Virus record (IMG/VR): IMGVR_UViG_3300037465_000558
DNA: 64,000 nt
Strand: one strand, 5' to 3'
Origin: a virus
Shown here: piece after piece, positions 1-64,000 of the stretch
Layout: every line of letters starts with the position of its first letter
Numbering within the stretch: the stretch's first letter is position 1
Notes under the pieces: model-generated
What the model saw: the letters and a program-made list of their open reading frames with translations, nothing else
Told to the model about the DNA's origin: nothing
Database searches by the model: none
Translations under genes and position numbers: made by a program

Positions 1-1
1 T

Positions 2-526
2 GGAGGGGATCGGAACCTGGAAGAGGACAAAGGGCGCGGCGCCCGAACCTTGAACCTGGACGATGCCGAGCGCCGCCGCGCCCACGGCACCACCCGCTGC
101 GGCGAGGAGCGCGCCGCCCGCCGCGACGGCGGCGGCGTTGAGGCCGTTCACGACGATGACGCGCGTCACGGACTCGCGCCGGCCGCGGTAGCCCGGGTGC
201 GTGAGCGGGCTCGGCTGGGTGACGATCTGGGGGACGTTGACGAGCGCCCGCTTGATCGCGTCCTCGACCGACTGCGCCTTCCGCTCGTCCTCGATCGTGG
301 GCGGGGGGAGCGGCGGGCAGTAGGGCTGGATGACGACCTGACCCACGCACGACTGGACACCGTCGGCACAGGAGTCGAGCCGCGCGACCGTGACGCCGCA
401 ACATGCCGGAGCGGGCGTCGCGAAGACGGGCGTCCAGCGCCCGCGGACCTCGACCCTGGGCGAGTTCGCTTCCTTCCTGCGAAGGATCGCCTGGGCTTCC
501 CGGAGAGAGACCGGACGCAGCGCCAT
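2..526 (-). CDS. Putative virion structural protein, partial (runs off left edge)
   Basis: Hand-translated from ATG at 526, just after the TAA of the upstream gene: MALRPVSLREAQAILRRK...GAVGAAALGIVQVQGSGAAPFVLFQVPIPS, open to the edge. Missing from the ORF track because it has no stop in the window. Confidence 0.7.
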   Translation of the reverse strand, partial: MALRPVSLREAQAILRRKEANSPRVEVRGRWTPVFATPAPACCGVTVARLDSCADGVQSCVGQVVIQPYCPPLPPPTIEDERKAQSVEDAIKRALVNVPQIVTQPSPLTHPGYRGRRESVTRVIVVNGLNAAAVAAGGALLAAAGGAVGAAALGIVQVQGSGAAPFVLFQVPIPS

Positions 527-529
527 GGC

Positions 530-1708
530 TTACCGCGCTCCCTCCTCGAAGAACCGGACCGGGGCCGAGCCCGCGGCGCGCGCCTGAGCGACGCGCTCGG
601 CGATGACCTGAGCGTCGTTCGAGAAGTGACGCCCCTCGGGTTCCTCGGCGTTGAGGAGCCAGCCCTGGAAGCACGTGCGGAGCGTGATCGTGCCCGGGTC
701 GGCCGATGTGAAGCGGACGACGATGGCCGAGCGTCGCTTGAAGAGGTGCGTCCAGCCGCCGCGCGGGAAGCCGAGGCTCGCCGCCCGGATGACGCCGCCC
801 GAGGGGAAGCCCGCGATCGTGACCGTGGGGCAGGCCATGAAGTCGCGCCAGCGGAGCCCCTGGAGCCCGGCCACGCCCGCGAGGTCGACGAGCCCGCGCG
901 TCGTGTCGTCCTCCATGATCTGGGCATCGAGAAGAGGTTCCAAGCCCGTTGTGGACGTGCTGTCATCGAGGATCCAGCGCGCGAGGAAGTCGGCGAAGGA
1001 CGGGATCGGGAAGCGGAGGTCGATCTGGGCACCCGGGAGAAGCGTGACCTGGGGGCCCGTGAAGGCCGCCTCCATGTGCTGAGGGCCGATCCAGTAGGGC
1101 CAGGCATGCGCGAGCAGCTCCGCCTTGCGACGCTGGTCAGCACAAAGCTCGCGACCGCGGTCGATGAACTTCCGCCCCCAGGAGACGGCTGAAACGGTGT
1201 TGGGCGCGGCCACGAGGTTGCGGACGGTCACGCGCCAGTCCGTCTTGGCGAGCGAGTAAATGGGCGACGGCAGGAGCGCCGGCAACTGCGCCGTCCCGAA
1301 CATGAGGTTCGCCGAGATGAGGACGTTCGAGAGGTACTTGTCGAAGGGGCTCGCGACGTAGGGGCGGACCGCGACACGCTGGGCGTTGGTGCTCGTGAGC
1401 ATGAGCGCGCCCACCTGGTAGTCGCCGCGCGAGCCGGCCCCGCCGCCCACCTGGAGGTTGAACTCAGCCTCTTCGTTGGCCGCCATGGCGACCGGAAAGA
1501 GTCGGTCCTGGAACCGGAAGGGCGCGAATCGCCACTTCACGAGCCCCTTGTCAGCGTTGAGGCAGTAGCTCCCGTCGCCGCCGTCCTTCGGGTCGGACCA
1601 GAGGAGCGTGGGGACGTCGGGCGCCCACACCATGGAGGGCGCATCCCGAGAGCCGCCCGAGAGCCGGGCCGGGCTCGACGCGAGCGTGGGATCCGCCGCG
1701 GGGGCCAC
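530..1708 (-). CDS. Putative capsid protein (two-domain beta-sandwich, jelly-roll-like), paralog A
   Basis: Real part of ORF 530..1885. GTG at 1708 overlaps upstream TAG (alternative ATG 1633). Clear paralog of 1708..2757 (FGTAQLPALL, NTVSAV, ILDDSTSTTG[LV]EPLL). Fold is inferred. Confidence 0.6.
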   Translation of the reverse strand: MAPAADPTLASSPARLSGGSRDAPSMVWAPDVPTLLWSDPKDGGDGSYCLNADKGLVKWRFAPFRFQDRLFPVAMAANEEAEFNLQVGGGAGSRGDYQVGALMLTSTNAQRVAVRPYVASPFDKYLSNVLISANLMFGTAQLPALLPSPIYSLAKTDWRVTVRNLVAAPNTVSAVSWGRKFIDRGRELCADQRRKAELLAHAWPYWIGPQHMEAAFTGPQVTLLPGAQIDLRFPIPSFADFLARWILDDSTSTTGLEPLLDAQIMEDDTTRGLVDLAGVAGLQGLRWRDFMACPTVTIAGFPSGGVIRAASLGFPRGGWTHLFKRRSAIVVRFTSADPGTITLRTCFQGWLLNAEEPEGRHFSNDAQVIAERVAQARAAGSAPVRFFEEGAR

Positions 1709-2757
1709 TAGGACACCATCCTCGACTGGATGTCGCCGGCCTGGGACTTGAGCTGGGCCTGCACCGGCTCGGAGACGTAGATGAGCGTCCCGCCGAACGC
1801 GGTGCGAAGCGTGATCGTTCCGGCGTCGGTCGACGTGAAGACGACGCGGATGCGGGTCGAGCGCTCGAACAGGTGGCTCCAGCACCCGCCCGGCGACGGG
1901 AAGCTCGCGGCGCGGAAGAAGCCGCCCGAGGGCGACCCCGCCACGGCGAGCGTCGTTGGCGAGGCGAGGAAGTCGCGCCAGGACATGGCGACGTCGTTGA
2001 GCGGGCTCCCACGGTCGCCCTCGAAAATCTGCGCCGTGAGCAGCGGCTCAACGCCCGTGGTCGAGGTGCTGTCGTCGAGGATCCAGCGGCAATCGAAGGC
2101 CGCGTCGCCGGGCAGAGGGTATTCGAGTGTGACCGTGGCGCCGGGCGCGAGCACGACCTCGGGACCGCCCGGAACAATGACGCCCGCGCCCGTGACGCCC
2201 GTGGTCGGCCCCACCCAGTAGGGGTGCATGAAGCGCGAGAGGAGTTGCGCCTGGCGCACGTCGGGCTCGCGGTCGCGACCGCGGTCGACCTGACGGCGCC
2301 CGAAGACGACCGCCGAGACCGTGTTCCCGGCGCCCGAAAGCTCGCGGACGCGGAAGGTCCAGTCGATCGAGGCGTAGGAGTAGATCGTCTGGGCGAGCAG
2401 CGCCGGGAGCTGCGCCGTCCCGAAGAGGAGCGACGTCGGGATCGGGATGTTTGAGAGTTCCTTATCGAGGATCGGCACGTAGGGCTGGATGGCGAGCCGG
2501 CCCGTGGACGTGAGAAGGAAGGCGAGCGCCTCCACGTCGCCGCGGTTGCCGTCCTCGGGCGTGGTGCGGATGTTGAACTCGGTCACCTGGTTGGCGCCGA
2601 GGACGGCGGGGAAGGTGTTGTTGAGGCGCGCCGGCTGCCACGACCACTTCGAGGCCGCCTTCTGAGGGTTGATGACGTAGATCCCTCGCTCCTCGTCATA
2701 GAGGAGCGGCGGGATGTCGCCCGAGACAAGACCGACGACCGCGTCCTGGTAGATCAT
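1708..2757 (-). CDS. Putative capsid protein (two-domain beta-sandwich, jelly-roll-like), paralog B
   Basis: 349 aa, beta-strand pattern, collinear similarity with 530..1708, ATGA overlap with upstream gene. Confidence 0.6.
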   Translation of the reverse strand: MIYQDAVVGLVSGDIPPLLYDEERGIYVINPQKAASKWSWQPARLNNTFPAVLGANQVTEFNIRTTPEDGNRGDVEALAFLLTSTGRLAIQPYVPILDKELSNIPIPTSLLFGTAQLPALLAQTIYSYASIDWTFRVRELSGAGNTVSAVVFGRRQVDRGRDREPDVRQAQLLSRFMHPYWVGPTTGVTGAGVIVPGGPEVVLAPGATVTLEYPLPGDAAFDCRWILDDSTSTTGVEPLLTAQIFEGDRGSPLNDVAMSWRDFLASPTTLAVAGSPSGGFFRAASFPSPGGCWSHLFERSTRIRVVFTSTDAGTITLRTAFGGTLIYVSEPVQAQLKSQAGDIQSRMVS

Positions 2758-3422
2758 GCGCTGCCTCCCGCGGCCGCAGCCGCCAAGGGCTCGGGTTCCT
2801 TCGCGGGCTCGGGCGCCTTCACGAGGAGCGCGTGGAGGTCAAGCGCCGCGTTCCATTCGGAGTCGAGGCGCGCTCGAAGCGCCGCGGGATGAAGGAGGAG
2901 AGCCTCTTGCTCCGCCTCGTCGGTGAACGTGTGCGAGACCTGAGTTTGCGCAAGCGGGAAGTGACAGGCAATGTCGTAGGCCGCGTGCGTGAGCCCGTTC
3001 GCCTTTCGCCAGTCGCGATCGAGGTAGCAGAAGAAGGCCGGAACGAAGAAGCGGCGGTGGGTCGGATCCTGGAAGGCACGATCGTTGTGCGCCTGCGGGA
3101 CGAGAACCTCGCACGTTCCGCCCGGAACGAGGATGCGGTGGATCTCGTCGAAGACCTTGAGGAGGAGGTCGACGGAGCGCTCGTTCACTTGGAACGAAGT
3201 AAGAGCGCATGTCCACGCCGTGGCGCCCGGCGTCCAGAAGAGCATCGGCACGTGTTCGAGCCAGTGGCTCGTGCGCACGGCCTCGAAGGAAGCATCCCCG
3301 AAGGGCCACGGGAAGCGGAGCAGGTTGACGATGTGCTGCACGCCCGGCAGCGGCGCGATGTCGGCGCCCTCGTAACCGGGAGCGCAGTTCTGGCCGCAGG
3401 CGAGGTCGAGCTTCCGGCCCAC
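2754..3422 (-). CDS. Class I SAM-dependent methyltransferase
   Basis: GTG 3422 with GGGGAGG RBS; KLDLACG motif I, FPWPFGDASFEAVRTSHWLEH, RILVPGG, AFQDPTH. Confidence 0.85.
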   Translation of the reverse strand: MGRKLDLACGQNCAPGYEGADIAPLPGVQHIVNLLRFPWPFGDASFEAVRTSHWLEHVPMLFWTPGATAWTCALTSFQVNERSVDLLLKVFDEIHRILVPGGTCEVLVPQAHNDRAFQDPTHRRFFVPAFFCYLDRDWRKANGLTHAAYDIACHFPLAQTQVSHTFTDEAEQEALLLHPAALRARLDSEWNAALDLHALLVKAPEPAKEPEPLAAAAAGGSA

Positions 3423-4258
3423 TAGTAGACCCTCCCCGTCGCGACATCCAGGTGTCCCACGGCCACGCGCAGGTCGACCGCGAAGCGCTTCCCTGCCTTG
3501 CGGGCGCGCCACGCGAAGTAGAGGTCTTGCGAGAGCCCCTTATGGATCTCCTTGCCCGCGTCCTCGGGCACGATCTCTCGCGGGTGCTTGAGCACGCCGC
3601 CCACGAGCAGCCGGTCGCCCGGCGTCACGAACCATGGCGGTTCGATCTCGCGGAAGAGATCGAGTCGCCAGAGCGCGCAGCCCTGCGGGATGCCGTTGCA
3701 CTCGACGACGTGCTGGCCTTGCGCGAGCGCCTGGGCAAGCATGCGCTTGTCGGCGGCGCGGAAGTCGACGGAGCCGTCTTCCGCGAGACTCCCCGGGTCG
3801 CCGCAGACGAGTGGCGTCCGGTTCACGTCCTTGGTGTGGTAGAGCCCGGAGACGGCCGCCCACTCGCCGCCGTCGGGCGGGCCTTCCTCCATGGTCTCCA
3901 GGAGCCGGAGGTGAGCATCCGCGGGCGGGAGGTTGTCGTCCTCCAGCGTGAGGAGGTAACGCGCCTTGGAGAGATGGGAATCCGCCAGGATTCTCTTTAC
4001 GAGCGCGTTGTAGGCGGCCTCCACCTTGTAGCCGCGAGCGAAGAGCGGCCCGAGGCGCTTCTGGTTCGGAGGGGCCATGGACATGAGGCCCATCCAGGAC
4101 TCGATGACGCGCGAGTCGACCTGCCCGCGCGTGGGCACGACGACGATGGTCGACTGGTCGAGGTAGCGCTCGCCCCGCTCGGGCGGCGGCAGGATCTCCA
4201 CGCCTTCGGCCTTCGCCGAGAGGAGAGAGACGGCCTCGTCCAGTTCTCGCATCGCCAT
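3422..4258 (-). CDS. GT-A fold (family 2-like) glycosyltransferase
   Basis: IVVVPTRG start, YLLTLEDDNLPP (DxD-like), SQDLYFAWRARKAG..VDLRVAVGH. Start 4258 or 4252. Confidence 0.8.
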   Translation of the reverse strand: MAMRELDEAVSLLSAKAEGVEILPPPERGERYLDQSTIVVVPTRGQVDSRVIESWMGLMSMAPPNQKRLGPLFARGYKVEAAYNALVKRILADSHLSKARYLLTLEDDNLPPADAHLRLLETMEEGPPDGGEWAAVSGLYHTKDVNRTPLVCGDPGSLAEDGSVDFRAADKRMLAQALAQGQHVVECNGIPQGCALWRLDLFREIEPPWFVTPGDRLLVGGVLKHPREIVPEDAGKEIHKGLSQDLYFAWRARKAGKRFAVDLRVAVGHLDVATGRVY

Positions 4259-4278
4259 TCGTAGTTCCGTTGCGACCC

Positions 4279-4310
4279 AAAGGGGCGGCGGGCGCACCCG
4301 CCGCCCCCCT
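4279..4310 (-). terminator. Intrinsic terminator-like hairpin
   Basis: 11-bp perfect GC stem GGGGCGGCGGG/CCCGCCGCCCC with 4-nt loop, followed by TTT on the minus strand; short U tract. Confidence 0.6.
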
Positions 4311-4327
4311 GGGAGGAGAAGAACGTG

Positions 4328-4756
4328 CTAGCTGGTGTACGGCGGGATCGCGGCCGGGCGCGCGCCGCCGAGGTCGTAGCCGATGAGGTTAAGCGAGATG
4401 TTCGAGTTCGCGGCGAGGTTGGCGTCGACCTGGAGCGTCATCGCCGTCGCCGCCGTGCCGGGGAGGTGAAGGTCATCCTCATCCACCTTCTGGACGCCGC
4501 CGATGCCCGCGGCGACGGTGTTGGACTGCGCCGTGAGCGTCCACTGACGCAGGATCGTCGCGCCGTCGCGGAGCGAGCACTGGACGGGGGGCTGGGCCGC
4601 GGCGCCCGCCCCGATCGTGATGGTGACGCGCTTGGCGACATGGCGGACACCCGCCGCGCCCGCCGCGCGCGTGGCCGTCGCCGTGGCGGCGCCCGTCGTC
4701 GTGGCGGTCGCCGACCAGAGGTCCAGGCCGGAGTGAACCGGAGTCGGAATGGACAT
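4328..4756 (-). CDS. Small beta-rich putative virion protein
   Basis: 142 aa, Ala/Thr/Gly-rich beta pattern ending SLNLIGYDL; GAGGAG upstream; GC3-rich codons. Confidence 0.7.
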   Translation of the reverse strand: MSIPTPVHSGLDLWSATATTTGAATATATRAAGAAGVRHVAKRVTITIGAGAAAQPPVQCSLRDGATILRQWTLTAQSNTVAAGIGGVQKVDEDDLHLPGTAATAMTLQVDANLAANSNISLNLIGYDLGGARPAAIPPYTS

Positions 4757-4762
4757 CTTCTT

Positions 4763-6094
4763 CTACTGCTCCTCGGCCCGGGGCTGGTGTGCCGTGCCGG
4801 GCTCTTGGGGCTTCTGGTGATTGGCCTCGGGCACGGCGCCTTCGGCTCGTGGTGAGAGTTTCTTGCCGCGCTGAACGATGCCGATCGCCCAGAGAGCGGC
4901 AGTTTGCCCGCGACGAGGCGACAGTGTCTCGCCGATCTCGCGGAAGGTCTTCCCTTGAGCACGCATAGCGTTTACTTGAGGCAAGAAAACCTGGAGCTTC
5001 CAGCCTCGCCCGTGATGAGGTATCGCGCCCTTGCGAGCGGCCCGTCGAAGTGCACCCTCGACAACGTGTCGCCCCTTGAAGCCGAGGCTCTTGGCGATCT
5101 CGTGACTCTTGAGTCCTTGATCGCGCAACTCAAGAATCCGCGGCAGAAGTCGCTCGACGCGACCAAGGCCATTGCTACGCCTTCCAGCGTCCGCATTGCC
5201 TTCGCGGCCACGCGGCTCGATCCCGTGGCGATAGCACGCGTCGGCAACGCCTTTGCGCTCGAACCCCATGGAGTCGGCGATCTCGGCGTGTGTCTCGCCA
5301 GCCTCACGCCGTTCCTGGATCTCGCTCATGCGATCTTCGATCGCGAAACGATGGACGGGGTCGCGCTCCATGGTCGAGATGGCGAGTGCGAGCGTGTCGC
5401 GCTTCCGCGGACTCTCGAAGTTCACGACCTCGGCGAATCGCCTGATGGCCCGGTGGTAGCTCAGTATGAGCCTGTACGACTCTCGTCGAGTCTCGGGACC
5501 ACGGCGCCGGTCGGTCTCCCATCGATGGTCGATTTCGAGATCGCGAAGAATGCCTGAGACCTGTTCGAGACCTTTATGGTTGATGCTCGTCAGAGAGATG
5601 CGCCGCATGAACGTCTCGGGAATGTATTGAACGTGCCCCTCAGCGTCCGCGAAGCCACTCACCCATCCGGCGCGCACATCGAGAGGCGCACTGAGTACTC
5701 TCTCGTCGATCCTCCAGCGGTAGACGCCGAAGATGCCGTGACCAAGAACGTCCTCGACGACGAGCCGCCACGAGCACCGCACGATGTAGTTCGTCTGCGT
5801 ACGCTTTCCCTTGCCTGGCGCGAACGCCTTGACGGTCGCGTGAGCACCATAGACCTCGTCGAATTTGCGAACGATCACTCCAGCGTCTTCGAGGTGAGTC
5901 CCGGCCGCGACTACGATCTGGCAGACGCGGCCGGGCTTGTAGGTCACCGAGCCGTCTCCCGCGATGTGGCCCAAAAGCCACGCCTTCTCGCGGGAGACGC
6001 TCGTGTCCTGGGGCTTGATGGCGCAGAGACCAGCCACGACCCTCTCCTGCGAGAGAATCATAGTAGAAGCTGCACACAAGAGCAACCAGAACAT
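4763..6094 (-). CDS. Double-motif LAGLIDADG homing endonuclease with C-terminal HTH-like extension
   Basis: Motifs WLLGHIAGDGSV and GWVSGFADAEGHV; C-terminal segments such as GETHAEIADSMG, GLKSHEIAKSLG, GKTFREIGETL. Lies directly 3' of the intron P9 region. Confidence 0.85.
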   Translation of the reverse strand: MFWLLLCAASTMILSQERVVAGLCAIKPQDTSVSREKAWLLGHIAGDGSVTYKPGRVCQIVVAAGTHLEDAGVIVRKFDEVYGAHATVKAFAPGKGKRTQTNYIVRCSWRLVVEDVLGHGIFGVYRWRIDERVLSAPLDVRAGWVSGFADAEGHVQYIPETFMRRISLTSINHKGLEQVSGILRDLEIDHRWETDRRRGPETRRESYRLILSYHRAIRRFAEVVNFESPRKRDTLALAISTMERDPVHRFAIEDRMSEIQERREAGETHAEIADSMGFERKGVADACYRHGIEPRGREGNADAGRRSNGLGRVERLLPRILELRDQGLKSHEIAKSLGFKGRHVVEGALRRAARKGAIPHHGRGWKLQVFLPQVNAMRAQGKTFREIGETLSPRRGQTAALWAIGIVQRGKKLSPRAEGAVPEANHQKPQEPGTAHQPRAEEQ

Positions 6095-6129
6095 TTAACC
6101 TCGGTGTTCCTTTCTTTGACGTTCTTCCT

Positions 6130-6461
6130 AGAGACTGGCGCGCGCCATGCGTTTCGTTGCGTCTCGGTCGCTTCCACCGAAACTCTCCGACTTTCGCCGG
6201 AGACCAGACTATATCTTGATCCTCTCGGATCCCGCGTGCTTCGAGCCCGCTTGGGCCCTACTCCCCGAAGGGATAGTCGTTGAACCTTCCGCGGTTCTCG
6301 CGGCTCGGCTGCTGATTGCCCAATCCCAGGTTCTTTTTTGCGTTCACGTTTGGCCTTCCGGTCTGCGTTGTAGCGTCCTGGGCTCTAAGGGTGTTCCAGC
6401 ATTTCTCGCGGTTGCTTTCACTCGCCGTTTCCACGGCGAGGGGGCCTAGTTGAGACTCTTG
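6130..6461 (-). ncRNA. Group I intron ribozyme core (IA-like, with P7.1/P7.2)
   Basis: Minus strand P AAATGCTGGAA (6404-6394), Q AATCAGCAG (6317-6309), R TTCAACGACTA (6284-6274), S AAGATATAGTC (6217-6207). P2 8-bp stem with GGAA loop, P3 CCGCG/CGCGG, P8 GATCC-GAGA-GGATC, P9 CTCCGGC-GAAA-GTCGGAG. Confidence 0.93.
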
Positions 6462-7105
6462 ACCCCGTCGAGCGCCGAGAAGGCGTAGTACGGCACAAGC
6501 GCCGCGAGGGCGCCGCCCACCGCCGCCGGGACCGCCGCCGCGCCCGGCCAGCCCATCTCGACTTCGAGCTGCTCCAGCCCCACGATCTTATAGGGCTGTC
6601 CATCCGAGACGATGACCTTGCCGCCCCGCTCGGCGATGCAGGGGGCCATCATGTTGAACCCGGCGAAGCCGCCGACGAGGAACCGCGCGTCCGTGAAGGA
6701 CACGAGGTCGCGGAGGTTCGCCGTGATGAGCGGGCTCTGCGTGAACTTGGCCCGGATGAAGCCGTTCTCGCGGATCCGTTCGAGCTGCTCGAACACCCCC
6801 GCGCCGAGGATGCCCGAGAGGTCGGCGCCGAGCGTCCGCGGCCCCGCCCTCCACTCGAACCACAGGAGCTGGTAGCCCTGGGGCAGGCCGCCGCCGGGGC
6901 CGCCGAGGTTCGTGTCGCGCCCGTTGCGCTGCTTCGCCTCGGCGTTGGTGCCGGCGACCTGGAAGCCGGAGAAGTTCTGGAAGAGCGTGATGCTCGCGGG
7001 GAGGCCCTGGCCCGTCCCCGTGATGACCTCGGAGTCGTACGCGGACTCCTTACGGTCGGTGGCGTCGATCGAGGTGACCGGCGCGATCGTGGTCTGCTGC
7101 GGCAT
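6446..7105 (-). CDS. Putative major capsid protein (single jelly-roll-like); last codons interrupted by the intron
   Basis: 219 aa with AYDS..ITLFQ..RDTNLGG..GLPQGY pattern and C-terminal ALDGV, a pattern I associate with jelly-roll capsid proteins; strong AAGGAG RBS. Fold not verified. Confidence 0.6.
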   Translation of the reverse strand: MPQQTTIAPVTSIDATDRKESAYDSEVITGTGQGLPASITLFQNFSGFQVAGTNAEAKQRNGRDTNLGGPGGGLPQGYQLLWFEWRAGPRTLGADLSGILGAGVFEQLERIRENGFIRAKFTQSPLITANLRDLVSFTDARFLVGGFAGFNMMAPCIAERGGKVIVSDGQPYKIVGLEQLEVEMGWPGAAAVPAAVGGALAALVPYYAFSALDGVKSLN

Positions 7106-7189
7106 GAGAGCTTTTCTCCTTCGGTCCCGCGGAGGGGTTTGTGTCCCGTTCCCCGCTGGCCTCGGGGGTGTGGCTCCTCAGTTCAAGGG

Positions 7190-7246
7190 AGGCCGCGGTC
7201 GAGTCCCTTGGGCCGAGAAGCTCAACCCTCTTCTCGACCGCGGCCT
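7190..7246. repeat. 14-bp perfect inverted repeat in the leader of the capsid gene
   Basis: AGGCCGCGGTCGAG (7190-7203) / CTCGACCGCGGCCT (7233-7246), 29-nt spacer. Confidence 0.8.
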
Positions 7247-7284
7247 TGTGCTCGCTCGCGGATCAAGCCGCGCTCATCACGCGA

Positions 7285-8292
7285 CTAGAACCGCTCCGAC
7301 TTCTGGAAGTAGCCGGCGCCCACGGGCGGCAGGGCGGGGCGGGCCGGCGCGTAGTAGTCCTGCGCGCCCTTCCGCCGGCCGACGGTGATGTAGTCGGCGA
7401 GGCCGAGCTGCTTGAGCGCCTGCATCGCGACCTGCGGCGACTGGCCCTGGGAGATGAGGTTGTCGTAGACGGCCTGAGCCTTGGCCGAGTACCAGTCCGC
7501 CGTGCCCTTCTTCGCGGGCATGGTCGGCAGCGCCGCGGCGAGAAGCGCCTCCTCGACCGGGAAGAGCTGCTCGCGGACCTTCGTGGAGAGCGCCGAGACG
7601 AGGAGGAGCGACGAGCCGATGAGCCCGCCCACGAAAATGCCGCGCCCGAGCCGCCCACGCGTGACGGCCGAGACGAGGCCCGAGGTCGCCGCCGTCGAGA
7701 CGAACGCCGTCGCGACGCCGCCGAACCCTCGCTGGAAGCCGTCGACCCCCGTCGCCTTGGCGAGGAGCTTCGGCACCGAGAGCGAGACCGAGAGGCCGCC
7801 GAGACCCTCCGCCGCGAGCGTCCACGTGCGGAGATCCCAGAGAGCCGAGAGCGGCTGCGTGATCGTGCCGAGGCCCGGGTTGTGGCGCCGGCCCCGGCGG
7901 CGGTAGACCACCACGCCCGGGTTCCGGCGACGCCGACGGATGCGGAAGGGGTTCGAGCGCCGCGCCCGACGCCGCGAACGGTACGGGTTCTTCCGCCGCT
8001 TGCTGGACTTCTTGCCCGAATTCTTCCGCTTCTTCCCGCCGCCCCCACCCGGGAACCCGGCGAGGATGACCTGCGTCGTGGCCGGCGAGGACTTGCGGCG
8101 CTTGCCCGACTTCGTCCGCGAGCGCGCGGTCTTCGGGAAGCGGGCGATGAGGGCCCCGCCCTTCTCCGTGAACCGCCCGGCCGAGCCGCGGCGGATCTGG
8201 AAGGGGAGGTTGCGGCGGCGCGGGCGCGCGTTCGACCGCCTGACGATGCTGTACGCCCGGCGACGCTTGGCGGGCGAGTACGAAACCGGCAT
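7285..8292 (-). CDS. Arg-rich, membrane-associated putative core protein with R-x-N-P repeats
   Basis: ATG 8292 with GAAAGGAG RBS; very basic N-half (RRKNP, RRSNP, RRRNP, RRHNP), hydrophobic segments in C-half. Confidence 0.75.
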   Translation of the reverse strand: MPVSYSPAKRRRAYSIVRRSNARPRRRNLPFQIRRGSAGRFTEKGGALIARFPKTARSRTKSGKRRKSSPATTQVILAGFPGGGGGKKRKNSGKKSSKRRKNPYRSRRRARRSNPFRIRRRRRNPGVVVYRRRGRRHNPGLGTITQPLSALWDLRTWTLAAEGLGGLSVSLSVPKLLAKATGVDGFQRGFGGVATAFVSTAATSGLVSAVTRGRLGRGIFVGGLIGSSLLLVSALSTKVREQLFPVEEALLAAALPTMPAKKGTADWYSAKAQAVYDNLISQGQSPQVAMQALKQLGLADYITVGRRKGAQDYYAPARPALPPVGAGYFQKSERF

Positions 8293-8427
8293 GGACGACT
8301 CCTTTCGAGACGGGCCCGCGGCGACGTGCCGTCGCGCCGAAGGGCGTGACACGGGTTGGGGCCGTCCCGACGTTCGGGACAGCCGCCCGAGTTCCGACTT
8401 GGCTCCGTTGACGAGGAAGAACATGGG

Positions 8428-10008
8428 TCAGCCTCGCAACCAGTCCCGGCCCCTCATGCCGCCCATGAGGTGGAAGCCGGTTCTTTGGCTCTGGACGAGG
8501 TAAGTGGGACGCCTCTTGGAGGTCTCGTGTCCCCACGGCGAGCCCTGCTTGTTCGAGCCCTCCGGGACATCGTCGTAGGTGACCTCGGGGCTCCGGCCCC
8601 AGAGGAAGCCCGAGTCGACCGCGTTGCCGCGGCCGTCGTCGAGGATGACGACCTCATCCGAGATCGCCACTCCAGGTCCGTGGGCGCGCCGGAAGGCTTC
8701 CACATCGGCCCGGATCTGCGGGTAGCGACGGATCGCCTCGGCGAGCGGCATGGTGCCGAGGAAGATGTCCGACGGGAACTTGAGCGCCGGGTTTCGCCGC
8801 CGTGCTGGCGCCGCGCTCCTAGGGAGCAGCGCCGCGGCCGCGGCGACGCCGCCAGCGGCGAGCGCCCAGCCAGGGACGTTGCGCGCGCGCCGCGGGTTCT
8901 TCGGCATCCCGTGCCGCTGCCACACGTCGAACATGGCCCGCCAGGCAGGCGTTCCGCGCCGCGGTGGCGTCATGCCGCGCGAGCGCGCCCACGCCTCGGC
9001 GGCGTCGGCGAGGGTCGGCGCGTTGCGACCGCGCGGCGGGTTCCCAAGGAGCGGGAGCGCCGAGCCAACGACGGTCACGTAGGGGTTGCGCTTCGCTGGC
9101 GCGAAACCCTGAGCGATGAACTCCGGCCGATCCTGCGCATCGGTGGAGATGAGCAGCGGCGTCCCCTTCCCGTGCCAGGCTTCCGCGGCGAGCATGGGGT
9201 TCCGTGTGCGTCGGGAGTTCTCGCGCGCGAGAGACCCAGGCTCGGCGTGCTTCCGCCGGGCATCGAGCTTCCCGGCCTTGGTAACCCAGAACGCGTGTTG
9301 CGTGAGCCACTCCGCGTCCGAGACGAGCGGCACAGGCTCCACACCACGAGCGCGGAGAGCTTCGCGCTGATGCGCGATCCGATGCTCATTCTCGAACGTC
9401 CAACGGTGGACGTAGGCGCGGAGAACCTCTTGCTGGAGATGAAAAGGAAGCCGATCGCCGCGGACGAGTTTAGGCCAGCGCTCCTTCTCGATGCGCTTCC
9501 TCATGGCCGCGAGACGCTGCGCCGCCACAACGTCGCCCTGCGCCGCAAGCCGCTCCAGCCGCCGCATCTCCTCGTCTTGGGGATTGCTTCTCCGCCCGAT
9601 CCCGAGCCGCTGCGCGATCGGCCGCCCGAAGGCGTCGTACGCGAGGCCACCCACCACGCCACCGAGGGCGGCAGGGAGGAGAGAGATCGGGTTGCAGCGC
9701 CCCGGGTTCGTCTTGAGCACGGGCCACGGCGGACCGGAGACCGCGATCGGGAGTGCGGCCTCCACCGCATCCAGGTCCGCCGAGGTGAGAGGCTTGCCGG
9801 TCGCAACGTAGACAAGCGGGTACGTCTCGAAGGAGCCGGCCGCGGGCGCGTGGAAGGGATGGAGTGTGTCCACATCCCAGCCCGGCAGACGATCGCGCAC
9901 GACAGCCCGCGCGACGTTGACGTGGACCTGACCGTACAGGCTCACGATCGGGCCCATGGCGCCCTTGGGCCACATGATCTGGACTGAGCTGCGACGGCGC
10001 GTAGCCAT
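8428..10008 (-). CDS. Modular virion-block protein segmented by basic-N-P motifs
   Basis: 526 aa; RRSNPQ, RTRNPM, KRNPY, KNPRR, RRRNPA separate dissimilar segments; ATGA overlap. Confidence 0.75.
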   Translation of the reverse strand: MATRRRSSVQIMWPKGAMGPIVSLYGQVHVNVARAVVRDRLPGWDVDTLHPFHAPAAGSFETYPLVYVATGKPLTSADLDAVEAALPIAVSGPPWPVLKTNPGRCNPISLLPAALGGVVGGLAYDAFGRPIAQRLGIGRRSNPQDEEMRRLERLAAQGDVVAAQRLAAMRKRIEKERWPKLVRGDRLPFHLQQEVLRAYVHRWTFENEHRIAHQREALRARGVEPVPLVSDAEWLTQHAFWVTKAGKLDARRKHAEPGSLARENSRRTRNPMLAAEAWHGKGTPLLISTDAQDRPEFIAQGFAPAKRNPYVTVVGSALPLLGNPPRGRNAPTLADAAEAWARSRGMTPPRRGTPAWRAMFDVWQRHGMPKNPRRARNVPGWALAAGGVAAAAALLPRSAAPARRRNPALKFPSDIFLGTMPLAEAIRRYPQIRADVEAFRRAHGPGVAISDEVVILDDGRGNAVDSGFLWGRSPEVTYDDVPEGSNKQGSPWGHETSKRRPTYLVQSQRTGFHLMGGMRGRDWLRG

Positions 10009-11249
10009 CAGCGCTTGCGCCCCTTCTTGAAGATGTCCCCGCTATGGAACAAACAGCGGCAGCCCGGCTTGTGGCTCGCGAAGCCGCCGCCCTTGCGACC
10101 GCTCTTCTTGGGCTTGTTCGGTCGTCGCGCCGCCGTGTGCCGCACGAGCTGCGACGCCTCGGCGATGCCATCCGCGATGCCGCCGTTGTAGTTCGCGTAC
10201 AACTTCTGCTTGGCGGCGAGGCGCTTGTACTCCGGCGTGCCGATGCGCTCGTACTCCTCGGCAACACCCTTGTCGGCGTAGGCGAGGTCCATGAACTGCT
10301 TCCGCCGCCGCTCCAGAAGGCGAAGCTCACGCGGCGTGAGCGGGTTCGCCCTCTGACTGCGGAACCACACGATCTGTCCCGATGCGTTCACCTGGATGCC
10401 GCTCACCCCGAACGCGCGCTCGACCTCGTTCGCCGCCGCGCGGTGCGTCTGCCCAGCACGGCGGAGGCTCTCGTAGTAGCGCTGGAGGTCCATGCGCGTG
10501 GGCCCAGTGACGGCGTTGCGCCGCCGCGGGTTCTTCTTCTTGCCGAAGAGGCGCGCCTTGCACGCGGCGCAGAGCACCTCGTCCTTGGGGAGGCCCGTGC
10601 GTCCGCACGCATCGCACGTGGGCGCCCATTGGATGGGGATGGTGATCGGCCACCCCGGCCGCCCCGGCGCGTTTCGATACGACCCGCCCTTGGAACCGCC
10701 GAAAGCGGCGAGCCACTCGATGACCTTCTTCTCGGTTCCCGAGAAGAGCACCTGACGCTTCTGCACCGGAGCGCTCGCCGGCCACGTCACGAGCCACCGC
10801 TGGTTCGGCACCGACCAGAGAATCGAGAGCCCCGTGACCTGGGGACCACGCCACCGCGCCACGGCGTTGCGACGCCGCGCGCTCGCCCGCCCCGCCACGA
10901 ACCCGGCGCCGGCACCGAGCGCGCCCGCAGCGAGCGGCGTGAGGCCGCCAACGGGGATGTAGGCGTTCGACCGGCGCGAGACCGGGTTCGCCGCCTTCCG
11001 CGGCGCCGTCACCCGTTTGACGATGTCGCCGCGCCGGACCGCCTCCTCGACGAGTCGCTTCGGGAACGGCACGCCCTCGACCTTCACAAGCGGCGGGTGC
11101 GGGCAGACGGAGCGGAGGGTCGCGTAGAAGACCGAGCGACCCCTCTTCGGTCCGTACCGGCGCACGATCCCGACGAACATCTTGCGGAAGATCGCCTCGG
11201 CGATCCTGGGGAGGCGACCCGTCGCATAGGGCAGGTACGGCTTGCTCAT
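10008..11249 (-). CDS. Basic modular virion-block protein with N-P/N-A motifs
   Basis: ATG 11249 with GGAGG RBS; KAANPV, RRSNAY, RRRNAV, KKNPRRRNAV, RANPL; includes a CxxC...CxxC segment. Confidence 0.75.
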   Translation of the reverse strand: MSKPYLPYATGRLPRIAEAIFRKMFVGIVRRYGPKRGRSVFYATLRSVCPHPPLVKVEGVPFPKRLVEEAVRRGDIVKRVTAPRKAANPVSRRSNAYIPVGGLTPLAAGALGAGAGFVAGRASARRRNAVARWRGPQVTGLSILWSVPNQRWLVTWPASAPVQKRQVLFSGTEKKVIEWLAAFGGSKGGSYRNAPGRPGWPITIPIQWAPTCDACGRTGLPKDEVLCAACKARLFGKKKNPRRRNAVTGPTRMDLQRYYESLRRAGQTHRAAANEVERAFGVSGIQVNASGQIVWFRSQRANPLTPRELRLLERRRKQFMDLAYADKGVAEEYERIGTPEYKRLAAKQKLYANYNGGIADGIAEASQLVRHTAARRPNKPKKSGRKGGGFASHKPGCRCLFHSGDIFKKGRKR

Positions 11250-12361
11250 CGCCACGTCCTCCACCGACGCCGCGGCCGGTTCTGCTTGCGCTCGGGCTCG
11301 CCACCACCACCGCGAGACGCGGCGTAGACGAGCCCTCCCACTACGGCCACGGTCGCGAGGCCGATCCCGACGACCGCGCCCGTGCTGAGTCCCTTCTTCT
11401 CGCGAGGCGGCGCCACGACGGGCGGCGGCGCGCCAAAGAGAGCGCCGTAGACGTCCTGGGTTGCCTGGAGCGCCTTCGGGACGGCGGGACCAGGCCCGAA
11501 GAGCGTCTGGACGACGCCGGTCGCCGTGTCGACAACGGGCTTGGAGGGCGCAGCGCTGGGAATCGCACCGTTCGGCGCTGCCGAAGGCTTCGCCGTGCCC
11601 TTGATCTTCTGGCCGAGCGTGGGCGCGTCGGCCCACGGCCACCACCGGAGGACGGCGCTGCCCGCGACCTCGTCGTCCGAGAACCAGCCTTCCTCGACCT
11701 CTTGGAGGAGGACGTTGAAGCCGGCGCCGACCTGATCCTTCCGCTCGACCTTCCAGACGCCCGGCGGAAGACCGACGACGGAGTAGGAGGGTGCCTCGCC
11801 TACAGAGATCGTGCGCTGCCGATAGGGGTCTTCGGCTTCACGAGAAGCCCGCTGCTTGGCGAGGATCTCTTCGACGGCTGCCGTATCGCGAGCGATGGCA
11901 ACCTCCTCGGCCTCGCTTGCTGCGCGCTGCCTGGCGAGGATCTCCTCCACAGCCGCGGTGTCGCGCTCGATCGCCAACTGATCGGAAAGTTCATCGGCAA
12001 TCGACTTGAGTCGAGAGACCTCGTGGTAGTCGCCACGGGTCTGAGCAAGCGAAATCGCGTTCAAGACATCCGCAAGCTCTGCTTGAACGCTCGCCACGTC
12101 GCCCACACCCTGTCGCCCCGCGCATCCGCACCCGAGCCCACGCGAGGCGAGGAACTCCACCGCGAGCGGGCCGCCGCGCGCCGCCCAGTACCTCTCCACG
12201 CCCGAAAGCCCGCGCTTGGGTTCGAGCTGCTCCGGCGAGAACGTCTCGAACGCCTCGGTTCCGCGCGGCGTCGCCACGGGCTGAGCCCGGGAGAGTCCCT
12301 TGGGCGCCGCGCCGTTCTTCTGCGTGATCGAGCGGACGAGGCCGCCGTTGTAGCCCTTCAC
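11246..12361 (-). CDS. Membrane-anchored virion-block protein (coiled coil, C-terminal TM, basic tail)
   Basis: GTG 12361 with GGAGG RBS; GLG/GVG motifs; TM GAVVGIGLATVAVVGGLVYAA followed by Arg-rich tail. Confidence 0.75.
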   Translation of the reverse strand: MKGYNGGLVRSITQKNGAAPKGLSRAQPVATPRGTEAFETFSPEQLEPKRGLSGVERYWAARGGPLAVEFLASRGLGCGCAGRQGVGDVASVQAELADVLNAISLAQTRGDYHEVSRLKSIADELSDQLAIERDTAAVEEILARQRAASEAEEVAIARDTAAVEEILAKQRASREAEDPYRQRTISVGEAPSYSVVGLPPGVWKVERKDQVGAGFNVLLQEVEEGWFSDDEVAGSAVLRWWPWADAPTLGQKIKGTAKPSAAPNGAIPSAAPSKPVVDTATGVVQTLFGPGPAVPKALQATQDVYGALFGAPPPVVAPPREKKGLSTGAVVGIGLATVAVVGGLVYAASRGGGGEPERKQNRPRRRWRTWR

Positions 12362-12798
12362 GCGACGCCTCCCAGCCGCCGCGCGGCTTCCAGGATGTCC
12401 TCGACGCGGTCCCGAACACCCACGAGCGGCTCGTCGAGCGCCATGGGCCAGGGGCCGGAATCGACGATCGCACGGACCGTCGCGAGGTCGGAGCGGAGCT
12501 TGTGAAGCTCGTCGATCGCGGCTGCCTCGGGATGCCAAGGGGCGATGAGGCCGCCTCCGGGGTGATGGCCCACGCGCCGGTAGACCGCAACGTCTGCGTT
12601 CTGGAACGCGTGCTCCGCGCGCTGGAGCAGCATGCGCGCCGTCCGCTCGGCGCCCGCCGGATCGGTCGGCGAGAGGCTCTCGATGTCCTCGGGCCGATCG
12701 CGCACGGGACTCGCGACGTTGCCGCCCACGGCCGAGCCGTAGACGATGCCGAGGCCGAGATCGCGGATCGGGTCGCGGGGGATCTCGCGGTAAGCCAT
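12358..12798 (-). CDS. Virion-block protein (MAYR start, GLG motif)
   Basis: 146 aa, coupled to neighbours by overlap/abutment. Confidence 0.7.
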   Translation of the reverse strand: MAYREIPRDPIRDLGLGIVYGSAVGGNVASPVRDRPEDIESLSPTDPAGAERTARMLLQRAEHAFQNADVAVYRRVGHHPGGGLIAPWHPEAAAIDELHKLRSDLATVRAIVDSGPWPMALDEPLVGVRDRVEDILEAARRLGGVA

Positions 12799-13548
12799 CT
12801 ACCACCCCCTCCAGACATTCCTGAGCCGCTCGTCGGTCTTGGCCGGCGTGATCGCGGCACCCGCACGACGAGAGGCGCCTCGGATCGCGGGCCCGAAGAG
12901 GTAGGCGGTGAGCGTGAGCCCAGCGAGCGCGCCCACACCGTAGATCGGCCACTTCCAGCGGTCGAACCAGTCGCCCGCGGCCTTGGCGGCGCCCTGGACC
13001 TGCCTCTTGCGCTCGTCCGCGACCTCGGCGAGCGACTCCAGATACCAGTCGGACCAGGAGGTTCGCGGGTCGGGCTGGGCCGCCACGCGCGCCGCCGGAG
13101 TCCGAGGCGCGAGCCTCCCGAGACGAACCTCCTCGGCGGCATCCTTCCCGAGCGCATCGACGAGTTCCTGGAGCCGCGGGATGTTGGCCCAGTCCTGGGT
13201 CGCGTACGCTTGGGCCAGGGCCGTCTGCGCATCCGCGAGCGCGACGAGAGTCTCTTCGCTCTGTCCGAGACCCTGCCGCGCCGCCAACTCGGCGCGCATG
13301 GCGCAGACGCGCGCGTCGCCCATGCCGACGTGCGACGGCACCCAGTCAGGCACGCCCGGGATCGGCCTCCCCGGAGAGTCGGTGTTCGCCGCGGCGATGC
13401 CGAAGATGCCATCGAGGTCGCGACGCGGGCCGCCCGAAGGAACGAAGGGCGAACCCGGCACGAGGCCCGTGGGCAGCTCGATCGTGCCGTCGGCTCCTCG
13501 CCAGACCGAAGTCCCGAACGTCGGAAGCGGCGCCACGCGATAGGCCAT
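12799..13548 (-). CDS. Membrane-anchored virion-block protein (MAYR start)
   Basis: 249 aa; GMG/GLG motifs; TM WPIYGVGALAGLTLTAYLFGPAI near C-terminus. Confidence 0.75.
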   Translation of the reverse strand: MAYRVAPLPTFGTSVWRGADGTIELPTGLVPGSPFVPSGGPRRDLDGIFGIAAANTDSPGRPIPGVPDWVPSHVGMGDARVCAMRAELAARQGLGQSEETLVALADAQTALAQAYATQDWANIPRLQELVDALGKDAAEEVRLGRLAPRTPAARVAAQPDPRTSWSDWYLESLAEVADERKRQVQGAAKAAGDWFDRWKWPIYGVGALAGLTLTAYLFGPAIRGASRRAGAAITPAKTDERLRNVWRGW

Positions 13549-13551
13549 GCG

Positions 13552-14013
13552 CTACCACCTCCCTCCGGGCAAGGCGCAGAACGTGCGCGCATCGAAGCGC
13601 CGCGGATTCCGACGCCGATAGGAACGGAGCGCTCGCGCGACCACGAACGCGATCCCGGCCGCGGTCGCCACACCCACGCCGACGGCGACGACACGCGCGA
13701 GCCCCGAGTAGTCCGGGACGTCGCGCCAGGGATCGAGGTCGACCTTGCCGCCGATCGTCCCCACCGTGACTCGCGGACGCAGGACGTGCGCCGTGAGCCA
13801 CTGACCCCACCCGCTGCCCTCAGCCGAAGGCTCGGCGTCGCCCGTGCGGTACTCGATCTCGACCTCGGGGAACGCCGTCGAGACGGCCACGGAGTTCACG
13901 ACGCCACCGAGAGCGCCCACGCTCGGGATCTGCCCGAGACCCGAACCTCCCGCGAGCCCGAGGGCGGCGCGGTTCGCGGCGCGGATCCTGTCCATCTCGG
14001 CGCGCGTGCGCAC
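13552..14013 (-). CDS. Membrane-anchored virion-block protein
   Basis: 153 aa; GSGLGQ, C-terminal TM then RRRNPRR. Confidence 0.7.
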   Translation of the reverse strand: MRTRAEMDRIRAANRAALGLAGGSGLGQIPSVGALGGVVNSVAVSTAFPEVEIEYRTGDAEPSAEGSGWGQWLTAHVLRPRVTVGTIGGKVDLDPWRDVPDYSGLARVVAVGVGVATAAGIAFVVARALRSYRRRNPRRFDARTFCALPGGRW

Positions 14014-15134
14014 TAGAGCACCCCCGCCAGAAGCCGACGCCTACGCCGCGGGTTCGAGCGCCGAGCCGCGACGATCTTCGAGGCGCCATAGGCGAGCCCG
14101 GCGACGACCGCCGCGCCACCCACCCACGGGATCGCCTTCTTCGCGACATCGACCCACTGAGCCGTGCGCGCTGCCGCGCTCGCCTCCTCGGAGCGCAGGG
14201 TCGCGAGCGCAACCTCGCGTTGCGCCTCGATCGCCTCGCGCTGGATCTCTTGCTGCTCGCGCGCACCCCTGGCGCCAAAGACGACGCCGGCCGCGGGGAC
14301 GGCCTGGGCGACCTGGCCGACGGCGCCCGAGATGGCGCCAATGACGGCCGACCAGGGATCCTGCCCGAGACCCGAGACGCCCCGCTTGCGCTTGGGACCG
14401 AAGACGCCACCACGCGACCACATGGTCCAAGGCGCGAAGACGTTCGAGAGAAGCTCCACGGTCGGGTCGACCTCGGGGAGCTTCTCCGGCTTGGGCGCGG
14501 GAGGCGCGGCCGTGCGCTCGGCGTCGCGGGACGCGAGGAACTCGTCGATGAGCCGACGAAGGTCCGACTTCGTGCCCGGGTTCGACCGGAGCGAGCGGTA
14601 GTACGTCTCGGCGGAGGAGGGCGCGTAGGCGCCGAGGCCGCGAAGCCCTGGCAGCGACGACACAGGACCGGGCTCCGCACCCGAGCCAGGAAGCCCGTAC
14701 CGGAACGTCTGGTAGCCGGCCGAGGAGATAGCCGCGGGAAGTTGGAGCGGCGCCAGAGCGCCGTAAGCCATCTCGATCCCAGGCACAGGCACGACGGGCG
14801 CGAAGAGCGGAGCCGCGAAGGTCGCCACGGTCAAAGCCGCTGCGATCCGCTCACCCTTCTGCTCCTTCTCGCGTGCCTTCCTCACGGCGCGAGCCTGCGC
14901 CTCGCGCGCTCCTTGTTCGAGCGCGAGCCGACGCGTGGCATCGCCGATCGGGTCCGTCACGCGTTGTCGCCAGCCGACCGAGCCGCGGAACTCGTCGACC
15001 ATGGCCCGGAAGCGAGGCGAGCCGGAGGCGTAGGCGGATGAGAGCCACTCCGGCTCGTCGCCGTAGGAGTAGCCCTCCCCGAGGCCCGCGCCCCGGATCG
15101 ACTCTGCCACGCCGCTCCCGGCCCGGTAGCCCAC
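14013..15134 (-). CDS. Membrane-anchored virion-block protein (MGYR start)
   Basis: 373 aa; three GLG motifs; C-terminal TM IPWVGGAAVVAGLAYGA then RRSNPRRRRR. Confidence 0.75.
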   Translation of the reverse strand: MGYRAGSGVAESIRGAGLGEGYSYGDEPEWLSSAYASGSPRFRAMVDEFRGSVGWRQRVTDPIGDATRRLALEQGAREAQARAVRKAREKEQKGERIAAALTVATFAAPLFAPVVPVPGIEMAYGALAPLQLPAAISSAGYQTFRYGLPGSGAEPGPVSSLPGLRGLGAYAPSSAETYYRSLRSNPGTKSDLRRLIDEFLASRDAERTAAPPAPKPEKLPEVDPTVELLSNVFAPWTMWSRGGVFGPKRKRGVSGLGQDPWSAVIGAISGAVGQVAQAVPAAGVVFGARGAREQQEIQREAIEAQREVALATLRSEEASAAARTAQWVDVAKKAIPWVGGAAVVAGLAYGASKIVAARRSNPRRRRRLLAGVL

Positions 15135-16442
15135 CTAAAAACGCTCTGCGCCCCAGATCCGCGTGTCGCGTCGCGGGATCCCGAACGGCTGCGGCGCCGC
15201 GACGGGCTCGGGCGGCGGGGCCGGCGCCATGCGCGCCTGGAGCGCCTGCGCGAGGGCTGCGATCACGTCCGTCCCGGGCTTCGAGAGCGCTTCTATGAGC
15301 GCGAGCGCCTCGGGTGAGGGCCCGGCCGGCGCGCCCACCGAAGACGGCGGCACGAACCGCTCCAGGAGCAAGGGGAGCGTCTGGAGGAGCGTCGCCTGTT
15401 GGGCGGCAGCGGCGGCGCGCTCCGCCGCGGCGGCCTCGCGCTCCTCGCGCATCTGAGCGAGGCGAAGCTCCATCTCCTCGCGGCGAGCCTGAGCTTCGAG
15501 CTGCGCCTGGGCGCGGATCCGCTCGGCCTCGATCTGAGCCTGGCGCTCGGCGCGAGCCCGCTCCTCGGAACGCTCGGCGAAGAGGAGGCGCTCCTGCTCC
15601 TGGCGGGCGCGTTCGGCGCGCTCCTCGGCGGCGAGACGAGCGGCCTCGGTCCTGGCCTCGGCGGCGGCCTGCACGGCGGCCTGCTCGCGACGCTGCGCCT
15701 CCTCGATCGCGCGCTGTTGTCCCGTGACGGCTGCGACGGCCGAGCGAAGCTCGCCCTCGCGACCGATCGCACGCGCCGCGGCGACCACGCTCGGCTCCTG
15801 GAGAGCGGCGAGCGCGCCAGCGAAGTTCCCCGACCCGGCGAGGGACTGCGCGACGAGAATCGCCTGCGAGACGGAGTCGGCGGCGGCCTGTGCCTCGCCC
15901 GCACGGCGCTCCGCCTCCTGTCTGGCGGCGGCGATCTGCCGCTGGCGCTCCGCCTCCTGCTCGGCGAGAGCAGCCTGGCGCTGGGCGGCGCCCGCGGCAT
16001 CGCGAACCTCGGCGAGGAGCTGCGCCGCACGCTTGACCTCGGTGCTCGTGCTGCTCGCCTTGGCGACGATCCCCTGGATGACCGGCGCTTGCGAGCCGAG
16101 CCACATGGCCGAGTAGAACCCGGCGGGCGGCACCATCTGCTCGATCGTCGTCTGCGAGGACCGCACGAACTCCGCGGCTTGGTCGAGCGTGCGCGCGAGC
16201 GGCGTCGCGTCGGCCACGGCCTGCGAGATCCCGGAGGACTGGATCTCGGCGAAAACACCACGCCCGACCTGGACGCCCTTCTCGATGTCCGAGAGGAGCG
16301 CCTTCGCCTTCGCCTGATCGGCCTCCAGCTCCGACTGACCGTAGAAGCCGAGGCCGCGGTGAAGGGGCGCCTGGAAGTCGCCCGCGCGAAGCGCCCGGCT
16401 CGTCCGGTGATCCGCGAGCCCGTTGCCGATCCGGTAGCCCAT
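15135..16442 (-). CDS. Long coiled-coil virion-block protein (MGYR start; pilot/tape-measure-like)
   Basis: ATG 16442 with GGAGG RBS; extended A/E/R/Q heptad-rich central region, Pro-rich C-terminus. Confidence 0.75.
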   Translation of the reverse strand: MGYRIGNGLADHRTSRALRAGDFQAPLHRGLGFYGQSELEADQAKAKALLSDIEKGVQVGRGVFAEIQSSGISQAVADATPLARTLDQAAEFVRSSQTTIEQMVPPAGFYSAMWLGSQAPVIQGIVAKASSTSTEVKRAAQLLAEVRDAAGAAQRQAALAEQEAERQRQIAAARQEAERRAGEAQAAADSVSQAILVAQSLAGSGNFAGALAALQEPSVVAAARAIGREGELRSAVAAVTGQQRAIEEAQRREQAAVQAAAEARTEAARLAAEERAERARQEQERLLFAERSEERARAERQAQIEAERIRAQAQLEAQARREEMELRLAQMREEREAAAAERAAAAAQQATLLQTLPLLLERFVPPSSVGAPAGPSPEALALIEALSKPGTDVIAALAQALQARMAPAPPPEPVAAPQPFGIPRRDTRIWGAERF

Positions 16443-16547
16443 TTTCCGAACCTCCAGGAAAACGAAAACGCCCGACACGGGAAAAGAGTTCGCTGACAGC
16501 GCGAATCTCGCTTCCAGGTCGGGCGTCCGGGAAAGCGCCGAGGCTAC

Positions 16548-16736
16548 TCAGCGCTCGTGGGGCGTCCTGCTCGTTTCTTCTTCCGCGTCTGCGTCTTCTG
16601 CTTCTCGTCTCAGCGCATCGTAGGCGCGTTGTGCTCTTTCGAGCGCGGCGCCCATCTCTCTCCACCTTCGCCAGGCGCAGACGAGAGCCTCGTGCATCTG
16701 GCTCAGGTGATTCGGGCGCATCGCCCGCTCATGCAT
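16548..16736 (-). CDS. Small helical hypothetical protein, probably leaderless
   Basis: 62 aa; ATG lies about 9 nt after the -10 box at 16750-16745. Confidence 0.5.
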   Translation of the reverse strand: MHERAMRPNHLSQMHEALVCAWRRWREMGAALERAQRAYDALRREAEDADAEEETSRTPHER

Positions 16737-16744
16737 GAGACCGA

Positions 16745-16774
16745 AGGGTAGACCGTCGCGCCCGTTCGTGTCAA
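16745..16774 (-). promoter_or_regulatory. sigma70-like promoter for the structural operon
   Basis: TTGACA-N18-TACCCT on the minus strand. Confidence 0.55.
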
Positions 16775-16883
16775 GCCTCCGGTCATCGCGCTTGGACGAT
16801 TCATCGCCAGGGTCGCGGCGGATGGCGCTTCTTGCAGCCTGGGCACACGGGGTAAACGAAGGGCCAGAACCACAACCAAGCGG

Positions 16884-17285
16884 TCACGGCGTCACCTTGA
16901 GGTAGTAGGTCGGGAAGTCGCGCGTCTTCTCGTAAGTGATCGCCCACCAGTTGGGCGTGGACGGATCGATGATGACGGCGACCCGCGAAACCTTCTCGCC
17001 GGGCCTGATGCGCCAGTGACCGCTCGTGCCTGGCGCAATCACCTGATTGCCGTGGTGGCTGTTGTAGTAGTAGCTCGGCAAACCCGCAGCGAGCCCGAGG
17101 TCAGTCCAAACACCAACCTCCATAGGCCACTGATGGCGATTCACGACCTCCACCAGAAGCGTCTTCTGCTTGCCGCTCGTCGTCGCGCCTCGATCGCCAC
17201 AGGCCACGAACGCGAAGCACACGAGCATGAAGAAGGCGACCCAGATGAGCACCCGAGCCGCGGTCTGGATGGCGCGCACGCTCAC
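16884..17285 (-). CDS. Putative lipoprotein
   Basis: GTG 17285 (GTGA overlap); basic N-terminus, hydrophobic stretch, lipobox-like FVAC then beta-rich domain. Confidence 0.6.
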   Translation of the reverse strand: MSVRAIQTAARVLIWVAFFMLVCFAFVACGDRGATTSGKQKTLLVEVVNRHQWPMEVGVWTDLGLAAGLPSYYYNSHHGNQVIAPGTSGHWRIRPGEKVSRVAVIIDPSTPNWWAITYEKTRDFPTYYLKVTP

Positions 17286-17608
17286 AGGTGCTTGCGCCTC
17301 GCCGCGAACTCCGCAAAGCGACGCGCTCGCTCCAACTCGGATGCACGCTCGCAGCTCCAGAACGGATGGGTGACGCTGCGCGAGAGGCACGCCGCCGCGA
17401 TGGACGCCGCCGTGCGAAGGCCGGCAACGTCGTCGTCGAGATCGGCCGCGCGCTCGGCGCTCGCTGGGAGGCGGTCGATCCCGTGCGCCCAGCGCCGGGC
17501 CCACGTCGCCCACGGCTCGGGCGGGTCGCGCCCGAGGAGGTCGACCACGACCTGGTCCACGAGGCGCCGGACGGCGAGCGCGTCCTCATCCCACGTGAGG
17601 CGGATCAC
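17282..17608 (-). CDS. Hypothetical protein (WxxWAxxW..G.DR helical family)
   Basis: GTG 17608 with GGAG RBS and GTGA overlap; 108 aa. Confidence 0.6.
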   Translation of the reverse strand: MIRLTWDEDALAVRRLVDQVVVDLLGRDPPEPWATWARRWAHGIDRLPASAERAADLDDDVAGLRTAASIAAACLSRSVTHPFWSCERASELERARRFAEFAARRKHL

Positions 17609-18207
17609 GCAATCCACTCCTCGTCCGTGACGCTGGAGAACCGTAGAGGCGTGCGAGGCGCGCGCCACTGAGGGAGACCTCGTGCTTTGGAGTACCTGTG
17701 GCACTTGCAGCCGGGGAGATGCTCGAACGGCCTTCGCGCCATCTTCGTAGGGCGCCCGCGGCTCGCCCGCCTCTTCCACGTCCGCTCGCGATGGCAGTTC
17801 GCGCAAACCACATCGCAGTGCTTGATCTCGTGCGCGATCCTACACAGATTCGTGTGTGTGGTCGTAAGCCTCGACACACTGTAGCGCTTGAACCTGACGT
17901 GGTCGAAGTCGAGGACGTAGTGAGGGAACCTCTGGCCGCAGTCCGCGCAGGACCTCGTTTCCTTGTAGGCGCGCACCCACGCCTTCACCTTTGCGAGCCC
18001 CTTCCGACGACATTCCCGAAGCGCCTCTTTGACCTCCGGGCGCTTGTGGTACTCGTGCCTGCGCTTAGCGGCGCACTCGCGGCACTCCCCCATCAAGTAC
18101 CAGCGACGAGCGCCCTTCGAGCCCCGCACCTTCTCGAAGAACTCGCTGCTCGCAGGCTTGACGGCGCCGCACTTCGTGCATGCCTTGGTCTTCACGCTCT
18201 GCCTCAC
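17605..18207 (-). CDS. HNH endonuclease
   Basis: CTKC..CREC N-terminal Zn motif; SCADCG..LDFDH..CDVVCANCHRERT. Confidence 0.85.
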   Translation of the reverse strand: MRQSVKTKACTKCGAVKPASSEFFEKVRGSKGARRWYLMGECRECAAKRRHEYHKRPEVKEALRECRRKGLAKVKAWVRAYKETRSCADCGQRFPHYVLDFDHVRFKRYSVSRLTTTHTNLCRIAHEIKHCDVVCANCHRERTWKRRASRGRPTKMARRPFEHLPGCKCHRYSKARGLPQWRAPRTPLRFSSVTDEEWIA

Positions 18208-18491
18208 CGGCTAGGGTTCTTGGCGCACTTGCAGTGCTCGACCGAGCAGCAGTCGCCACACTCGGCCGTCCACGGGCAGCCGCACGTCTTCACGTCGGCG
18301 ACCTCGGCGCGAATCGCGGGGAGCACCCGGTCCCACCGAACGCTCGACGAGTGCATCTCCGGCGAGCGCGTCACCGGCACGATCCACCCGCGGACCTCGC
18401 GCCTGGCCGCCTTCGCGTCGGGAGCCGGACCAAAGAACGCCAGGTAGACGAGTCCAAGAGCGGCGATGGCCGCGAGGATGGTCCCTCTCAC
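18204..18491 (-). CDS. Small membrane/secreted Cys-rich protein
   Basis: N-terminal TM ILAAIAALGLVYLAFFG; C-terminal CGC..ECGDCC..HCKC. Confidence 0.6.
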   Translation of the reverse strand: MRGTILAAIAALGLVYLAFFGPAPDAKAARREVRGWIVPVTRSPEMHSSSVRWDRVLPAIRAEVADVKTCGCPWTAECGDCCSVEHCKCAKNPSR

Positions 18492-18742
18492 GCCCTCTTC
18501 CTCCCTTCGCCCTCGAAGCGACGGCGCGCGGCGTCGCTCGCGAGGAGCTGCGCCGCGACTTGTGTCGCGAGCGGCCTCTGCTTGCCGGTCTTCGCCTGGA
18601 TGGCGAGGTCGAGCGAAGCGACTATGGCATCCGCGGCCGCACAGAATTCGGGCCGGAGCAGCAACTCTCGGATGAGGGGTGCGTCGGAGGGACTCCGCGG
18701 TTGTCGGGGGGAGGGGTTAGGGGGATCCTTCCGAACGTCCAC
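18488..18742 (-). CDS. Hypothetical protein
   Basis: 84 aa, GTGA overlap with the next gene. Confidence 0.5.
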   Translation of the reverse strand: MDVRKDPPNPSPRQPRSPSDAPLIRELLLRPEFCAAADAIVASLDLAIQAKTGKQRPLATQVAAQLLASDAARRRFEGEGRKRA

Positions 18743-19057
18743 CCATCCGGCTCCAACCCTCTCCCGTGCGACCGCGGACCGGAAGGGTGGCAGCGGCGAA
18801 CGTAAACGTCAAGGCGGCCAACGCGTTTGGATCCAAAAGAGAGGAGCCGCAGACCTCTCGCGGCCCCAAGGGATCCGCGGAGCGGAAGACCGACAACGTG
18901 GACTCCTACGTCTACCGCGTTCCCGACCGGCCGCAGGTCCGCCGACTCCTCGGCGATGGCCGTCGGCTTACCGTTGTTCTTGGGTGCGCGTTCTGTTGCG
19001 CTGCGGCTTGGTTCTGTCAAGACGGGCCGTGAGACAGACTCATGCTATCTCACGCGC

Positions 19058-19747
19058 TCAGGGGAAAGCAACCACCAAGTCAAGCGACTCGCCGACCCAG
19101 TCTTCGCGCGGCGGCTCCCACCCGAGAGGGAAGCTCGTCACCGCATCTTGGCCGAGCCACGTCGGCCCGCCGGGACCTGGTATGCCAGCCAGAGCATAGA
19201 CGTGAGAGAAATCCTCGCGGTTAGGATCGAGTCGCACCGCTCGAATCATGCAGCCATGACCAACGCCAAGGTTGAGCGCGCAAACAAGCGCCACCATGTC
19301 GTCGCAATCGCCCTGTGGATCAACGAAGAGCAAGTAGCCGGGCGACGAGATGCGATCGACCTCGTCCACACCGATGGGATCGTGCCGATAGTCGGTCATC
19401 TCGCGCACGTAGCCAAGGATCGCGGCGGCTTCTCCCTGGTAGTCGCGACCACGAACACCTCGGACGATCGACCGCGCCTCCTCCACGAAGAAGGGATCCG
19501 TCACCGCCTCGCGCGCGAGCGCCGCGATGATCTCCAGCTCGGCCTTGGTCCCCTTGACACCCGGCGGAATCGGCACGCGCCGCCATGTCGATCGGTCGGG
19601 CGCGGGCGCGCTCACGGGCGACGGGATCCCGTCGATCTTCACTCGCGGCGGCGTCCAGAGAAGCGAGCCAGGAGGCGCGCCGTCGGCGGGGGGAATGGGG
19701 GAAAAACCGAGCGGCGCGCCCCCATGGTTCCTGGACCGATAGGCCAT
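19058..19747 (-). CDS. Transglutaminase-like cysteine protease
   Basis: GDCDD (catalytic Cys), FSHVY (His), WLGQD (Asp) triad pattern; preceded by YRHDP; starts MAYR. Confidence 0.8.
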   Translation of the reverse strand: MAYRSRNHGGAPLGFSPIPPADGAPPGSLLWTPPRVKIDGIPSPVSAPAPDRSTWRRVPIPPGVKGTKAELEIIAALAREAVTDPFFVEEARSIVRGVRGRDYQGEAAAILGYVREMTDYRHDPIGVDEVDRISSPGYLLFVDPQGDCDDMVALVCALNLGVGHGCMIRAVRLDPNREDFSHVYALAGIPGPGGPTWLGQDAVTSFPLGWEPPREDWVGESLDLVVAFP

Positions 19748-20000
19748 GGCCCCGAGGCTACGCGCGCACGGTCGCGTTCGTCAAGCAGGCCGTACGAGCT
19801 GCGAGCCGACCCTCCGAAGAGGACCGGCTCGCGGTGGTCGACCTTGCTCGGGCCTCGCAACGCCCTTGCGGGCGCCGGCCGCGTTTCTGCCCCTTACGGA
19901 CGCGCGGTGCCCTGGCCGGATCGGGCTCCGGTTCCCAGTCTCTTGAGCCGCTTGCGCGAGGTTGGACCTTTCGCAGGCGGCCCCCGACGAGAGTGGCGGA

Positions 20001-20030
20001 ATCCTACCCGGCCGCGCCCTGCCGTGTCAA
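20001..20030 (-). promoter_or_regulatory. sigma70-like promoter upstream of the protease gene
   Basis: TTGACA-N18-TAGGAT on the minus strand. Confidence 0.55.
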
Positions 20031-20033
20031 CTG

Positions 20034-20480
20034 CTACCGGATGCCGACCCGGTAGCGCCGTGGCCCGTAGAGGAGGTCGTCCGGCACGTTCCACGCCTCG
20101 ACCAGCTCCAGGCGCTCGGCGTCCTCGAACGTGAGCCGGAACGCGGCGCCCTCGTCCACGTGCGAGGCAAAGAAGTCGAACGTCTGCGCGGCGGCACGAC
20201 GGTGGGCGATCCCCTTCGCCACGGCCGAGAGGATCTGCTCCAAGACCGCCACGGACCCGCCCGGGATGCCGCGCGGAGGGAACAGGTCGAGATCGAAGCC
20301 GTCGGCGCCTAACTCGGCGAGGACCGCCTCGGGATCCTGCTTGGGCCCGCGGCTGCGGATCTCGCCCGCCTTGTCCTCCAGGAACGCCGCCCGCGTCCTG
20401 TTGGCCTCGGCCTTGGCCACGAGGTGACGCTTCAGCTCGCCGCCGCCGATCGTGAACCGGAAACCTTCGATCGTACTCAA
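20034..20480 (-). CDS. Hypothetical protein
   Basis: 148 aa; TTG start with AAGGAGG RBS. Confidence 0.7.
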   Translation of the reverse strand: MSTIEGFRFTIGGGELKRHLVAKAEANRTRAAFLEDKAGEIRSRGPKQDPEAVLAELGADGFDLDLFPPRGIPGGSVAVLEQILSAVAKGIAHRRAAAQTFDFFASHVDEGAAFRLTFEDAERLELVEAWNVPDDLLYGPRRYRVGIR

Positions 20481-20494
20481 GGTTTCGATCCTCC

Positions 20495-21097
20495 TTAGAA
20501 CCGTTCGTCCAGCACAGACTCCGCGATCTCGCGAAGCTCTGCAAGAGGGATCACGCGCGAGTCAGCCCGATACGCACGCGCAACATCCCAAGCAAAGAAG
20601 AGAGAGCACATGGACTCGACGAGATCGACTCCCTTGGCGTCGAGATTCGTCAGTTGCCCGCGGAGCCAGCCCACGATCTCGTCACTCGCGCGCACCGCTT
20701 CTTCGTCGCCCGTGACCTCGGCCTCTACGCGCGCCTCTGCGAGCTGGGCTTCGACCTCGTCCATGGCCGAAGCGCCCTTCCGAGCCCAAGCGCGCATGCT
20801 CTCCATGTACTCGGCAAGCGACTCGGCTCGCTCGTTTTCGGAAAGCTTTCGCTTGACCTTCTTGGACGAGACGACGGCTCGGACCTCGTCCAGACCCTCG
20901 GAGCGCAGGATCTCGCAGAAGCGCTCGATCACGCCCACGGCACGCTCGCGCTCGGCAGACTCGGCCGGAGGAAGATCCTCGGGACGGAGCCACGAGAAGG
21001 GCTTGTAGCCCGCGGCGCAGACGGCGAGCATCCTGAGCCCGTGGTTACCGAGTTGTTTGGCATGCTCGACCATGAACGTGGCAGGATCCGGGATCAT
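20495..21097 (-). CDS. Hypothetical helical protein
   Basis: ATG 21097 with GGAGGAG RBS; 3' part of ORF 20495..21565. Confidence 0.7.
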   Translation of the reverse strand: MIPDPATFMVEHAKQLGNHGLRMLAVCAAGYKPFSWLRPEDLPPAESAERERAVGVIERFCEILRSEGLDEVRAVVSSKKVKRKLSENERAESLAEYMESMRAWARKGASAMDEVEAQLAEARVEAEVTGDEEAVRASDEIVGWLRGQLTNLDAKGVDLVESMCSLFFAWDVARAYRADSRVIPLAELREIAESVLDERF

Positions 21098-21756
21098 CGC
21101 TCCTCCGTGACGCCGCCCTGGTCCATCTCCTGTTGCGTGAGCTTCGACATGAGGTCGCGCGCGATCGTGCGCAGCGCATCGAGGTCCGAAGCCGGCTGGA
21201 TGAGGTGACGCTGCTCCCACTGTTTCACGTGCCCTCGCTTCCAGCCCTCGATCGCGTCCGCGACCTTCTGGAGGTCGCCCAGACGAGGATCCCACGCTGC
21301 GAGCTGGGCGCGATAGGATGCCACGGCCGACTTGGCAGGCTCTCGCCCGAAGCGGTGCCCGAAGCGCTCGGCGACGAGGCGCGCGATGCGCTCGTGCGGG
21401 AGAGGGCGAGCGCGCACGTGGTCGACGCCCACGGGCGCCTTCTTGCCCGACGCCTTCTCCGCGCAAGGGGCGCAGAGGATCATCTCGCCTTCGCGAAGCG
21501 GCGGGTCGGCGAAACGAATCTGCCCGCCGCAGTCGCCCGCGCACTTGGCGACGTGCGGGCGACACTTGGCGCAGAAACGCTCGCCGGTCTCAGTCTCCTG
21601 GGGCGTGGAGCCGCACACGGCGCACGTGACGGTGATGGGAGCGCACCTTCGGTCATACAAGCGCCACAGCCAGAGGCCCGGGCACCGCCGGATCGAACTC
21701 GAAAAACGCCAACTCCGGCACCAGCGAGGCGTGCTCGCAAACAAAGACGCGCTCAC
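21094..21756 (-). CDS. Zn-finger-containing hypothetical protein
   Basis: CAVC, CAKC, CAGDC, CAPC motifs; start uncertain. Confidence 0.6.
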   Translation of the reverse strand: MSASLFASTPRWCRSWRFSSSIRRCPGLWLWRLYDRRCAPITVTCAVCGSTPQETETGERFCAKCRPHVAKCAGDCGGQIRFADPPLREGEMILCAPCAEKASGKKAPVGVDHVRARPLPHERIARLVAERFGHRFGREPAKSAVASYRAQLAAWDPRLGDLQKVADAIEGWKRGHVKQWEQRHLIQPASDLDALRTIARDLMSKLTQQEMDQGGVTEER

Positions 21757-21775
21757 CAGGACCAGGTTGCATGTC

Positions 21776-23572
21776 CTACCCTCCGACCGCGGGTGGCGTC
21801 GGCGACGGCTGCGCCTGCGCCGTGACCTGCTTCCGCCCCGCCGCGCGCAGCTCGGCCTGCATCGCCGTGATCCAGGCTCGCCCCTGCTCCGAGAGCACCA
21901 GCTCCTTTGCGTCCGCGATCTGCGCCTTGCGCTCCTCGCTCGTGACCTTGGCGGCCATGCGGTCGAGCCACGAGGCGAAGAGATCGGGACCGCCGGCCAA
22001 GAGCGCGTCCTTCACCTTCTTATAGTCCACTCCCGCGGTCTCGCAGGCCACGGCGAGGGCGAAGGGGACGCGCTCGACGGGCGTCTGCTCATGGCACATC
22101 TTGAGGACAGTTCCGAGGACGGGGATGAGCTTCTGTTGCTCGTCGAGCGTCATGCCGCCCGGGGCGCCGTTGCCGTTTCCAGGGCCGGGACCGCCACGGT
22201 AGATGTTGATGACGTCGCCCACGCCCTGCGTGAACGTCGGGATGAGATCCTTCGCCATGCCCAGGGCGCGCTCCGCTTCCGTTCGCTCATCCCCGCCGCG
22301 GAGGTCGGCAAGACGGAGCGCGCGGTCCAACGCCTTGTCGAAGGCGGAACCCTCGTCGGTGCGCGCCATGAGGATCTTGACCATCTCCTTCGAGTGGTCG
22401 GCCTGCGCCTTCGCCATCTCCTTCGCCGCGTCCACGGACGAAGTGGCGTTGATCTTCATGGCCTCGGCCTGGAGCTTCGCCGCCTCCTTCGCCGCCTCGG
22501 CCTGCGCCTTCGCCGCCTCCTGAGCGAGCTTGGCCGCCTCCAGGCGAGCCTCGCGATCCCGCTCGCGCTCTTCGCGCTGCCGCTCGCGCTCGGCCTCCCG
22601 CTCCTCCCGCTGGCGCTCCCGCTCCTCTTCGCGCCGCTCGCGCTCGCGGTCACGCTCCTCGCGTCGCGCCTCCATCTCCCGCTCCCAGCGGATGCGCTCC
22701 TCCTCCGCCCGCGGGTTTTGGTCGATCTTCTCCACGAGCCTCTCGACGAGCTTCTCCAGCTTCGAGACGCGATCGTCGCCCGAGTGGTCGTAGGCGGCGG
22801 GATCGTAGCCGTGCATCGCCGCGGGCCCACCCAGGAGCGACGCCGGAGGCTTCGAGCCACGCGGCGGGCGCGACGGAACGCCGTTCACGTAGAAGAGGAG
22901 TCGGTTGTAGGGCCCGCCGCGGAACCAGCCGTTCAACTCCGACTGTTGAACCTGTGCTGGGTCGATGCCCTCTTGGGGGTTGTAGTCGGGACCGAAGGGG
23001 TCGTCTTGGCCCACATCCTGGCCGGCGAACGAACCGGCACCGTACGCTCCCGCTCCGACCCCAGCCGCGGCCTGTTGCTCAGCTTGTTGCTCCGAAGGGA
23101 GCGGCAGCGGCGGACCAGGGAGCACCTTGAAGACGGGCGCCTTCCCCTTGGTGGCGAACTTGTACTCGCCGCCGCCCGTCTGGGCGGTCACACGCTCGTA
23201 GATGCCACGCGTGCGAGGGAAACTCCCGACACGCCCGTAGGAGACTGGCTGGGGACCGTTGCCGTAGTTAAAGAGACGGCCGACCCAGCCCGGACCCTCG
23301 CCAGGTCCAACGCGGTCGACCTCGACCATCTGGAGCGCGGCCTCGGCGTCGGCATCGAGAGGCGAGTCGTCCTCGAAGGGAGATGCGTTGGCCTTCGCCT
23401 CGGTGGCGGCGCTCGCCTCGCCTGCGGCTGCCTCTCCTTCCGCGACGTCTTCCTCGTACTCCTTCACCTTCCGCTTCTTCGTCTTGGTTGCGCCATTCTT
23501 TGTCGCGCGCACCTCGGGCTCGGCGTCGAGAGGCGACGGCTCACGAGTCTCGGCGGCGGAATCCTTCGGCAT
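21776..23572 (-). CDS. Large acidic/Pro-rich protein with E/R-rich coiled coil
   Basis: 598 aa, AAGGAGAG RBS, long (E/R)-rich helical run. Confidence 0.8.
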   Translation of the reverse strand: MPKDSAAETREPSPLDAEPEVRATKNGATKTKKRKVKEYEEDVAEGEAAAGEASAATEAKANASPFEDDSPLDADAEAALQMVEVDRVGPGEGPGWVGRLFNYGNGPQPVSYGRVGSFPRTRGIYERVTAQTGGGEYKFATKGKAPVFKVLPGPPLPLPSEQQAEQQAAAGVGAGAYGAGSFAGQDVGQDDPFGPDYNPQEGIDPAQVQQSELNGWFRGGPYNRLLFYVNGVPSRPPRGSKPPASLLGGPAAMHGYDPAAYDHSGDDRVSKLEKLVERLVEKIDQNPRAEEERIRWEREMEARREERDRERERREEERERQREEREAERERQREERERDREARLEAAKLAQEAAKAQAEAAKEAAKLQAEAMKINATSSVDAAKEMAKAQADHSKEMVKILMARTDEGSAFDKALDRALRLADLRGGDERTEAERALGMAKDLIPTFTQGVGDVINIYRGGPGPGNGNGAPGGMTLDEQQKLIPVLGTVLKMCHEQTPVERVPFALAVACETAGVDYKKVKDALLAGGPDLFASWLDRMAAKVTSEERKAQIADAKELVLSEQGRAWITAMQAELRAAGRKQVTAQAQPSPTPPAVGG

Positions 23573-23584
23573 CGATCTCTCCTT

Positions 23585-23854
23585 CTAGCGGGCTCGACGA
23601 ACGAGAGAGGAGAGAACGAGGAGGCCCAGCTTGCGACACTGGTTCTCCGTCAATCCCATCTCCGGCGTCCAGTCCGGCGGAAGATAGCAACGGAAGCCGC
23701 ACTCGCATCGAAGATGAAAGCGCTTCGGGCCCTTCTTGATTGGCAGAGCGAGCGGCGTGCGGTGGTAGACCTGGTTCAACAAGCACGGCAGATACATCCC
23801 CGTGGCCGTGGAGTGCTGGTCTTCCTTCGCCATGAGCCCATGGCTTACCACCAA
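23585..23854 (-). CDS. Small Zn-ribbon protein
   Basis: PIKKGPKRFHLRCECGFRCY; start 23854 or 23833. Confidence 0.55.
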   Translation of the reverse strand: MVVSHGLMAKEDQHSTATGMYLPCLLNQVYHRTPLALPIKKGPKRFHLRCECGFRCYLPPDWTPEMGLTENQCRKLGLLVLSSLVRRAR

Positions 23855-24040
23855 GCCGGGCCGCAGGTCAAGACACGAGCCACTGGCTGTACCACAATCG
23901 TTCTATATAGACGAACCCCGGCGCTCATCGCCCCAGGGTGGCCGCGTTCTCCATGGCCTTCCGCTTCTCGCGCAGCTCGGCGAGCGCCGCATCCGAGCAC
24001 CGCAGGAGCGCGTCCATGAGGAAGGAGGCGCCCTCAAGCG

Positions 24041-24298
24041 TCAACTGAGTAACGAGCTTGTTGGGGTCGCCGTGCTCGGTGGCGCCCACCTCGACTTCCA
24101 TCCGAAGAGCAGCGGCTCTCTCTTGGATTCCGTGTATCGCTCCGGCTCGTCCTCGCCCGCGAGGATCCGTGCCACCCGCCGCGCCATGGACATCTGAGAC
24201 TGGATCTCCTGGCGCACGGAGATCGAGCGGTGCTCGTCACCCCACTCCGCGGCGAGGCGCGCTCGATGGCGACGGCGGCGTGCGGAGCGGCTGCTCAC
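24041..24298 (-). CDS. Hypothetical protein
   Basis: GTG 24298 overlaps upstream TGA. Confidence 0.5.
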   Translation of the reverse strand: MSSRSARRRRHRARLAAEWGDEHRSISVRQEIQSQMSMARRVARILAGEDEPERYTESKREPLLFGWKSRWAPPSTATPTSSLLS

Positions 24299-24771
24299 GG
24301 AGCCCACGAAGCCTCGCTCGTCCCGTGTGCCCCGCCGTGGTCCAGAGGCCGAATGCACCGCTCGCCGCTCTTCTTCGAGATGGAGCGGCACTGGGCGAGG
24401 TCTTCGTGAACGATCCTCCGCACGAACTCTTCCAGCGTCGCCTCGCCACGGAGACAGTCGATGACGTCGACCGCCTCGGACCCCAGGACGTCTATGAGCG
24501 CCGCGGAATTGGCGGCCCGTCGGCGAGAGTTCACCTTCGCCATGCAGCGCTCGTGGCGCGCCCGCTCACGCTTCGCGATGTCCTCGGGGTTGTGCGTCCG
24601 ACACCACTCCGAACCAAGCAGAGGCTTGTTCGCGCACTGGTAAGATACGGGGTCTCTACCGTCGCTGACCGCGGCCCGACAGCGACTCTCGTCGATCGGT
24701 CGCCGGAACTTGTCGTGTTGCTGGTAGCGGAAGGGCTCGGGAAGCGCCTTCGCCTCAGAACGGCGGCTCAT
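24295..24771 (-). CDS. Zn-binding hypothetical protein
   Basis: RC.A..QC..WCRTH and C..ERCIRPLDHGGAH motifs. Confidence 0.7.
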   Translation of the reverse strand: MSRRSEAKALPEPFRYQQHDKFRRPIDESRCRAAVSDGRDPVSYQCANKPLLGSEWCRTHNPEDIAKRERARHERCMAKVNSRRRAANSAALIDVLGSEAVDVIDCLRGEATLEEFVRRIVHEDLAQCRSISKKSGERCIRPLDHGGAHGTSEASWAP

Positions 24772-25156
24772 CCTTCTTCTCCCCCGCGAACGTCTTCGCG
24801 TTCTTCATGGCGCCGAGCTTGTCCTCGGCCTCGCGGATCTCCTGCGTGAGCGCCGCGAGCCGCTCCTCCGCTCGCTTCACCGCGGCGAAGGGCTCCAACC
24901 CGTCGTACGCCTGCTTGAGCGCCGCCTCGACTGCCACGGCCTGCTCGCACTTCATCTCGGTGTGGGCGCCCGTGAGACGGATCGTGCCCCACTCCTTCCA
25001 GTTCCGCATGTCGTAGAAGTCACCACGGCGATAGGCGTCGACTTGCACGCGCCAGACCTCCAAGAAGATGTCCTGCCCCGACACGAACGCCTCGATGCGG
25101 ATGCGGCCCACGCCATCTTCCACTTGCCCGTACTCGTGAGTCCCGATCGACCTCAT
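24755..25156 (-). CDS. Hypothetical protein
   Basis: 133 aa, ATGA overlap. Confidence 0.7.
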   Translation of the reverse strand: MRSIGTHEYGQVEDGVGRIRIEAFVSGQDIFLEVWRVQVDAYRRGDFYDMRNWKEWGTIRLTGAHTEMKCEQAVAVEAALKQAYDGLEPFAAVKRAEERLAALTQEIREAEDKLGAMKNAKTFAGEKKDEPPF

Positions 25157-26301
25157 AGCTCACCCCGCATAGCACCCGCGATGGGCGCGAGCGGCCCCAT
25201 GAAAGCGCTCGTGAGCCGCCGCCCGAGTTCGGGAGTCTTCCAGCCGGCCTTGAAGTCATCCGAGCGACACACAGAACGCAGGCACGCCGCGGCGACGTCG
25301 GCCGACTTCTCGGCGACCTTGGCCGCGACCTCGACCGACCGCACGAGGCGCTCGGGCTTGTTGGGCTTGTCAAGGAGGGCCACCGCCATGACGCCCGCGA
25401 GGCAGGCGTACGTCTGGTCCGAGCGCCGCATGGGAACCTCAGCGGCGCCCGCGAGAACGGCCTCCGGGTCCGGGAGATCGAGGTCACGGAGGTACTTCCA
25501 GGCTTCGTTGCCGACACCTTCACCCACGGCGCCGTGCAGGAGCTTGAGCGTCACGCCGTCGCCGGCCCCGAGTGAGCGCGAGCCAGCGTAGGCGCGCGCG
25601 GCAAGTTCCATGGAACGCGGGCTCGGCCAGGCGCGACCGCGCTCGGTGTCGGTCTCGGGCACCTTCAGGAGGTGCTGCGGGAAGCGCCGCGCGAAGGCAG
25701 CAAAGCTCGTGCGCGCCGCCGCCCACTCGCGAGCCCAGGTCTCCTCGGCGAGCTGCACGGTCGCCTTCTCGGGCCCGCGACCATCACTCGAGAGCCACTC
25801 CGCCCATGCCTCGCCCGAGGGCGGCTCATAGTCGAGATGGATGAGCCGGTTCGCGAGTGGCGGCGTGAGGGTCCAGCCGCCCGCCGCGAGGTCTTCCGGG
25901 TTGGCGGCAGCGATCACGCGCACATGGGGTGGCAGCGGGAAGTCGCCCACGACACCTTCGGCGACGACGCGCAGCGCCGCCGACTGGAGTGCGGGAGGCG
26001 AGACATTCAGCTCATCCAGAAACGCGACGCCACCCGACCCGTGCTCAGCGAGCCGCTTCGCCCACGCAGGCGCCGCGAGCTTCACGCTCCCGTCAGGCTG
26101 GATGAGCGGCAGGCCCGCGACGTCGGACGGCTCGCGGATCGAGAGGATGACCGTCTCGACATGGAAGCCGCGGTCGCGCCCGACCTGCTCCACGCGCGAC
26201 GTCTTCCCGCAACCGGGAGGAGAGTACAGGATCGCCGGCAGTCCCGTGCGGCCGCGAGGCCCCGGCGTGAGCATGAGGACGTCGAGAATGTCGGCAGCCA
26301 T
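25153..26301 (-). CDS. MoxR-like AAA+ ATPase
   Basis: Walker A SPPGCGKT, REPSDVAGLP, Walker B AFLDELN, VIAAANP, PLANRLIH. Confidence 0.85.
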   Translation of the reverse strand: MAADILDVLMLTPGPRGRTGLPAILYSPPGCGKTSRVEQVGRDRGFHVETVILSIREPSDVAGLPLIQPDGSVKLAAPAWAKRLAEHGSGGVAFLDELNVSPPALQSAALRVVAEGVVGDFPLPPHVRVIAAANPEDLAAGGWTLTPPLANRLIHLDYEPPSGEAWAEWLSSDGRGPEKATVQLAEETWAREWAAARTSFAAFARRFPQHLLKVPETDTERGRAWPSPRSMELAARAYAGSRSLGAGDGVTLKLLHGAVGEGVGNEAWKYLRDLDLPDPEAVLAGAAEVPMRRSDQTYACLAGVMAVALLDKPNKPERLVRSVEVAAKVAEKSADVAAACLRSVCRSDDFKAGWKTPELGRRLTSAFMGPLAPIAGAMRGEL

Positions 26302-26315
26302 GCGCGCGCTCTCTC

Positions 26316-26846
26316 CTACTCTTGGACGATCTCGAAGCGCACTCCCTGTTGGTCCGTGCTGCCCGCGGAGAGCGTCTCCACGCGCCAGACCCACTCGCCC
26401 GTGGCGGGTCGCATGTAGGCGGCGCGCGTCAGCTCGCGCCACAAACACCTGAAAGACGCCGTGCCGTTGCCGCCTGAGACCCGGATCGTCCCACCGACAG
26501 GCGTTTCGGTCCCGCTCTCCAAGATGATGCGCGCGCCCGGCGCGCGAATGAGAGAGACGCCCACATCCTCGCCGAACTGGATCGAGATGAGCCTGCCTAT
26601 ACTTGGCTCAGGGAGGTTAACCCGACCCGGAATGTCCGCCACGGGCACCAAGGCCGCGGGGTGCGCATAGAACACGAGACCGCAGCGACCGCAGACGGCC
26701 AGATTGCCGCCATGACTGAGCCCAATGAGAGCCACCCTCTCGTCACGCGCATGTCTCTCGCGCAAGCAGACGAGCAGCGCCGCCAGCGCCTCGTCGTAGC
26801 GAGCTTCGCGTTCGAGACGGCGGCGTTGTTCGTCGGGTGTGGTCAC
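26316..26846 (-). CDS. Hypothetical protein
   Basis: 3' part of ORF 26316..27014; GTG start at 26846 is a guess. Confidence 0.5.
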   Translation of the reverse strand: MTTPDEQRRRLEREARYDEALAALLVCLRERHARDERVALIGLSHGGNLAVCGRCGLVFYAHPAALVPVADIPGRVNLPEPSIGRLISIQFGEDVGVSLIRAPGARIILESGTETPVGGTIRVSGGNGTASFRCLWRELTRAAYMRPATGEWVWRVETLSAGSTDQQGVRFEIVQE

Positions 26847-27099
26847 GGTCGCGTCCAAAAGGGACGCCTGCGGAGGTAGGAGCCCCGCAAGCGCCGGACG
26901 AGCGTTGCACTCGCCGTTCCCTTGTCTTGGTGAATCGCGTCCTACACGCGATGACAGGTGAATGGTAGCGCATGGTCCGTGGCATCGCAAACACGAAGTG
27001 TCTCGCGTCGGCATGCGCTCACGCTACCCGTACACTCCATCTTGGAAGCATCAAAGAAGTACGGGTAAAGCGAACCAAGACCAACGGCCTCACGGGGAC

Positions 27100-27143
27100 T
27101 TCCTCTCTGTAAGAGAGGAACCCCGGGTGTAACCTGCCGGGGT
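27100..27143. repeat. Twin abutting palindromes
   Basis: TTCCTCTCT-GTA-AGAGAGGAA (27100-27120) and ACCCCGG-N10-CCGGGGT (27120-27143). Confidence 0.75.
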
Positions 27144-27267
27144 CTCCGGCGGCCTCTCGCGCTCGTCTCGTCTTCCGCACGCCCGGCGCTCGCTCCGCGT
27201 TCACGCGGTCGCGGCCTTGGCGAAGCTCGGAGCGGAAGCGGCTCGCGAGCCTCCCGGGCCACCAGGG

Positions 27268-29478
27268 TCAGTCTGGTGGCGCGGTGACCAACTCTTCGGG
27301 GGTCGCTACGTACTCGGGCGTCCAGCGTCCGCCGCGGCGAAGGTGGTTGATCGCGTCGCCGAGGGTCCAGGGCGCGCCCCGGCGCTGGCCCAGGACGGCG
27401 CCCCGGCAACAGAGACGGTGACAGTGCCGGCGTCGGAAGCCGCACATGCAGCCCGTCTCGTTCAGGAGTCGGGCGGGAAGGGGAAGCCGCGACTCTTGGG
27501 GCTCGCTCGCGCTCGCGCTCGCGCTCTCGTGGGCGTGCTCGCTCTCTTCGCCGCTGGCCTGGCGTGCCGCGGCGCGAGCGTCGCTTCGCATGGAGTTCCA
27601 GAGGAGCCAGCCCAGCTCGTAGTTCTTGCCGTGGGAGATGCACCGGAGGTGCTCTCCGATCCAGGGGTGAGCGAGGATGGCGGCGGGACCCGCGGCGATG
27701 ATCGGCTCCAGGATGTCGATCCGGTCCTGGAGCGGGGTGAGCGCGATCGTGATGGCGTCGTCCCGCGTCCGCACCGCGGCCGAGCGAACGGCGTCCCAGC
27801 CGCCGAGCTTCTGGTCCAATTCCTGGGCGAACCTCTCGTGGGCGATGAGGTTCACCGTCCGCGGCCCCATGGAGAGGAGCACGCACTGGCGGAGCGTCTT
27901 CCCGAGGCGCTTCTGGAGTGCCTTGCGGAGCGCCTGGGACTCCTCGGGCGATCCGTAGCTCCCCGCGGCCTGTTCCTCGGGGGTCACAAGCTGGATCTCG
28001 GCGCCGTAGACCCGCTCGGGCCAGTTGTACGCGAGGTGGTTGCGCATAAGGACGAGTTGGCGCGAGATGCAGTACTTGCAGTCGTGGCGCTCGCAGACGA
28101 GCCAGTGGACGAAGCGCGAGATCCCGTCGTCGCTCACGAGTTCGTCGTAGATGCGGCGACAGCCGCCAAGGCGCGAGAGGGACGCCTTGCGCCTGCGGTC
28201 CTCCTCCTCCTCGGCGGCCTCCAAGATGGTCCTCGACTCGTCGGCCGACACGTAGCGCGTGGCGCGCGTGACCCGGCCGAGGAGCGACTCTCGCGGTGGC
28301 GGTGTCCACTTGGTCTCGAAGGTTGGGCTCTTGCCGGCGACGAGGAGGTCGTCGATGCCCTTGCCGTCGGCGAGCGCCCACTTCGCCCACACGATCGGGT
28401 AGCCGACCGTCTGGAGCTTGCGCGTGAGCCTCTCGCGGGCCTTGCCCACGGCCTCGTTGGTCTCGGCGTCGGCGTCGAAGGCGATGACGATCTCGGATGG
28501 CGGGCCCGTCTCCATGTACCTTGCCACGAGCGCGACCACGCGCACGATCTCGTCGTGCTGGGACGAGACGCCGGGCGCGCCCACGGCCCACTCATTCCAG
28601 CGCTCGCGGATGGCGTAGCTCTTGAGGACGCCTTCGGTGATCCAGATGCGGCGTCCAGCGTCGCCCTCGGCGCCGTGGGGCGAGATGCGTTCGCCGTTCA
28701 AGCCGACGAAGGGGCGCGTGACGTGGACGCGCGCCGTATTCTTGCCACGGGCGAACAGGTACTTCGCGCCGCCGGGGCCCGGGTTGTCTGGACGGAAGAC
28801 GACGGTGCCGATCTTCCAGGTGTGATCGACGGTGCCGGGCTTCCCGCTGACCTCCTGCCAGCCCGTGTACTCGATCATCGGCAGGATCATGCCGGGACCG
28901 CGGTGCTGGAAGGCGAGGATGCCAGGCACGGCGGCCATGGCCCTTCTGTTGGGCGTGTGCTTCCTGAGCGCTTCGCGAGCCGCTTCGAGGGCCCGCTCGC
29001 GGCGGGCTTCTCCCTCTTGACTCTCGTCGGGCCACGAGCAGAAGACGGCGTTCTTCTCGGGCGTGATGGCGCGCTCGCGGAGGATCTCTTTGTGGTGGTC
29101 CGCGAGCGGCAGCTCGGCGAAGAACGCCCGCCACGCGTCGTCGATGGCGAGGTCGGTGAGGGTGGGGATGTCGCTCGACCGCCGCTCGCGCCGAGGGCGA
29201 GGGACTCGCCCCGCCGTCTCGGCGGCGATGTCGTCCCAATAGCCGTCGGGTCCGACGTTGGAGCCAGACGGGGGGCGTTGGCAGTATCCGCGCGTTCCAC
29301 TTGGCGCGACCTTGCATCGTCGTTGTTCTTGGCACTTGGGACAGACGAGTTGGCTGCCGCGCCTGGCGCGTAGCCATTCGTTGGATGGGCCATCTTGGGC
29401 ACGAAGTCTATGGGTGTCCCGGAGCCGTTGGTCTTCCGGCGTTTCCTCGTGCCTGATGTCGTCGCGAGTGATTTTCAT
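27268..29478 (-). CDS. Primase-like replication protein (Zn finger + Toprim/DUF3854-like + C-terminal Cys/His domain)
   Basis: N-terminal CPKC..C; IWITEGVLKS, VGAPGV, IVIAFDAD, KGIDDLL Toprim motifs; downstream CERHDCKYC. Confidence 0.75.
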   Translation of the reverse strand: MKITRDDIRHEETPEDQRLRDTHRLRAQDGPSNEWLRARRGSQLVCPKCQEQRRCKVAPSGTRGYCQRPPSGSNVGPDGYWDDIAAETAGRVPRPRRERRSSDIPTLTDLAIDDAWRAFFAELPLADHHKEILRERAITPEKNAVFCSWPDESQEGEARRERALEAAREALRKHTPNRRAMAAVPGILAFQHRGPGMILPMIEYTGWQEVSGKPGTVDHTWKIGTVVFRPDNPGPGGAKYLFARGKNTARVHVTRPFVGLNGERISPHGAEGDAGRRIWITEGVLKSYAIRERWNEWAVGAPGVSSQHDEIVRVVALVARYMETGPPSEIVIAFDADAETNEAVGKARERLTRKLQTVGYPIVWAKWALADGKGIDDLLVAGKSPTFETKWTPPPRESLLGRVTRATRYVSADESRTILEAAEEEEDRRRKASLSRLGGCRRIYDELVSDDGISRFVHWLVCERHDCKYCISRQLVLMRNHLAYNWPERVYGAEIQLVTPEEQAAGSYGSPEESQALRKALQKRLGKTLRQCVLLSMGPRTVNLIAHERFAQELDQKLGGWDAVRSAAVRTRDDAITIALTPLQDRIDILEPIIAAGPAAILAHPWIGEHLRCISHGKNYELGWLLWNSMRSDARAAARQASGEESEHAHESASASASEPQESRLPLPARLLNETGCMCGFRRRHCHRLCCRGAVLGQRRGAPWTLGDAINHLRRGGRWTPEYVATPEELVTAPPD

Positions 29479-29652
29479 CGCGGCGGCCTCACGAGGCGAG
29501 CCGCCTGGTTGGCGATGCGCTTGGTGAATCCCAGCCGGGTGACCGAGCTGGATGAGGTACGGATGTTGGGCTGCGGCTTACTTTTGCGATGCGACCCCTC
29601 CCCGTAACCGCTTCTCCGCACGCGTCAACCCACTACAGGTTGCGGGTCGCGC

Positions 29653-29681
29653 TTGCGTTTCGACACAACCGGCTGTATGAT
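29653..29681 (+). promoter_or_regulatory. sigma70-like promoter, antisense to the surrounding genes
   Basis: TTGCGT-N17-TATGAT. Confidence 0.4.
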
Positions 29682-29843
29682 CCAGCCGGCCGTCGATCGC
29701 GGGGCGCCACCCGCGTGAGACAAACAGAGCCGGTGGGCTTGCCTTCCCACCGGCTCTTGCTTTGTACGCCTTCAGGCCACCCACGGTCAAGACATTCTCG
29801 CGGAAGCGATCGAAATGACCTCTCGCGTCCTGTTGAAAACGTC

Positions 29844-30458
29844 CTAGTCGAACAGTCCAGGTCCGTCATTCTGTTTGGTTTGCGACGGACCTTTCCGTGT
29901 TGATTTCTTCGCGGCAGGACGGCGCTTCTCGGGTGGCGCTGCCCGGCATTCGGGGCACGTGACGGCGGCCTCGTCCTGGGTCACAAGGTCGTCGAAGCCC
30001 GTGATTCCGCAGGCGTTCATGGCCTTCGGGCTCCTACGGAAGTGGGTGGGTCGCTGTATAGGCGGTATAGGCGGATTATGGAGCGGCCGGGGCGAGGCGG
30101 CGGTAGTCCTCTTGCCGGCCCCATCGTTCGAGGATGCGCTCTCGTCGGAGGAACCCCACCCCGGCCTGGTTTGGACTTGCGGTGTGTTCGCCGGTGCGCT
30201 GTGGCAGGGGCATGTGCACCGTTTCTCTGAGAGCGCGGGCACGCCCGGCTCGGGTGGGAGCCCAGCCGTCACCCAAGGGGCTTGGGCTACGACGGCGACC
30301 GCGCAGAGCGCATGGTTCTCGTTCGCGCAGTTGCCCCAGACGCCCGGCGGCGGCGCGGGCTTGAGCTTCGGCGAGCCGCTCGGACGGACGCGGTCGATCT
30401 TCTTCTCGGGCGCGTCCTCGGCCGCCGCGTCCTCGTCGTCGTGGAAGAGACGGTTCAT
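29844..30458 (-). CDS. Pro-rich hypothetical protein with Cys/His motifs
   Basis: 204 aa, ATGA overlap. Confidence 0.6.
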   Translation of the reverse strand: MNRLFHDDEDAAAEDAPEKKIDRVRPSGSPKLKPAPPPGVWGNCANENHALCAVAVVAQAPWVTAGLPPEPGVPALSEKRCTCPCHSAPANTPQVQTRPGWGSSDESASSNDGAGKRTTAASPRPLHNPPIPPIQRPTHFRRSPKAMNACGITGFDDLVTQDEAAVTCPECRAAPPEKRRPAAKKSTRKGPSQTKQNDGPGLFD

Positions 30459-30604
30459 GCCGTCCTCTTGGTGACGAAGCCGCAGTTCTCGCAGACGCCG
30501 AAGATCGTGAACGTCACGCGCTCGCCCGTGCGGGCGCCCTCGCGCTTCGCGCGAAGATCGTTGCGGCCCTCGCGGGTGAGACGGCGGAGGCTCTCGTCGC
30601 TCAC
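30455..30604 (-). CDS. Small Zn-ribbon protein
   Basis: GTG 30604 with GAAGGAG RBS; CENC. Confidence 0.55.
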   Translation of the reverse strand: MSDESLRRLTREGRNDLRAKREGARTGERVTFTIFGVCENCGFVTKRTA

Positions 30605-30867
30605 AAGTTCACGTACTCCTTCGTCGGATCGCCGCCGGGACGCCTGCGGCCCGTCTCGGGGTGGCGCATCCATTCGCTCGGCTCACCTGTCCCGTCCCAT
30701 GCGTGCATGGCCGCGACCGCGGTGTGCGGGGTGTCGTATCACCAAACGTCTTCGTAGCCCATGTCGTCGGGGCGCTGCTGGATGCAGAGGCGTCCCCGTC
30801 CGAAGGTGAGTTCGATGACCGAGAGGCGGCGGCCGTCGGGGAGGAGACGGGAGGCGATTTCACCCAC
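30601..30867 (-). pseudogene. Phage hypothetical gene with an in-frame TGA (pseudogene or recoded)
   Basis: GTG 30867 with GAGGAG RBS; reads ...GYEDVW*YDTPHTAVAAMHAWDGTGEPSEWMRHPETGRRRPGGDPTKEYVNL; TGA at 30741-30739; ends in a GTGA overlap with the next gene. Confidence 0.7.
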
Positions 30868-31096
30868 GGCGCGCTCGCTCCTCTCGGACGAGTTGCACGA
30901 ACTCCGAATCACCGAGCGCCGGACTGGCGAGAATGCCGAACTCGTGAAGAAGAGAGAGCTCTGCGGCGATGCTGTAGGCGTGGGCGTAGTCAGGATCGAA
31001 GGGAGCTACCTCTTTGGCCTCCCGAAGCAATCGCCGCATGGACGCCTTGGCTCGTGCTCGTAGTTGAGCGATGGCCTTCTTCTCGGTCTTGGTCAC
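30860..31096 (-). CDS. Hypothetical protein
   Basis: GTG 31096 overlaps upstream TGA. Confidence 0.6.
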   Translation of the reverse strand: MTKTEKKAIAQLRARAKASMRRLLREAKEVAPFDPDYAHAYSIAAELSLLHEFGILASPALGDSEFVQLVREERARRG

Positions 31097-31326
31097 GGCA
31101 CACACTCCCACGACGTCTCGCACCCCTTGCAGTGCTGGAAGCGGCCTTGCGACGTCGTGACCTCCACCACGGCGAGCCCGCAACAAGGCGACATGGGGTC
31201 GGGTCGCTGCCGCTTGCCGCTCACGAGGTCGCGGAGCCAGGGCGCGTGGCGTTCGCAGAGCGAGCGCTCGGCGCGCACGTGGAAGGCCACCGCCTCGCGT
31301 TCACACTTCTCGACGTCGCACTTCAC
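31093..31326 (-). CDS. Small Zn-finger protein
   Basis: GTG 31326 overlap; CDVEKC..LCERH, PCC..HCKGC. Confidence 0.6.
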   Translation of the reverse strand: MKCDVEKCEREAVAFHVRAERSLCERHAPWLRDLVSGKRQRPDPMSPCCGLAVVEVTTSQGRFQHCKGCETSWECVP

Positions 31327-32417
31327 GAGGCGCCGACCTCGTCCTGATGCACGTTCCGGTCGAGCCGTGCACTCCAGCGCCACGGACCCCGGTGGGGGAC
31401 CGCGAAGCTGGCCGAGCGCTCGTGGCCGCCGCCTCCGCGCGCCTTCGCGGCGGCGGCGCAGTCGAGGCCGCCCAGGAGCGAGCGGAGCGAGACGACCGTC
31501 TTCTCGGCGTCTTCGTGCCAGACAGCCGCGGCTTTGAGCGGTGCGGGCGCGCGGCGGTAGAGCGCCTCGCCGACTTCGGATTGAAGCACGGGGCTATTCA
31601 CGACGAGCAGTCCACCTTCGGCCCACTGACAGACGGTGGCCTTGCCGGCGATGCGGTCGACGAGGGCGGCCTGGTAACGGAGCATGGCGGCGCCTTCGGC
31701 GCGCATGTCGGCGATGTCGGGCAGCGCGTCGAACTTCGCTGGGCCGTTCGAGGCGCCTGCGCAATCGAGGTAGGCTGCGACCTCGCGCGCGCCGGGGAGA
31801 TCGAAGCGCCAGAGGTCACGGTCTTCTATGAGGAGAGCGATGGCGGTCATGTGACCGTCGGTTTTCTCGTGCGTGGGGAGGAATCGACCGTCGAGCTTCT
31901 GGCTTTGCCGGACTTCTTCTTTCCAGAGATCGCGGAAGCCGGGGAAGAAGACGTCGAGTGCGATGCCGGCGCCCGAGCGGGTCTTGTCGAGAATCAAGTA
32001 GGGGTATCTCGGCGGGGTGTCGGGGAAGTTCCCGCGGCTGATCTGCTCCGCCTCGTACCACACCTTCTTCGGTCCGTCGAGTTCGCGGAGCGCGCTCTCG
32101 TGATGATCGAAGACGAACAGGCTCTGCGCCACGCGTGCGACTGCGGCGAGCGTCTCGGTTGGACGCGGCGGCGTCCAGTCGAGCATGAACACGTCCACGC
32201 CTTTGAGTCCGAATGCGGCGCGACCTCCGCCTTCGACCTTGACCGTGATCGAGTTGCCGTCGACTTCCACGGGCGGGCCGTACTGGACGCCCACGAGGTC
32301 GGCGCGCGGGAAACGCTTGCTGGCGAGCCACGCGGCGCACGAGCCGTCCGGGCACGGTGCGTGGAAGAACACGAGAGGCCGCTCGATGGTGGCGAGGCGC
32401 TCCTGGAGGTCGCTCAC
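31323..32417 (-). CDS. DHH/DHHA1-family phosphoesterase (oligoribonuclease-like)
   Basis: FFHAPCPDG, MLDW, FDHHES, RSGA, IEDRDLWRF, GGGHERSASF. Confidence 0.9.
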   Translation of the reverse strand: MSDLQERLATIERPLVFFHAPCPDGSCAAWLASKRFPRADLVGVQYGPPVEVDGNSITVKVEGGGRAAFGLKGVDVFMLDWTPPRPTETLAAVARVAQSLFVFDHHESALRELDGPKKVWYEAEQISRGNFPDTPPRYPYLILDKTRSGAGIALDVFFPGFRDLWKEEVRQSQKLDGRFLPTHEKTDGHMTAIALLIEDRDLWRFDLPGAREVAAYLDCAGASNGPAKFDALPDIADMRAEGAAMLRYQAALVDRIAGKATVCQWAEGGLLVVNSPVLQSEVGEALYRRAPAPLKAAAVWHEDAEKTVVSLRSLLGGLDCAAAAKARGGGGHERSASFAVPHRGPWRWSARLDRNVHQDEVGAS

Positions 32418-32521
32418 GGTCTACTCCTAGATTCATAGGCGAACCAATCGTGAGGTTCGCAGAATCCGTCCACGTCTTCGTCTTCATCTTCTTCGTCATC
32501 ATCTTTGTTTCTAAATTGCAT
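32414..32521 (-). CDS. Acidic micro-protein (35 aa)
   Basis: MQFRNKDDDEEDEDEDVDGFCEPHDWFAYESRSRP; abuts the helicase stop and overlaps the DHH start (GTGA). Confidence 0.5.
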   Translation of the reverse strand: MQFRNKDDDEEDEDEDVDGFCEPHDWFAYESRSRP

Positions 32522-33865
32522 TCATGTCTCCTGCGTGAAACGGATGAACTTCTCGTGTGCCATGATCGCCCCCGCCTTCGGGAGCCGCGACACGATGGTC
32601 AGGTCTTCGAGGGCGTGGACGCGCGAGAGCGCGACGTAGGCGAGGCCGGGCGAGAAGAGAGCTTCCAGGTCCACGGTCACCTTGGGGATCGTCTTACCCT
32701 GCGTCTTGTGCGCCGTGAGCGCCCACGCAAGCATGACCGGGATCTGTCGCCGCGTCGCGATCCTGTTGGGATCGGCGCGCTGGCCGTAGGTGAAGGCTTC
32801 CATGCCGAGGCGCACGGGTTGGACGAGTGCGTTGTCGAGCGCGACGTCGGCGAAGGGCTGCTCGTGCTCGCGGCCGATCGCCAGGACTTCGCCCGTAGTT
32901 CCATTGGCATAGCGCTGCTCGGAATCGTTGCGCACGCACATGATCCTGGCGCCCGGCTTCAGGAAGAGTCGCCGCGGGGCGAGGCAGCCCTTGTCGAGAT
33001 CCTGGCGCAGGAGGGCGGGCCCCGACTCCTCGGCCTCCAGGTAGCGCCGCGGGCCAGGGAGTGCGTTTAGGCGCTCCAGGTTGATGCGCTCGACGGTTGC
33101 GCGGCGGGGCGCGATCCAGACCGAGTCAGAGGGAATCTTGGTCGGATCCTTCGCGATCCTGGTCGCGAGGAGGCGGCGGTCGGCGGCGGAAAGCTCGCCC
33201 ATGCGGAGCCGGCCGAGTAGTTCCAGGAAGGCGAGGTCTTCCTGGCGCCGCGGGCGGCGCAGCTCGATGATCTTGGGGTTGAGCGCCTGCCACGCCTTGG
33301 CCTCGAAAGCGAAATTCTTCTTGCCCTCGTCTCGGCGCTCCACGGGCGGGAGCTGGCCGAAGTCGCCCACGAAGACGACTTGCACGCCACCGAAGGGCTT
33401 CTCTTCGCCGCGGACGAGGCGCAGGAGCCCATCCAGGAGATCGAGCGTGTCGCCGTCGAGAAGCGAGATTTCGTCGATGACCAACGTCCGCGTGTTCCGC
33501 AGCTCGTAGGCGCGGAAGCGCATCCAAGACTCGTCGCGCTCGTAAGTCGCGGGCTCGGTTCGGCCGAGCTTGAGGCCGAAGTGGCGGTGGACGGTGAGGC
33601 CGCCAAGGGCTATGGCCGCGACGCCGGTCGAGGCGGTGATGGCCGTCGTCAGAGGGTCGGCGTCCCGCAAGAAGTTGCGGACGACGTGCGTCTTCCCAGT
33701 CCCCGCTGCTCCCGTGAGGAAGCACGAGACGCCCGAGCGGAGGATGTCGAGCGCAATCTCCTGCTCGTCGCGGACGCGACCCATCTGGAGGTCGAACTTC
33801 ATCTTGGCGATGGAATCCCCCAGGGCGGCGGCTCTTTGGAGGGCTCGGGTTTCAGCATCGTGCAT
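32522..33865 (-). CDS. PIF1-family SF1B helicase
   Basis: FLTGAAGTGKT, ASTGVAA, LVIDEISLL, FVGDFGQLPPV, RQED, AWALTAHKTQG, GLAYVALSR. Confidence 0.92.
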   Translation of the reverse strand: MHDAETRALQRAAALGDSIAKMKFDLQMGRVRDEQEIALDILRSGVSCFLTGAAGTGKTHVVRNFLRDADPLTTAITASTGVAAIALGGLTVHRHFGLKLGRTEPATYERDESWMRFRAYELRNTRTLVIDEISLLDGDTLDLLDGLLRLVRGEEKPFGGVQVVFVGDFGQLPPVERRDEGKKNFAFEAKAWQALNPKIIELRRPRRQEDLAFLELLGRLRMGELSAADRRLLATRIAKDPTKIPSDSVWIAPRRATVERINLERLNALPGPRRYLEAEESGPALLRQDLDKGCLAPRRLFLKPGARIMCVRNDSEQRYANGTTGEVLAIGREHEQPFADVALDNALVQPVRLGMEAFTYGQRADPNRIATRRQIPVMLAWALTAHKTQGKTIPKVTVDLEALFSPGLAYVALSRVHALEDLTIVSRLPKAGAIMAHEKFIRFTQET

Positions 33866-33941
33866 AACTTGATCTCGGAATGTATGGTGTTGGCTCTGTT
33901 TACCTTAAGAACGCTTGAAAGATCAAAACGATACCGAACGC

Positions 33942-33970
33942 TTGACTTCGATACATTCCAAGTCTACCAT
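33942..33970 (+). promoter_or_regulatory. sigma70-like promoter at the strand switch
   Basis: TTGACT-N17-TACCAT; predicted start about 33977, at the ATG of the RHH gene. Confidence 0.65.
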
Positions 33971-33977
33971 GCGGGCC

Positions 33978-34181
33978 ATGGCGAAGACGAATACAAACGG
34001 CAGTCAGGTGACCGTCGTGCTACCCGCCGAATACAACGCGTTGCTCGACCAATACGTTGCGTCGCGGCGCAGGACCGATCCCATGGCGAAGCGCTCGGCG
34101 AGCGCGCGCGAGCTGCTCGTCGATGCGCTGCGGCGCTGGTCCGAGGTCAGTGGGGAATCGGCTCCCACGCGGAAGAAGTGA
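33978..34181 (+). CDS. Ribbon-helix-helix-like regulator
   Basis: 67 aa; QVTVVLPAEYNALLDQYV..SASARELLVDAL. Confidence 0.6.
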   Translation: MAKTNTNGSQVTVVLPAEYNALLDQYVASRRRTDPMAKRSASARELLVDALRRWSEVSGESAPTRKK

Positions 34182-34184
34182 GCT

Positions 34185-35438
34185 ATGGCGAAGAGAAACC
34201 TCTCGTTCCGGCCGGCTTCCGCGGCGCGCGCCAAGGCGCGCATCTTCATCTCGGGCCCAGCGGGCTCCGGGAAGACGCTCGGCGCTCTCTACCTCGCCCA
34301 GGGGCTCGCCGGTAAGGGCGGGCGGATCGGCGTTATCGACACCGAGACGCGGCGGCCGAAGACGGGCGAGCCATCGGGGCGGAGCGAAGCCTATGACGGC
34401 TTCGTCGAGATCGCGGGTGAGGATCCGCTCTCGTTCGACGTGCTCCCTTTGACGCCGCCCTTCTCGCCCGAGACCTACACCGAAGCGCTCTCGATTGCCT
34501 TCGATGAGGGCTTCGATGTCGTTGTCATCGACTCGTTCTCTCACGAGTGGACGGGTGTCGGCGGCGTCCTCGACACCGTGGATCAGGCGCGCGCGTCGCA
34601 GAAGAACCAGTACTACGCCTGGCGTGCGCCGAGCGCCGCTCACGGGCGTCTCGTGGACCTCATCGTCTCGGCGCCGACGCACGTCATCTGCACTCTCCGG
34701 TCGAAGACGGAGTACGAGGTCGTCGGCGGCGCCCCGAAGAAGATCGGCCTTGCGCCCATTCAGCGCGAAGGATTCGACTACGAAGCGGACGTTCATCTCG
34801 ACTGCGACCAGGAGACCCACGGCGTTCGCGTTTTGAAGGCCAACACGTCGTACGCGCGCATGCTGAAGGATGCCATCGCGGTCGAGCAGCGCATCACGCC
34901 CTCGCTCGGCCGGCGCCTGCGCGAGTGGATCGCCGCGGCGCCCGAGGAGCGTCGACAGGCCGAGCGCAAGATGCAGGTCGATCCCAAGGGGCCGCTCGCC
35001 AAGGGTGCGAAGCGCGCCGAAGCCAAGGCCGAGGCGGTGGCAGCCGAACCGACCAACGGCAACGGGTCGCCCGGCGAAGCGCCCGAGGACGAGTGCGTCC
35101 CCGAGTCCGAGCGCTGCCCCGTGGAACCAGGCGACGAGGCGCGCATCCTCACGCGCCAAGAGGCGAACCTCGTCCACAACTGGCTCGTGACCGTGCTCGG
35201 CGATGCCGAGAAGGCCAAGACGGCGTGGCGCGTCGCGGGCGTCGAGGCGAAGGCGGGCGCCCAGGTGACGGGTGCGCACGTGAAGAAGGCCATCGAGTTC
35301 GTGGCCAGCGGTTGCGCCCACGCCGAGACGCAGGATGCGAAGGACGACAAGGGGCGCACGGTCATCACGTGCGTCGCCTGCGGCTTCGTGACGCGCATCA
35401 CCGCGGAGTCCATCGGCACGGGTAAGCAGGAGACCTAG
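34185..35438 (+). CDS. AAA_24/Sak4-like ATPase (recombination-associated) with C-terminal Zn ribbon
   Basis: IFISGPAGSGKT, IGVIDTE, VVVIDSFSHEW, HVICTLRSKTEY, LAPIQREGFDYEAD. Confidence 0.8.
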   Translation: MAKRNLSFRPASAARAKARIFISGPAGSGKTLGALYLAQGLAGKGGRIGVIDTETRRPKTGEPSGRSEAYDGFVEIAGEDPLSFDVLPLTPPFSPETYTEALSIAFDEGFDVVVIDSFSHEWTGVGGVLDTVDQARASQKNQYYAWRAPSAAHGRLVDLIVSAPTHVICTLRSKTEYEVVGGAPKKIGLAPIQREGFDYEADVHLDCDQETHGVRVLKANTSYARMLKDAIAVEQRITPSLGRRLREWIAAAPEERRQAERKMQVDPKGPLAKGAKRAEAKAEAVAAEPTNGNGSPGEAPEDECVPESERCPVEPGDEARILTRQEANLVHNWLVTVLGDAEKAKTAWRVAGVEAKAGAQVTGAHVKKAIEFVASGCAHAETQDAKDDKGRTVITCVACGFVTRITAESIGTGKQET

Positions 35439-35441
35439 AGC

Positions 35442-35597
35442 ATGCACTACTTCTCGGGCTACACGGGAGCGCTCCCGTGGTGCCTCGCCAGCGCCAAGGG
35501 GCCCGTCACCAACATGGACACCGCGGTCAAGTGCGACGCGTGCAAGGCCGCGCTCAAGAGCTTCCGGCTCTACTTCCCCATGGAGACCAGGCGGTAG
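35442..35597 (+). CDS. Small Zn-binding protein
   Basis: Hand-translated 51 aa: MHYFSG..WC..VKCDACK. Confidence 0.55.
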   Translation: MHYFSGYTGALPWCLASAKGPVTNMDTAVKCDACKAALKSFRLYFPMETRR

Positions 35598-35609
35598 GAG
35601 GATGATGGC

Positions 35610-36116
35610 GTGAAGATCGGCAAGAAGAAAGACGACCTCCCGTCCATCGACGAGTTCGAGGGCTACAGCCGCGAGCTTCTCTGTGACCCCGGTACGTACC
35701 CGGCGATCGTGCTCGCGTGCAAGGACCACCAGAGCGCCAACGGGAACGATACCTTCGAGGCCAAGGTGGGCGTGGACTCGCCGCAGGGCGGCGTCCTCTG
35801 CACCCACTACGCCGTGCGAGGGCAGGTGAGCCTCTCGCGGTGGCTCAAGGCGTTCGGCTACGACCTGGAGAAACTCGACGACGACGTCGAGATCGAGGCG
35901 TCCTCGTTCGTGCAGAAGCCACTCAAGGTCGTGGTCCAGGTCGAGGAGGACGAGAACGGCAAGTACGCCCCCAAGATGAAGATCCAGGCCGTCTACCCGC
36001 CGGACAAGGCGGCGTCGGCCACGCCCAAGAAGGCGGCGCCCGCGGCGGCGAAGAAGCCCGCCAAGGTGGCGGCGGCGAAGCCGGGGGACGTGCAGCCGGA
36101 CGACGCACCGTTTTAG
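35610..36116 (+). CDS. Single-stranded DNA-binding protein-like (DUF669-type)
   Basis: PGTYPAIV..HQSANGN.. OB-like pattern, acidic DDAPF tail, adjacent to the Sak4-like ATPase. Confidence 0.7.
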   Translation: MKIGKKKDDLPSIDEFEGYSRELLCDPGTYPAIVLACKDHQSANGNDTFEAKVGVDSPQGGVLCTHYAVRGQVSLSRWLKAFGYDLEKLDDDVEIEASSFVQKPLKVVVQVEEDENGKYAPKMKIQAVYPPDKAASATPKKAAPAAAKKPAKVAAAKPGDVQPDDAPF

Positions 36117-36434
36117 CCATCCGTCAACCTGCATGGCCCGGGTGCATTGAGGAGGCGTAACCCTCGCCACGGCCGCTTTGCTCTGTGGCAGAAAACGGTC
36201 ATAGGCCCGACGGCGCCCGGTCCCGAGGGCTCCTGGATCCGGCAGGCATGCGAGGGTGAAAGCCTAACCGAACGAGTCCGGTGAAACGGCTTGACGGCTC
36301 GGAGAGACGAGCGCTCAATCCCCCTTTCGGTGTCAGGCCCGGCGGGCGGGCGTGTTCCCCATGGATGGCATCCCGACCTTTTTTCCATTCGCCATCCAGG
36401 CTCTCGTCCGCCGGGCCCTCCCTTGGGAGGTGTC

Positions 36435-37502
36435 GTGAGGATCTCGCGCAAGGATCTCGGGCTCGACGCGGGGGTGCCCGCCCACTTCCGGGAGGCGCTC
36501 GTTCGCTGGTTCGAGCAGGACGGGCTCGCCACGGGCATCCCGGAGCGGGATCGGCTGCGCTACTCCTCCGACCTCGACCCCGAGGCGTGCCACCGCAAGA
36601 TATGGTACTCCCTCCACGGCGAGGCCCAAGGTCTAACCCCTACGCGCGAGACGCTCGGCGCCCAACTTCGGTTCTGGGGTGGGCGCCGCTTCGAGGATGC
36701 CATCGGCTCGGCGCTCGTCGCCACGGGGCTCAAGGTCGAGCGGCAAGTCCTCGTGAAGCCGCTCCGACCCTCGGCTTGGTGCTGGGCGGCGGGCCACGCG
36801 GACCTGCTCGTCCTCGACTGGCGCCGGCTCCTGGAGATCAAGGCGCCCCGTGCCGAGTCTTTCCGGCGTGCCCGCGGCAACCCGAGCGAGCTTGTGCGGA
36901 CGCAGTACCGCTACCAGCTCTCAGCTTACTTCCACGAACTGCACCGGCTCGGGCGCGTCGACAGCGCCGCCTGGATCTTCCTCGATCGCGAGGGCTCGAA
37001 CGAGCCCGTGGAAGTCGAGTTCGAGGGCGACTACGTAATCCCCCTGGAGGGTGTCATCGCCGAGGAGGAGTCGAAGGCGTACCTCGTGATGGAGGGCGGG
37101 GAGCCGCCGCCCAGGCTCCCTTTCCAACGGATCGCGAAGGTGTGGAAGGGCAAGCCGGCGGGTCGGAACAAGCCCGCCCAGCGCATCGTGAAAGGCTATG
37201 CCTGGCGGAACTGGCGCTGCGGCTACTGCCCGTGGGAGTCGGTCTGCCAGCCGGGCGAGGCCGTCCAGGACTACGACCCCACGCTCGCCGAACGCGCCGA
37301 GGCCATCGCCACGGCCGAGCGGCGCTGGGCGAGCGGCCAGAAGACGACGCCGCAGATCGTGCCGCTCGGCGAGGCGGCGGTCAACGAGGAGGACAACGAG
37401 ATAGAGGTCGCCGAGGCCCAGGTGGAGGCCGAGGAGGTCGCGGCGGCGAGCGAGAACCAGAACGGGAACGGTGTCGAGGACGAGGTTTCGGGACCGTTCT
37501 GA
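36435..37502 (+). CDS. Cas4-like PD-(D/E)XK exonuclease (stand-alone)
   Basis: GTG 36435 with GGAGG RBS; ACHRKIWY, GHADLL, LEIKA, YQLSAY, CGYCPWESVC. Confidence 0.85.
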   Translation: MRISRKDLGLDAGVPAHFREALVRWFEQDGLATGIPERDRLRYSSDLDPEACHRKIWYSLHGEAQGLTPTRETLGAQLRFWGGRRFEDAIGSALVATGLKVERQVLVKPLRPSAWCWAAGHADLLVLDWRRLLEIKAPRAESFRRARGNPSELVRTQYRYQLSAYFHELHRLGRVDSAAWIFLDREGSNEPVEVEFEGDYVIPLEGVIAEEESKAYLVMEGGEPPPRLPFQRIAKVWKGKPAGRNKPAQRIVKGYAWRNWRCGYCPWESVCQPGEAVQDYDPTLAERAEAIATAERRWASGQKTTPQIVPLGEAAVNEEDNEIEVAEAQVEAEEVAAASENQNGNGVEDEVSGPF

Positions 37503-37906
37503 TGGCTCGTCGAACGGTGAGCGAGGTCTACGGCTTCACGTACTTCGAGCGCCGTTGCATCTACTGCCGGACTCCCTTCGTGGCGACCAACTCGCGGCGG
37601 GTCAAGTGCTCCGACAAGTGTTCGTGGAAGGTGAAGGTCGAGATGGCGCGCTGCGATCTCTGCGAGGTCAAGATCCCTGCGAGCGAGAAGGTGTGCAGCC
37701 CCCAGTGCGCGGCGGCGATCGAGTACTACCAGGCCCGGATCGCGCGAGCAGCCGAGTTCAGGATGTCGGTCGTGGCCATTAAGCGCGCCCTCGCGCCAAG
37801 TCGGGCGCGGAGCATGGACCCCGCGCGCCGTCGCGAGCTTACCGAGCGACTCCGAGACCTGAAAGCCCGCGATTGCTACGCTGGTGCCACGGAGCTTGCC
37901 GGATGA
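37502..37906 (+). CDS. Zn-finger protein
   Basis: CIYC..KCSDKC, CDLC..VCSPQC. Confidence 0.65.
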   Translation: MARRTVSEVYGFTYFERRCIYCRTPFVATNSRRVKCSDKCSWKVKVEMARCDLCEVKIPASEKVCSPQCAAAIEYYQARIARAAEFRMSVVAIKRALAPSRARSMDPARRRELTERLRDLKARDCYAGATELAG

Positions 37907-38094
37907 ACTGGGACAAGCGGACGCTGCGCGCGATCGAGGCGGCCCGAAAGGAGGGGCTGTGGCGCCTGCGCGAGGAGTTGGTCCTCGCCGAGGACGAGGT
38001 GCGGCAGATGGCGCTCTTTCGGGACGATTCAGCCGTCGCGCGCGTGAGAGAGCTTCGCGAGTTGATCGCGAAGGCGGAGGCGGCGGGGGCGTGA
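37903..38094 (+). CDS. Hypothetical helical protein
   Basis: ATGA overlap; 63 aa. Confidence 0.55.
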   Translation: MNWDKRTLRAIEAARKEGLWRLREELVLAEDEVRQMALFRDDSAVARVRELRELIAKAEAAGA

Positions 38095-38516
38095 GACCTC
38101 CCAAGTTCCAGGTCGTCCAGGGCGACGCGCTCGCGACGCTCCGCTCGTTCCCCGAGCGGTCCGTCCAGTGCGTCGTCACGTCGCCGCCGTACTGGGGCCT
38201 CCGCTCCTACCTCCCGAAGGACCACCCGCTCAAGTCCCACGAGATCGGGACGGAGCGCACGCCCCAGGAGTACGTCGAGAAGATCGTCGCGGTGTTCCGG
38301 GAGGTCCGGCGGGTGCTGCGCGACGACGGGGTGTGCTGGTTGAACCTGGGGGACTGCTACGCGAGGCTCGTCGGGATCGATCTGTTCCCCGAGAACGCGG
38401 AGATGGCGCGCGCCCGGATCGCCAACCCGGACTATGCGCGAGACGTGCGAACGGAGAAGCGCATCGCTGCGGCTCCGCCGACAGGACAACTTCCGCTCTT
38501 CGGGAAGGCGCCATGA
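38091..38516 (+). pseudogene. Internally deleted N4/N6 DNA methyltransferase (beta class)
   Basis: GDAL..VQCVVTSPPYWGLR..WLNLGDCY joined directly to the C-terminal GIDL..AEMARARI; no DPFxGSGT SAM motif in 141 aa. Confidence 0.75.
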
Positions 38517-39121
38517 CCTGCAACGGCTGCTCTCGCCAAGTCCGGCGTCTCACTCCCGCGTGCGGCCTCTGCGGTTACGGCGGCGAAGCCGGCATCTGCG
38601 CTCGCTGCAAGAAGGAGCATGCAGCCGCCGCGCACGGCGTGCGGCCCAAGAAGCGGGGCGGCCGCGGTGGGTCCGAAGCCGAGCGCCTCGTGAAGGCGTG
38701 GCTGGAGTTGGCCGGCTGGACCGTCCATCGCGCCGCGGCGACGGGGCTCACGCGGCTCCCGGGCGGCGGTTTCTTCGCGCGGAGCCATGACCTGTTCGGG
38801 TGCATCGACCTCTTGGCGTTCAAGCTCGGCGCCCTGCCGCACGAGACGCACGCCATCCAGGTGACCGTGGCTTCGAGTCGCTCGGCACGCCGGAAGAAGA
38901 TCGAGGCGCTCGCGTGGCCCGTCTCTTGGCGCGTGTCGGTCGTCGTCCACGGCACGCGCCCGAAGGTCGTCGGCCGCGGGAATGACCACTTCTTCAAGAT
39001 CGAGGACTACGAGAACGGCGCCTGGCGGGAGCCCGTCGCCATTCAGGTCGACATGAAGGCGATCGAGGCCCACGTGAAAGCGGAGGCCGGGGCGCGGCGA
39101 GCGAGACAGGAGACGCAATGA
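38513..39121 (+). CDS. Hjc-like PD-(D/E)XK Holliday junction resolvase with N-terminal Zn finger
   Basis: G..AERLVKAWLELAGWTVHRAA..DLFGCIDLLAFK..AIQV. Confidence 0.7.
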   Translation: MTCNGCSRQVRRLTPACGLCGYGGEAGICARCKKEHAAAAHGVRPKKRGGRGGSEAERLVKAWLELAGWTVHRAAATGLTRLPGGGFFARSHDLFGCIDLLAFKLGALPHETHAIQVTVASSRSARRKKIEALAWPVSWRVSVVVHGTRPKVVGRGNDHFFKIEDYENGAWREPVAIQVDMKAIEAHVKAEAGARRARQETQ

Positions 39122-39636
39122 AGAACGGGACCAGAAAGCCCAAGGTCGAGATTCACGAAGGGCCGGACTTCCAGGTCCACGGGCAGGTCTACGCCTACAC
39201 GATCATCACGTGCCACCACGGCACGTTCTTCGGCTTCGACGTGCGCGAGCGGGCCGCCGTCGAGGAGGACTGGCTCGCCAAGTGGGCGCTCGCCTCGAAG
39301 CGACTCGCGAAGCTCGACCTGGAGACGCGCCGGGTGGACGCCGCGGTCTCCTGCGAGCACGGGCGCGAGTTCCCCTCTGGCGACGAGGGCGAGGGCGTGC
39401 GACCCATCGAGTCGAGCGTCGTCGCGCCCACGGCGGATGAGGTCTTCCGCCTGACGGGGATCCCGGAACTAAACGGGCTCGGCGCCTGCTCGGTCCTGGC
39501 GTGCGAGATCCGCGGCATCCTCACGGCGCGGCCGGGCGAAGCGATGGAGTGGCTGGAGGAGGCGGGGTTCCAGTTCGTGAAGCCGGGGGAGCAGGAACGG
39601 CGCCCGAAGCGGGGGCGGAGGTACAAGCCGTCGTGA
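39118..39636 (+). CDS. Hypothetical protein
   Basis: 172 aa, ATGA overlap. Confidence 0.65.
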   Translation: MKNGTRKPKVEIHEGPDFQVHGQVYAYTIITCHHGTFFGFDVRERAAVEEDWLAKWALASKRLAKLDLETRRVDAAVSCEHGREFPSGDEGEGVRPIESSVVAPTADEVFRLTGIPELNGLGACSVLACEIRGILTARPGEAMEWLEEAGFQFVKPGEQERRPKRGRRYKPS

Positions 39637-39686
39637 GCGCCCCGGACGGGATCGGGGAGTGTCTGGTCGGAGGCGGGGCCCGCTGA

Positions 39687-39905
39687 ATGGACCACTCCGT
39701 CGCCAAGGATCTATGGCGCTCGCGCCTCCGCGACCTTGCGCAGCTCTGCGCGCTCGGCGAGACCTTCACGCGCGCGACGATCGGGCGCGGGCGGCGGCCT
39801 CCCGAGAAGGGCTTCGTGAAGTGCTCGGAGTGCCGCGAGCGGGCGAAGCGGTACAGCCTCACGAACTACCACCGGCGCAGAGGGCGGAAGGGGGCGGCGG
39901 CGTGA
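39687..39905 (+). CDS. Small Zn-finger protein
   Basis: 72 aa; KCSECR. Confidence 0.55.
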   Translation: MDHSVAKDLWRSRLRDLAQLCALGETFTRATIGRGRRPPEKGFVKCSECRERAKRYSLTNYHRRRGRKGAAA

Positions 39906-41968
39906 CGAAGGGGGTGGTTGTGGGCAAGAGCCTCATTCCTGCGTCAGCGGGAGCGCACGCCGATTGCGCCCGGGTTCCGTTCGTGGTCCACCGCTTCGAG
40001 CTTCGCGAGGAGTCGGTGCGGCGCATTCGCGGGACGCCGTGGGCGTTCGGCTTCGGTGCCTTCTCCGAGATCGTCTTCCATGACAACTACGCGCGGCGGC
40101 GCCTAGATGGGAGTCTGGAGTCGTGGCCGGACGTCATCCTTCGCGTCGTGAATGGCGTCCTCTCGATCAGGAAGGACTGGTATCTCAGGAACCGACTCCA
40201 GTGGGACGACGGCTACTGGCAAGAAGTCGGCGAGGAGATGGCGCTCGCGTTCCTTCTGCTCAAGTGTGGGCCGCCAGGGCGTGGCTACTTCGCCATGGGG
40301 TCGGAGTACGTTTACGAGCGTGGGGCGATGGCGCTCTACAACTGCGCCGCGACGAAGGTCTTTCCGCAGACGTTCGACCGCGATCTCGGTTGGGCCATGG
40401 ACTCTCTCATGTGCGGCTCGGGCGTCGGCGTCGAGACCATTGGGAGACTGTACGCGCTTCAGCGTCCCGAAGGCGTGCCGGCAACCTACGTCGTGCCCGA
40501 TACGCGCGAGGGGTGGGTCGAGTCTCTGGAGGTTCTCCTGCGCTCATACATGCGCGGGAGTGCTCCGGTCGAGTTCGATTACTCCGAGATCCGCGCCGCA
40601 GGCGAACCCATCAAAACCTTCGGTGGGGCAGCTCCGGGGCCCGAACCGCTTCGCAAGCTCCACGAGCGGGTTCGCGAGCGCTGCGAGCGTTTCATATCGG
40701 GTGAGATCGGGGCCACGCGCCTCGTGGCGGACATCGCGAACATCATCGGTTGCTGCGTCGTGGCGGGGAACATCCGCCGCTCGGCCGAGCTACTCATCGG
40801 CGATCCCGATGACCACGACTTTCTCGATTTGAAGGACTACGATCGCTTCCCCGAGAGACGCGACTGGGGCTGGATGAGCAACAACTCCGTGCGCCTCTCT
40901 GAGTCGCGGCACTTCGAGGCCATTCCGAAGATCGCCGAACGCATCAGGAAGAATGGCGAGCCGGGGCTTTTGAACCTCATCGCGATGCAGCGCTTCGGGC
41001 GCTTTGGAAGGCCGCAGCCCGATCCGGCGGACCTCGCCAACCCCTGTTTGGAGATCCAGCTCTGCGACAAGGAGGTCTGTAATCTCGTCGAGACCTACCC
41101 ATCGCGCTGCCGCGACGAGAAGGAGGTCATTCGTTCTTTCGAGTTGGCGACGCTTTATGCGAGCACGGTCTCACTCCTACCTACGCATCGCATGGAGACC
41201 AACGCCGTGGTCTCTCAGAACCGGCGGATCGGCGTCTCCATCTCTGGCGTCGCCGACTGGGAGGCTCGATCCTCGGCCGCCGAGATGACCAGGATCTTGC
41301 GGGCAGGCTACAAGCGTGTGGTCGCGGAGAACGAACGCCTCGCTCGGGAGGCCGGGATTCGGCCTGCGATCCGTTGCACGACAGTCAAGCCGAGCGGCAC
41401 CGTTTCGCTCCTGGCCGGCGTTTCTCCCGGCGGTCACTTCGCGATCTTCGAGCACTACATCCGGCGGAAGCGCGTCTCGGATCTCTCGGCGCTTCGGCCT
41501 CTCCTCCAGGCGGCGGGTTACCCGTGCGAAAAGGATGCTTACTCCGACGCAACCCAGGTCTTCGAGTTCCCGCTCTCGCAGCCCGGCGTTCGCACGGCGG
41601 TCAAGGCGGGAATGTGGGAGCAAGCACTCCAGCTCTGCATGCTCCAGCGCGAGTGGGCGGACAACTCCGTCTCCTACACCGTGACCTTCGATCCGGCGAC
41701 CGAAGGGGCTCAGGTTGGCAACCTCCTGGCTCAGATCGCGCCCATGGTGAAGGCCATCTCGGCTCTCCCGCGGGACCGGATTGGCGAGGAGCAAACGTAC
41801 GTGCAGCCGCCTTACGAGGAGATCAGCGAGCGCGAGTTGAAGCTCCGCCAGAAGATGGTCCGCCCCATCGACTGGTCTATCTTCCGTGGTGAGGGGACCG
41901 GCGAGGCTGACAAGTACTGCAACGCGGGTATCTGCGAGGTGCGCAAGACCCCGGGAGGACAATCGTGA
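39902..41968 (+). CDS. nrdJ: Class II (B12-dependent, monomeric type) ribonucleotide reductase
   Basis: GTG 39902; PPGRG, GNIRRSAE, NPCLEIQL, CNLVE, TTVKPSGTVS, C-terminal CNAGIC. Confidence 0.92.
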   Translation: MTKGVVVGKSLIPASAGAHADCARVPFVVHRFELREESVRRIRGTPWAFGFGAFSEIVFHDNYARRRLDGSLESWPDVILRVVNGVLSIRKDWYLRNRLQWDDGYWQEVGEEMALAFLLLKCGPPGRGYFAMGSEYVYERGAMALYNCAATKVFPQTFDRDLGWAMDSLMCGSGVGVETIGRLYALQRPEGVPATYVVPDTREGWVESLEVLLRSYMRGSAPVEFDYSEIRAAGEPIKTFGGAAPGPEPLRKLHERVRERCERFISGEIGATRLVADIANIIGCCVVAGNIRRSAELLIGDPDDHDFLDLKDYDRFPERRDWGWMSNNSVRLSESRHFEAIPKIAERIRKNGEPGLLNLIAMQRFGRFGRPQPDPADLANPCLEIQLCDKEVCNLVETYPSRCRDEKEVIRSFELATLYASTVSLLPTHRMETNAVVSQNRRIGVSISGVADWEARSSAAEMTRILRAGYKRVVAENERLAREAGIRPAIRCTTVKPSGTVSLLAGVSPGGHFAIFEHYIRRKRVSDLSALRPLLQAAGYPCEKDAYSDATQVFEFPLSQPGVRTAVKAGMWEQALQLCMLQREWADNSVSYTVTFDPATEGAQVGNLLAQIAPMVKAISALPRDRIGEEQTYVQPPYEEISERELKLRQKMVRPIDWSIFRGEGTGEADKYCNAGICEVRKTPGGQS

Positions 41969-42780
41969 TGCCCTGCGACAGCTCGTTGCTCAAGCCGATC
42001 GGTACCGTCTACCTCGCCGCCCACTTCCAGAATCAGCGTGTGTGCCGCGACGTCTTCCGCCCCGCGTTGGAGCGCGTTCACCTACGCGTGCGAGCCCGCT
42101 GGCTCGACGAGGCCGATCCGCCCAAGGGGTCCGACGGCTATCCTGTGCTTACCGACGCCTTTCAGCGTCAGTGCGCGCTCGTCTGCTTGGAGGACATCCT
42201 GGCCGCCGACGCGCTCGTCCTCTACAACCCCGACGACATGGCGAAGGTCGGGACCGGCGGGCGCATGGTCGAGCTGGGAATGGCGCTCGCATTCGGCTTG
42301 CCCGTCGCCATCGTCGGTTCCCGCTCGAACGTCTTCTGTCATAGCAACGGTGTCTGGCTCGTCTGTCCCACGGCCGACGCCGAGGACAAGTGGGCGGAGT
42401 CGGTGGCGGAGATGGTCCGCCTATCGAAGGAACCCGAGCAGGCGACGCAGGAGCGGTCGCCCACCAAGAGCCAGGACGGCGAGAACGGGATCAACACCCT
42501 CACCGCCGTGCGGTGGCTGGAGAGGAATCAGAACGCGCTCTTCTGGAACCTGGAACCGGGGCGCTGCGTCGTCGCCGTCCGCGACCCCAAGATTCCTGGC
42601 TCGCTCTGGGTCTCCGAGGGCAAGTCGTTCATCGAGGCCATCCGCGAGGCGCGCGACGGCCGAGCGCGGCGCATCTCGACCATCTTCGCGCGCCGTCCCG
42701 CGGACGGGGCGGTTGGCGGGCGCGACCTGGAGCAACTCCTCCGGGAGAGCATCGAGCGGTACAACACGAGGAAGCCGTGA
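41968..42780 (+). CDS. Nucleoside 2-deoxyribosyltransferase-like protein
   Basis: VYLAA, EDILAADALVLY, GTGGRMVELGMALAFGLPVAIVG. Confidence 0.75.
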   Translation: MPCDSSLLKPIGTVYLAAHFQNQRVCRDVFRPALERVHLRVRARWLDEADPPKGSDGYPVLTDAFQRQCALVCLEDILAADALVLYNPDDMAKVGTGGRMVELGMALAFGLPVAIVGSRSNVFCHSNGVWLVCPTADAEDKWAESVAEMVRLSKEPEQATQERSPTKSQDGENGINTLTAVRWLERNQNALFWNLEPGRCVVAVRDPKIPGSLWVSEGKSFIEAIREARDGRARRISTIFARRPADGAVGGRDLEQLLRESIERYNTRKP

Positions 42781-42977
42781 TCCATCGCTGGGAGCCGCTC
42801 GACTACGGGAATACTCTTCGTTGCATTCGCTGCGGCGCGAAGGTCCGTTTCCGTGAGGAGCCGAGCCTGCGCAGCCGCTCCGGCAAACGCATTTTCGACG
42901 AGTACTCGAAAGACGGCGGTCGGACATGGCGACGCGTGACGCTACGGCCGCCTTGTGCTGGGAAGAAGAAGCCGTGA
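42777..42977 (+). CDS. Small Zn-ribbon protein
   Basis: GTGA overlap; HRW..RCIRC. Confidence 0.55.
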   Translation: MIHRWEPLDYGNTLRCIRCGAKVRFREEPSLRSRSGKRIFDEYSKDGGRTWRRVTLRPPCAGKKKP

Positions 42978-43546
42978 CCATCCATAACCTGGTCAAGTCG
43001 GCTTGGGCGGAGATGCGCCCGCTCTACAAGACGGACGTTGAGGCCGTGGCCGGCGTAGCGCGCGTGACAGGCGCTTCCTCGGCCCTTGTTGCCGAGATCC
43101 TCGGACGCTGTGAGGGCGGGCGACGGCGTGGCATCCAGTATCACGAGAGGGTCAAGCAGCGCCCTTGTGGCCCGAACAAGGCCCCGCGGAAGACCTGCTC
43201 TCGCGGTCATTCGCTTGAAGGCGGCAACCTCTACGTCTCGCCGAAGGGGCACAAGCGGTGTCGAACCTGTCACCGCGAGCGCGTCCGTGAGCGGCGAGAC
43301 CGGAAGCCTCGCCTGGAGAGGTACGCCGAGAGCCGCGAGCGCTACCGGCGGAAGATGCTCAAACAAGGGCGCCTGGTCCATCCGAAGGGCTCGCCTGCGT
43401 GTCGCCGCGGCCACGCCTACACCGACGAGAACACCATCCTGCGTCCGAGCGGCGGGCGCGAGTGCCGCGCGTGTCGCCGGTTGAACCAGAACGCTCGACG
43501 AGCGAGGGGTCGGAGAGCCAGACTGGGGTCGCGGAGAAGCGCATGA
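42974..43546 (+). CDS. DNA-binding protein with two C-x2-GH-x-N-x-R-x-C-x2-C repeats
   Basis: CSRGHSLEGGNLYV..RCRTC and CRRGHAYTDENTIL..RECRAC. Confidence 0.7.
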   Translation: MTIHNLVKSAWAEMRPLYKTDVEAVAGVARVTGASSALVAEILGRCEGGRRRGIQYHERVKQRPCGPNKAPRKTCSRGHSLEGGNLYVSPKGHKRCRTCHRERVRERRDRKPRLERYAESRERYRRKMLKQGRLVHPKGSPACRRGHAYTDENTILRPSGGRECRACRRLNQNARRARGRRARLGSRRSA

Positions 43547-43938
43547 AGCACCGTCACCCGCGACTCGCTCGTCCGATTCCGTTCGCGCAACTTGTGAGAG
43601 AGTTCCGGGCGCTCTGGCGGCGGGCGCGTGTCCCTGCGCGACCTCTTCCGAGCATCGTCATCGATGCGCGCATGGAGGCGATCCACAAGAGGAACGCTCG
43701 CCGTTACGCCGAGGTCGACGTGCGGCGACGGATCTTCCACTTCGCGCCGGCCGTCCTCTGGCTCCCGCAAACTCACCGGCTTGGCCTTCTCGCGCATGAG
43801 ATCGGCCACGTTATCATGGACGGCCGCGGGACGGAGACCGACGCCGATTGCGCGGCGTTCGACGACCTCGACGTCGTCATCGAGTACGATCGACGCTGGC
43901 CTGGTCGAGGGGTCCAGCGTGGAAGGAGAGCAAGATGA
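43543..43938 (+). CDS. Small zincin-like (HExxH) protein
   Basis: ATG 43543; GLLAHEIGHVI followed by ETDAD. Confidence 0.6.
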   Translation: MKHRHPRLARPIPFAQLVREFRALWRRARVPARPLPSIVIDARMEAIHKRNARRYAEVDVRRRIFHFAPAVLWLPQTHRLGLLAHEIGHVIMDGRGTETDADCAAFDDLDVVIEYDRRWPGRGVQRGRRAR

Positions 43939-44309
43939 CCATGGACGCCATCACCGAAGCCGACGCGACTCGGGCTCGCTTCAGCGCGATGGAGATCGCG
44001 GGCGTGAGCACGAAGCCTGTCCCGCACACTCCGATCGGTGACCGCATCCTCGTGCGGCCGATTCCGGTGAGCGACAAGACCGAGGGTGGGATCATCATCC
44101 CGGAGAACGCGAAGGAGAAGCCCCAGCGTGGCATCGTCGTCGCTGTAGGGCCGGGCCGCCTTCTGAATGATGGGACGCGCGCGCTCATGCAGGTCAAGGT
44201 GGGCGACGTGATCGCGTTCGCGAAGTACGCCGGGTCCGCGGTCTACTTCGACAACGAAGACCTCCAGGTCATGGGCGAGCACGAGGCGTATCTGGTGGAG
44301 GGTCGCTAG
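43935..44309 (+). CDS. groES: Co-chaperonin GroES with N-terminal extension
   Basis: PIGDRILV..KTEGGIIIPENAKEKPQRGIVVAVGPG..VKVGDVIAFAKYAG. Confidence 0.93.
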   Translation: MTMDAITEADATRARFSAMEIAGVSTKPVPHTPIGDRILVRPIPVSDKTEGGIIIPENAKEKPQRGIVVAVGPGRLLNDGTRALMQVKVGDVIAFAKYAGSAVYFDNEDLQVMGEHEAYLVEGR

Positions 44310-44648
44310 CTGAACTGCCTCCGCTGCGACAACGCCTTCCCCGTCTCGGGGCCTGCGTTCTCGGAAGCCTACGAGAACGAAGCGCGACCCGGCTACTGCA
44401 ACGGTTGCGCGGCGACGCTCGCGTTCCACGAGGCGGTCGACTGCGGCGACTACAAGATTGAGCCCCTGGAAGCCTGGGTCGAGAAGCCTTCGGTCGAGGT
44501 TCAGGCTGTGGGCCGCCATCCCGTGAAGGAGTCCGACCTAAACCTCGCCATTCCTCGTTCGGGGCTTCCCACGGCGTCCTACTACACTTTGTCCTCGCTG
44601 GATGGTGTCATCATCCGAAAGCCAAAGCCGGAGGATGACAAGAAGTGA
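44310..44648 (+). CDS. Zn-finger protein with apparent CTG start
   Basis: Stop-free 113-codon frame filling the gap; GGAGG 9 nt before CTG; CLRC..CNGC; GTGA overlap with the next gene. Confidence 0.6.
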   Translation: MNCLRCDNAFPVSGPAFSEAYENEARPGYCNGCAATLAFHEAVDCGDYKIEPLEAWVEKPSVEVQAVGRHPVKESDLNLAIPRSGLPTASYYTLSSLDGVIIRKPKPEDDKK

Positions 44649-45388
44649 GCGACGAGGAGAAGCCGACAGTCGAGACTCAGTCTGTTGGCCGCCGTCCCAT
44701 GCGGGATCCGGGTGGCGGCATCGACTGGAGCGTCTACTCCGAGGACGGGCTCACGAAAATCTTCTTCGGCCATCTCTACCGCTCTCGTCACTCGATCGGC
44801 GACCGCCGCGCTCCTGGCGAGATGCCCATGGAAAGCGACTACCAGCTCGGGATCCCGACGAGCGAGGCGAAGCTCGTTCGTGGCGGCAACGTGAAGTCGG
44901 GCATCGAGGTCGCGCTCTCGAACCGCTTCGATCCGCAGAAGTTCGCATCCAACCTCATCCTCACCGGGCCGGGCGAAGTCCCAGGCGTGAGCGCGGGGAC
45001 AGCCTACGCGCGGGTGCCGCGCGACAAGTGGCCGCGGGTCGCCGTCCAGGTCATCTCCGAGCTGACCTACCGCTGGCAGCGCTGGGCGCTCATGGCGGCA
45101 GGCAAGGGCTGGGTCGAGCTGAAGTACCCCGTCGTCTGGGAGGCAACCGACGGCTCGGGGAAGCGCTTCGAGTCGAGCATCGGGAAGGACGGCCTCCCCC
45201 AGGCGTGGCACGCGACGCACGTGGCCTTGGAGGTCGCCGAGGAGCGCGTGCCCACGGAGTGGCCCGAGATGATGCGCGGGCCCCGCAACGCCCTCGCCAC
45301 GGCGTCGCAAGCCGACCGCGAGTACGCGGCCAAGGTGGCGCCCTGGTACTACGACGAGTGGAAGAACGAGGAAGGAGCCGGCACGTGA
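44645..45388 (+). CDS. Hypothetical protein
   Basis: 247 aa with strong GC3 bias, overlaps both neighbours. Confidence 0.75.
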   Translation: MSDEEKPTVETQSVGRRPMRDPGGGIDWSVYSEDGLTKIFFGHLYRSRHSIGDRRAPGEMPMESDYQLGIPTSEAKLVRGGNVKSGIEVALSNRFDPQKFASNLILTGPGEVPGVSAGTAYARVPRDKWPRVAVQVISELTYRWQRWALMAAGKGWVELKYPVVWEATDGSGKRFESSIGKDGLPQAWHATHVALEVAEERVPTEWPEMMRGPRNALATASQADREYAAKVAPWYYDEWKNEEGAGT

Positions 45389-45588
45389 ACGACCAGGCCC
45401 GCTACGTCCCGCCGACCTCCGCTCGCTGTAACGCGTGCGGCGTCATCGGTCAGGTCGTGATCGATGCGAGTATTCCCTGCGGCTACCGACTTGCGCAGGG
45501 CTGGGCCTGGCGGGAGCGCGGCGGCGGATCGAGGGTTCCCGTCTGCGATCGGTGCATCGCGATCGGAGCCGCGGAGGTCGACCGATGA
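45385..45588 (+). CDS. Small Zn-ribbon protein
   Basis: RCNACG..VCDRC; GTGA/ATGA overlaps. Confidence 0.6.
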   Translation: MNDQARYVPPTSARCNACGVIGQVVIDASIPCGYRLAQGWAWRERGGGSRVPVCDRCIAIGAAEVDR

Positions 45589-45851
45589 AGAAGGGTGACA
45601 AGGTCGTGTTCACGTCCCAGGCCAGCGAGGCGCTCACGGCGATCGTGCGTGAGGTCCACGAGAAGCGCTCGGGGCTCTCTTTCGCCCAGGCCAAGGCCGA
45701 GGGGTTCGCTGCCACGATCGGCGGAGTCGAGGGCGCCGAGGATCCGCGGCGGGAGGTCTACCTGGACCTCGCCATTGAGAAGATGGGCGACCGCAACATG
45801 GTTCCCGAGGGTCTCCCCGGTGAGACGGGCGCCTGGTCGGAACCGGCGTAG
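45585..45851 (+). CDS. Hypothetical protein
   Basis: MKKGDKVVF..; 88 aa. Confidence 0.65.
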   Translation: MKKGDKVVFTSQASEALTAIVREVHEKRSGLSFAQAKAEGFAATIGGVEGAEDPRREVYLDLAIEKMGDRNMVPEGLPGETGAWSEPA

Positions 45852-45882
45852 TGCTCCCGTGGCGACGAGAGGAGGCGTAGCC

Positions 45883-46263
45883 GTGAACTACGACGACATA
45901 ATCGTGAAGGCACTCCAGGGGACGCCTGGAGAGCTGCCGAAGGATCTCGACGAGGCGTACCGCGGTCGCGCGCTCTTTTTCGCGCTCTACGTCGAGGGGC
46001 TCCGAGCCTACTCAGTTGCTCGGGCGCGAGGAGCGCGAGTGGGATTCTTCGAGTGGTCTATCGGAGACGCCTTCTCGCTCAAGGTGAATGAGCACGAGGT
46101 CAAGTTCGAGCGGGTCCCAATGAAGCCCGTCATCAAGGTCGTGCGATTTGGTCTCGCCGGTCCCGACGAGGAGGTCATGGCTCCCGTGGGTGGTGACTAC
46201 CGTGTGTTGGCCGGAACGATGATTGGCGCTGCGCTCGATCTTTTGCTGCGGGAGTCGCGATGA
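45883..46263 (+). CDS. Hypothetical protein
   Basis: GTG with GAGGAGG RBS. Confidence 0.65.
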   Translation: MNYDDIIVKALQGTPGELPKDLDEAYRGRALFFALYVEGLRAYSVARARGARVGFFEWSIGDAFSLKVNEHEVKFERVPMKPVIKVVRFGLAGPDEEVMAPVGGDYRVLAGTMIGAALDLLLRESR

Positions 46264-46275
46264 GAGGAGGAGAGC

Positions 46276-46704
46276 GTGAGCAAAGAACCCGATGACCTCG
46301 ATGTCCCGGCGCGGCTTGCCGACGGCTGGGCGTACGTGGTGAGCCTCGTGGGCGGCGAGCGGCGCTACCTGCATTCGACGCTCAGGCTCTCACAGGTACG
46401 CGCCCTCCACGCCGCGGCGATCAAGGAGGGCGCGCTCTTCCTCGACTTCGACGGCGCTCGCTTCGATCCCGAAGGGACGCCCGAGTGCGCGGGCTACGTC
46501 ATCGTGAACCACATCCTCTCGGTGGGCTACGCCGACCCCATCGCGTCCCTGGAGGTTGCGGCGGCGATCCGGCGCCAGGACGCCCTCATGGCGGAGGTCG
46601 ACGCGGAGGAGAAGGGCGGCGGCGAGGGGAACGAGAAGGGCGGCGCGGCGCCCGCGGGCCAGGCGCCGGCCGAGGACGAGGAAACGTCGTCCCTCTTCCG
46701 GTAG
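46276..46704 (+). CDS. Hypothetical protein
   Basis: 142 aa, GAGGAG RBS. Confidence 0.7.
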   Translation: MSKEPDDLDVPARLADGWAYVVSLVGGERRYLHSTLRLSQVRALHAAAIKEGALFLDFDGARFDPEGTPECAGYVIVNHILSVGYADPIASLEVAAAIRRQDALMAEVDAEEKGGGEGNEKGGAAPAGQAPAEDEETSSLFR

Positions 46705-46896
46705 AAGCACCAACGCAGGGTGCGTCTTCATAGAGAGAACTCGCCCGCGGGATGGTCTCGCGGGCGAGTTGCTTTCTAGAAGCGCTCGTCGCGGAATTTG
46801 CGACTGTATGCGCCTCGGGCTCATTCAAGCCCAGCGAGAGCGAGAGGATGACCTCCGCCGATTCGGAGATGGTCGTCTGGTAGGTGACGGGCGGCG

Positions 46897-47442
46897 GTGG
46901 GGCGGGAATCGCTATGGGCCCACCATCGCAGACGATCTTCCTCGGGGTGTCGTGGGCCTGATGAGATTACGCCGGTCGCGCTCGCGCGGCTACTGCGTCC
47001 ATTCGGGGTCGCGCCCGCCAACATGCGACTTCCGGGCGGCGGCGTCGCCAAGGGCTACACGCTGGCCTCGCTCCGCGAGGCGATCGAGCGCTACGTCGCG
47101 CCGCCGGCCGCACCGCCCCCGGAGGAGGACGAGGACCCGACCCCGCCTGAGGGCGACGAGGAGGACGAGGACGCGGCTCCCTCCGCGCCGCCTCCCGTCC
47201 TGGATCCTTGGCGCCAGCCCGCGTTGAGGAGTTCGTCCTCGGCGGCGGGCGTGAGCCGGTGGGGGACGTGCAGCGCTGTCCGGCGGCGGGCGCGGAGCCC
47301 CCGGACAGCCAGCGCGAGGCGGTCCCGCCCGCGGGTCCGTAGCCACGCCTGGACGTGCCGCGGCAGCGTCGCCGCCCCGCCGCCTCCCCCGCCGCCAGGC
47401 GCTACACCGCTACGGCCCGACGCCGCCGAGGGATCGGCGTAG
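46897..47442 (+). pseudogene. Remnant of a DUF3631-like replication protein C-terminus
   Basis: Segment ITPVALARLLRPFGVAPANMRLPGGGVAKGYTLASLREAIERYV matches the LA.LL..FG....R....KGY..W/Y pattern; upstream frame is broken. Confidence 0.45.
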
Positions 47443-47795
47443 CGGCTAGCCGCTACGCGGTCCGCTACACCGTCCGCTACGCCACCCTGTAGCGGCTCGT
47501 GTAGCGGCTGATCCGCTACGCCCATGTCTCGGTCCGCCACGGCCGTAGCCGTGTAGCGACTCGCAGCGGGATCCTCCGCCGTCCCGCCCCGGATGACGAT
47601 GTTGCCACCGCTCCCCTTGCTGGGCTTGATCCGCGTGTCGAGCGCACGCGTCGCCCGTAGGTCGTCCTCGTTGAGGATCCGCTTGGGCGCCCGCAGACGT
47701 CGCGCGGCGAGCCCGATCATGCCGAGGGTCCACGCCACGGCGATGGCGACGCCTATCGCGATCGGGAAAGGCGCTTCGACCACGCTCGCCTCCAT
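47091..47795 (-). CDS. Membrane-anchored hypothetical protein with VAD repeats
   Basis: N-terminal TM; overlaps the repeat cluster; 3' extent doubtful. Confidence 0.4.
   Translation of the reverse strand: MEASVVEAPFPIAIGVAIAVAWTLGMIGLAARRLRAPKRILNEDDLRATRALDTRIKPSKGSGGNIVIRGGTAEDPAASRYTATAVADRDMGVADQPLHEPLQGGVADGVADRVAASRYADPSAASGRSGVAPGGGGGGGAATLPRHVQAWLRTRGRDRLALAVRGLRARRRTALHVPHRLTPAAEDELLNAGWRQGSRTGGGAEGAASSSSSSPSGGVGSSSSSGGGAAGGAT
47407..47519. repeat. Cluster of eight CCGCTAC/GTAGCGG heptamers in both orientations
   Basis: Forward at 47407, 47450, 47462, 47474, 47513; reverse at 47439, 47489, 47501. Confidence 0.85.
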
Positions 47796-47910
47796 GCTCG
47801 CCTTCTAGCGGCGGTTGCCTTGTCGATCATGCGATTGAGTGCCACACAGAGCATGATGCGCATCCACTTGAGATCGTCGAGACGTTTTCTGGGAACGGAG
47901 CGCATGACTG

Positions 47911-48255
47911 CTACTCTCCGAAGACCACGCGCGCCGCCGCCTGCCCGTCATCGTAGCCGGCGCGGTACTCCTCGTTGCTCTCCTTTAGGTGTTGGGTGTG
48001 AGTTTCGAGGTGACGGCTGTCGAATCCGTCGGTGAAGCCGCAGATGTAGGCTGTGCTGAGCCCGAGGAACTCGCAGGCCATGGCGCTCGCCGAAGGCGTC
48101 GGCAGCTTCGTGAGCGCGCCGGGATGCTCGGCGTGGAGTACGGCGCCGAGGCCGCAGCAACCTCCCGTCTCGCTGTGCCCCCACATCCCGCGGGCGGGTT
48201 GGCGGCCGGTCTTCTCGTAGGCGCGCTGGACGCGCTCGATGGTGATGCGGTTCAT
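47911..48255 (-). CDS. Hypothetical protein
   Basis: ATG 48255 (ATGA overlap); GCCGLGA. Confidence 0.6.
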   Translation of the reverse strand: MNRITIERVQRAYEKTGRQPARGMWGHSETGGCCGLGAVLHAEHPGALTKLPTPSASAMACEFLGLSTAYICGFTDGFDSRHLETHTQHLKESNEEYRAGYDDGQAAARVVFGE

Positions 48256-48719
48256 GTGGCCGGCGGCTCCCAGGTCTCGGGGAGCGCCTGCGCGGCCTCC
48301 AGCTTTTCCTCGGCCTCCGAGAGCCTCTCGTTGAGACACTCCACGTTCCCCTTGGCGCGCTTGATCGCCTCGGCGCGCGCGTCGGCCCACTCGAAGAAGA
48401 AGCGGTAGGAGCCTGCCTCGCGGGCGCCGCGCTGCGCTTCCAGAATTCGATGGAGGCTGGCTGCTTCGCCATCGGCCGTCCTGCCTGTGAGGCACCAGTA
48501 GGGTTTGTCGCTGCTCTCGTTGATGAGGTTCCAGAGCGACCATTGCTTCGTGAATGGTGCGCCGGGGCGGTCGGTGTCGTGGGGCATGACCTTCGCCCAC
48601 GAGTCGTTCACGTGCCAGACGGCGCGGCGGACTTTGATCTCGCCGTCGTCCTGGACGTGGAAGAAGTAGACGGTCTCGCCGTCCTTCGGGCGGAGGACGG
48701 CCTTGGGGAGGGCACTCAC
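48252..48719 (-). CDS. Hypothetical protein
   Basis: 155 aa, overlaps both neighbours. Confidence 0.7.
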   Translation of the reverse strand: MSALPKAVLRPKDGETVYFFHVQDDGEIKVRRAVWHVNDSWAKVMPHDTDRPGAPFTKQWSLWNLINESSDKPYWCLTGRTADGEAASLHRILEAQRGAREAGSYRFFFEWADARAEAIKRAKGNVECLNERLSEAEEKLEAAQALPETWEPPAT

Positions 48720-49024
48720 GGCCTGAACCTCTTCCCCTCGCCTCCGCCGGGCGCCGTGGGGAGGTCGTCGTCCCCGGCCGTCCGCGCCTCGTTGAGCCAG
48801 CGCCAGAACGCCGTCCCGAGCGCGGTGACCCCTTGGCTCGCGGCGCCTTTGGCGAGCCCCTTCGCGGCACAGGGCGGGCAGACGGCGACCTTCATAACGC
48901 GCCCGCAGCCGGCGCAGTTGCGGAGGCGATCCAGCTCGGCGCGGAGGGCCAGGATGCAGGATGACTCGTTGACGTGGGCGGCGCCCGGCGGGAGCGGGAG
49001 GCCGCAGCCTTCGCAGGCGTTCAT
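48716..49024 (-). CDS. Zn-finger protein
   Basis: CEGC..H..C, CAGC..CPPC. Confidence 0.6.
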   Translation of the reverse strand: MNACEGCGLPLPPGAAHVNESSCILALRAELDRLRNCAGCGRVMKVAVCPPCAAKGLAKGAASQGVTALGTAFWRWLNEARTAGDDDLPTAPGGGEGKRFRP

Positions 49025-49094
49025 GCGGAGGTCGGCCTCGCGGCCCAGGTCTGCTCTATCTCCAGCTTGGAGCCTTCGATCTCGTCGGAAACGC

Positions 49095-49427
49095 TCACGC
49101 GATACCTCCCGTCGTCGTCGGCGCGGACGTGGGCGCAGGCGCGACGGGCGCCGCCGCCGCCGCGCGCAACTGGTCAGCGACCGCAGGCAGCCGCGGCAGG
49201 AGAGCAAAGATGCCGCCGCCCGAATCAGCCGCAAGCTGAAACTCCATGAGCTTGGCATCCGGCACCAGCGAGAGGAGCTGATCCCACACCTCGACCATGC
49301 GGAGCCCCGCACGCCCGCGCGGGAAGCAGTAGGTCGCGCACGCATCGCAGGTCAGGTATGGGCGGCCCTTCTTGTCGGCGCGGACCGACATTGATCGACG
49401 GGAGCCGCAGAACATGCAGTTCTTCAT
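49095..49427 (-). CDS. Zn-ribbon protein
   Basis: CMFC..DKKGRPYLTCDAC. Confidence 0.7.
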   Translation of the reverse strand: MKNCMFCGSRRSMSVRADKKGRPYLTCDACATYCFPRGRAGLRMVEVWDQLLSLVPDAKLMEFQLAADSGGGIFALLPRLPAVADQLRAAAAAPVAPAPTSAPTTTGGIA

Positions 49428-49681
49428 GACTCCTTCTCTTTCGGATCAATCCTGTGCTGGTGTGTGATCTCCCCCGTCTTCGTGTCTACCCACACCTCAT
49501 GGGCTCGATCCTTCTCCATGTAGCAATGTTCTACGCACTGAATGACGTATGCCCCCTTCTGGATGTCTTCCGAAGCCGAAAGCACATGCCACAGAGTCAG
49601 AGTGAAGTTGCCGCAATTGTGCTCGAAGTGATCGCGAACCTTCTTGATCGCGTCTGTCAACGACAAGGCATTCCCAGCCAT
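49424..49681 (-). CDS. Hypothetical protein
   Basis: 85 aa, ATGA overlap. Confidence 0.55.
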   Translation of the reverse strand: MAGNALSLTDAIKKVRDHFEHNCGNFTLTLWHVLSASEDIQKGAYVIQCVEHCYMEKDRAHEVWVDTKTGEITHQHRIDPKEKES

Positions 49682-49949
49682 CTACTCCTCCTCCCGTCGC
49701 CATGGCAGCACGCCCTCGCGGGCGCGCGCGAAGCGCGACTTCTCTACGGCGTACTTGCCGTCACGATAGCCCCGAGCACGAGTTCGGGTCGTATCCGCCG
49801 CTGAACGCCTTCCGAGCCTCGCCGTCTTCGTTGAACGAGAACACGTAGACGCTCATGCTTCCTCCTTCTTGGCGCCGCACCGCGGACAGAACCGGATGCG
49901 GCTCGTGAGTTGGTCGCGCTGGCTTCTTCGTCTTGAAAAGTCCGTGCGT

Positions 49950-50795
49950 TCAGTCGGTGCAGAAACAGTCCGAACCCTTGTCCTCGTCGCTGCCCGGCGT
50001 CCAATCCTTCGCCTTCTCGATGAAGTAAGTCATGGGTTTTCCCGGCACGAACGTTCGCGACGAGGCGTTCTCGGGAGCCTCCCGTTCGCGCGCGGCCCAC
50101 CACTCCGCGCGTTCCGGCTCCTCGTGGATCGTCCGCAGTTTCTTGTCCGTGGACTTAAGGAAGCAGAGATCGCAGTTCCCTTGGTAGTGGGCGAGCCCGA
50201 GATCGAAGCCTTGCTTATTGTCGGCCCAGAACGCCGTCACGTCCTCGATGGTGTGCCCCGCCGTGAACATGGGCCAGTCGCACTCCCACCTCTGGCCCTT
50301 CTGGAACGCCCCGGCCTTGAGCTTGGCGACGCGGTTGGGCTCGTCGGCGCGGAGCCCTACGTTGTGAGTCCACTCCTCGTAACCCAAGAAGCGCCACATG
50401 AAGTTCTTCATGGGGATGATTTTGAGTTGTTCCGTGCAGAAGCGGAGCGCCGCGCCCGGTAGGTAGCCTCTCTTGTCGAGGAGCGCCTTGAAGGGCTCCC
50501 CGTTGCGTGCAGCGGTCTCATACGAGACCTCCTTGAACTCCGTCGGTTCGCGCCACCCGTTCGGGACGTACTCGATCCAGCGGACGTTGACCGACCACCT
50601 CGTCTCGACGTTGTGGACGAAGGCGAGCGTCTCCTCTCGCTCCTTGCCTGTGTTCGCGAACAGAACGTGTACGTCGTCGGGGAGCCTACCCCCGTGCGCG
50701 TCGAGGATGTGCCTCAACATGAAACCGCTCGTTCGACCCCCCGAGAAACCTATGGAGGCAGGGCCTTCGATCCGGTAAGGATTCCTGCCTACCAT
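49950..50795 (-). CDS. PAPS reductase-family protein (phage type)
   Basis: SIGFSGGRTSGFML, FANTGKEREET, RFCTEQLK, VGLRADE, GNCDLCFLK, C-terminal CFC. Confidence 0.85.
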   Translation of the reverse strand: MVGRNPYRIEGPASIGFSGGRTSGFMLRHILDAHGGRLPDDVHVLFANTGKEREETLAFVHNVETRWSVNVRWIEYVPNGWREPTEFKEVSYETAARNGEPFKALLDKRGYLPGAALRFCTEQLKIIPMKNFMWRFLGYEEWTHNVGLRADEPNRVAKLKAGAFQKGQRWECDWPMFTAGHTIEDVTAFWADNKQGFDLGLAHYQGNCDLCFLKSTDKKLRTIHEEPERAEWWAAREREAPENASSRTFVPGKPMTYFIEKAKDWTPGSDEDKGSDCFCTD

Positions 50796-51069
50796 TGGGC
50801 AGGACTCCCGGCTGCCCGGCTGCACAACAACGGGAAGGGTCTCCACCCGGCGTCGCACGCCGCGATCATGCCGTCAACGCCGATCCGCGGCATGCAACCC
50901 GCCGCGGTGCGGACGCGATGCCAGTCGTCGCAGTATGCGTTGGAGTCGTAGGGGTCCATACGCTTCCTGTGAGATGGCCTCTGGTGGGCGAGCGTCCAGG
51001 TTGCGAGCCTGGCCACCCCTCGCCACGTCGATGCATTCTACCGTGGCGCGGCGCCCATGCGGCTGTTTC

Positions 51070-51354
51070 CTAGGGGCGGTACGCCTTCCCTCGCGGCGCC
51101 TCGTCGTCCTCGTACTCCTCGTCGTCCTCGTCCTCGTCGCCGGGCCCGTCGTCCGTGGCACGCTCGACGAGTGCCTGGAGGTGGGCAGCCATCTTCTTGT
51201 CGAGGAGGAGCGCCACGGGGATCGCGTCGCCGTCCTCGTCCACGGCGAGGATGAAGTGGGCGCGCCTGTCGCCTACCATCCCTTCTCCCATCTCGAAGTT
51301 CGTGAAGTCGGGGTCTCGGATGGCGGCGTAGAGCTTCTCCATCTTGTTGCTCAT
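51070..51354 (-). CDS. Acidic hypothetical protein
   Basis: 94 aa, ATGA overlap. Confidence 0.65.
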   Translation of the reverse strand: MSNKMEKLYAAIRDPDFTNFEMGEGMVGDRRAHFILAVDEDGDAIPVALLLDKKMAAHLQALVERATDDGPGDEDEDDEEYEDDEAPRGKAYRP

Positions 51355-51542
51355 CGCTTCTTCTTGTCCTCCTCCTCGAATGCCTGAACCATCACCCGCA
51401 GCGCATCCGTGCGGGTCATCGGTACTCCCGTCTCGTGAGTCATGCGCTCCGCGAGCGCGTCTATCTTGGCGACCAACTCGCCCGGAAGCCGGGCGCCGAT
51501 CGTCACGAGCTTCCCGCCGGATTGCGGGTTACGCGTTCGCAT
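51351..51542 (-). CDS. Ribbon-helix-helix regulator
   Basis: KLVTIGARLPGELVAKIDALA..TRTDALR. Confidence 0.75.
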   Translation of the reverse strand: MRTRNPQSGGKLVTIGARLPGELVAKIDALAERMTHETGVPMTRTDALRVMVQAFEEEDKKKR

Positions 51543-51551
51543 GGATTCCTC

Positions 51552-51579
51552 TTGACAACGGTGGACGGTGTTCTACACT
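51552..51579 (+). promoter_or_regulatory. sigma70-like promoter at the second strand switch
   Basis: TTGACA-N16-TACACT. Confidence 0.6.
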
Positions 51580-51599
51580 GTAGCACAAGCCACGGAGCC

Positions 51600-52406
51600 A
51601 TGCAAGTGTCCCACGGTCAGAATCCGATCCGTCCCACGCGCCACGGGCTCAAGAGGTTGCAACTCGATCCCGAGGTCAACGAGGAGATGCTGCGCCGTCT
51701 CCGCGCGGCGCCCGACCGCGCTGAGATCACGCGCTCGACAATCGAGGAGATCAACTCGCTTGTCCTGCGCTACCCGTCCGCCGTCCGCGTGAGGTTCACG
51801 AAGCACCTTCGCGAGCACGGAAGCGGGACCGTCCACATCGCGCGCTTCCTCTCGCCGAGCGGCGACCACATCGTCCGGCTCATCCTCACGACCACGGAGA
51901 AGCCCGACGTCTACATGGCGTGGCCGTTCCTCCACGAGGTCACGCTCGCCGACCTCGCCGAGGTCTTCCGGCGCGCTTTTGAGAAGGCGACGCTCGCCCA
52001 GCATGACCGCAGCGAGACGACGTGCTTCATCTGCGATGGGGAGTTCCTTCCGGGCGACATGGTGCTTGACGCTCTCCGTGGCGGCTCGCTCTCCGAAGAC
52101 CATGCGCATCTCATCTGCGTGCTCGCGGACCTCCGACTCCGGGATCGCTTCGATGAGCTGCTCCGGCCGCTCCGCATCTTCGACCAAGAAAACTCCGACG
52201 TTCCCAGCGAGAGCTATGACGTGCTCGCCCGCGATGCCTTCGCGACGGTCGGCATCTGGCGCATCGCGTCTTCCGAACGCCACTGGCGCCTCATGCGCAA
52301 GCGCGCATCGAGCGGCTGGCCGCGCCTCATAAGGCATCACCAAACGATCGGGTCGCGTAGCCCGAGCGTGTTCCAGCAACCGCAGCAAGAAGGGAAGAAG
52401 CCGTGA
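51600..52406 (+). CDS. Paralog family member 1 (variable N-domain + CxxC..HxxC domain)
   Basis: CFICDGEFLPGD..HAHLIC..SERHWRL..TIGSRSP. Confidence 0.7.
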   Translation: MQVSHGQNPIRPTRHGLKRLQLDPEVNEEMLRRLRAAPDRAEITRSTIEEINSLVLRYPSAVRVRFTKHLREHGSGTVHIARFLSPSGDHIVRLILTTTEKPDVYMAWPFLHEVTLADLAEVFRRAFEKATLAQHDRSETTCFICDGEFLPGDMVLDALRGGSLSEDHAHLICVLADLRLRDRFDELLRPLRIFDQENSDVPSESYDVLARDAFATVGIWRIASSERHWRLMRKRASSGWPRLIRHHQTIGSRSPSVFQQPQQEGKKP

Positions 52407-52810
52407 AGGCCACCGACAAGAAGCCCGTTCCGATCACGAAGTGGGTCGACTTGAACGCCACCGAGGCCAAGGAGTGGTTGAAGCTCAACTGCGCTCTCAA
52501 CCGGCCGCTCTCCATGGCCCAGGTCTCTCAGTACGCGAAGGACATGGTCGAGGGCACGTGGCACGAGACCGCTCCTCACACGCCCATCGCCTTCGACTGG
52601 GATGGGAATCTCGATCAGGGCCGCGTCCGCGGAGCCAGCGATCATTTCGCCGTCATGTTCAAGCAGGAGCGCGGTCAGGACGCGAAGAACCACAAGTGGG
52701 TGACTTCGATCGCGCGCGCCATGCTCCAGGGTGTCTCGGCGCGCCGCCAGGAGGCGGCGGCGCTTGAGAGGGCCGCGACCCAGACCCAACCGGTCGGGAA
52801 GGAGAGCTAG
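52403..52810 (+). pseudogene. Internally truncated ParB/Srx-like protein
   Basis: NRPLS..V..YAKDM..GTW..PIAFDWDGNL then DQG; the expected DG.HR core is absent. Confidence 0.5.
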
Positions 52811-52813
52811 GCC

Positions 52814-53440
52814 ATGGACGGACTCGCCAAGATGGCTCCCCCCGCCTCCGACCAGCAGGAGGAGTCGGCGGCCAAGCGCGTGCGCGACGTGGCCGACCGC
52901 GTCTTCGACGGCCGCGAGAAGCTCAAGAATGCGGTCCGAGAGGCCCGCTGGGGCGACGTGGACAACGTCGTGGTCGCCATCGTCTCGATCGGGACGGGCG
53001 CCCACTACTTCGTCGACAAGCAGACGGGCCGCTTCTTCCGCACGGAGCAGCCCCGCTCGCGGAAGATCCAGTCCGACTCGCCCCGCGGCGTCATCGACGC
53101 CGACCGGGCTTGGCTCTTCCCGTTGCTGGCGACGGTCATCCCGGGCGGTGATGCCGTGCTCGCTCGCTACCAGGCGCCCAAGCCCGCCGTCGTGGGCCAC
53201 GCGCCTGTTCCGGGCGCGCCGCCTCCGCAGGCGCTCGGGCTCCGGGTCGAGAAGAAGACGCGGCGCATCGTTGTCGAGGAGACCGAGCAGGCAATCATGC
53301 TCGGACCCCACCAGATCGTGGGCATGCTCCGGGCTGCCGGGCAGAGCGTCCCTGACGCCGTCGGGATCTCGCTCACCGACGAGGGCTACGTGCGCGTCTC
53401 CTGGACGAGCCAGGGCGAGCCCGAGATCGAGGAGGACTAG
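52814..53440 (+). CDS. Hypothetical protein
   Basis: 208 aa, RBS present. Confidence 0.7.
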   Translation: MDGLAKMAPPASDQQEESAAKRVRDVADRVFDGREKLKNAVREARWGDVDNVVVAIVSIGTGAHYFVDKQTGRFFRTEQPRSRKIQSDSPRGVIDADRAWLFPLLATVIPGGDAVLARYQAPKPAVVGHAPVPGAPPPQALGLRVEKKTRRIVVEETEQAIMLGPHQIVGMLRAAGQSVPDAVGISLTDEGYVRVSWTSQGEPEIEED

Positions 53441-53444
53441 GACC

Positions 53445-54215
53445 GTGGCGACGGCGAGCGAGCGCGTCGTCGCCCAGGGCGACCTCGACGGGGTCTATTG
53501 GGAACTCGTCGAGGTCGCCCCGGACCAGGCGCACGGCATGGCCGCGTGCCAGGGGCGAAAGACGCAGAACATCCTGAGCGCAGCGCTCCTCGTGGGGCGT
53601 CCCGTGGGCAGGCTCCGGCTCATCTTCGACAAGGGAGAGGACACCATCGGGATTCCGTGCATCCTGCCCATGCCCGGCGAAGACTTCCTCTTTGCGCTCC
53701 CGTCCGTGGGTCGCTGGGACGGTGGCGTCTTCCAGCTCGATGAGGTTCCCGACCTCGTGAAGGCGATCGACGAGCAACGGCACGACGAGTCCGTGGAGTC
53801 GGCGCGCCGCGAGCGGAACAAGTCGGGCATGGACCTTGGCGTCTGCGACATCTGCGGCGAGGACTTGGTCCCAGGCGATCCGTGTGTGAACCTCCACCGC
53901 AAGGCCATCACGGCGGGCTGGCGCGACCTCGCCTATGCCCACATCCTCTGCGGGCTCCGCCCGGAGCGGCGTGATGCGTTCGAGCTTGGTTCCTACACGT
54001 CGCTCTGGTATCCGCGGGGCCCGGAGCCGCCCGAGCACAGCGAAGAGGAGACGGCGGACCTGCGCGCCGCCATGCACGGGCTCACCGAGTTCTGGAAGCG
54101 GCTCACGATACCCAACGAGAGACAGTGGCGCTTGCGGACCAAGAAGCCCACGGGAGTCGTTGCGGCATGGTGTCGCAAGATCGGCTCGCGGGCGCCGCTG
54201 CCGAAGGGGGTGTGA
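53445..54215 (+). CDS. Paralog family member 2
   Basis: GTG with GGAGGA RBS; CDICGEDLVPGD..AHILC..NERQWRL..VVAAWCRKIGS. Confidence 0.75.
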   Translation: MATASERVVAQGDLDGVYWELVEVAPDQAHGMAACQGRKTQNILSAALLVGRPVGRLRLIFDKGEDTIGIPCILPMPGEDFLFALPSVGRWDGGVFQLDEVPDLVKAIDEQRHDESVESARRERNKSGMDLGVCDICGEDLVPGDPCVNLHRKAITAGWRDLAYAHILCGLRPERRDAFELGSYTSLWYPRGPEPPEHSEEETADLRAAMHGLTEFWKRLTIPNERQWRLRTKKPTGVVAAWCRKIGSRAPLPKGV

Positions 54216-54216
54216 C

Positions 54217-54561
54217 GTGCGCGCGTGCTCGCTCTGCAAGCGTCGTGGCACGAATCACCAGGTGGTCGAGCGTAGGTTGCTCGCCTATCGCGGCGGCTTC
54301 TTCAAGACGCTTCTGTGTCGATCGAAGCGCGCATGCATCACGAGGTTCTACGCCAAGGCGAAGGCCGGCCAGGGCGGCGGGCACATGAGCCTCGATCGCG
54401 CCATCCGCGAGCTGGAGCGTCGCGCCCTCACAGGCGACCGTGCGGCGCTCCCGCTCCTGCGAGTCGCGTGGGAGCGGGCGCGCGCCATGGAGGGGAAGGC
54501 GCTCGTTGATGCCGTCTTCGCAGCCATGGAATGCGCGCGTCGCATTCGGGAGACGCGCTGA
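54217..54561 (+). CDS. Zn-finger plus helical-module protein
   Basis: CSLC..LC..C followed by MSLDRAIRELERRALTGD; could be two genes. Confidence 0.55.
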   Translation: MRACSLCKRRGTNHQVVERRLLAYRGGFFKTLLCRSKRACITRFYAKAKAGQGGGHMSLDRAIRELERRALTGDRAALPLLRVAWERARAMEGKALVDAVFAAMECARRIRETR

Positions 54562-55283
54562 TGGCTCGCGAGAGGATCGCCCAGGGGAGCCTCGCACAAG
54601 GCACGTGGGAACTGGACAAGCTCACAGGTGACGACCTCGTCACGACAATCGTTGCCCATGTAGGTCCAGCCCAAGCAACCCTCTCGGAGGTTCGGCGGAA
54701 AGGGTGTGAGTTAGGCAAGGTATCAATACGAGCTGCTGGCCGAATACAGCTAAATATGTCGGTTATGATCGCTGGTGACTCGCAAGGTGTTGTAATTCCA
54801 GTTCCACCAGGTGATGGTGTAAGCGTCGTGAAGTTTATCACTCTCTGTTTCGACGAACTCGGTCCGTGGCTGGAAAAACATGTCGTGCCGATTGTTCCTG
54901 CCCAAGGCGAAGTGTTGGTCAACAAGGGAATCTGCGACCTTTGCGGCGAGCCGTTCGTTGTTATGGACCCAATCATCATCTTCACGCGGCTTGCGATTGA
55001 ACAGACGTGGCGGGCTGTGTCACAAGCCCATGGCTTCTGCATCTTGAAGCCCGAGACACGGACCAGCTTCCACTACAACGGCTCTGCTTTTTGGGGGGAA
55101 TTTGCCGAGCGCGATGTCGCTGGTTGTTCCGCGACCAAGGCATTCAAACGCCTCGCGCGTGCCTGGGCGGCGATCCCGCCGACCGGCATCGGCGAGCGCG
55201 CTTGGCGGCTCCGCGTCCGCAGGGATAGAGAGGTCGTCGCGGCGTGGTGTCGCAAGATCGGGTCGAAGGTGCCCGCACTGTAA
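54561..55283 (+). CDS. Paralog family member 3
   Basis: CDLCGEPF..AHGFC..GERAWRL..VVAAWCRKIGS; visibly more AT-rich N-half. Confidence 0.75.
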   Translation: MARERIAQGSLAQGTWELDKLTGDDLVTTIVAHVGPAQATLSEVRRKGCELGKVSIRAAGRIQLNMSVMIAGDSQGVVIPVPPGDGVSVVKFITLCFDELGPWLEKHVVPIVPAQGEVLVNKGICDLCGEPFVVMDPIIIFTRLAIEQTWRAVSQAHGFCILKPETRTSFHYNGSAFWGEFAERDVAGCSATKAFKRLARAWAAIPPTGIGERAWRLRVRRDREVVAAWCRKIGSKVPAL

Positions 55284-55529
55284 GTGGAAGTGGACCAATC
55301 CTGGCGTCACGCACGCCGCGCGATGGAGGAGCAGGTAGCCATGGGTCGCCGCAAGGGCTGGAAGTCGTGCTGCGTCTGCTACACGCAGGCGCCTCCCGAG
55401 GAGATGTCGGGGCGCTACTGCCTCGCGTGTCGTGAGGTCTCGTCGCGGATCGCGAAACTCCATCGCGAGAGGCCGAGCGACCGGAGGCCCGAGGCGGCGC
55501 CCGTGGCGGTGAGGGCGAGGTTGGTGTGA
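55284..55529 (+). CDS. Small Zn-finger protein
   Basis: CCVC..YCLAC; start uncertain. Confidence 0.5.
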   Translation: MEVDQSWRHARRAMEEQVAMGRRKGWKSCCVCYTQAPPEEMSGRYCLACREVSSRIAKLHRERPSDRRPEAAPVAVRARLV

Positions 55530-55900
55530 GCGGCGAGATGCTGCGTGCGCGGCGCGCGGATGAGGATCCGAGGACGGCCCTCTGCGCTTGCGGCCACTGG
55601 GATCACGAGCACAAGCAGCGACACGGGGTCGACCGCCGCTGCACAGTTTGCACGTGCGACGAGTTCGACTGGGACGATTCGGTGTTGACGGAGGGCCGCG
55701 GGACTAGTATCGTTAAGGACCGATTAACGCTTGATTGGCGCGGGTTCCAGGCCGAGCAGGGGAAGCCGCTCCGGCGCGCCCGGAAACCGCGGGCTCGCGA
55801 CCGGATCGAGCGGGGCTCCCGGGGGTCGAAGCGCGGACCGCGCGAGGGGACACCAAGGCGACGAGCCAGGAACGCGAATACGGGCGGCGGTAGGCGATAA
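55526..55900 (+). CDS. Hypothetical protein with Zn motif
   Basis: CACGH..EH..CTVCTCDEF. Confidence 0.55.
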   Translation: MSGEMLRARRADEDPRTALCACGHWDHEHKQRHGVDRRCTVCTCDEFDWDDSVLTEGRGTSIVKDRLTLDWRGFQAEQGKPLRRARKPRARDRIERGSRGSKRGPREGTPRRRARNANTGGGRR

Positions 55901-55913
55901 CAGGAGCAAGAAG

Positions 55914-56150
55914 GTGGCGGTCAAAAAGACGACTTGTCCGAGCTGCGGGGCGCCCACGCGGGCCTCGGACGGCTACTACGACCCGCCGAGCCGGACGGCC
56001 TCGGCGCGCGCCGTCGATCGCACGGAGGAGGCGCTCCGCGAGTTGATGGAGGCGAGCGAAGACTGGGTTGCGGCGATGAGCGGAGGGTCATGGGACGAGA
56101 GCCTAGTGCGCCTTCGTCGCGCACTCGAAGCAGCGAGAGCGATCCTATAA
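55914..56150 (+). CDS. Small Zn-ribbon protein
   Basis: GTG 55914; TCPSCG. Confidence 0.5.
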   Translation: MAVKKTTCPSCGAPTRASDGYYDPPSRTASARAVDRTEEALRELMEASEDWVAAMSGGSWDESLVRLRRALEAARAIL

Positions 56151-56245
56151 AGCACTCGGGCGGTGGGTGGTAGACGACAAGGAGCAGAACACATGCGGAA
56201 GCGAAAGCGGACGAAGTTGAAGGTCGCCTGCGTGAGGGCGATCCT

Positions 56246-56962
56246 GTGAGCGACCACGCGACCCGAGCGGCCGAGCGCCGCGCCAAGACGGGCGGGCTCA
56301 AGGATGCAGCCGACGCGCTCGCGGCTCGCATGCGCTCGGGCGAAGTCTCCTGGGCGCGCGTCGAGTGGGCGGCCCGCCTCGGCCACGAGGTCGCACTGGC
56401 CGTCGTCGGGAAGCTTCACCCGGAGCGCGTGATCGACTGGTCGTCCTCGTGGTGGGACCGCGAGCACGCGATTCGGTCCGTCTGCGAGCTGCTCCACGAC
56501 CACTGGCAGCGCCCGCTGGTGGCGTTCGCCGCCGACTGCGCGGAGCGCGTCCTTCTGATCCACGAGAAGCGAAACAAGGACAAGGTGCCTCGCAGGGCGA
56601 TCGAGGCTGCACGTGCGTGGGTTGCTTGTCCATCGCCGGAGAACGCGGAGGCGGCGGCGAGGGCGGCGTCGGCGGCGGCGGAGGCGGCGGCGGCGGAGGC
56701 GGCGGCGGCGTCGGCGGCGGCGGCGAGGGCGGCGGCGTCGGCGGCGAGGGCGGCGAGGGCGGCGTCGGCGGCGGCGGCGGAGGCGGCGGCGGCGAGGGCG
56801 GCGGAGGCGGCGGCGGCGGCGTCGGCGGCGAGGGCGGCGGAGGCGGCGGCGGCGGCGTCGGCGGCGAGGGCGGCGAGGGCGGAATACGACTGGCAGCGGC
56901 TCCACCTCGCGGCCTACGCGCTGGGAGAAATCTCCTGGGAGGGGGCGACGCGTGGCTCGTAA
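56246..56962 (+). CDS. Imm5-like helical protein with expanded Ala-rich repeat
   Basis: FAADCAERVL..PRRAIEAARAW pattern followed by about 78 codons of A/E/R/S repeats and EYDWQ. Confidence 0.7.
   Translation: MSDHATRAAERRAKTGGLKDAADALAARMRSGEVSWARVEWAARLGHEVALAVVGKLHPERVIDWSSSWWDREHAIRSVCELLHDHWQRPLVAFAADCAERVLLIHEKRNKDKVPRRAIEAARAWVACPSPENAEAAARAASAAAEAAAAEAAAASAAAARAAASAARAARAASAAAAEAAAARAAEAAAAASAARAAEAAAAASAARAARAEYDWQRLHLAAYALGEISWEGATRGS
56645..56881 (+). repeat. GCG-rich coding tandem repeat (AAEAAAA / AARAA units)
   Basis: Imperfect repeats of GCGGCG(GAG/AGG/TCG) units. Confidence 0.9.
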
Positions 56963-58124
56963 GCGTCGCGGCCTCTCCGACGAAGACTGGGGGTTGGGCG
57001 ACCGGCCTCCCGCGCCCCAGCCCGCGGTCCCGGCCCTTCCGGCGGAGCCGCCCGGGAGGGGCGCGCTCGACCTCGCGCGACTGAGCCCCGAGGCGCGGGC
57101 GCTCATCGCCGGCTCGCTCGCGCCCGAGACGGCGCGCGCCTACGGCTACCACTGGCGCGTCTTCGAGCGCTGGTGCGCGCGCCGCGGGATCGCCGCGCTC
57201 CCCTCGCGCCCCGAGGCGGTCGCCGACTACCTCGCCTTCCGCGCGGCCCACGGCGTCCCGGCCGACGAGTCGGCGCAGGACCAGAAGCGGGACGACGCGC
57301 TCCGGGCCGAGGGGGATGGCTACGTCCCGCGCCGGACCTACGCCGAGCGGTGGCAGGCGTCGATGGTGAACCAGGCCGTGGCGGCGATCCGCCTCGTCCA
57401 CGAGGCCAACGGTCTCGACATGAAGCCGCGCGACCACTTCCCCGTGCGGAAGGTGCTCCGCGGGATCGCGCGCCTCGGGGGCAGGGTCGAGCGCAAGGCG
57501 CCGATCTCGACGGAAGACCTCCGGGCGGCGTTCTCGGCGCTCGGGGACGACCTCCGGGGGAGGCGCGACCGCGCGCTCCTCGGGATCGGGTTCGCGGCGG
57601 CGCTCCGGCGCGGCGAGCTGGCGGCGCTGGAGGTCCACGACGTCCGCGAGGACTCCTCCGGGAAGGGGATCGTGCTCGCGCTCAGGCGCCACTTCTCGGG
57701 CGCCGCGGTGGTCCCCGGGACGAAGGCGAACCCGGGCGGGAAGGTCGAGGAGCTGGTGGGCGTCGCGCTCGGCGAGCACGAGGAGTCGTGCCCCGTGCGC
57801 GCGCTCCGCGCCTGGCTCGAAGCGGCCAGCATCACGGCGGGGAGGATCTTCCGCGCCGTGCGCCGGAACGCCGTGGGGAAGCCGCTCACGCCCCAGAGCG
57901 TGGCGCTCGTCGTGAAGCGGGCCGTCTCGCGGATCGGGCTCGACCCCGAAGCCTACGGCGGCCACTCGCTCCGCGCCGGGCTCGCGACCTCCGCCCACGA
58001 GGCGGGGAAGTCCCTCCCGGCCATCGGCCGGCAGGGGCGGTGGAAGCGCTACGACACGCTCCTCGGCTACATCCGCGCCGTGGGCGTCTTCGACGAGAAC
58101 GCGTCGGAAGGGATCGGCCTGTGA
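56952..58124 (+). CDS. Tyrosine recombinase/integrase, Cre-like
   Basis: GTG 56952; RDRALL..ALRRGEL (R), GTKAN (K), GHSLRAG (HxxR), GRW (W), LGYIR (Y); N-terminal core-binding domain. Confidence 0.9.
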   Translation: MARKRRGLSDEDWGLGDRPPAPQPAVPALPAEPPGRGALDLARLSPEARALIAGSLAPETARAYGYHWRVFERWCARRGIAALPSRPEAVADYLAFRAAHGVPADESAQDQKRDDALRAEGDGYVPRRTYAERWQASMVNQAVAAIRLVHEANGLDMKPRDHFPVRKVLRGIARLGGRVERKAPISTEDLRAAFSALGDDLRGRRDRALLGIGFAAALRRGELAALEVHDVREDSSGKGIVLALRRHFSGAAVVPGTKANPGGKVEELVGVALGEHEESCPVRALRAWLEAASITAGRIFRAVRRNAVGKPLTPQSVALVVKRAVSRIGLDPEAYGGHSLRAGLATSAHEAGKSLPAIGRQGRWKRYDTLLGYIRAVGVFDENASEGIGL

Positions 58125-58140
58125 GGAAGGGAGGACTCCC

Positions 58141-58380
58141 GTGAGGCGCGAGACGATCCCTCCGATCGGGAAGGTCAGCGGTCGCGCGTGGTGCGACGGA
58201 CAGGGCGGCCACGCGTCCTACGCGACCGTGCGACTCGTGATGGACAAGCCGCTCCTCTGGGGTTGGGGCGCCAAACTTCCCCGACGCGACGTGAACGCGT
58301 GTCCCGATTGCGTGGAGAGGCTGGCGCGAACCGCGGAGGCCCGCGGCGCCAAGGTTGTCCGGCGGGAGCCCCTCTCGTGA
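58141..58380 (+). CDS. Small Zn-binding protein
   Basis: WCD..GH..ACPDC; GGAGG RBS. Confidence 0.6.
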   Translation: MRRETIPPIGKVSGRAWCDGQGGHASYATVRLVMDKPLLWGWGAKLPRRDVNACPDCVERLARTAEARGAKVVRREPLS

Positions 58381-59231
58381 GCGACTCTACCCTCCGCGCC
58401 ATGGAGCGCTCCGCCCTCGCCTCCGGCGCCCGCGACGACTGGCGCCGCTACTACGACGAGCGGCGGCGCCTCGGGCTCGCGCTCCCGAGCGGCGAGGCGC
58501 GCTGGGAGTTCGAGCTTCCGGGGCCCGCCCAGGCGATCGTGGGGGTGCGCGACCCGCGGTATGGGCCCGACGTCGTGGAGTGGGTCGAGCAGGAGTGGGG
58601 TCGGCTCGCAACGGGCGTCCTCGTCACGATCCGGGACAGCGAGGGGCTCGCGAGGGGCTCGTGGTCGTTTCGGGAGATCGCTCCCGGCGGCGGATCGCTC
58701 GACGTCGTGGAGGTCGGGCCGCGCGACATCCAGGGGAGCGTCGAGCGCCCCTGCGGGGCCTGCCGCGGCGCCGGGCGCCTGGAGCTGGGCGGCGCCTGCC
58801 TCGCGTGCGGCGGCACGGGCATCGTCCGCGTCGCGACGCCGCTCGACCTCGGGCCCCGCGCGACCATCACCGGGCCGGAGTTCCTGCACGAGGTCTACCT
58901 GCTCTTCCGGCGGGATCCCATGGCGGCGTACGCGGAGGCCATCGCCGAAGGGGTGCCCTTCGTCGAACAAGACAACGCCCGAGCGGTCGCCGCGGCAGAA
59001 GAAGCGCGCCGGATGCAGGCACACTTCGAGTCGAACCGCCCGCTCGATCCAGAGGCAGCCAATCAGGCGATCCGGGGCCTCGATCGCCTGCTTGAGGCGA
59101 CGCGGCAAGCGCTGGGCGAGCCCGAGCCCGGTCGCTTGGCGCCGCCTTTCAGGCACGTGTTTCGGCGGGGCACGACGATCCGAACGAGGATCCCGAGCGC
59201 CGTGGGCTGGGCGAGGGGGGTGAAGAAGTGA
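58377..59231 (+). CDS. Hypothetical protein with N-terminal helical module and CxxC..CxxC finger
   Basis: GTGA overlap; CGACRG..CLACGGTG. Confidence 0.7.
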   Translation: MSDSTLRAMERSALASGARDDWRRYYDERRRLGLALPSGEARWEFELPGPAQAIVGVRDPRYGPDVVEWVEQEWGRLATGVLVTIRDSEGLARGSWSFREIAPGGGSLDVVEVGPRDIQGSVERPCGACRGAGRLELGGACLACGGTGIVRVATPLDLGPRATITGPEFLHEVYLLFRRDPMAAYAEAIAEGVPFVEQDNARAVAAAEEARRMQAHFESNRPLDPEAANQAIRGLDRLLEATRQALGEPEPGRLAPPFRHVFRRGTTIRTRIPSAVGWARGVKK

Positions 59232-59542
59232 GCGATCCTGAACTGCGCGCCCTCGTGCGCGCCGTCGCCACGGAGCCGGTGGAGTCTCGCCACCTGAGCC
59301 CGATCCTACCCAGGCTGGAGATGGCGCTCCAGCGCGCCGGCCTCCTGGGCGACCTGGCGAGGCTCCCGGACCTCGGGCGCACACTCCGCGAGGCGTGGCT
59401 CACCGCGAACGACCGCGAGTGGAAATCGGGCGAGAACTTCCAGTCGTTCCTGACCGACGAGGAATTCGCCGAGCACCAGGCCGCGGAGCCAGCCGAGGTC
59501 GGGAGGGAGAGGCCGTTCGACCCGCACCGCGGGGAGGAGTGA
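59228..59542 (+). CDS. Hypothetical protein with N-terminal helical module
   Basis: 104 aa, GTGA overlap. Confidence 0.65.
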   Translation: MSDPELRALVRAVATEPVESRHLSPILPRLEMALQRAGLLGDLARLPDLGRTLREAWLTANDREWKSGENFQSFLTDEEFAEHQAAEPAEVGRERPFDPHRGEE

Positions 59543-59544
59543 GC

Positions 59545-59841
59545 ATGGTGAAGAAGAAGCGAGAGCGCCGCGGCAGGCCCAAGCTCCGCGCGCGCGATCG
59601 AAAGGTCCAGGTCATCGCCTACCTGCCGCGGGAGGTCCGCGCCGCCTACCGGAAGGCCGCGCGACTCGCGCGCGTGTCTCTCTCGTACCTCGTCGGGAAG
59701 ACGCTGGAGGCGTACGCCCCGGGCGGGCCGCGGTCGCAGCGCTTCAATCCCGAGGACGTCCGAGCCGCATCGACACCAAAGGCTCCCGAGCCGGCGGCCA
59801 GCCGCGGCGAGTCCGGGAACGCGCCGGAGGGGGAGTCGTGA
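59545..59841 (+). CDS. RHH-like DNA-binding protein with basic RGRP N-terminus
   Basis: RRGRPKL..VQVIAYLPREVRAAYRKAA..SLSYLV; GGAGG RBS. Confidence 0.6.
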   Translation: MVKKKRERRGRPKLRARDRKVQVIAYLPREVRAAYRKAARLARVSLSYLVGKTLEAYAPGGPRSQRFNPEDVRAASTPKAPEPAASRGESGNAPEGES

Positions 59842-59986
59842 GCGAGTCTCCTCGCCTGGGCGGCTCCCGGCCGGACCTCTTGTTCTAGTCGCTTTGTCGT
59901 TCGGATCTGGTTAGGTAGGAGCAACAAGTTCTAGAGGCGCGTCAAGTCACTGTCCCATAAGTGTCTATATGAATCTTTTTTCTGAG

Positions 59987-60015
59987 TTGCTTTTGTGTTT
60001 GTGGCGCACTACGCT
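59987..60015 (+). promoter_or_regulatory. sigma70-like promoter in an AT-rich intergenic island
   Basis: TTGCTT-N17-TACGCT upstream of the GGAGG RBS of 60066. Confidence 0.5.
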
Positions 60016-60065
60016 TCACGGAAAAAAAACAAGCCGAACGCGAACCCCGCGAGTAGGAGGCAACC

Positions 60066-60320
60066 ATGAGCGAGCACACCTTTGGGTTGGGGCCAGACTG
60101 GCTCGGCAAGAAGGCCAATGAGATCGCACGCAAACACGGCGCAACACTCGTAAACTACACCGACGCCCAGTGCAACTGCGGGCGCGGATGCCGTCCGCAT
60201 ACGTGCCAGAAGAGCCGGCGCCACTGGTTCTCGTGCCCCAACCTGGGGCACCCCTTCGACGCCGCGGTCTCGTCGTCCGTTCTCGCGGACCTCGCTGCGG
60301 CTGGAATCGTGACGCCATGA
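60066..60320 (+). CDS. Small Cys/His-rich hypothetical protein
   Basis: 84 aa, GGAGG RBS. Confidence 0.7.
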   Translation: MSEHTFGLGPDWLGKKANEIARKHGATLVNYTDAQCNCGRGCRPHTCQKSRRHWFSCPNLGHPFDAAVSSSVLADLAAAGIVTP

Positions 60321-61000
60321 GCTACGCCGAGCACGCCGAGCCCGAGCCGGCTCCCCAGCCCGCCCCGCGCCCGGCTCCCGTCCCCAACGCCTACACGCCC
60401 GAGCGCCAGGTGGCCGACCTCCGCATGCTCGTGGCCGCCCTCCAGGGCGAGGTGGCGCGCCTCCGGGAGCGCGTGGAAGCCGTCGAGCGCCGCCAGGCCG
60501 AGCCCGGCCGAGCGCCGCTCGGGTTCGCGCCGGCTCCCGCCCGGGAGGCTCCCTCGGGAGCCGAGGAGAGGCTCGCCATCCAGGTCGCACCACCTCCGGC
60601 CGGGCGCGTGGACCCCTCGCCGGGCCCGAGCGAGGCCGACTGGCGCCTCGCGTGCCGCTGGGTTCGGGGCGACCTCCACGACACGCTCGACCCCGAGCGT
60701 CAGACGGCGATCCTGGAGGAGACGTGGCGCCTCCAGGATGGCTATGGGGCGCCCGGCGCTACGCCGCCCCAGGGCTGGGACTGGAGCGGGATCCGGGATT
60801 CGAGCGACGCCGCCAAGGGGCGCATCGTCGGGCTCGTGCGCGCCATGCTCGCTGGCTGGGGCTTCGCGTTCGACGGAAACGCTCGGATCGAGCCCAAGGC
60901 CGAGCCCCGCAAACCGGCCCCCGCTACCGGCACCAAGCTCGGGAAGTGCCCGGCGTGCGGGCGCTACGCGATCCTCGCCGCGCACAAGTGCGCCAAGTAG
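60317..61000 (+). CDS. Hypothetical protein (Pro-rich, coiled coil, C-terminal CPAC..HKC)
   Basis: ATGA overlap. Confidence 0.7.
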   Translation: MSYAEHAEPEPAPQPAPRPAPVPNAYTPERQVADLRMLVAALQGEVARLRERVEAVERRQAEPGRAPLGFAPAPAREAPSGAEERLAIQVAPPPAGRVDPSPGPSEADWRLACRWVRGDLHDTLDPERQTAILEETWRLQDGYGAPGATPPQGWDWSGIRDSSDAAKGRIVGLVRAMLAGWGFAFDGNARIEPKAEPRKPAPATGTKLGKCPACGRYAILAAHKCAK

Positions 61001-61105
61001 CAAGCGAACCCTCGTCGCACCCGGGCGGCACTTCGCCGCCCGGCAACGCCGCAAGTAGGCGCCTGGCTCGGGGCTGTTCCCCGGGGGGCGCCAGGAGAAC
61101 GAACC

Positions 61106-62296
61106 GTGAACGCTCTGAACCCGGATAGGATCTTCGGCCAGGACCGCATCGAGAAGATCGCTAACGAGGTGGCCCGGCGCGCCAAGGCCCGCGTGGACCT
61201 CGTCGCCCCGCGCTCCAAGCTCGCCGTCACCGTCACCGAGAACGAGGCGCCCGACATCGCCCTCGTCGTCCAGAACGGGAAGGACCGCGTGCTCCCGTTC
61301 ACGCGCCCGGCGCTCCTCCAGCTCGTGTCGAGCGTGGACGTGCCGGCTACGTTCGTGTCCCGCCTCGCCGAGCGCGGGCACCTGGACCTCATCGCCGCCA
61401 CCACGAGCGAGCTGCTCGCCCGCGAGGGGACCACACCCAAGGGCGAGCCGCGTAAGCACCTCGTGCGCGAGCTGGATGGCCGGGTGGACGGGTTCCTCTC
61501 GGACCGCTACCGCGCGGTGAGCAACGACGACCTCCTCGCCGTCACGCTCCAGGAGGCGGAGCGGCTTGAGTGCGAGGTGTGGGACTTCTCCCTCACGGCG
61601 ACCCACTTCCGCATCAAGCTCATCGCGCCCGGGCTCCGGCAGCGTGTCGAGCACCTGGCTCCCAAGGGCGAGGCGCACGGATGGGCCAAGTTCGCGGGCG
61701 ACGACTGGCTCAACGCGGCCGTGACGATCGGAAACAGCGAGAACGGGCACGGGCGCCTCTTCGGCAACATCTCCACCTGGCGCCAGGTGTGCCGCAACTT
61801 CGCGGTGATCGAGCGCGGCGTGGCCCGCGTCCACCTCGGCTCCAAGTTGGAGGAGGGGACGCCCGACTGGCAGAGCGACGAGACCAAGCGCAAGGCCGAT
61901 GAGCTGCTCGTGAGCCAGGTTCGCGACGTGATCCGCGCCGCGTTCGACCCCGAGCGGTTCGCGAAGCTCGTGGGGCGCATCAGCGCGGCGACCGCACGCG
62001 GCACGGGCGAGACGGGCGTCGTCGAGGTGGTGGACGCCGCTATCAAGCTCTACGGGCTCCCGGCCGAGCGCAAGGAGGCGATCCTGGAGTCCTTCCTCCG
62101 GGCCGGCAAGTCGCAGTATTTCCTCGCCCAGGCCGTCACCGAGCAGGCGAACCCAGACCGCGCGGGCGACCTCCCGGACGACGCGCGCAACGCGATCGAG
62201 GACGCGGGCGGGAAGATCCTCGCCCTCGGGGCGCACGGCTGGGAGAAGTTCCTGGCGGGCGCGATCAAGCCGGAGATGGTCGAAGCGGACGCCTAG
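61106..62296 (+). CDS. DUF932-like phage protein
   Basis: DGFLSDRYRAVSNDDLL, IGNSENG, RQVCRNFA, RVHLG pattern. Confidence 0.7.
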   Translation: MNALNPDRIFGQDRIEKIANEVARRAKARVDLVAPRSKLAVTVTENEAPDIALVVQNGKDRVLPFTRPALLQLVSSVDVPATFVSRLAERGHLDLIAATTSELLAREGTTPKGEPRKHLVRELDGRVDGFLSDRYRAVSNDDLLAVTLQEAERLECEVWDFSLTATHFRIKLIAPGLRQRVEHLAPKGEAHGWAKFAGDDWLNAAVTIGNSENGHGRLFGNISTWRQVCRNFAVIERGVARVHLGSKLEEGTPDWQSDETKRKADELLVSQVRDVIRAAFDPERFAKLVGRISAATARGTGETGVVEVVDAAIKLYGLPAERKEAILESFLRAGKSQYFLAQAVTEQANPDRAGDLPDDARNAIEDAGGKILALGAHGWEKFLAGAIKPEMVEADA

Positions 62297-62304
62297 GCGT
62301 CCTG

Positions 62305-62373
62305 GCGCCGCCAGGCGGGCGCCCCTCGCCCGCGCGGGAGGGGCGCGCCCGGGTTCGAGTCCCGGACGGCGCG
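62305..62373 (+). ncRNA. tRNA-like structure lacking a D arm
   Basis: Acceptor GCGCCGC/ACGGCGC (6 of 7 pairs), 9-bp hairpin GCGCCCCTC/GAGGGGCGC, perfect T arm CCGGG-TTCGAGT-CCCGG; no encoded CCA. Confidence 0.5.
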
Positions 62374-62421
62374 TGCGTCGCAAGGGTTCCGAGCGCCCGA
62401 AACTCGGGGGAGTGTGTCACC

Positions 62422-63009
62422 GTGAAGAAGACGAACGTTCCGAGCGGGCTCCGCGCGCCCGCTCTCATGCTCGCGCCCGGGCTCTACAGGCTCGCGCGTG
62501 ATGTCGCGAACCCAAAGCCCGACAAGCGCAGCGCTATGTGGCCGACTCGCCCGTCCTGGGGCGCCGGGACGCAGTTCTACGTGGACGAGCGCTGGCTCGA
62601 CAGGCGCCAGGACACGGGCGAGGACGTCGTGCGGCTTCGGCTCCGGCGCGTCGCCTACGCGCTCAAGCTCACGACGGAGGTCATCGGGCCCTTCAAGGGC
62701 GGCAAGCTCGACGGGCGCCACGGCTACCCCGAGAAGGACGCGCTCCTCTGGGACGCGCTCGCGCCGAACCTCGTGCCCGAGCCCAGGACGCTCGGGAGCG
62801 TACTCCTCGCCGCGCACGAGGAGGCGGGCACCTACGACGAGCAGGACATCCTGGCGGCGCTAGTGGAGCGAGGCCACGTGAGCCTGGACACGCTCGGGGA
62901 CGCGCTCGCCTACCTCCGGCTGCTCGATGCGGGCAACCGGACCGACTCGCCCGAGCGCGAGGCGCTCCTCGCGCGGCACGGGATCATCGGAACGCGGGGT
63001 GGCGAGTGA
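62422..63009 (+). CDS. Hypothetical protein
   Basis: 195 aa, GGGGAG RBS. Confidence 0.7.
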   Translation: MKKTNVPSGLRAPALMLAPGLYRLARDVANPKPDKRSAMWPTRPSWGAGTQFYVDERWLDRRQDTGEDVVRLRLRRVAYALKLTTEVIGPFKGGKLDGRHGYPEKDALLWDALAPNLVPEPRTLGSVLLAAHEEAGTYDEQDILAALVERGHVSLDTLGDALAYLRLLDAGNRTDSPEREALLARHGIIGTRGGE

Positions 63010-63356
63010 GAACACCCGACGGTCGCGACATCTGCGGGACGTCCGTCCCTCGCTCGTGCGTGCGCGCGCCCGGCCACAAGGGCACGCACCGCGAGCATCC
63101 GGGCCTCGCGCTCTGCCTCATCTGCGGGGCCCAGTACGCCCTGGAGGATGAGCAAGGCGGGTTGCGGATGTGCGGGCAGTGCTCGAACGCGGTCCCAGCC
63201 AACCGCTCCGGCCTCGTGAGCGAGGCGCGCGACATCGCCAAGCGCGTGCTCGGATTCGAGCCCGGGGCACTCTTCGGCGTCGAGATGAACGCGGTCATGC
63301 TCGCGCGCGCCGTTTTGGCGCTCACCGAGCCCGGACCGGATGGGGTGCGACCGTGA
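63006..63356 (+). CDS. Zn-binding hypothetical protein
   Basis: GTGA overlap; CVRAPGHKGTH, CLIC..CGQC. Confidence 0.6.
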   Translation: MRTPDGRDICGTSVPRSCVRAPGHKGTHREHPGLALCLICGAQYALEDEQGGLRMCGQCSNAVPANRSGLVSEARDIAKRVLGFEPGALFGVEMNAVMLARAVLALTEPGPDGVRP

Positions 63357-63919
63357 GCCACCCCAAGAAGACGCGCGACTACGTGACGCGCGACGAGGTC
63401 CGCGAGGCCCGCGCCAAGCTCGGCGCCAGCTCGGCGAGCTACGCGTGCGGGACGCCCGTCAGGGCGCCTCACTCGTTGGCGTGCGAAGGGTGCCAGCGCG
63501 CCGATGCGGAAGCCGCGCGCACGCCGGTCGGCCCGGGCATCCCGGCGAGCGCGCTCGCGAGCAGGCGATGCCGCGAGTGCGGCGTGGACCTCTGCGACGG
63601 CGCCGCCCTCTGCGTCCCGTGCGACGAGAAGAACAAGTCGTGTCCGCACCTGGACCCTTTCGGCGTCACCCGGGAATCCCGCGGCTCGTGCGTGCTCAAG
63701 AAGGGACACGAAGGCGAGCACATCTGGCGGCGTGACGTAGGCGCCGCCCAGGCGATCATGGACCTCATCGCCGCGCTCCCCGAACAGGCGCGCGTGCGCA
63801 TGGACGCGCTCGCGGCCATCGCGGTCGCCATCGACGCGGCCGAGGAAATGCTCGGGTTGCTCGGACCCTGCCCGGGTTGCCCGGACTGCGAGCCGCTCAG
63901 GTTCGCTGAGTTGAACTAG
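63353..63919 (+). CDS. Zn-binding hypothetical protein
   Basis: GTGA overlap; CREC..CVPC, CVLKKGHEGEH. Confidence 0.65.
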   Translation: MSHPKKTRDYVTRDEVREARAKLGASSASYACGTPVRAPHSLACEGCQRADAEAARTPVGPGIPASALASRRCRECGVDLCDGAALCVPCDEKNKSCPHLDPFGVTRESRGSCVLKKGHEGEHIWRRDVGAAQAIMDLIAALPEQARVRMDALAAIAVAIDAAEEMLGLLGPCPGCPDCEPLRFAELN

Positions 63920-63928
63920 GAGGATCCC

Positions 63929-64000
63929 ATGGGCATGGACGTCTACGGCAACGCGCCGTCCAGCAAGGACGGCAAGTACTTCCGCGCCAGCGTGTGGAGC
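63929..64000 (+). CDS. Phage hypothetical protein, partial (runs off right edge)
   Basis: GGAGG RBS; MGMDVYGNAPSSKDGKYFRASVWS. Confidence 0.65.
   Translation, partial: MGMDVYGNAPSSKDGKYFRASVWS

Follow-up and report, generated by a model that had tools for sequence, protein, structure and literature searches.

Proteins B and C of the virus studied here are hypervariable chains of cassettes of 30 to 300 amino acids joined at the tag (basic)-x-Asn-Pro (NP). Comparison with their relatives shows that the seams are where cassettes are gained, lost, reordered and exchanged between the two arrays, and that each array has a constant terminal anchor, which is domain M1 in B and, in most C proteins, a His/Cys tail. 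The first-pass annotation had described three consecutive proteins, A, B and C, as strings of unrelated modules. This description holds for B and C but fails for A, which consists of a basic arm followed by one conserved hydrophobic domain. Coordinates refer to the window, the whole stretch of DNA that was analyzed (64,000 nucleotides, a partial contig covering 64 of 75.7 kb), and every feature located by them lies on the minus strand.

All of the motifs listed in that annotation were recovered in their places: RRKNP, RRSNP, RRRNP and RRHNP at residues 102, 114, 124 and 138 of A; RRSNP, RTRNP, KRNP, KNP and RRRNP at residues 142, 270, 308, 371 and 406 of B, along with additional NP at 101, 106 and 323; and RRSNA, RRRNA, KKNP, RRRNA and RANP at residues 95, 128, 240, 245 and 302 of C, along with NP at 88. 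Single motifs were also present, as reported, in two other open reading frames. In ORF 13552-14013, RRRNP (13603..13608) lies in the short basic tail that follows a C-terminal membrane helix, and in ORF 14013-15134 the basic tail holds RRSNP (14049..14054). When enrichment was measured, the motif stood far above shuffled background in A, B and C, where [RK][RK]xN[PA] occurs 11 times compared to a mean of 0.22 and a maximum of 4 in 20,000 shuffles, and where Pro follows 15 of 36 Asn residues compared to 2.8 expected (p 3e-8). The remaining genes of the window were near background (18 NP versus 14.6 expected). In the A, B and C proteins of 10 genomes, comprising the window and nine syntenic relatives, 217 of 517 Asn residues are part of NP (35 expected), and an independent set of 141 B-family proteins has NP at 589 of 1,283 Asn residues (46%, versus 92, or 7%, expected).

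The invariant core of the motif is Asn-Pro itself. Basic residues at positions -3 to -1 are favored but dispensable, residues preceding NP form two dissimilar classes (basic and hydrophobic-Gly), and those following it are variable. Asp or Gln never replaces the Asn, and neither DP, SP and TP nor RRx[^N]P were enriched beyond local shuffles. Synonymous codons at the motif are used as in the background, and the 217 sites comprise 177 different 12-mers, indicating that selection acts on the protein, and these ordinary codons, together with no clear enrichment of DP, SP or TP, point to a strict protein-level tag. A 2A stop-go motif was rejected on inspection, as no NPGP consensus follows.

Protein B (526 aa, 8428..10008) carries eight NP seams and ends in M1. 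Its N-terminal cassette M14 (aa 1-100, 9709..10008) is 57% identical to aa 369-467 of B in relative L001, where it lies internally, so that the order is permuted between the two. Next is M5 (aa 106-141, 9586..9693), a Gly-rich hydrophobic helix common to L002, L003, L005, L007 and seven library cassettes. The cassette at aa 142-269 (9202..9585) joins a recurrent helical leader of the DEEMRRLER type, located within 14 aa after NP or the N terminus in 26 of 29 cases, to an aromatic HRWTFEN domain that matches P0078 (E 5e-20). Cassette M9 (aa 270-307, 9088..9201) sits in gene B of L001 but in gene C of L003. It is followed by a hydrophobic micro-cassette between two NP (9037..9087), with the family consensus NP-LLAIVG-NP, of which 85 occur in 72 of 141 family members, and by M10 (aa 323-370, 8899..9042), a Trp-rich helical cassette common to L001, L008, P0119 and P0057. 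Protein C (413 aa, 10008..11249) is an array with both NP and NA seams that contains a Cys-cluster Zn finger, an LTxxE cassette and the conserved C-terminal His/Cys tail, and its cassette at aa 302-374 matches the B-type protein P0075 (E 7e-22). Module order among relatives therefore bears out the proposal that cassettes are gained, lost and reordered at the motif, and the further suggestion of independent mini-domains stands for several segments. With the motif masked, homology ends within 6 aa of NP in 38% of cases, compared to 16% at random (random maximum, 27%). B and C arrays range from 319 to 1468 aa, and 571 cassettes fall into 428 clusters.

Among array family members, recognized domains include RelA/SpoT, ArdC-N with an HExxH peptidase, GNAT, GP88 and HTH; their 1154 aa contain no internal NP, where 15 would be expected at the array rate. 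In the M1 family, P0166, P0149 and P0129 carry domains that belong to the polyvalent repertoire (ArdC-N, MPTase, RelA/SpoT and GNAT), and the ArdC-bearing member is located in an integrated element in which no capsid gene was seen. In Pfam and PHROGs, the window's own B and C matched no polyvalent-repertoire domain and no effector family, and A, B and C matched no family at all, with the sole exception of a sub-threshold zinc ribbon in C.

Domain M1 (about 120 aa, 8428..8793) matches no known family or fold. A search with it returned 199 representatives at E<=1e-3, and it is C-terminal in 139 of 141 proteins. Its model (pLDDT 72) had no convincing fold match, with a best Z of 3.4 that does not by itself imply a novel fold. 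Protein A (335 aa, 7285..8292; five homologs; ribosome binding site AAGGAG before the ATG at 8292) is probably a core or membrane protein, encoded directly upstream of the capsid gene in a position that is the same in nine relatives. By composition, its Arg/Lys-rich arm (aa 1-137, 7882..8292) is a putative DNA-condensing segment, with 36% Arg plus Lys (35 to 48% in relatives), one acidic residue, four NP and further RRxN.

The arrays B and C are encoded beside the capsid gene of an uncultured virus of bacteria, described here as tailless. We consider their carrier to be probably a jelly-roll virus with an internal membrane. The major capsid protein candidate (6446..7105), assigned as a single jelly roll from 36 homologs and a structure model, is all-beta (pLDDT 70) with weak fold matches to SPV1 (Z 6.7) and HHIV-2 (Z 6.6); best Z scores against jelly-roll capsids were 6.6 to 6.8, below 8. 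Foldseek with this model returned no match at E<=0.001, and Atlas leads were P2/P3 capsid families with scores under 0.9. A group I intron starts within the last codons of the capsid gene (RF00028 match). No Terminase_6N match was found in the genome bin containing a 98.8-kb relative, and a Walker A scan and DUF87 search found no packaging ATPase of the FtsK/HerA type on that relative or in the window, contigs that may be incomplete. Genomes of the group span 75 to 115 kb with a GC content of about 68 to 71%. Scans of IMG/VR and GTDB with the capsid protein and with M1 found no loci, and a literature search, with most subscription papers outside its reach, found neither the Asn-Pro motif nor the virus group described.

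Cutting is the most likely role of the tag, and packaging of the array proteins in the virion is plausible from where their genes lie, from their positive charge and from the cargo of polyvalent type found in relatives. For the complete scheme, in which B and C are polyvalent-type cargo that is packaged and then cut at N|P by a transglutaminase-like enzyme, we would offer a little under even odds. Precursors would be pulled into the particle along with the DNA via positive charge and the constant anchors, a conserved Cys-His-Asp enzyme would then cleave exposed N|P bonds, and the small cassettes set free would act as early effectors once delivered into the next host. In A, this cleavage would separate the Arg-rich arm from the membrane domain and yield DNA-condensing peptides, and in the membrane proteins it would remove the basic tails. 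The candidate maturation protease (19058..19747) is a transglutaminase-like cysteine enzyme with the triad C148/H182/D201, which is invariant in four aligned homologs; triad and gene position are kept in five genomes, and the gene lies upstream of structural genes in L002, L004, L005 and L009. Its match to PDB 4fgo is weak (E 0.18). A predicted complex with B aa 296-331 passed weakly, scoring 0.35 against 0.04 for the best control, with 58% contact agreement and a partner pLDDT of 47. Of 80 solved complexes, 58 reached this mark, as did 2 of 110 mismatches, but at scores of 0.60 or less only 7 of the 80 and both mismatches did; a pass of this kind is more often wrong than right. To our knowledge, no protease of transglutaminase fold cleaves Asn-Pro, and the enzyme could instead act on the host envelope or in cross-linking.

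Observations in favor of cleavage are the confinement of NP enrichment to A, B and C, a strictness of the dipeptide that is unlike a generic turn or helix cap, and the presence of NP at cassette ends and its absence inside recognized domains, along with conservation of the enzyme in triad and position. Observations against it are the NP in M1 loops of some relatives (L004, L007, L008 and L009; 62 NP inside M1 versus 29 expected in the 141-protein set), the A proteins of L007 and L008, in which R, S, T or F comes after RRxN at most seams and, in L008, no NP precedes the hydrophobic domain, and the two classes of preceding residues, which are odd for a single protease pocket.

The main rival to cleavage is that NP serves as a docking or packaging tag that is never cut, with the chain delivered intact. 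Turns formed by basic-NP and LLAIVG-NP would bind a pocket on inner capsid or membrane proteins or on DNA, and each cassette would carry its own packaging signal. A binding pocket accommodates a strict dipeptide equally well, M1 loops tolerate NP, tandem NPs 5 to 13 aa apart are common, the conserved 8-residue hydrophobic micro-cassette fits a docking strand better than a released peptide, and single RRxNP tags come after membrane anchors. However, docking leaves unexplained why NP falls exactly at domain edges and never within cargo enzymes, and one or two tags would be enough, yet every cassette bears one. We regard docking as unlikely, if worth keeping in view.

It is improbable, in our judgment, that NP does no more than join modules structurally, as a turn or helix cap that sits in the basic, DNA-binding linkers of intact nucleoid proteins, is inherited with each module and makes in-frame fusions tolerable. 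In many cassettes a helix does begin immediately after NP, a net positive charge is found in 141 of 156 cassettes and Cys clusters in 22 of 208, and NP is mildly over-represented in other genes (103 versus 73). Against a generic helix cap, the good caps DP, SP and TP are not above shuffles, and the occurrence of one tag both in cassettes that by the hundreds are unrelated (571 cassettes in 428 clusters) and in the tails of membrane proteins points to a shared reader acting in trans.

Cleavage might also need no protease if seams cut themselves by Asn side-chain cyclization, aided by the particle interior or pH. Scission at N|P of NPTH by this autocatalytic route is chemically established in FlhB/YscU/HrcU (PMC3040844), and Asn is the least replaceable residue of the tag, with RRxN[^P] enriched in A (30 versus 14.7 expected). 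Known N|P self-cleavage, however, requires a strained, folded context and takes place at one site in a folded domain, whereas the seams here are unrelated flexible basic linkers without TH context or homology; NPTH in a conserved folded domain was not found in A, B or C, where residues after NP vary and Pfam gave no match. We rate self-cleavage as improbable. The idea that the motif is a shadow of DNA repeats or fused gene boundaries can almost certainly be set aside for these genomes, since, although cassette exchange has to happen in DNA and the L007 array has one additional gene boundary, codon use and 12-mer diversity reject a repeat and ATG plus ribosome binding site occurs near seams less often than at random (0.6% versus 2%).

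Returning to packaged cargo that is cut at the tag, a broader version, in which any NP-flanked domain is packaged in a precursor and freed by an Asn-Pro-specific transglutaminase-fold protease across a widespread and so far undescribed group of large bacterial viruses with a single jelly roll, is possible, and we hold it tentatively. If true, it would be the first polyprotein processing system shown in a prokaryotic jelly-roll virus. The portoglobovirus SPV1 has a nucleoprotein core and inner membrane but is archaeal, with a 20-kb genome (PMC8459092). Likeness to SPV1-like viruses lies in the predicted single-jelly-roll capsid, for which they are the best viral fold matches, and in an Arg-rich protein and many membrane-anchored proteins; the genomes here are far from 20 kb, with no demonstrated similarity in sequence, and SPV1-like viruses have no described cassette proteins. 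The internal proteins IPI-III of phage T4 carry a capsid-targeting sequence removed by gp21. They share a hypervariable locus, small injected proteins (injection being presumed here) and one short tag, but they are separate genes with N-terminal tags in a tailed phage, whereas here the tags are internal to one polypeptide.

The adenovirus core precursors pVII and pX/Mu are cut by adenain, and pp220 and pp62 of ASFV are cut at GG|X. These too are jelly-roll viruses whose core precursors are basic and carry a short recurrent motif, and which encode a cysteine protease (a candidate here), and a recurrent short motif at product boundaries, as in protease-matured core polyproteins, is also found in the A, B and C family. 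Motif and protease fold differ, their products are conserved structural proteins rather than shuffling cassettes, and cleavage is demonstrated there but predicted here. If the neighboring enzyme cuts N|P, its specificity would be new among proteases, and the system would be the prokaryotic counterpart to this core maturation.

The closest parallel is with polyvalent proteins of phages and conjugative elements, which like B and C are variable multidomain proteins in a late-gene context and for which release of domains by peptidases has been proposed (PMC5512222), as it is here. Several unrelated domains per polypeptide in variable combinations are likewise found in B and C, and array family members share cargo types with them (ArdC-N with HExxH metallopeptidase, RelA/SpoT and GNAT). 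Polyvalent proteins were placed in terminase-portal phages without an internal membrane, with no shared linker motif reported (Iyer et al. 2017, PMC5512222). In contrast, the carrier here is a single-jelly-roll candidate virus rather than a terminase-portal phage or T4SS conjugative element, cassettes are smaller with a fixed Asn-Pro per seam, and a separate gene, of transglutaminase fold, encodes the candidate peptidase. With these arrays, the range of polyvalent effector proteins would reach beyond tailed phages to jelly-roll viruses that have no tail, and the tag would supply a sequence rule for where a domain starts and ends that is absent from known polyvalent cases, splitting the arrays in one search into hundreds of candidate early-infection effectors (the 428 cassette clusters), mostly unannotated.

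Three adjacent minus-strand genes, encoding proteins C (10008-11249, 413 aa), B (8428-10008, 526 aa) and A (7285-8292, 335 aa), carry a basic-x-Asn-Pro (NP) tag that is a strict signal at the protein level. All of the motifs listed for them in the first-pass annotation are present, and their enrichment over the rest of the proteome held up: Pro follows 15 of 36 Asn in A+B+C against 2.8 expected (p 3e-8), and [RK][RK]xN[PA] is present 11 times, whereas 20,000 shuffles average 0.22 and reach at most 4; the remaining window genes have 18 NP, with 14.6 expected. Across 10 genomes, Pro follows 217 of 517 Asn in A+B+C (35 expected); for the rest of the genes the figure is 103 of 1160, with 75 expected. 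Upstream of M1, the constant C-terminal domain of B, the extensions of 141 representatives not used before hold 589 NP among 1283 Asn against 92 expected, and 98 of 105 long M1 extensions are NP-rich, with a spacing of about 8 to 140 aa. Compared with local shuffles, NP is five-fold enriched in B and C, DP, SP and TP stay inside the shuffle range, and RRxN followed by a non-Pro residue is two-fold enriched in A. Basic residues at positions -3 to -1 are preferred (36-53% vs 17%) without being obligatory. Start codons with ribosome-binding sites are not in excess at the tag sites, or seams, of these genomes, so these genomes do not fit an origin of the seams by fusion at gene boundaries.

Division at the tag yielded 208 segments (cassettes), 91 of them in 22 shared clusters; the wider family contributes 571 cassettes in 428 clusters. 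Among relatives, 46% of local-alignment ends lie no more than 6 aa from an NP; the share is 38% after masking the motif and 16% at random. The description of all three proteins as strings of modules fits B and C, which are shuffling cassette arrays with exchange at the seam and constant terminal anchors, and fails for A, an arm plus a conserved hydrophobic domain. Window B and the B protein of the syntenic relative L001 have seven cassette types in common in a different order: M14 opens the window protein and stands fourth in L001, a DEEMRR cassette follows M14 in the former and precedes it in the latter, and a micro-cassette and M9 have swapped positions. Cassettes M9, M17 and M20 belong to gene B in one virus and gene C in another, and aa 302-374 of window C hit a B-type protein (E 7e-22). 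The proposal that the array gains and loses cassettes is borne out, and cassettes also change order and swap between B and C. Two leaders recur after NP, a DEEMRRLER-type helix and LTxxE. The hydrophobic micro-cassette NP-LLAIVG-NP (window 9037-9087, minus strand; further copies in family members P0043-P0192) is highly conserved and occurs in 72 of 141 B-family proteins, at varying distances from M1; it may serve as a docking strand or be released as a hydrophobic octapeptide.

The window belongs to a 75.7-kb virus-like contig, and the gene order C, B, A, capsid recurs in nine loci (L001-L009) gathered by homology to A and to the capsid protein. B proteins are 319 to about 1000 aa long and C proteins 346 to 1468 aa. 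An M1 profile search returned 199 representatives, and M1 is C-terminal in 139 of the 141 not used before. The capsid candidate next after A (6446-7105, minus strand; 36 homologs) is modeled as a single beta-sandwich (pLDDT 70), and its top structural matches are jelly-roll capsid proteins at weak scores (among them SPV1, Z 6.7, rmsd 4.2, 134 aligned; HHIV-2, Z 6.6). Neither a terminase nor a HerA-type packaging ATPase was found in the window or on a 98.8-kb relative, and many upstream gene products end in a C-terminal membrane helix. The virus is likely large and tailless, with a jelly-roll capsid and probably an inner membrane.

Elsewhere in the window, a group I intron (6185-6471, minus strand; RF00028, 50.3 bits, E 1e-10) begins inside the capsid gene's last codons, with a LAGLIDADG ORF coming next (4763-6094, minus strand); no 3' exon was located. 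L001, L003, L007, L008 and L009 have related endonuclease genes after or within the capsid gene. Adjacent paralogous genes at 530-1708 and 1708-2757 (minus strand; about 350-390 aa), kept in order in most relatives, gave no family match and probably encode minor capsid or vertex proteins. Region 25153-41968 encodes a MoxR-like AAA ATPase, a DUF3854 protein, a PIF1 helicase, an AAA_24 ATPase and a B12-type ribonucleotide reductase. Among the ORFs examined, neither a DNA polymerase nor a terminase or packaging ATPase was seen. A tyrosine integrase (56613-58124, plus strand; PF00589) suggests a temperate life style, and one relative within Deltaproteobacteria genome bin GCA_020848905.1 weakly hints at such a host.

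The window's own B and C cassettes had no family match. Recognized cargo in other family members includes RelA/SpoT (P0149), ArdC-N plus an HExxH peptidase (P0166), GNAT (P0129) and GP88 (P0133, P0151 and, adjoining the capsid gene, L009). No NP falls inside 1154 aa of recognized cargo domains, whereas the rate in the arrays would give 15. Because the ArdC-bearing member sits in an integrated element whose capsid gene lies outside the region examined, GP88 in L009 and DUF5661 in L004 are the only direct ties between named effectors and a jelly-roll capsid. The B-family protein at L016 10001-13372 combines ArdC-N, an HExxH peptidase and a cassette that by eye is ParB-like; the element is integrated in a 583-kb cellular contig, with the ArdC-bearing gene at its end, adjoining a type I restriction-modification cluster. 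An NP-bounded cassette of P0076 (aa about 260-410) looks GIY-YIG nuclease-like by eye, with no Pfam match at E 0.001.

Protein A looks like a membrane-tethered DNA-condensing protein. Its arm (130-220 aa, 35-48% Arg+Lys, nearly without acidic residues) ends at an RRxNP that is invariant in six aligned homologs, and the conserved hydrophobic domain follows; in L007 and L008 the arm has RRxN with other followers. Successive Ala/Gly-rich proteins are encoded at 11246-16478 (minus strand), and several of them finish with a membrane helix at the C terminus and a short basic tail. In L001, L002, L005 and L006 the final one ahead of C retains a basic-x-N tail, and the 15135-16478 product has an E-x-F terminus in common with A, conserved in relatives.

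Alongside the strict seam and constant anchors, the locus has a conserved enzyme with an intact triad. ORF 19058-19747 is transglutaminase-like (weak PF01841 match), with C148, H182 and D201 invariant; in L002, L004, L005 and L009 such a gene is located upstream of the structural genes. The sole PDB sequence match of the ORF product is 4fgo (E 0.18), the LapG-type cysteine protease. A predicted complex of the enzyme with B aa 296-331 was a weak pass (score 0.35 vs 0.04 for the best control; 58% contact agreement, partner pLDDT 47); in the benchmark, 7 of 80 solved complexes and both passing mismatches (2 of 110) reached the mark at 0.60 or under, and the prediction shifts the odds very little. 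In the reading we favor, at a little short of an even chance, this enzyme would cut the seams: B and C precursors would be packaged with DNA, as the first-pass annotation proposed, cut between Asn and Pro, and the freed cassettes delivered as early effectors. Such cleavage is something we infer rather than observe, and NP in loops within M1 in four relatives, together with two unlike contexts upstream of NP, counts against its being obligate. An uncut docking tag is a rather unlikely alternative, and a purely structural joint is improbable. Self-cleavage has a slim chance: scission between Asn and Pro by Asn cyclization is established in FlhB/YscU/HrcU (PMC3040844), but there it occurs in a folded context that is absent here. 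A DNA-level artifact is very improbable, and a DNA repeat is rejected as the tag's origin, since Asn, Pro and Arg codons at the motif match background usage and 217 motif sites comprise 177 different 12-mers. The seam itself is real.

Adenovirus and ASFV core precursors and the internal proteins of T4 are analogies to this system. Our search, weak on subscription journals, found no literature on the motif or the virus group. The locus contributes direct evidence that cassettes are permuted and exchanged between B and C, tests of the tag's strictness and codon use, the micro-cassette, and a candidate protease gene in conserved synteny. The system works like the polyvalent proteins of Iyer et al. 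2017 (PMC5512222), with which members of the wider family have cargo types in common and for which release by peptidases is likewise proposed. [quoted passage not shown]
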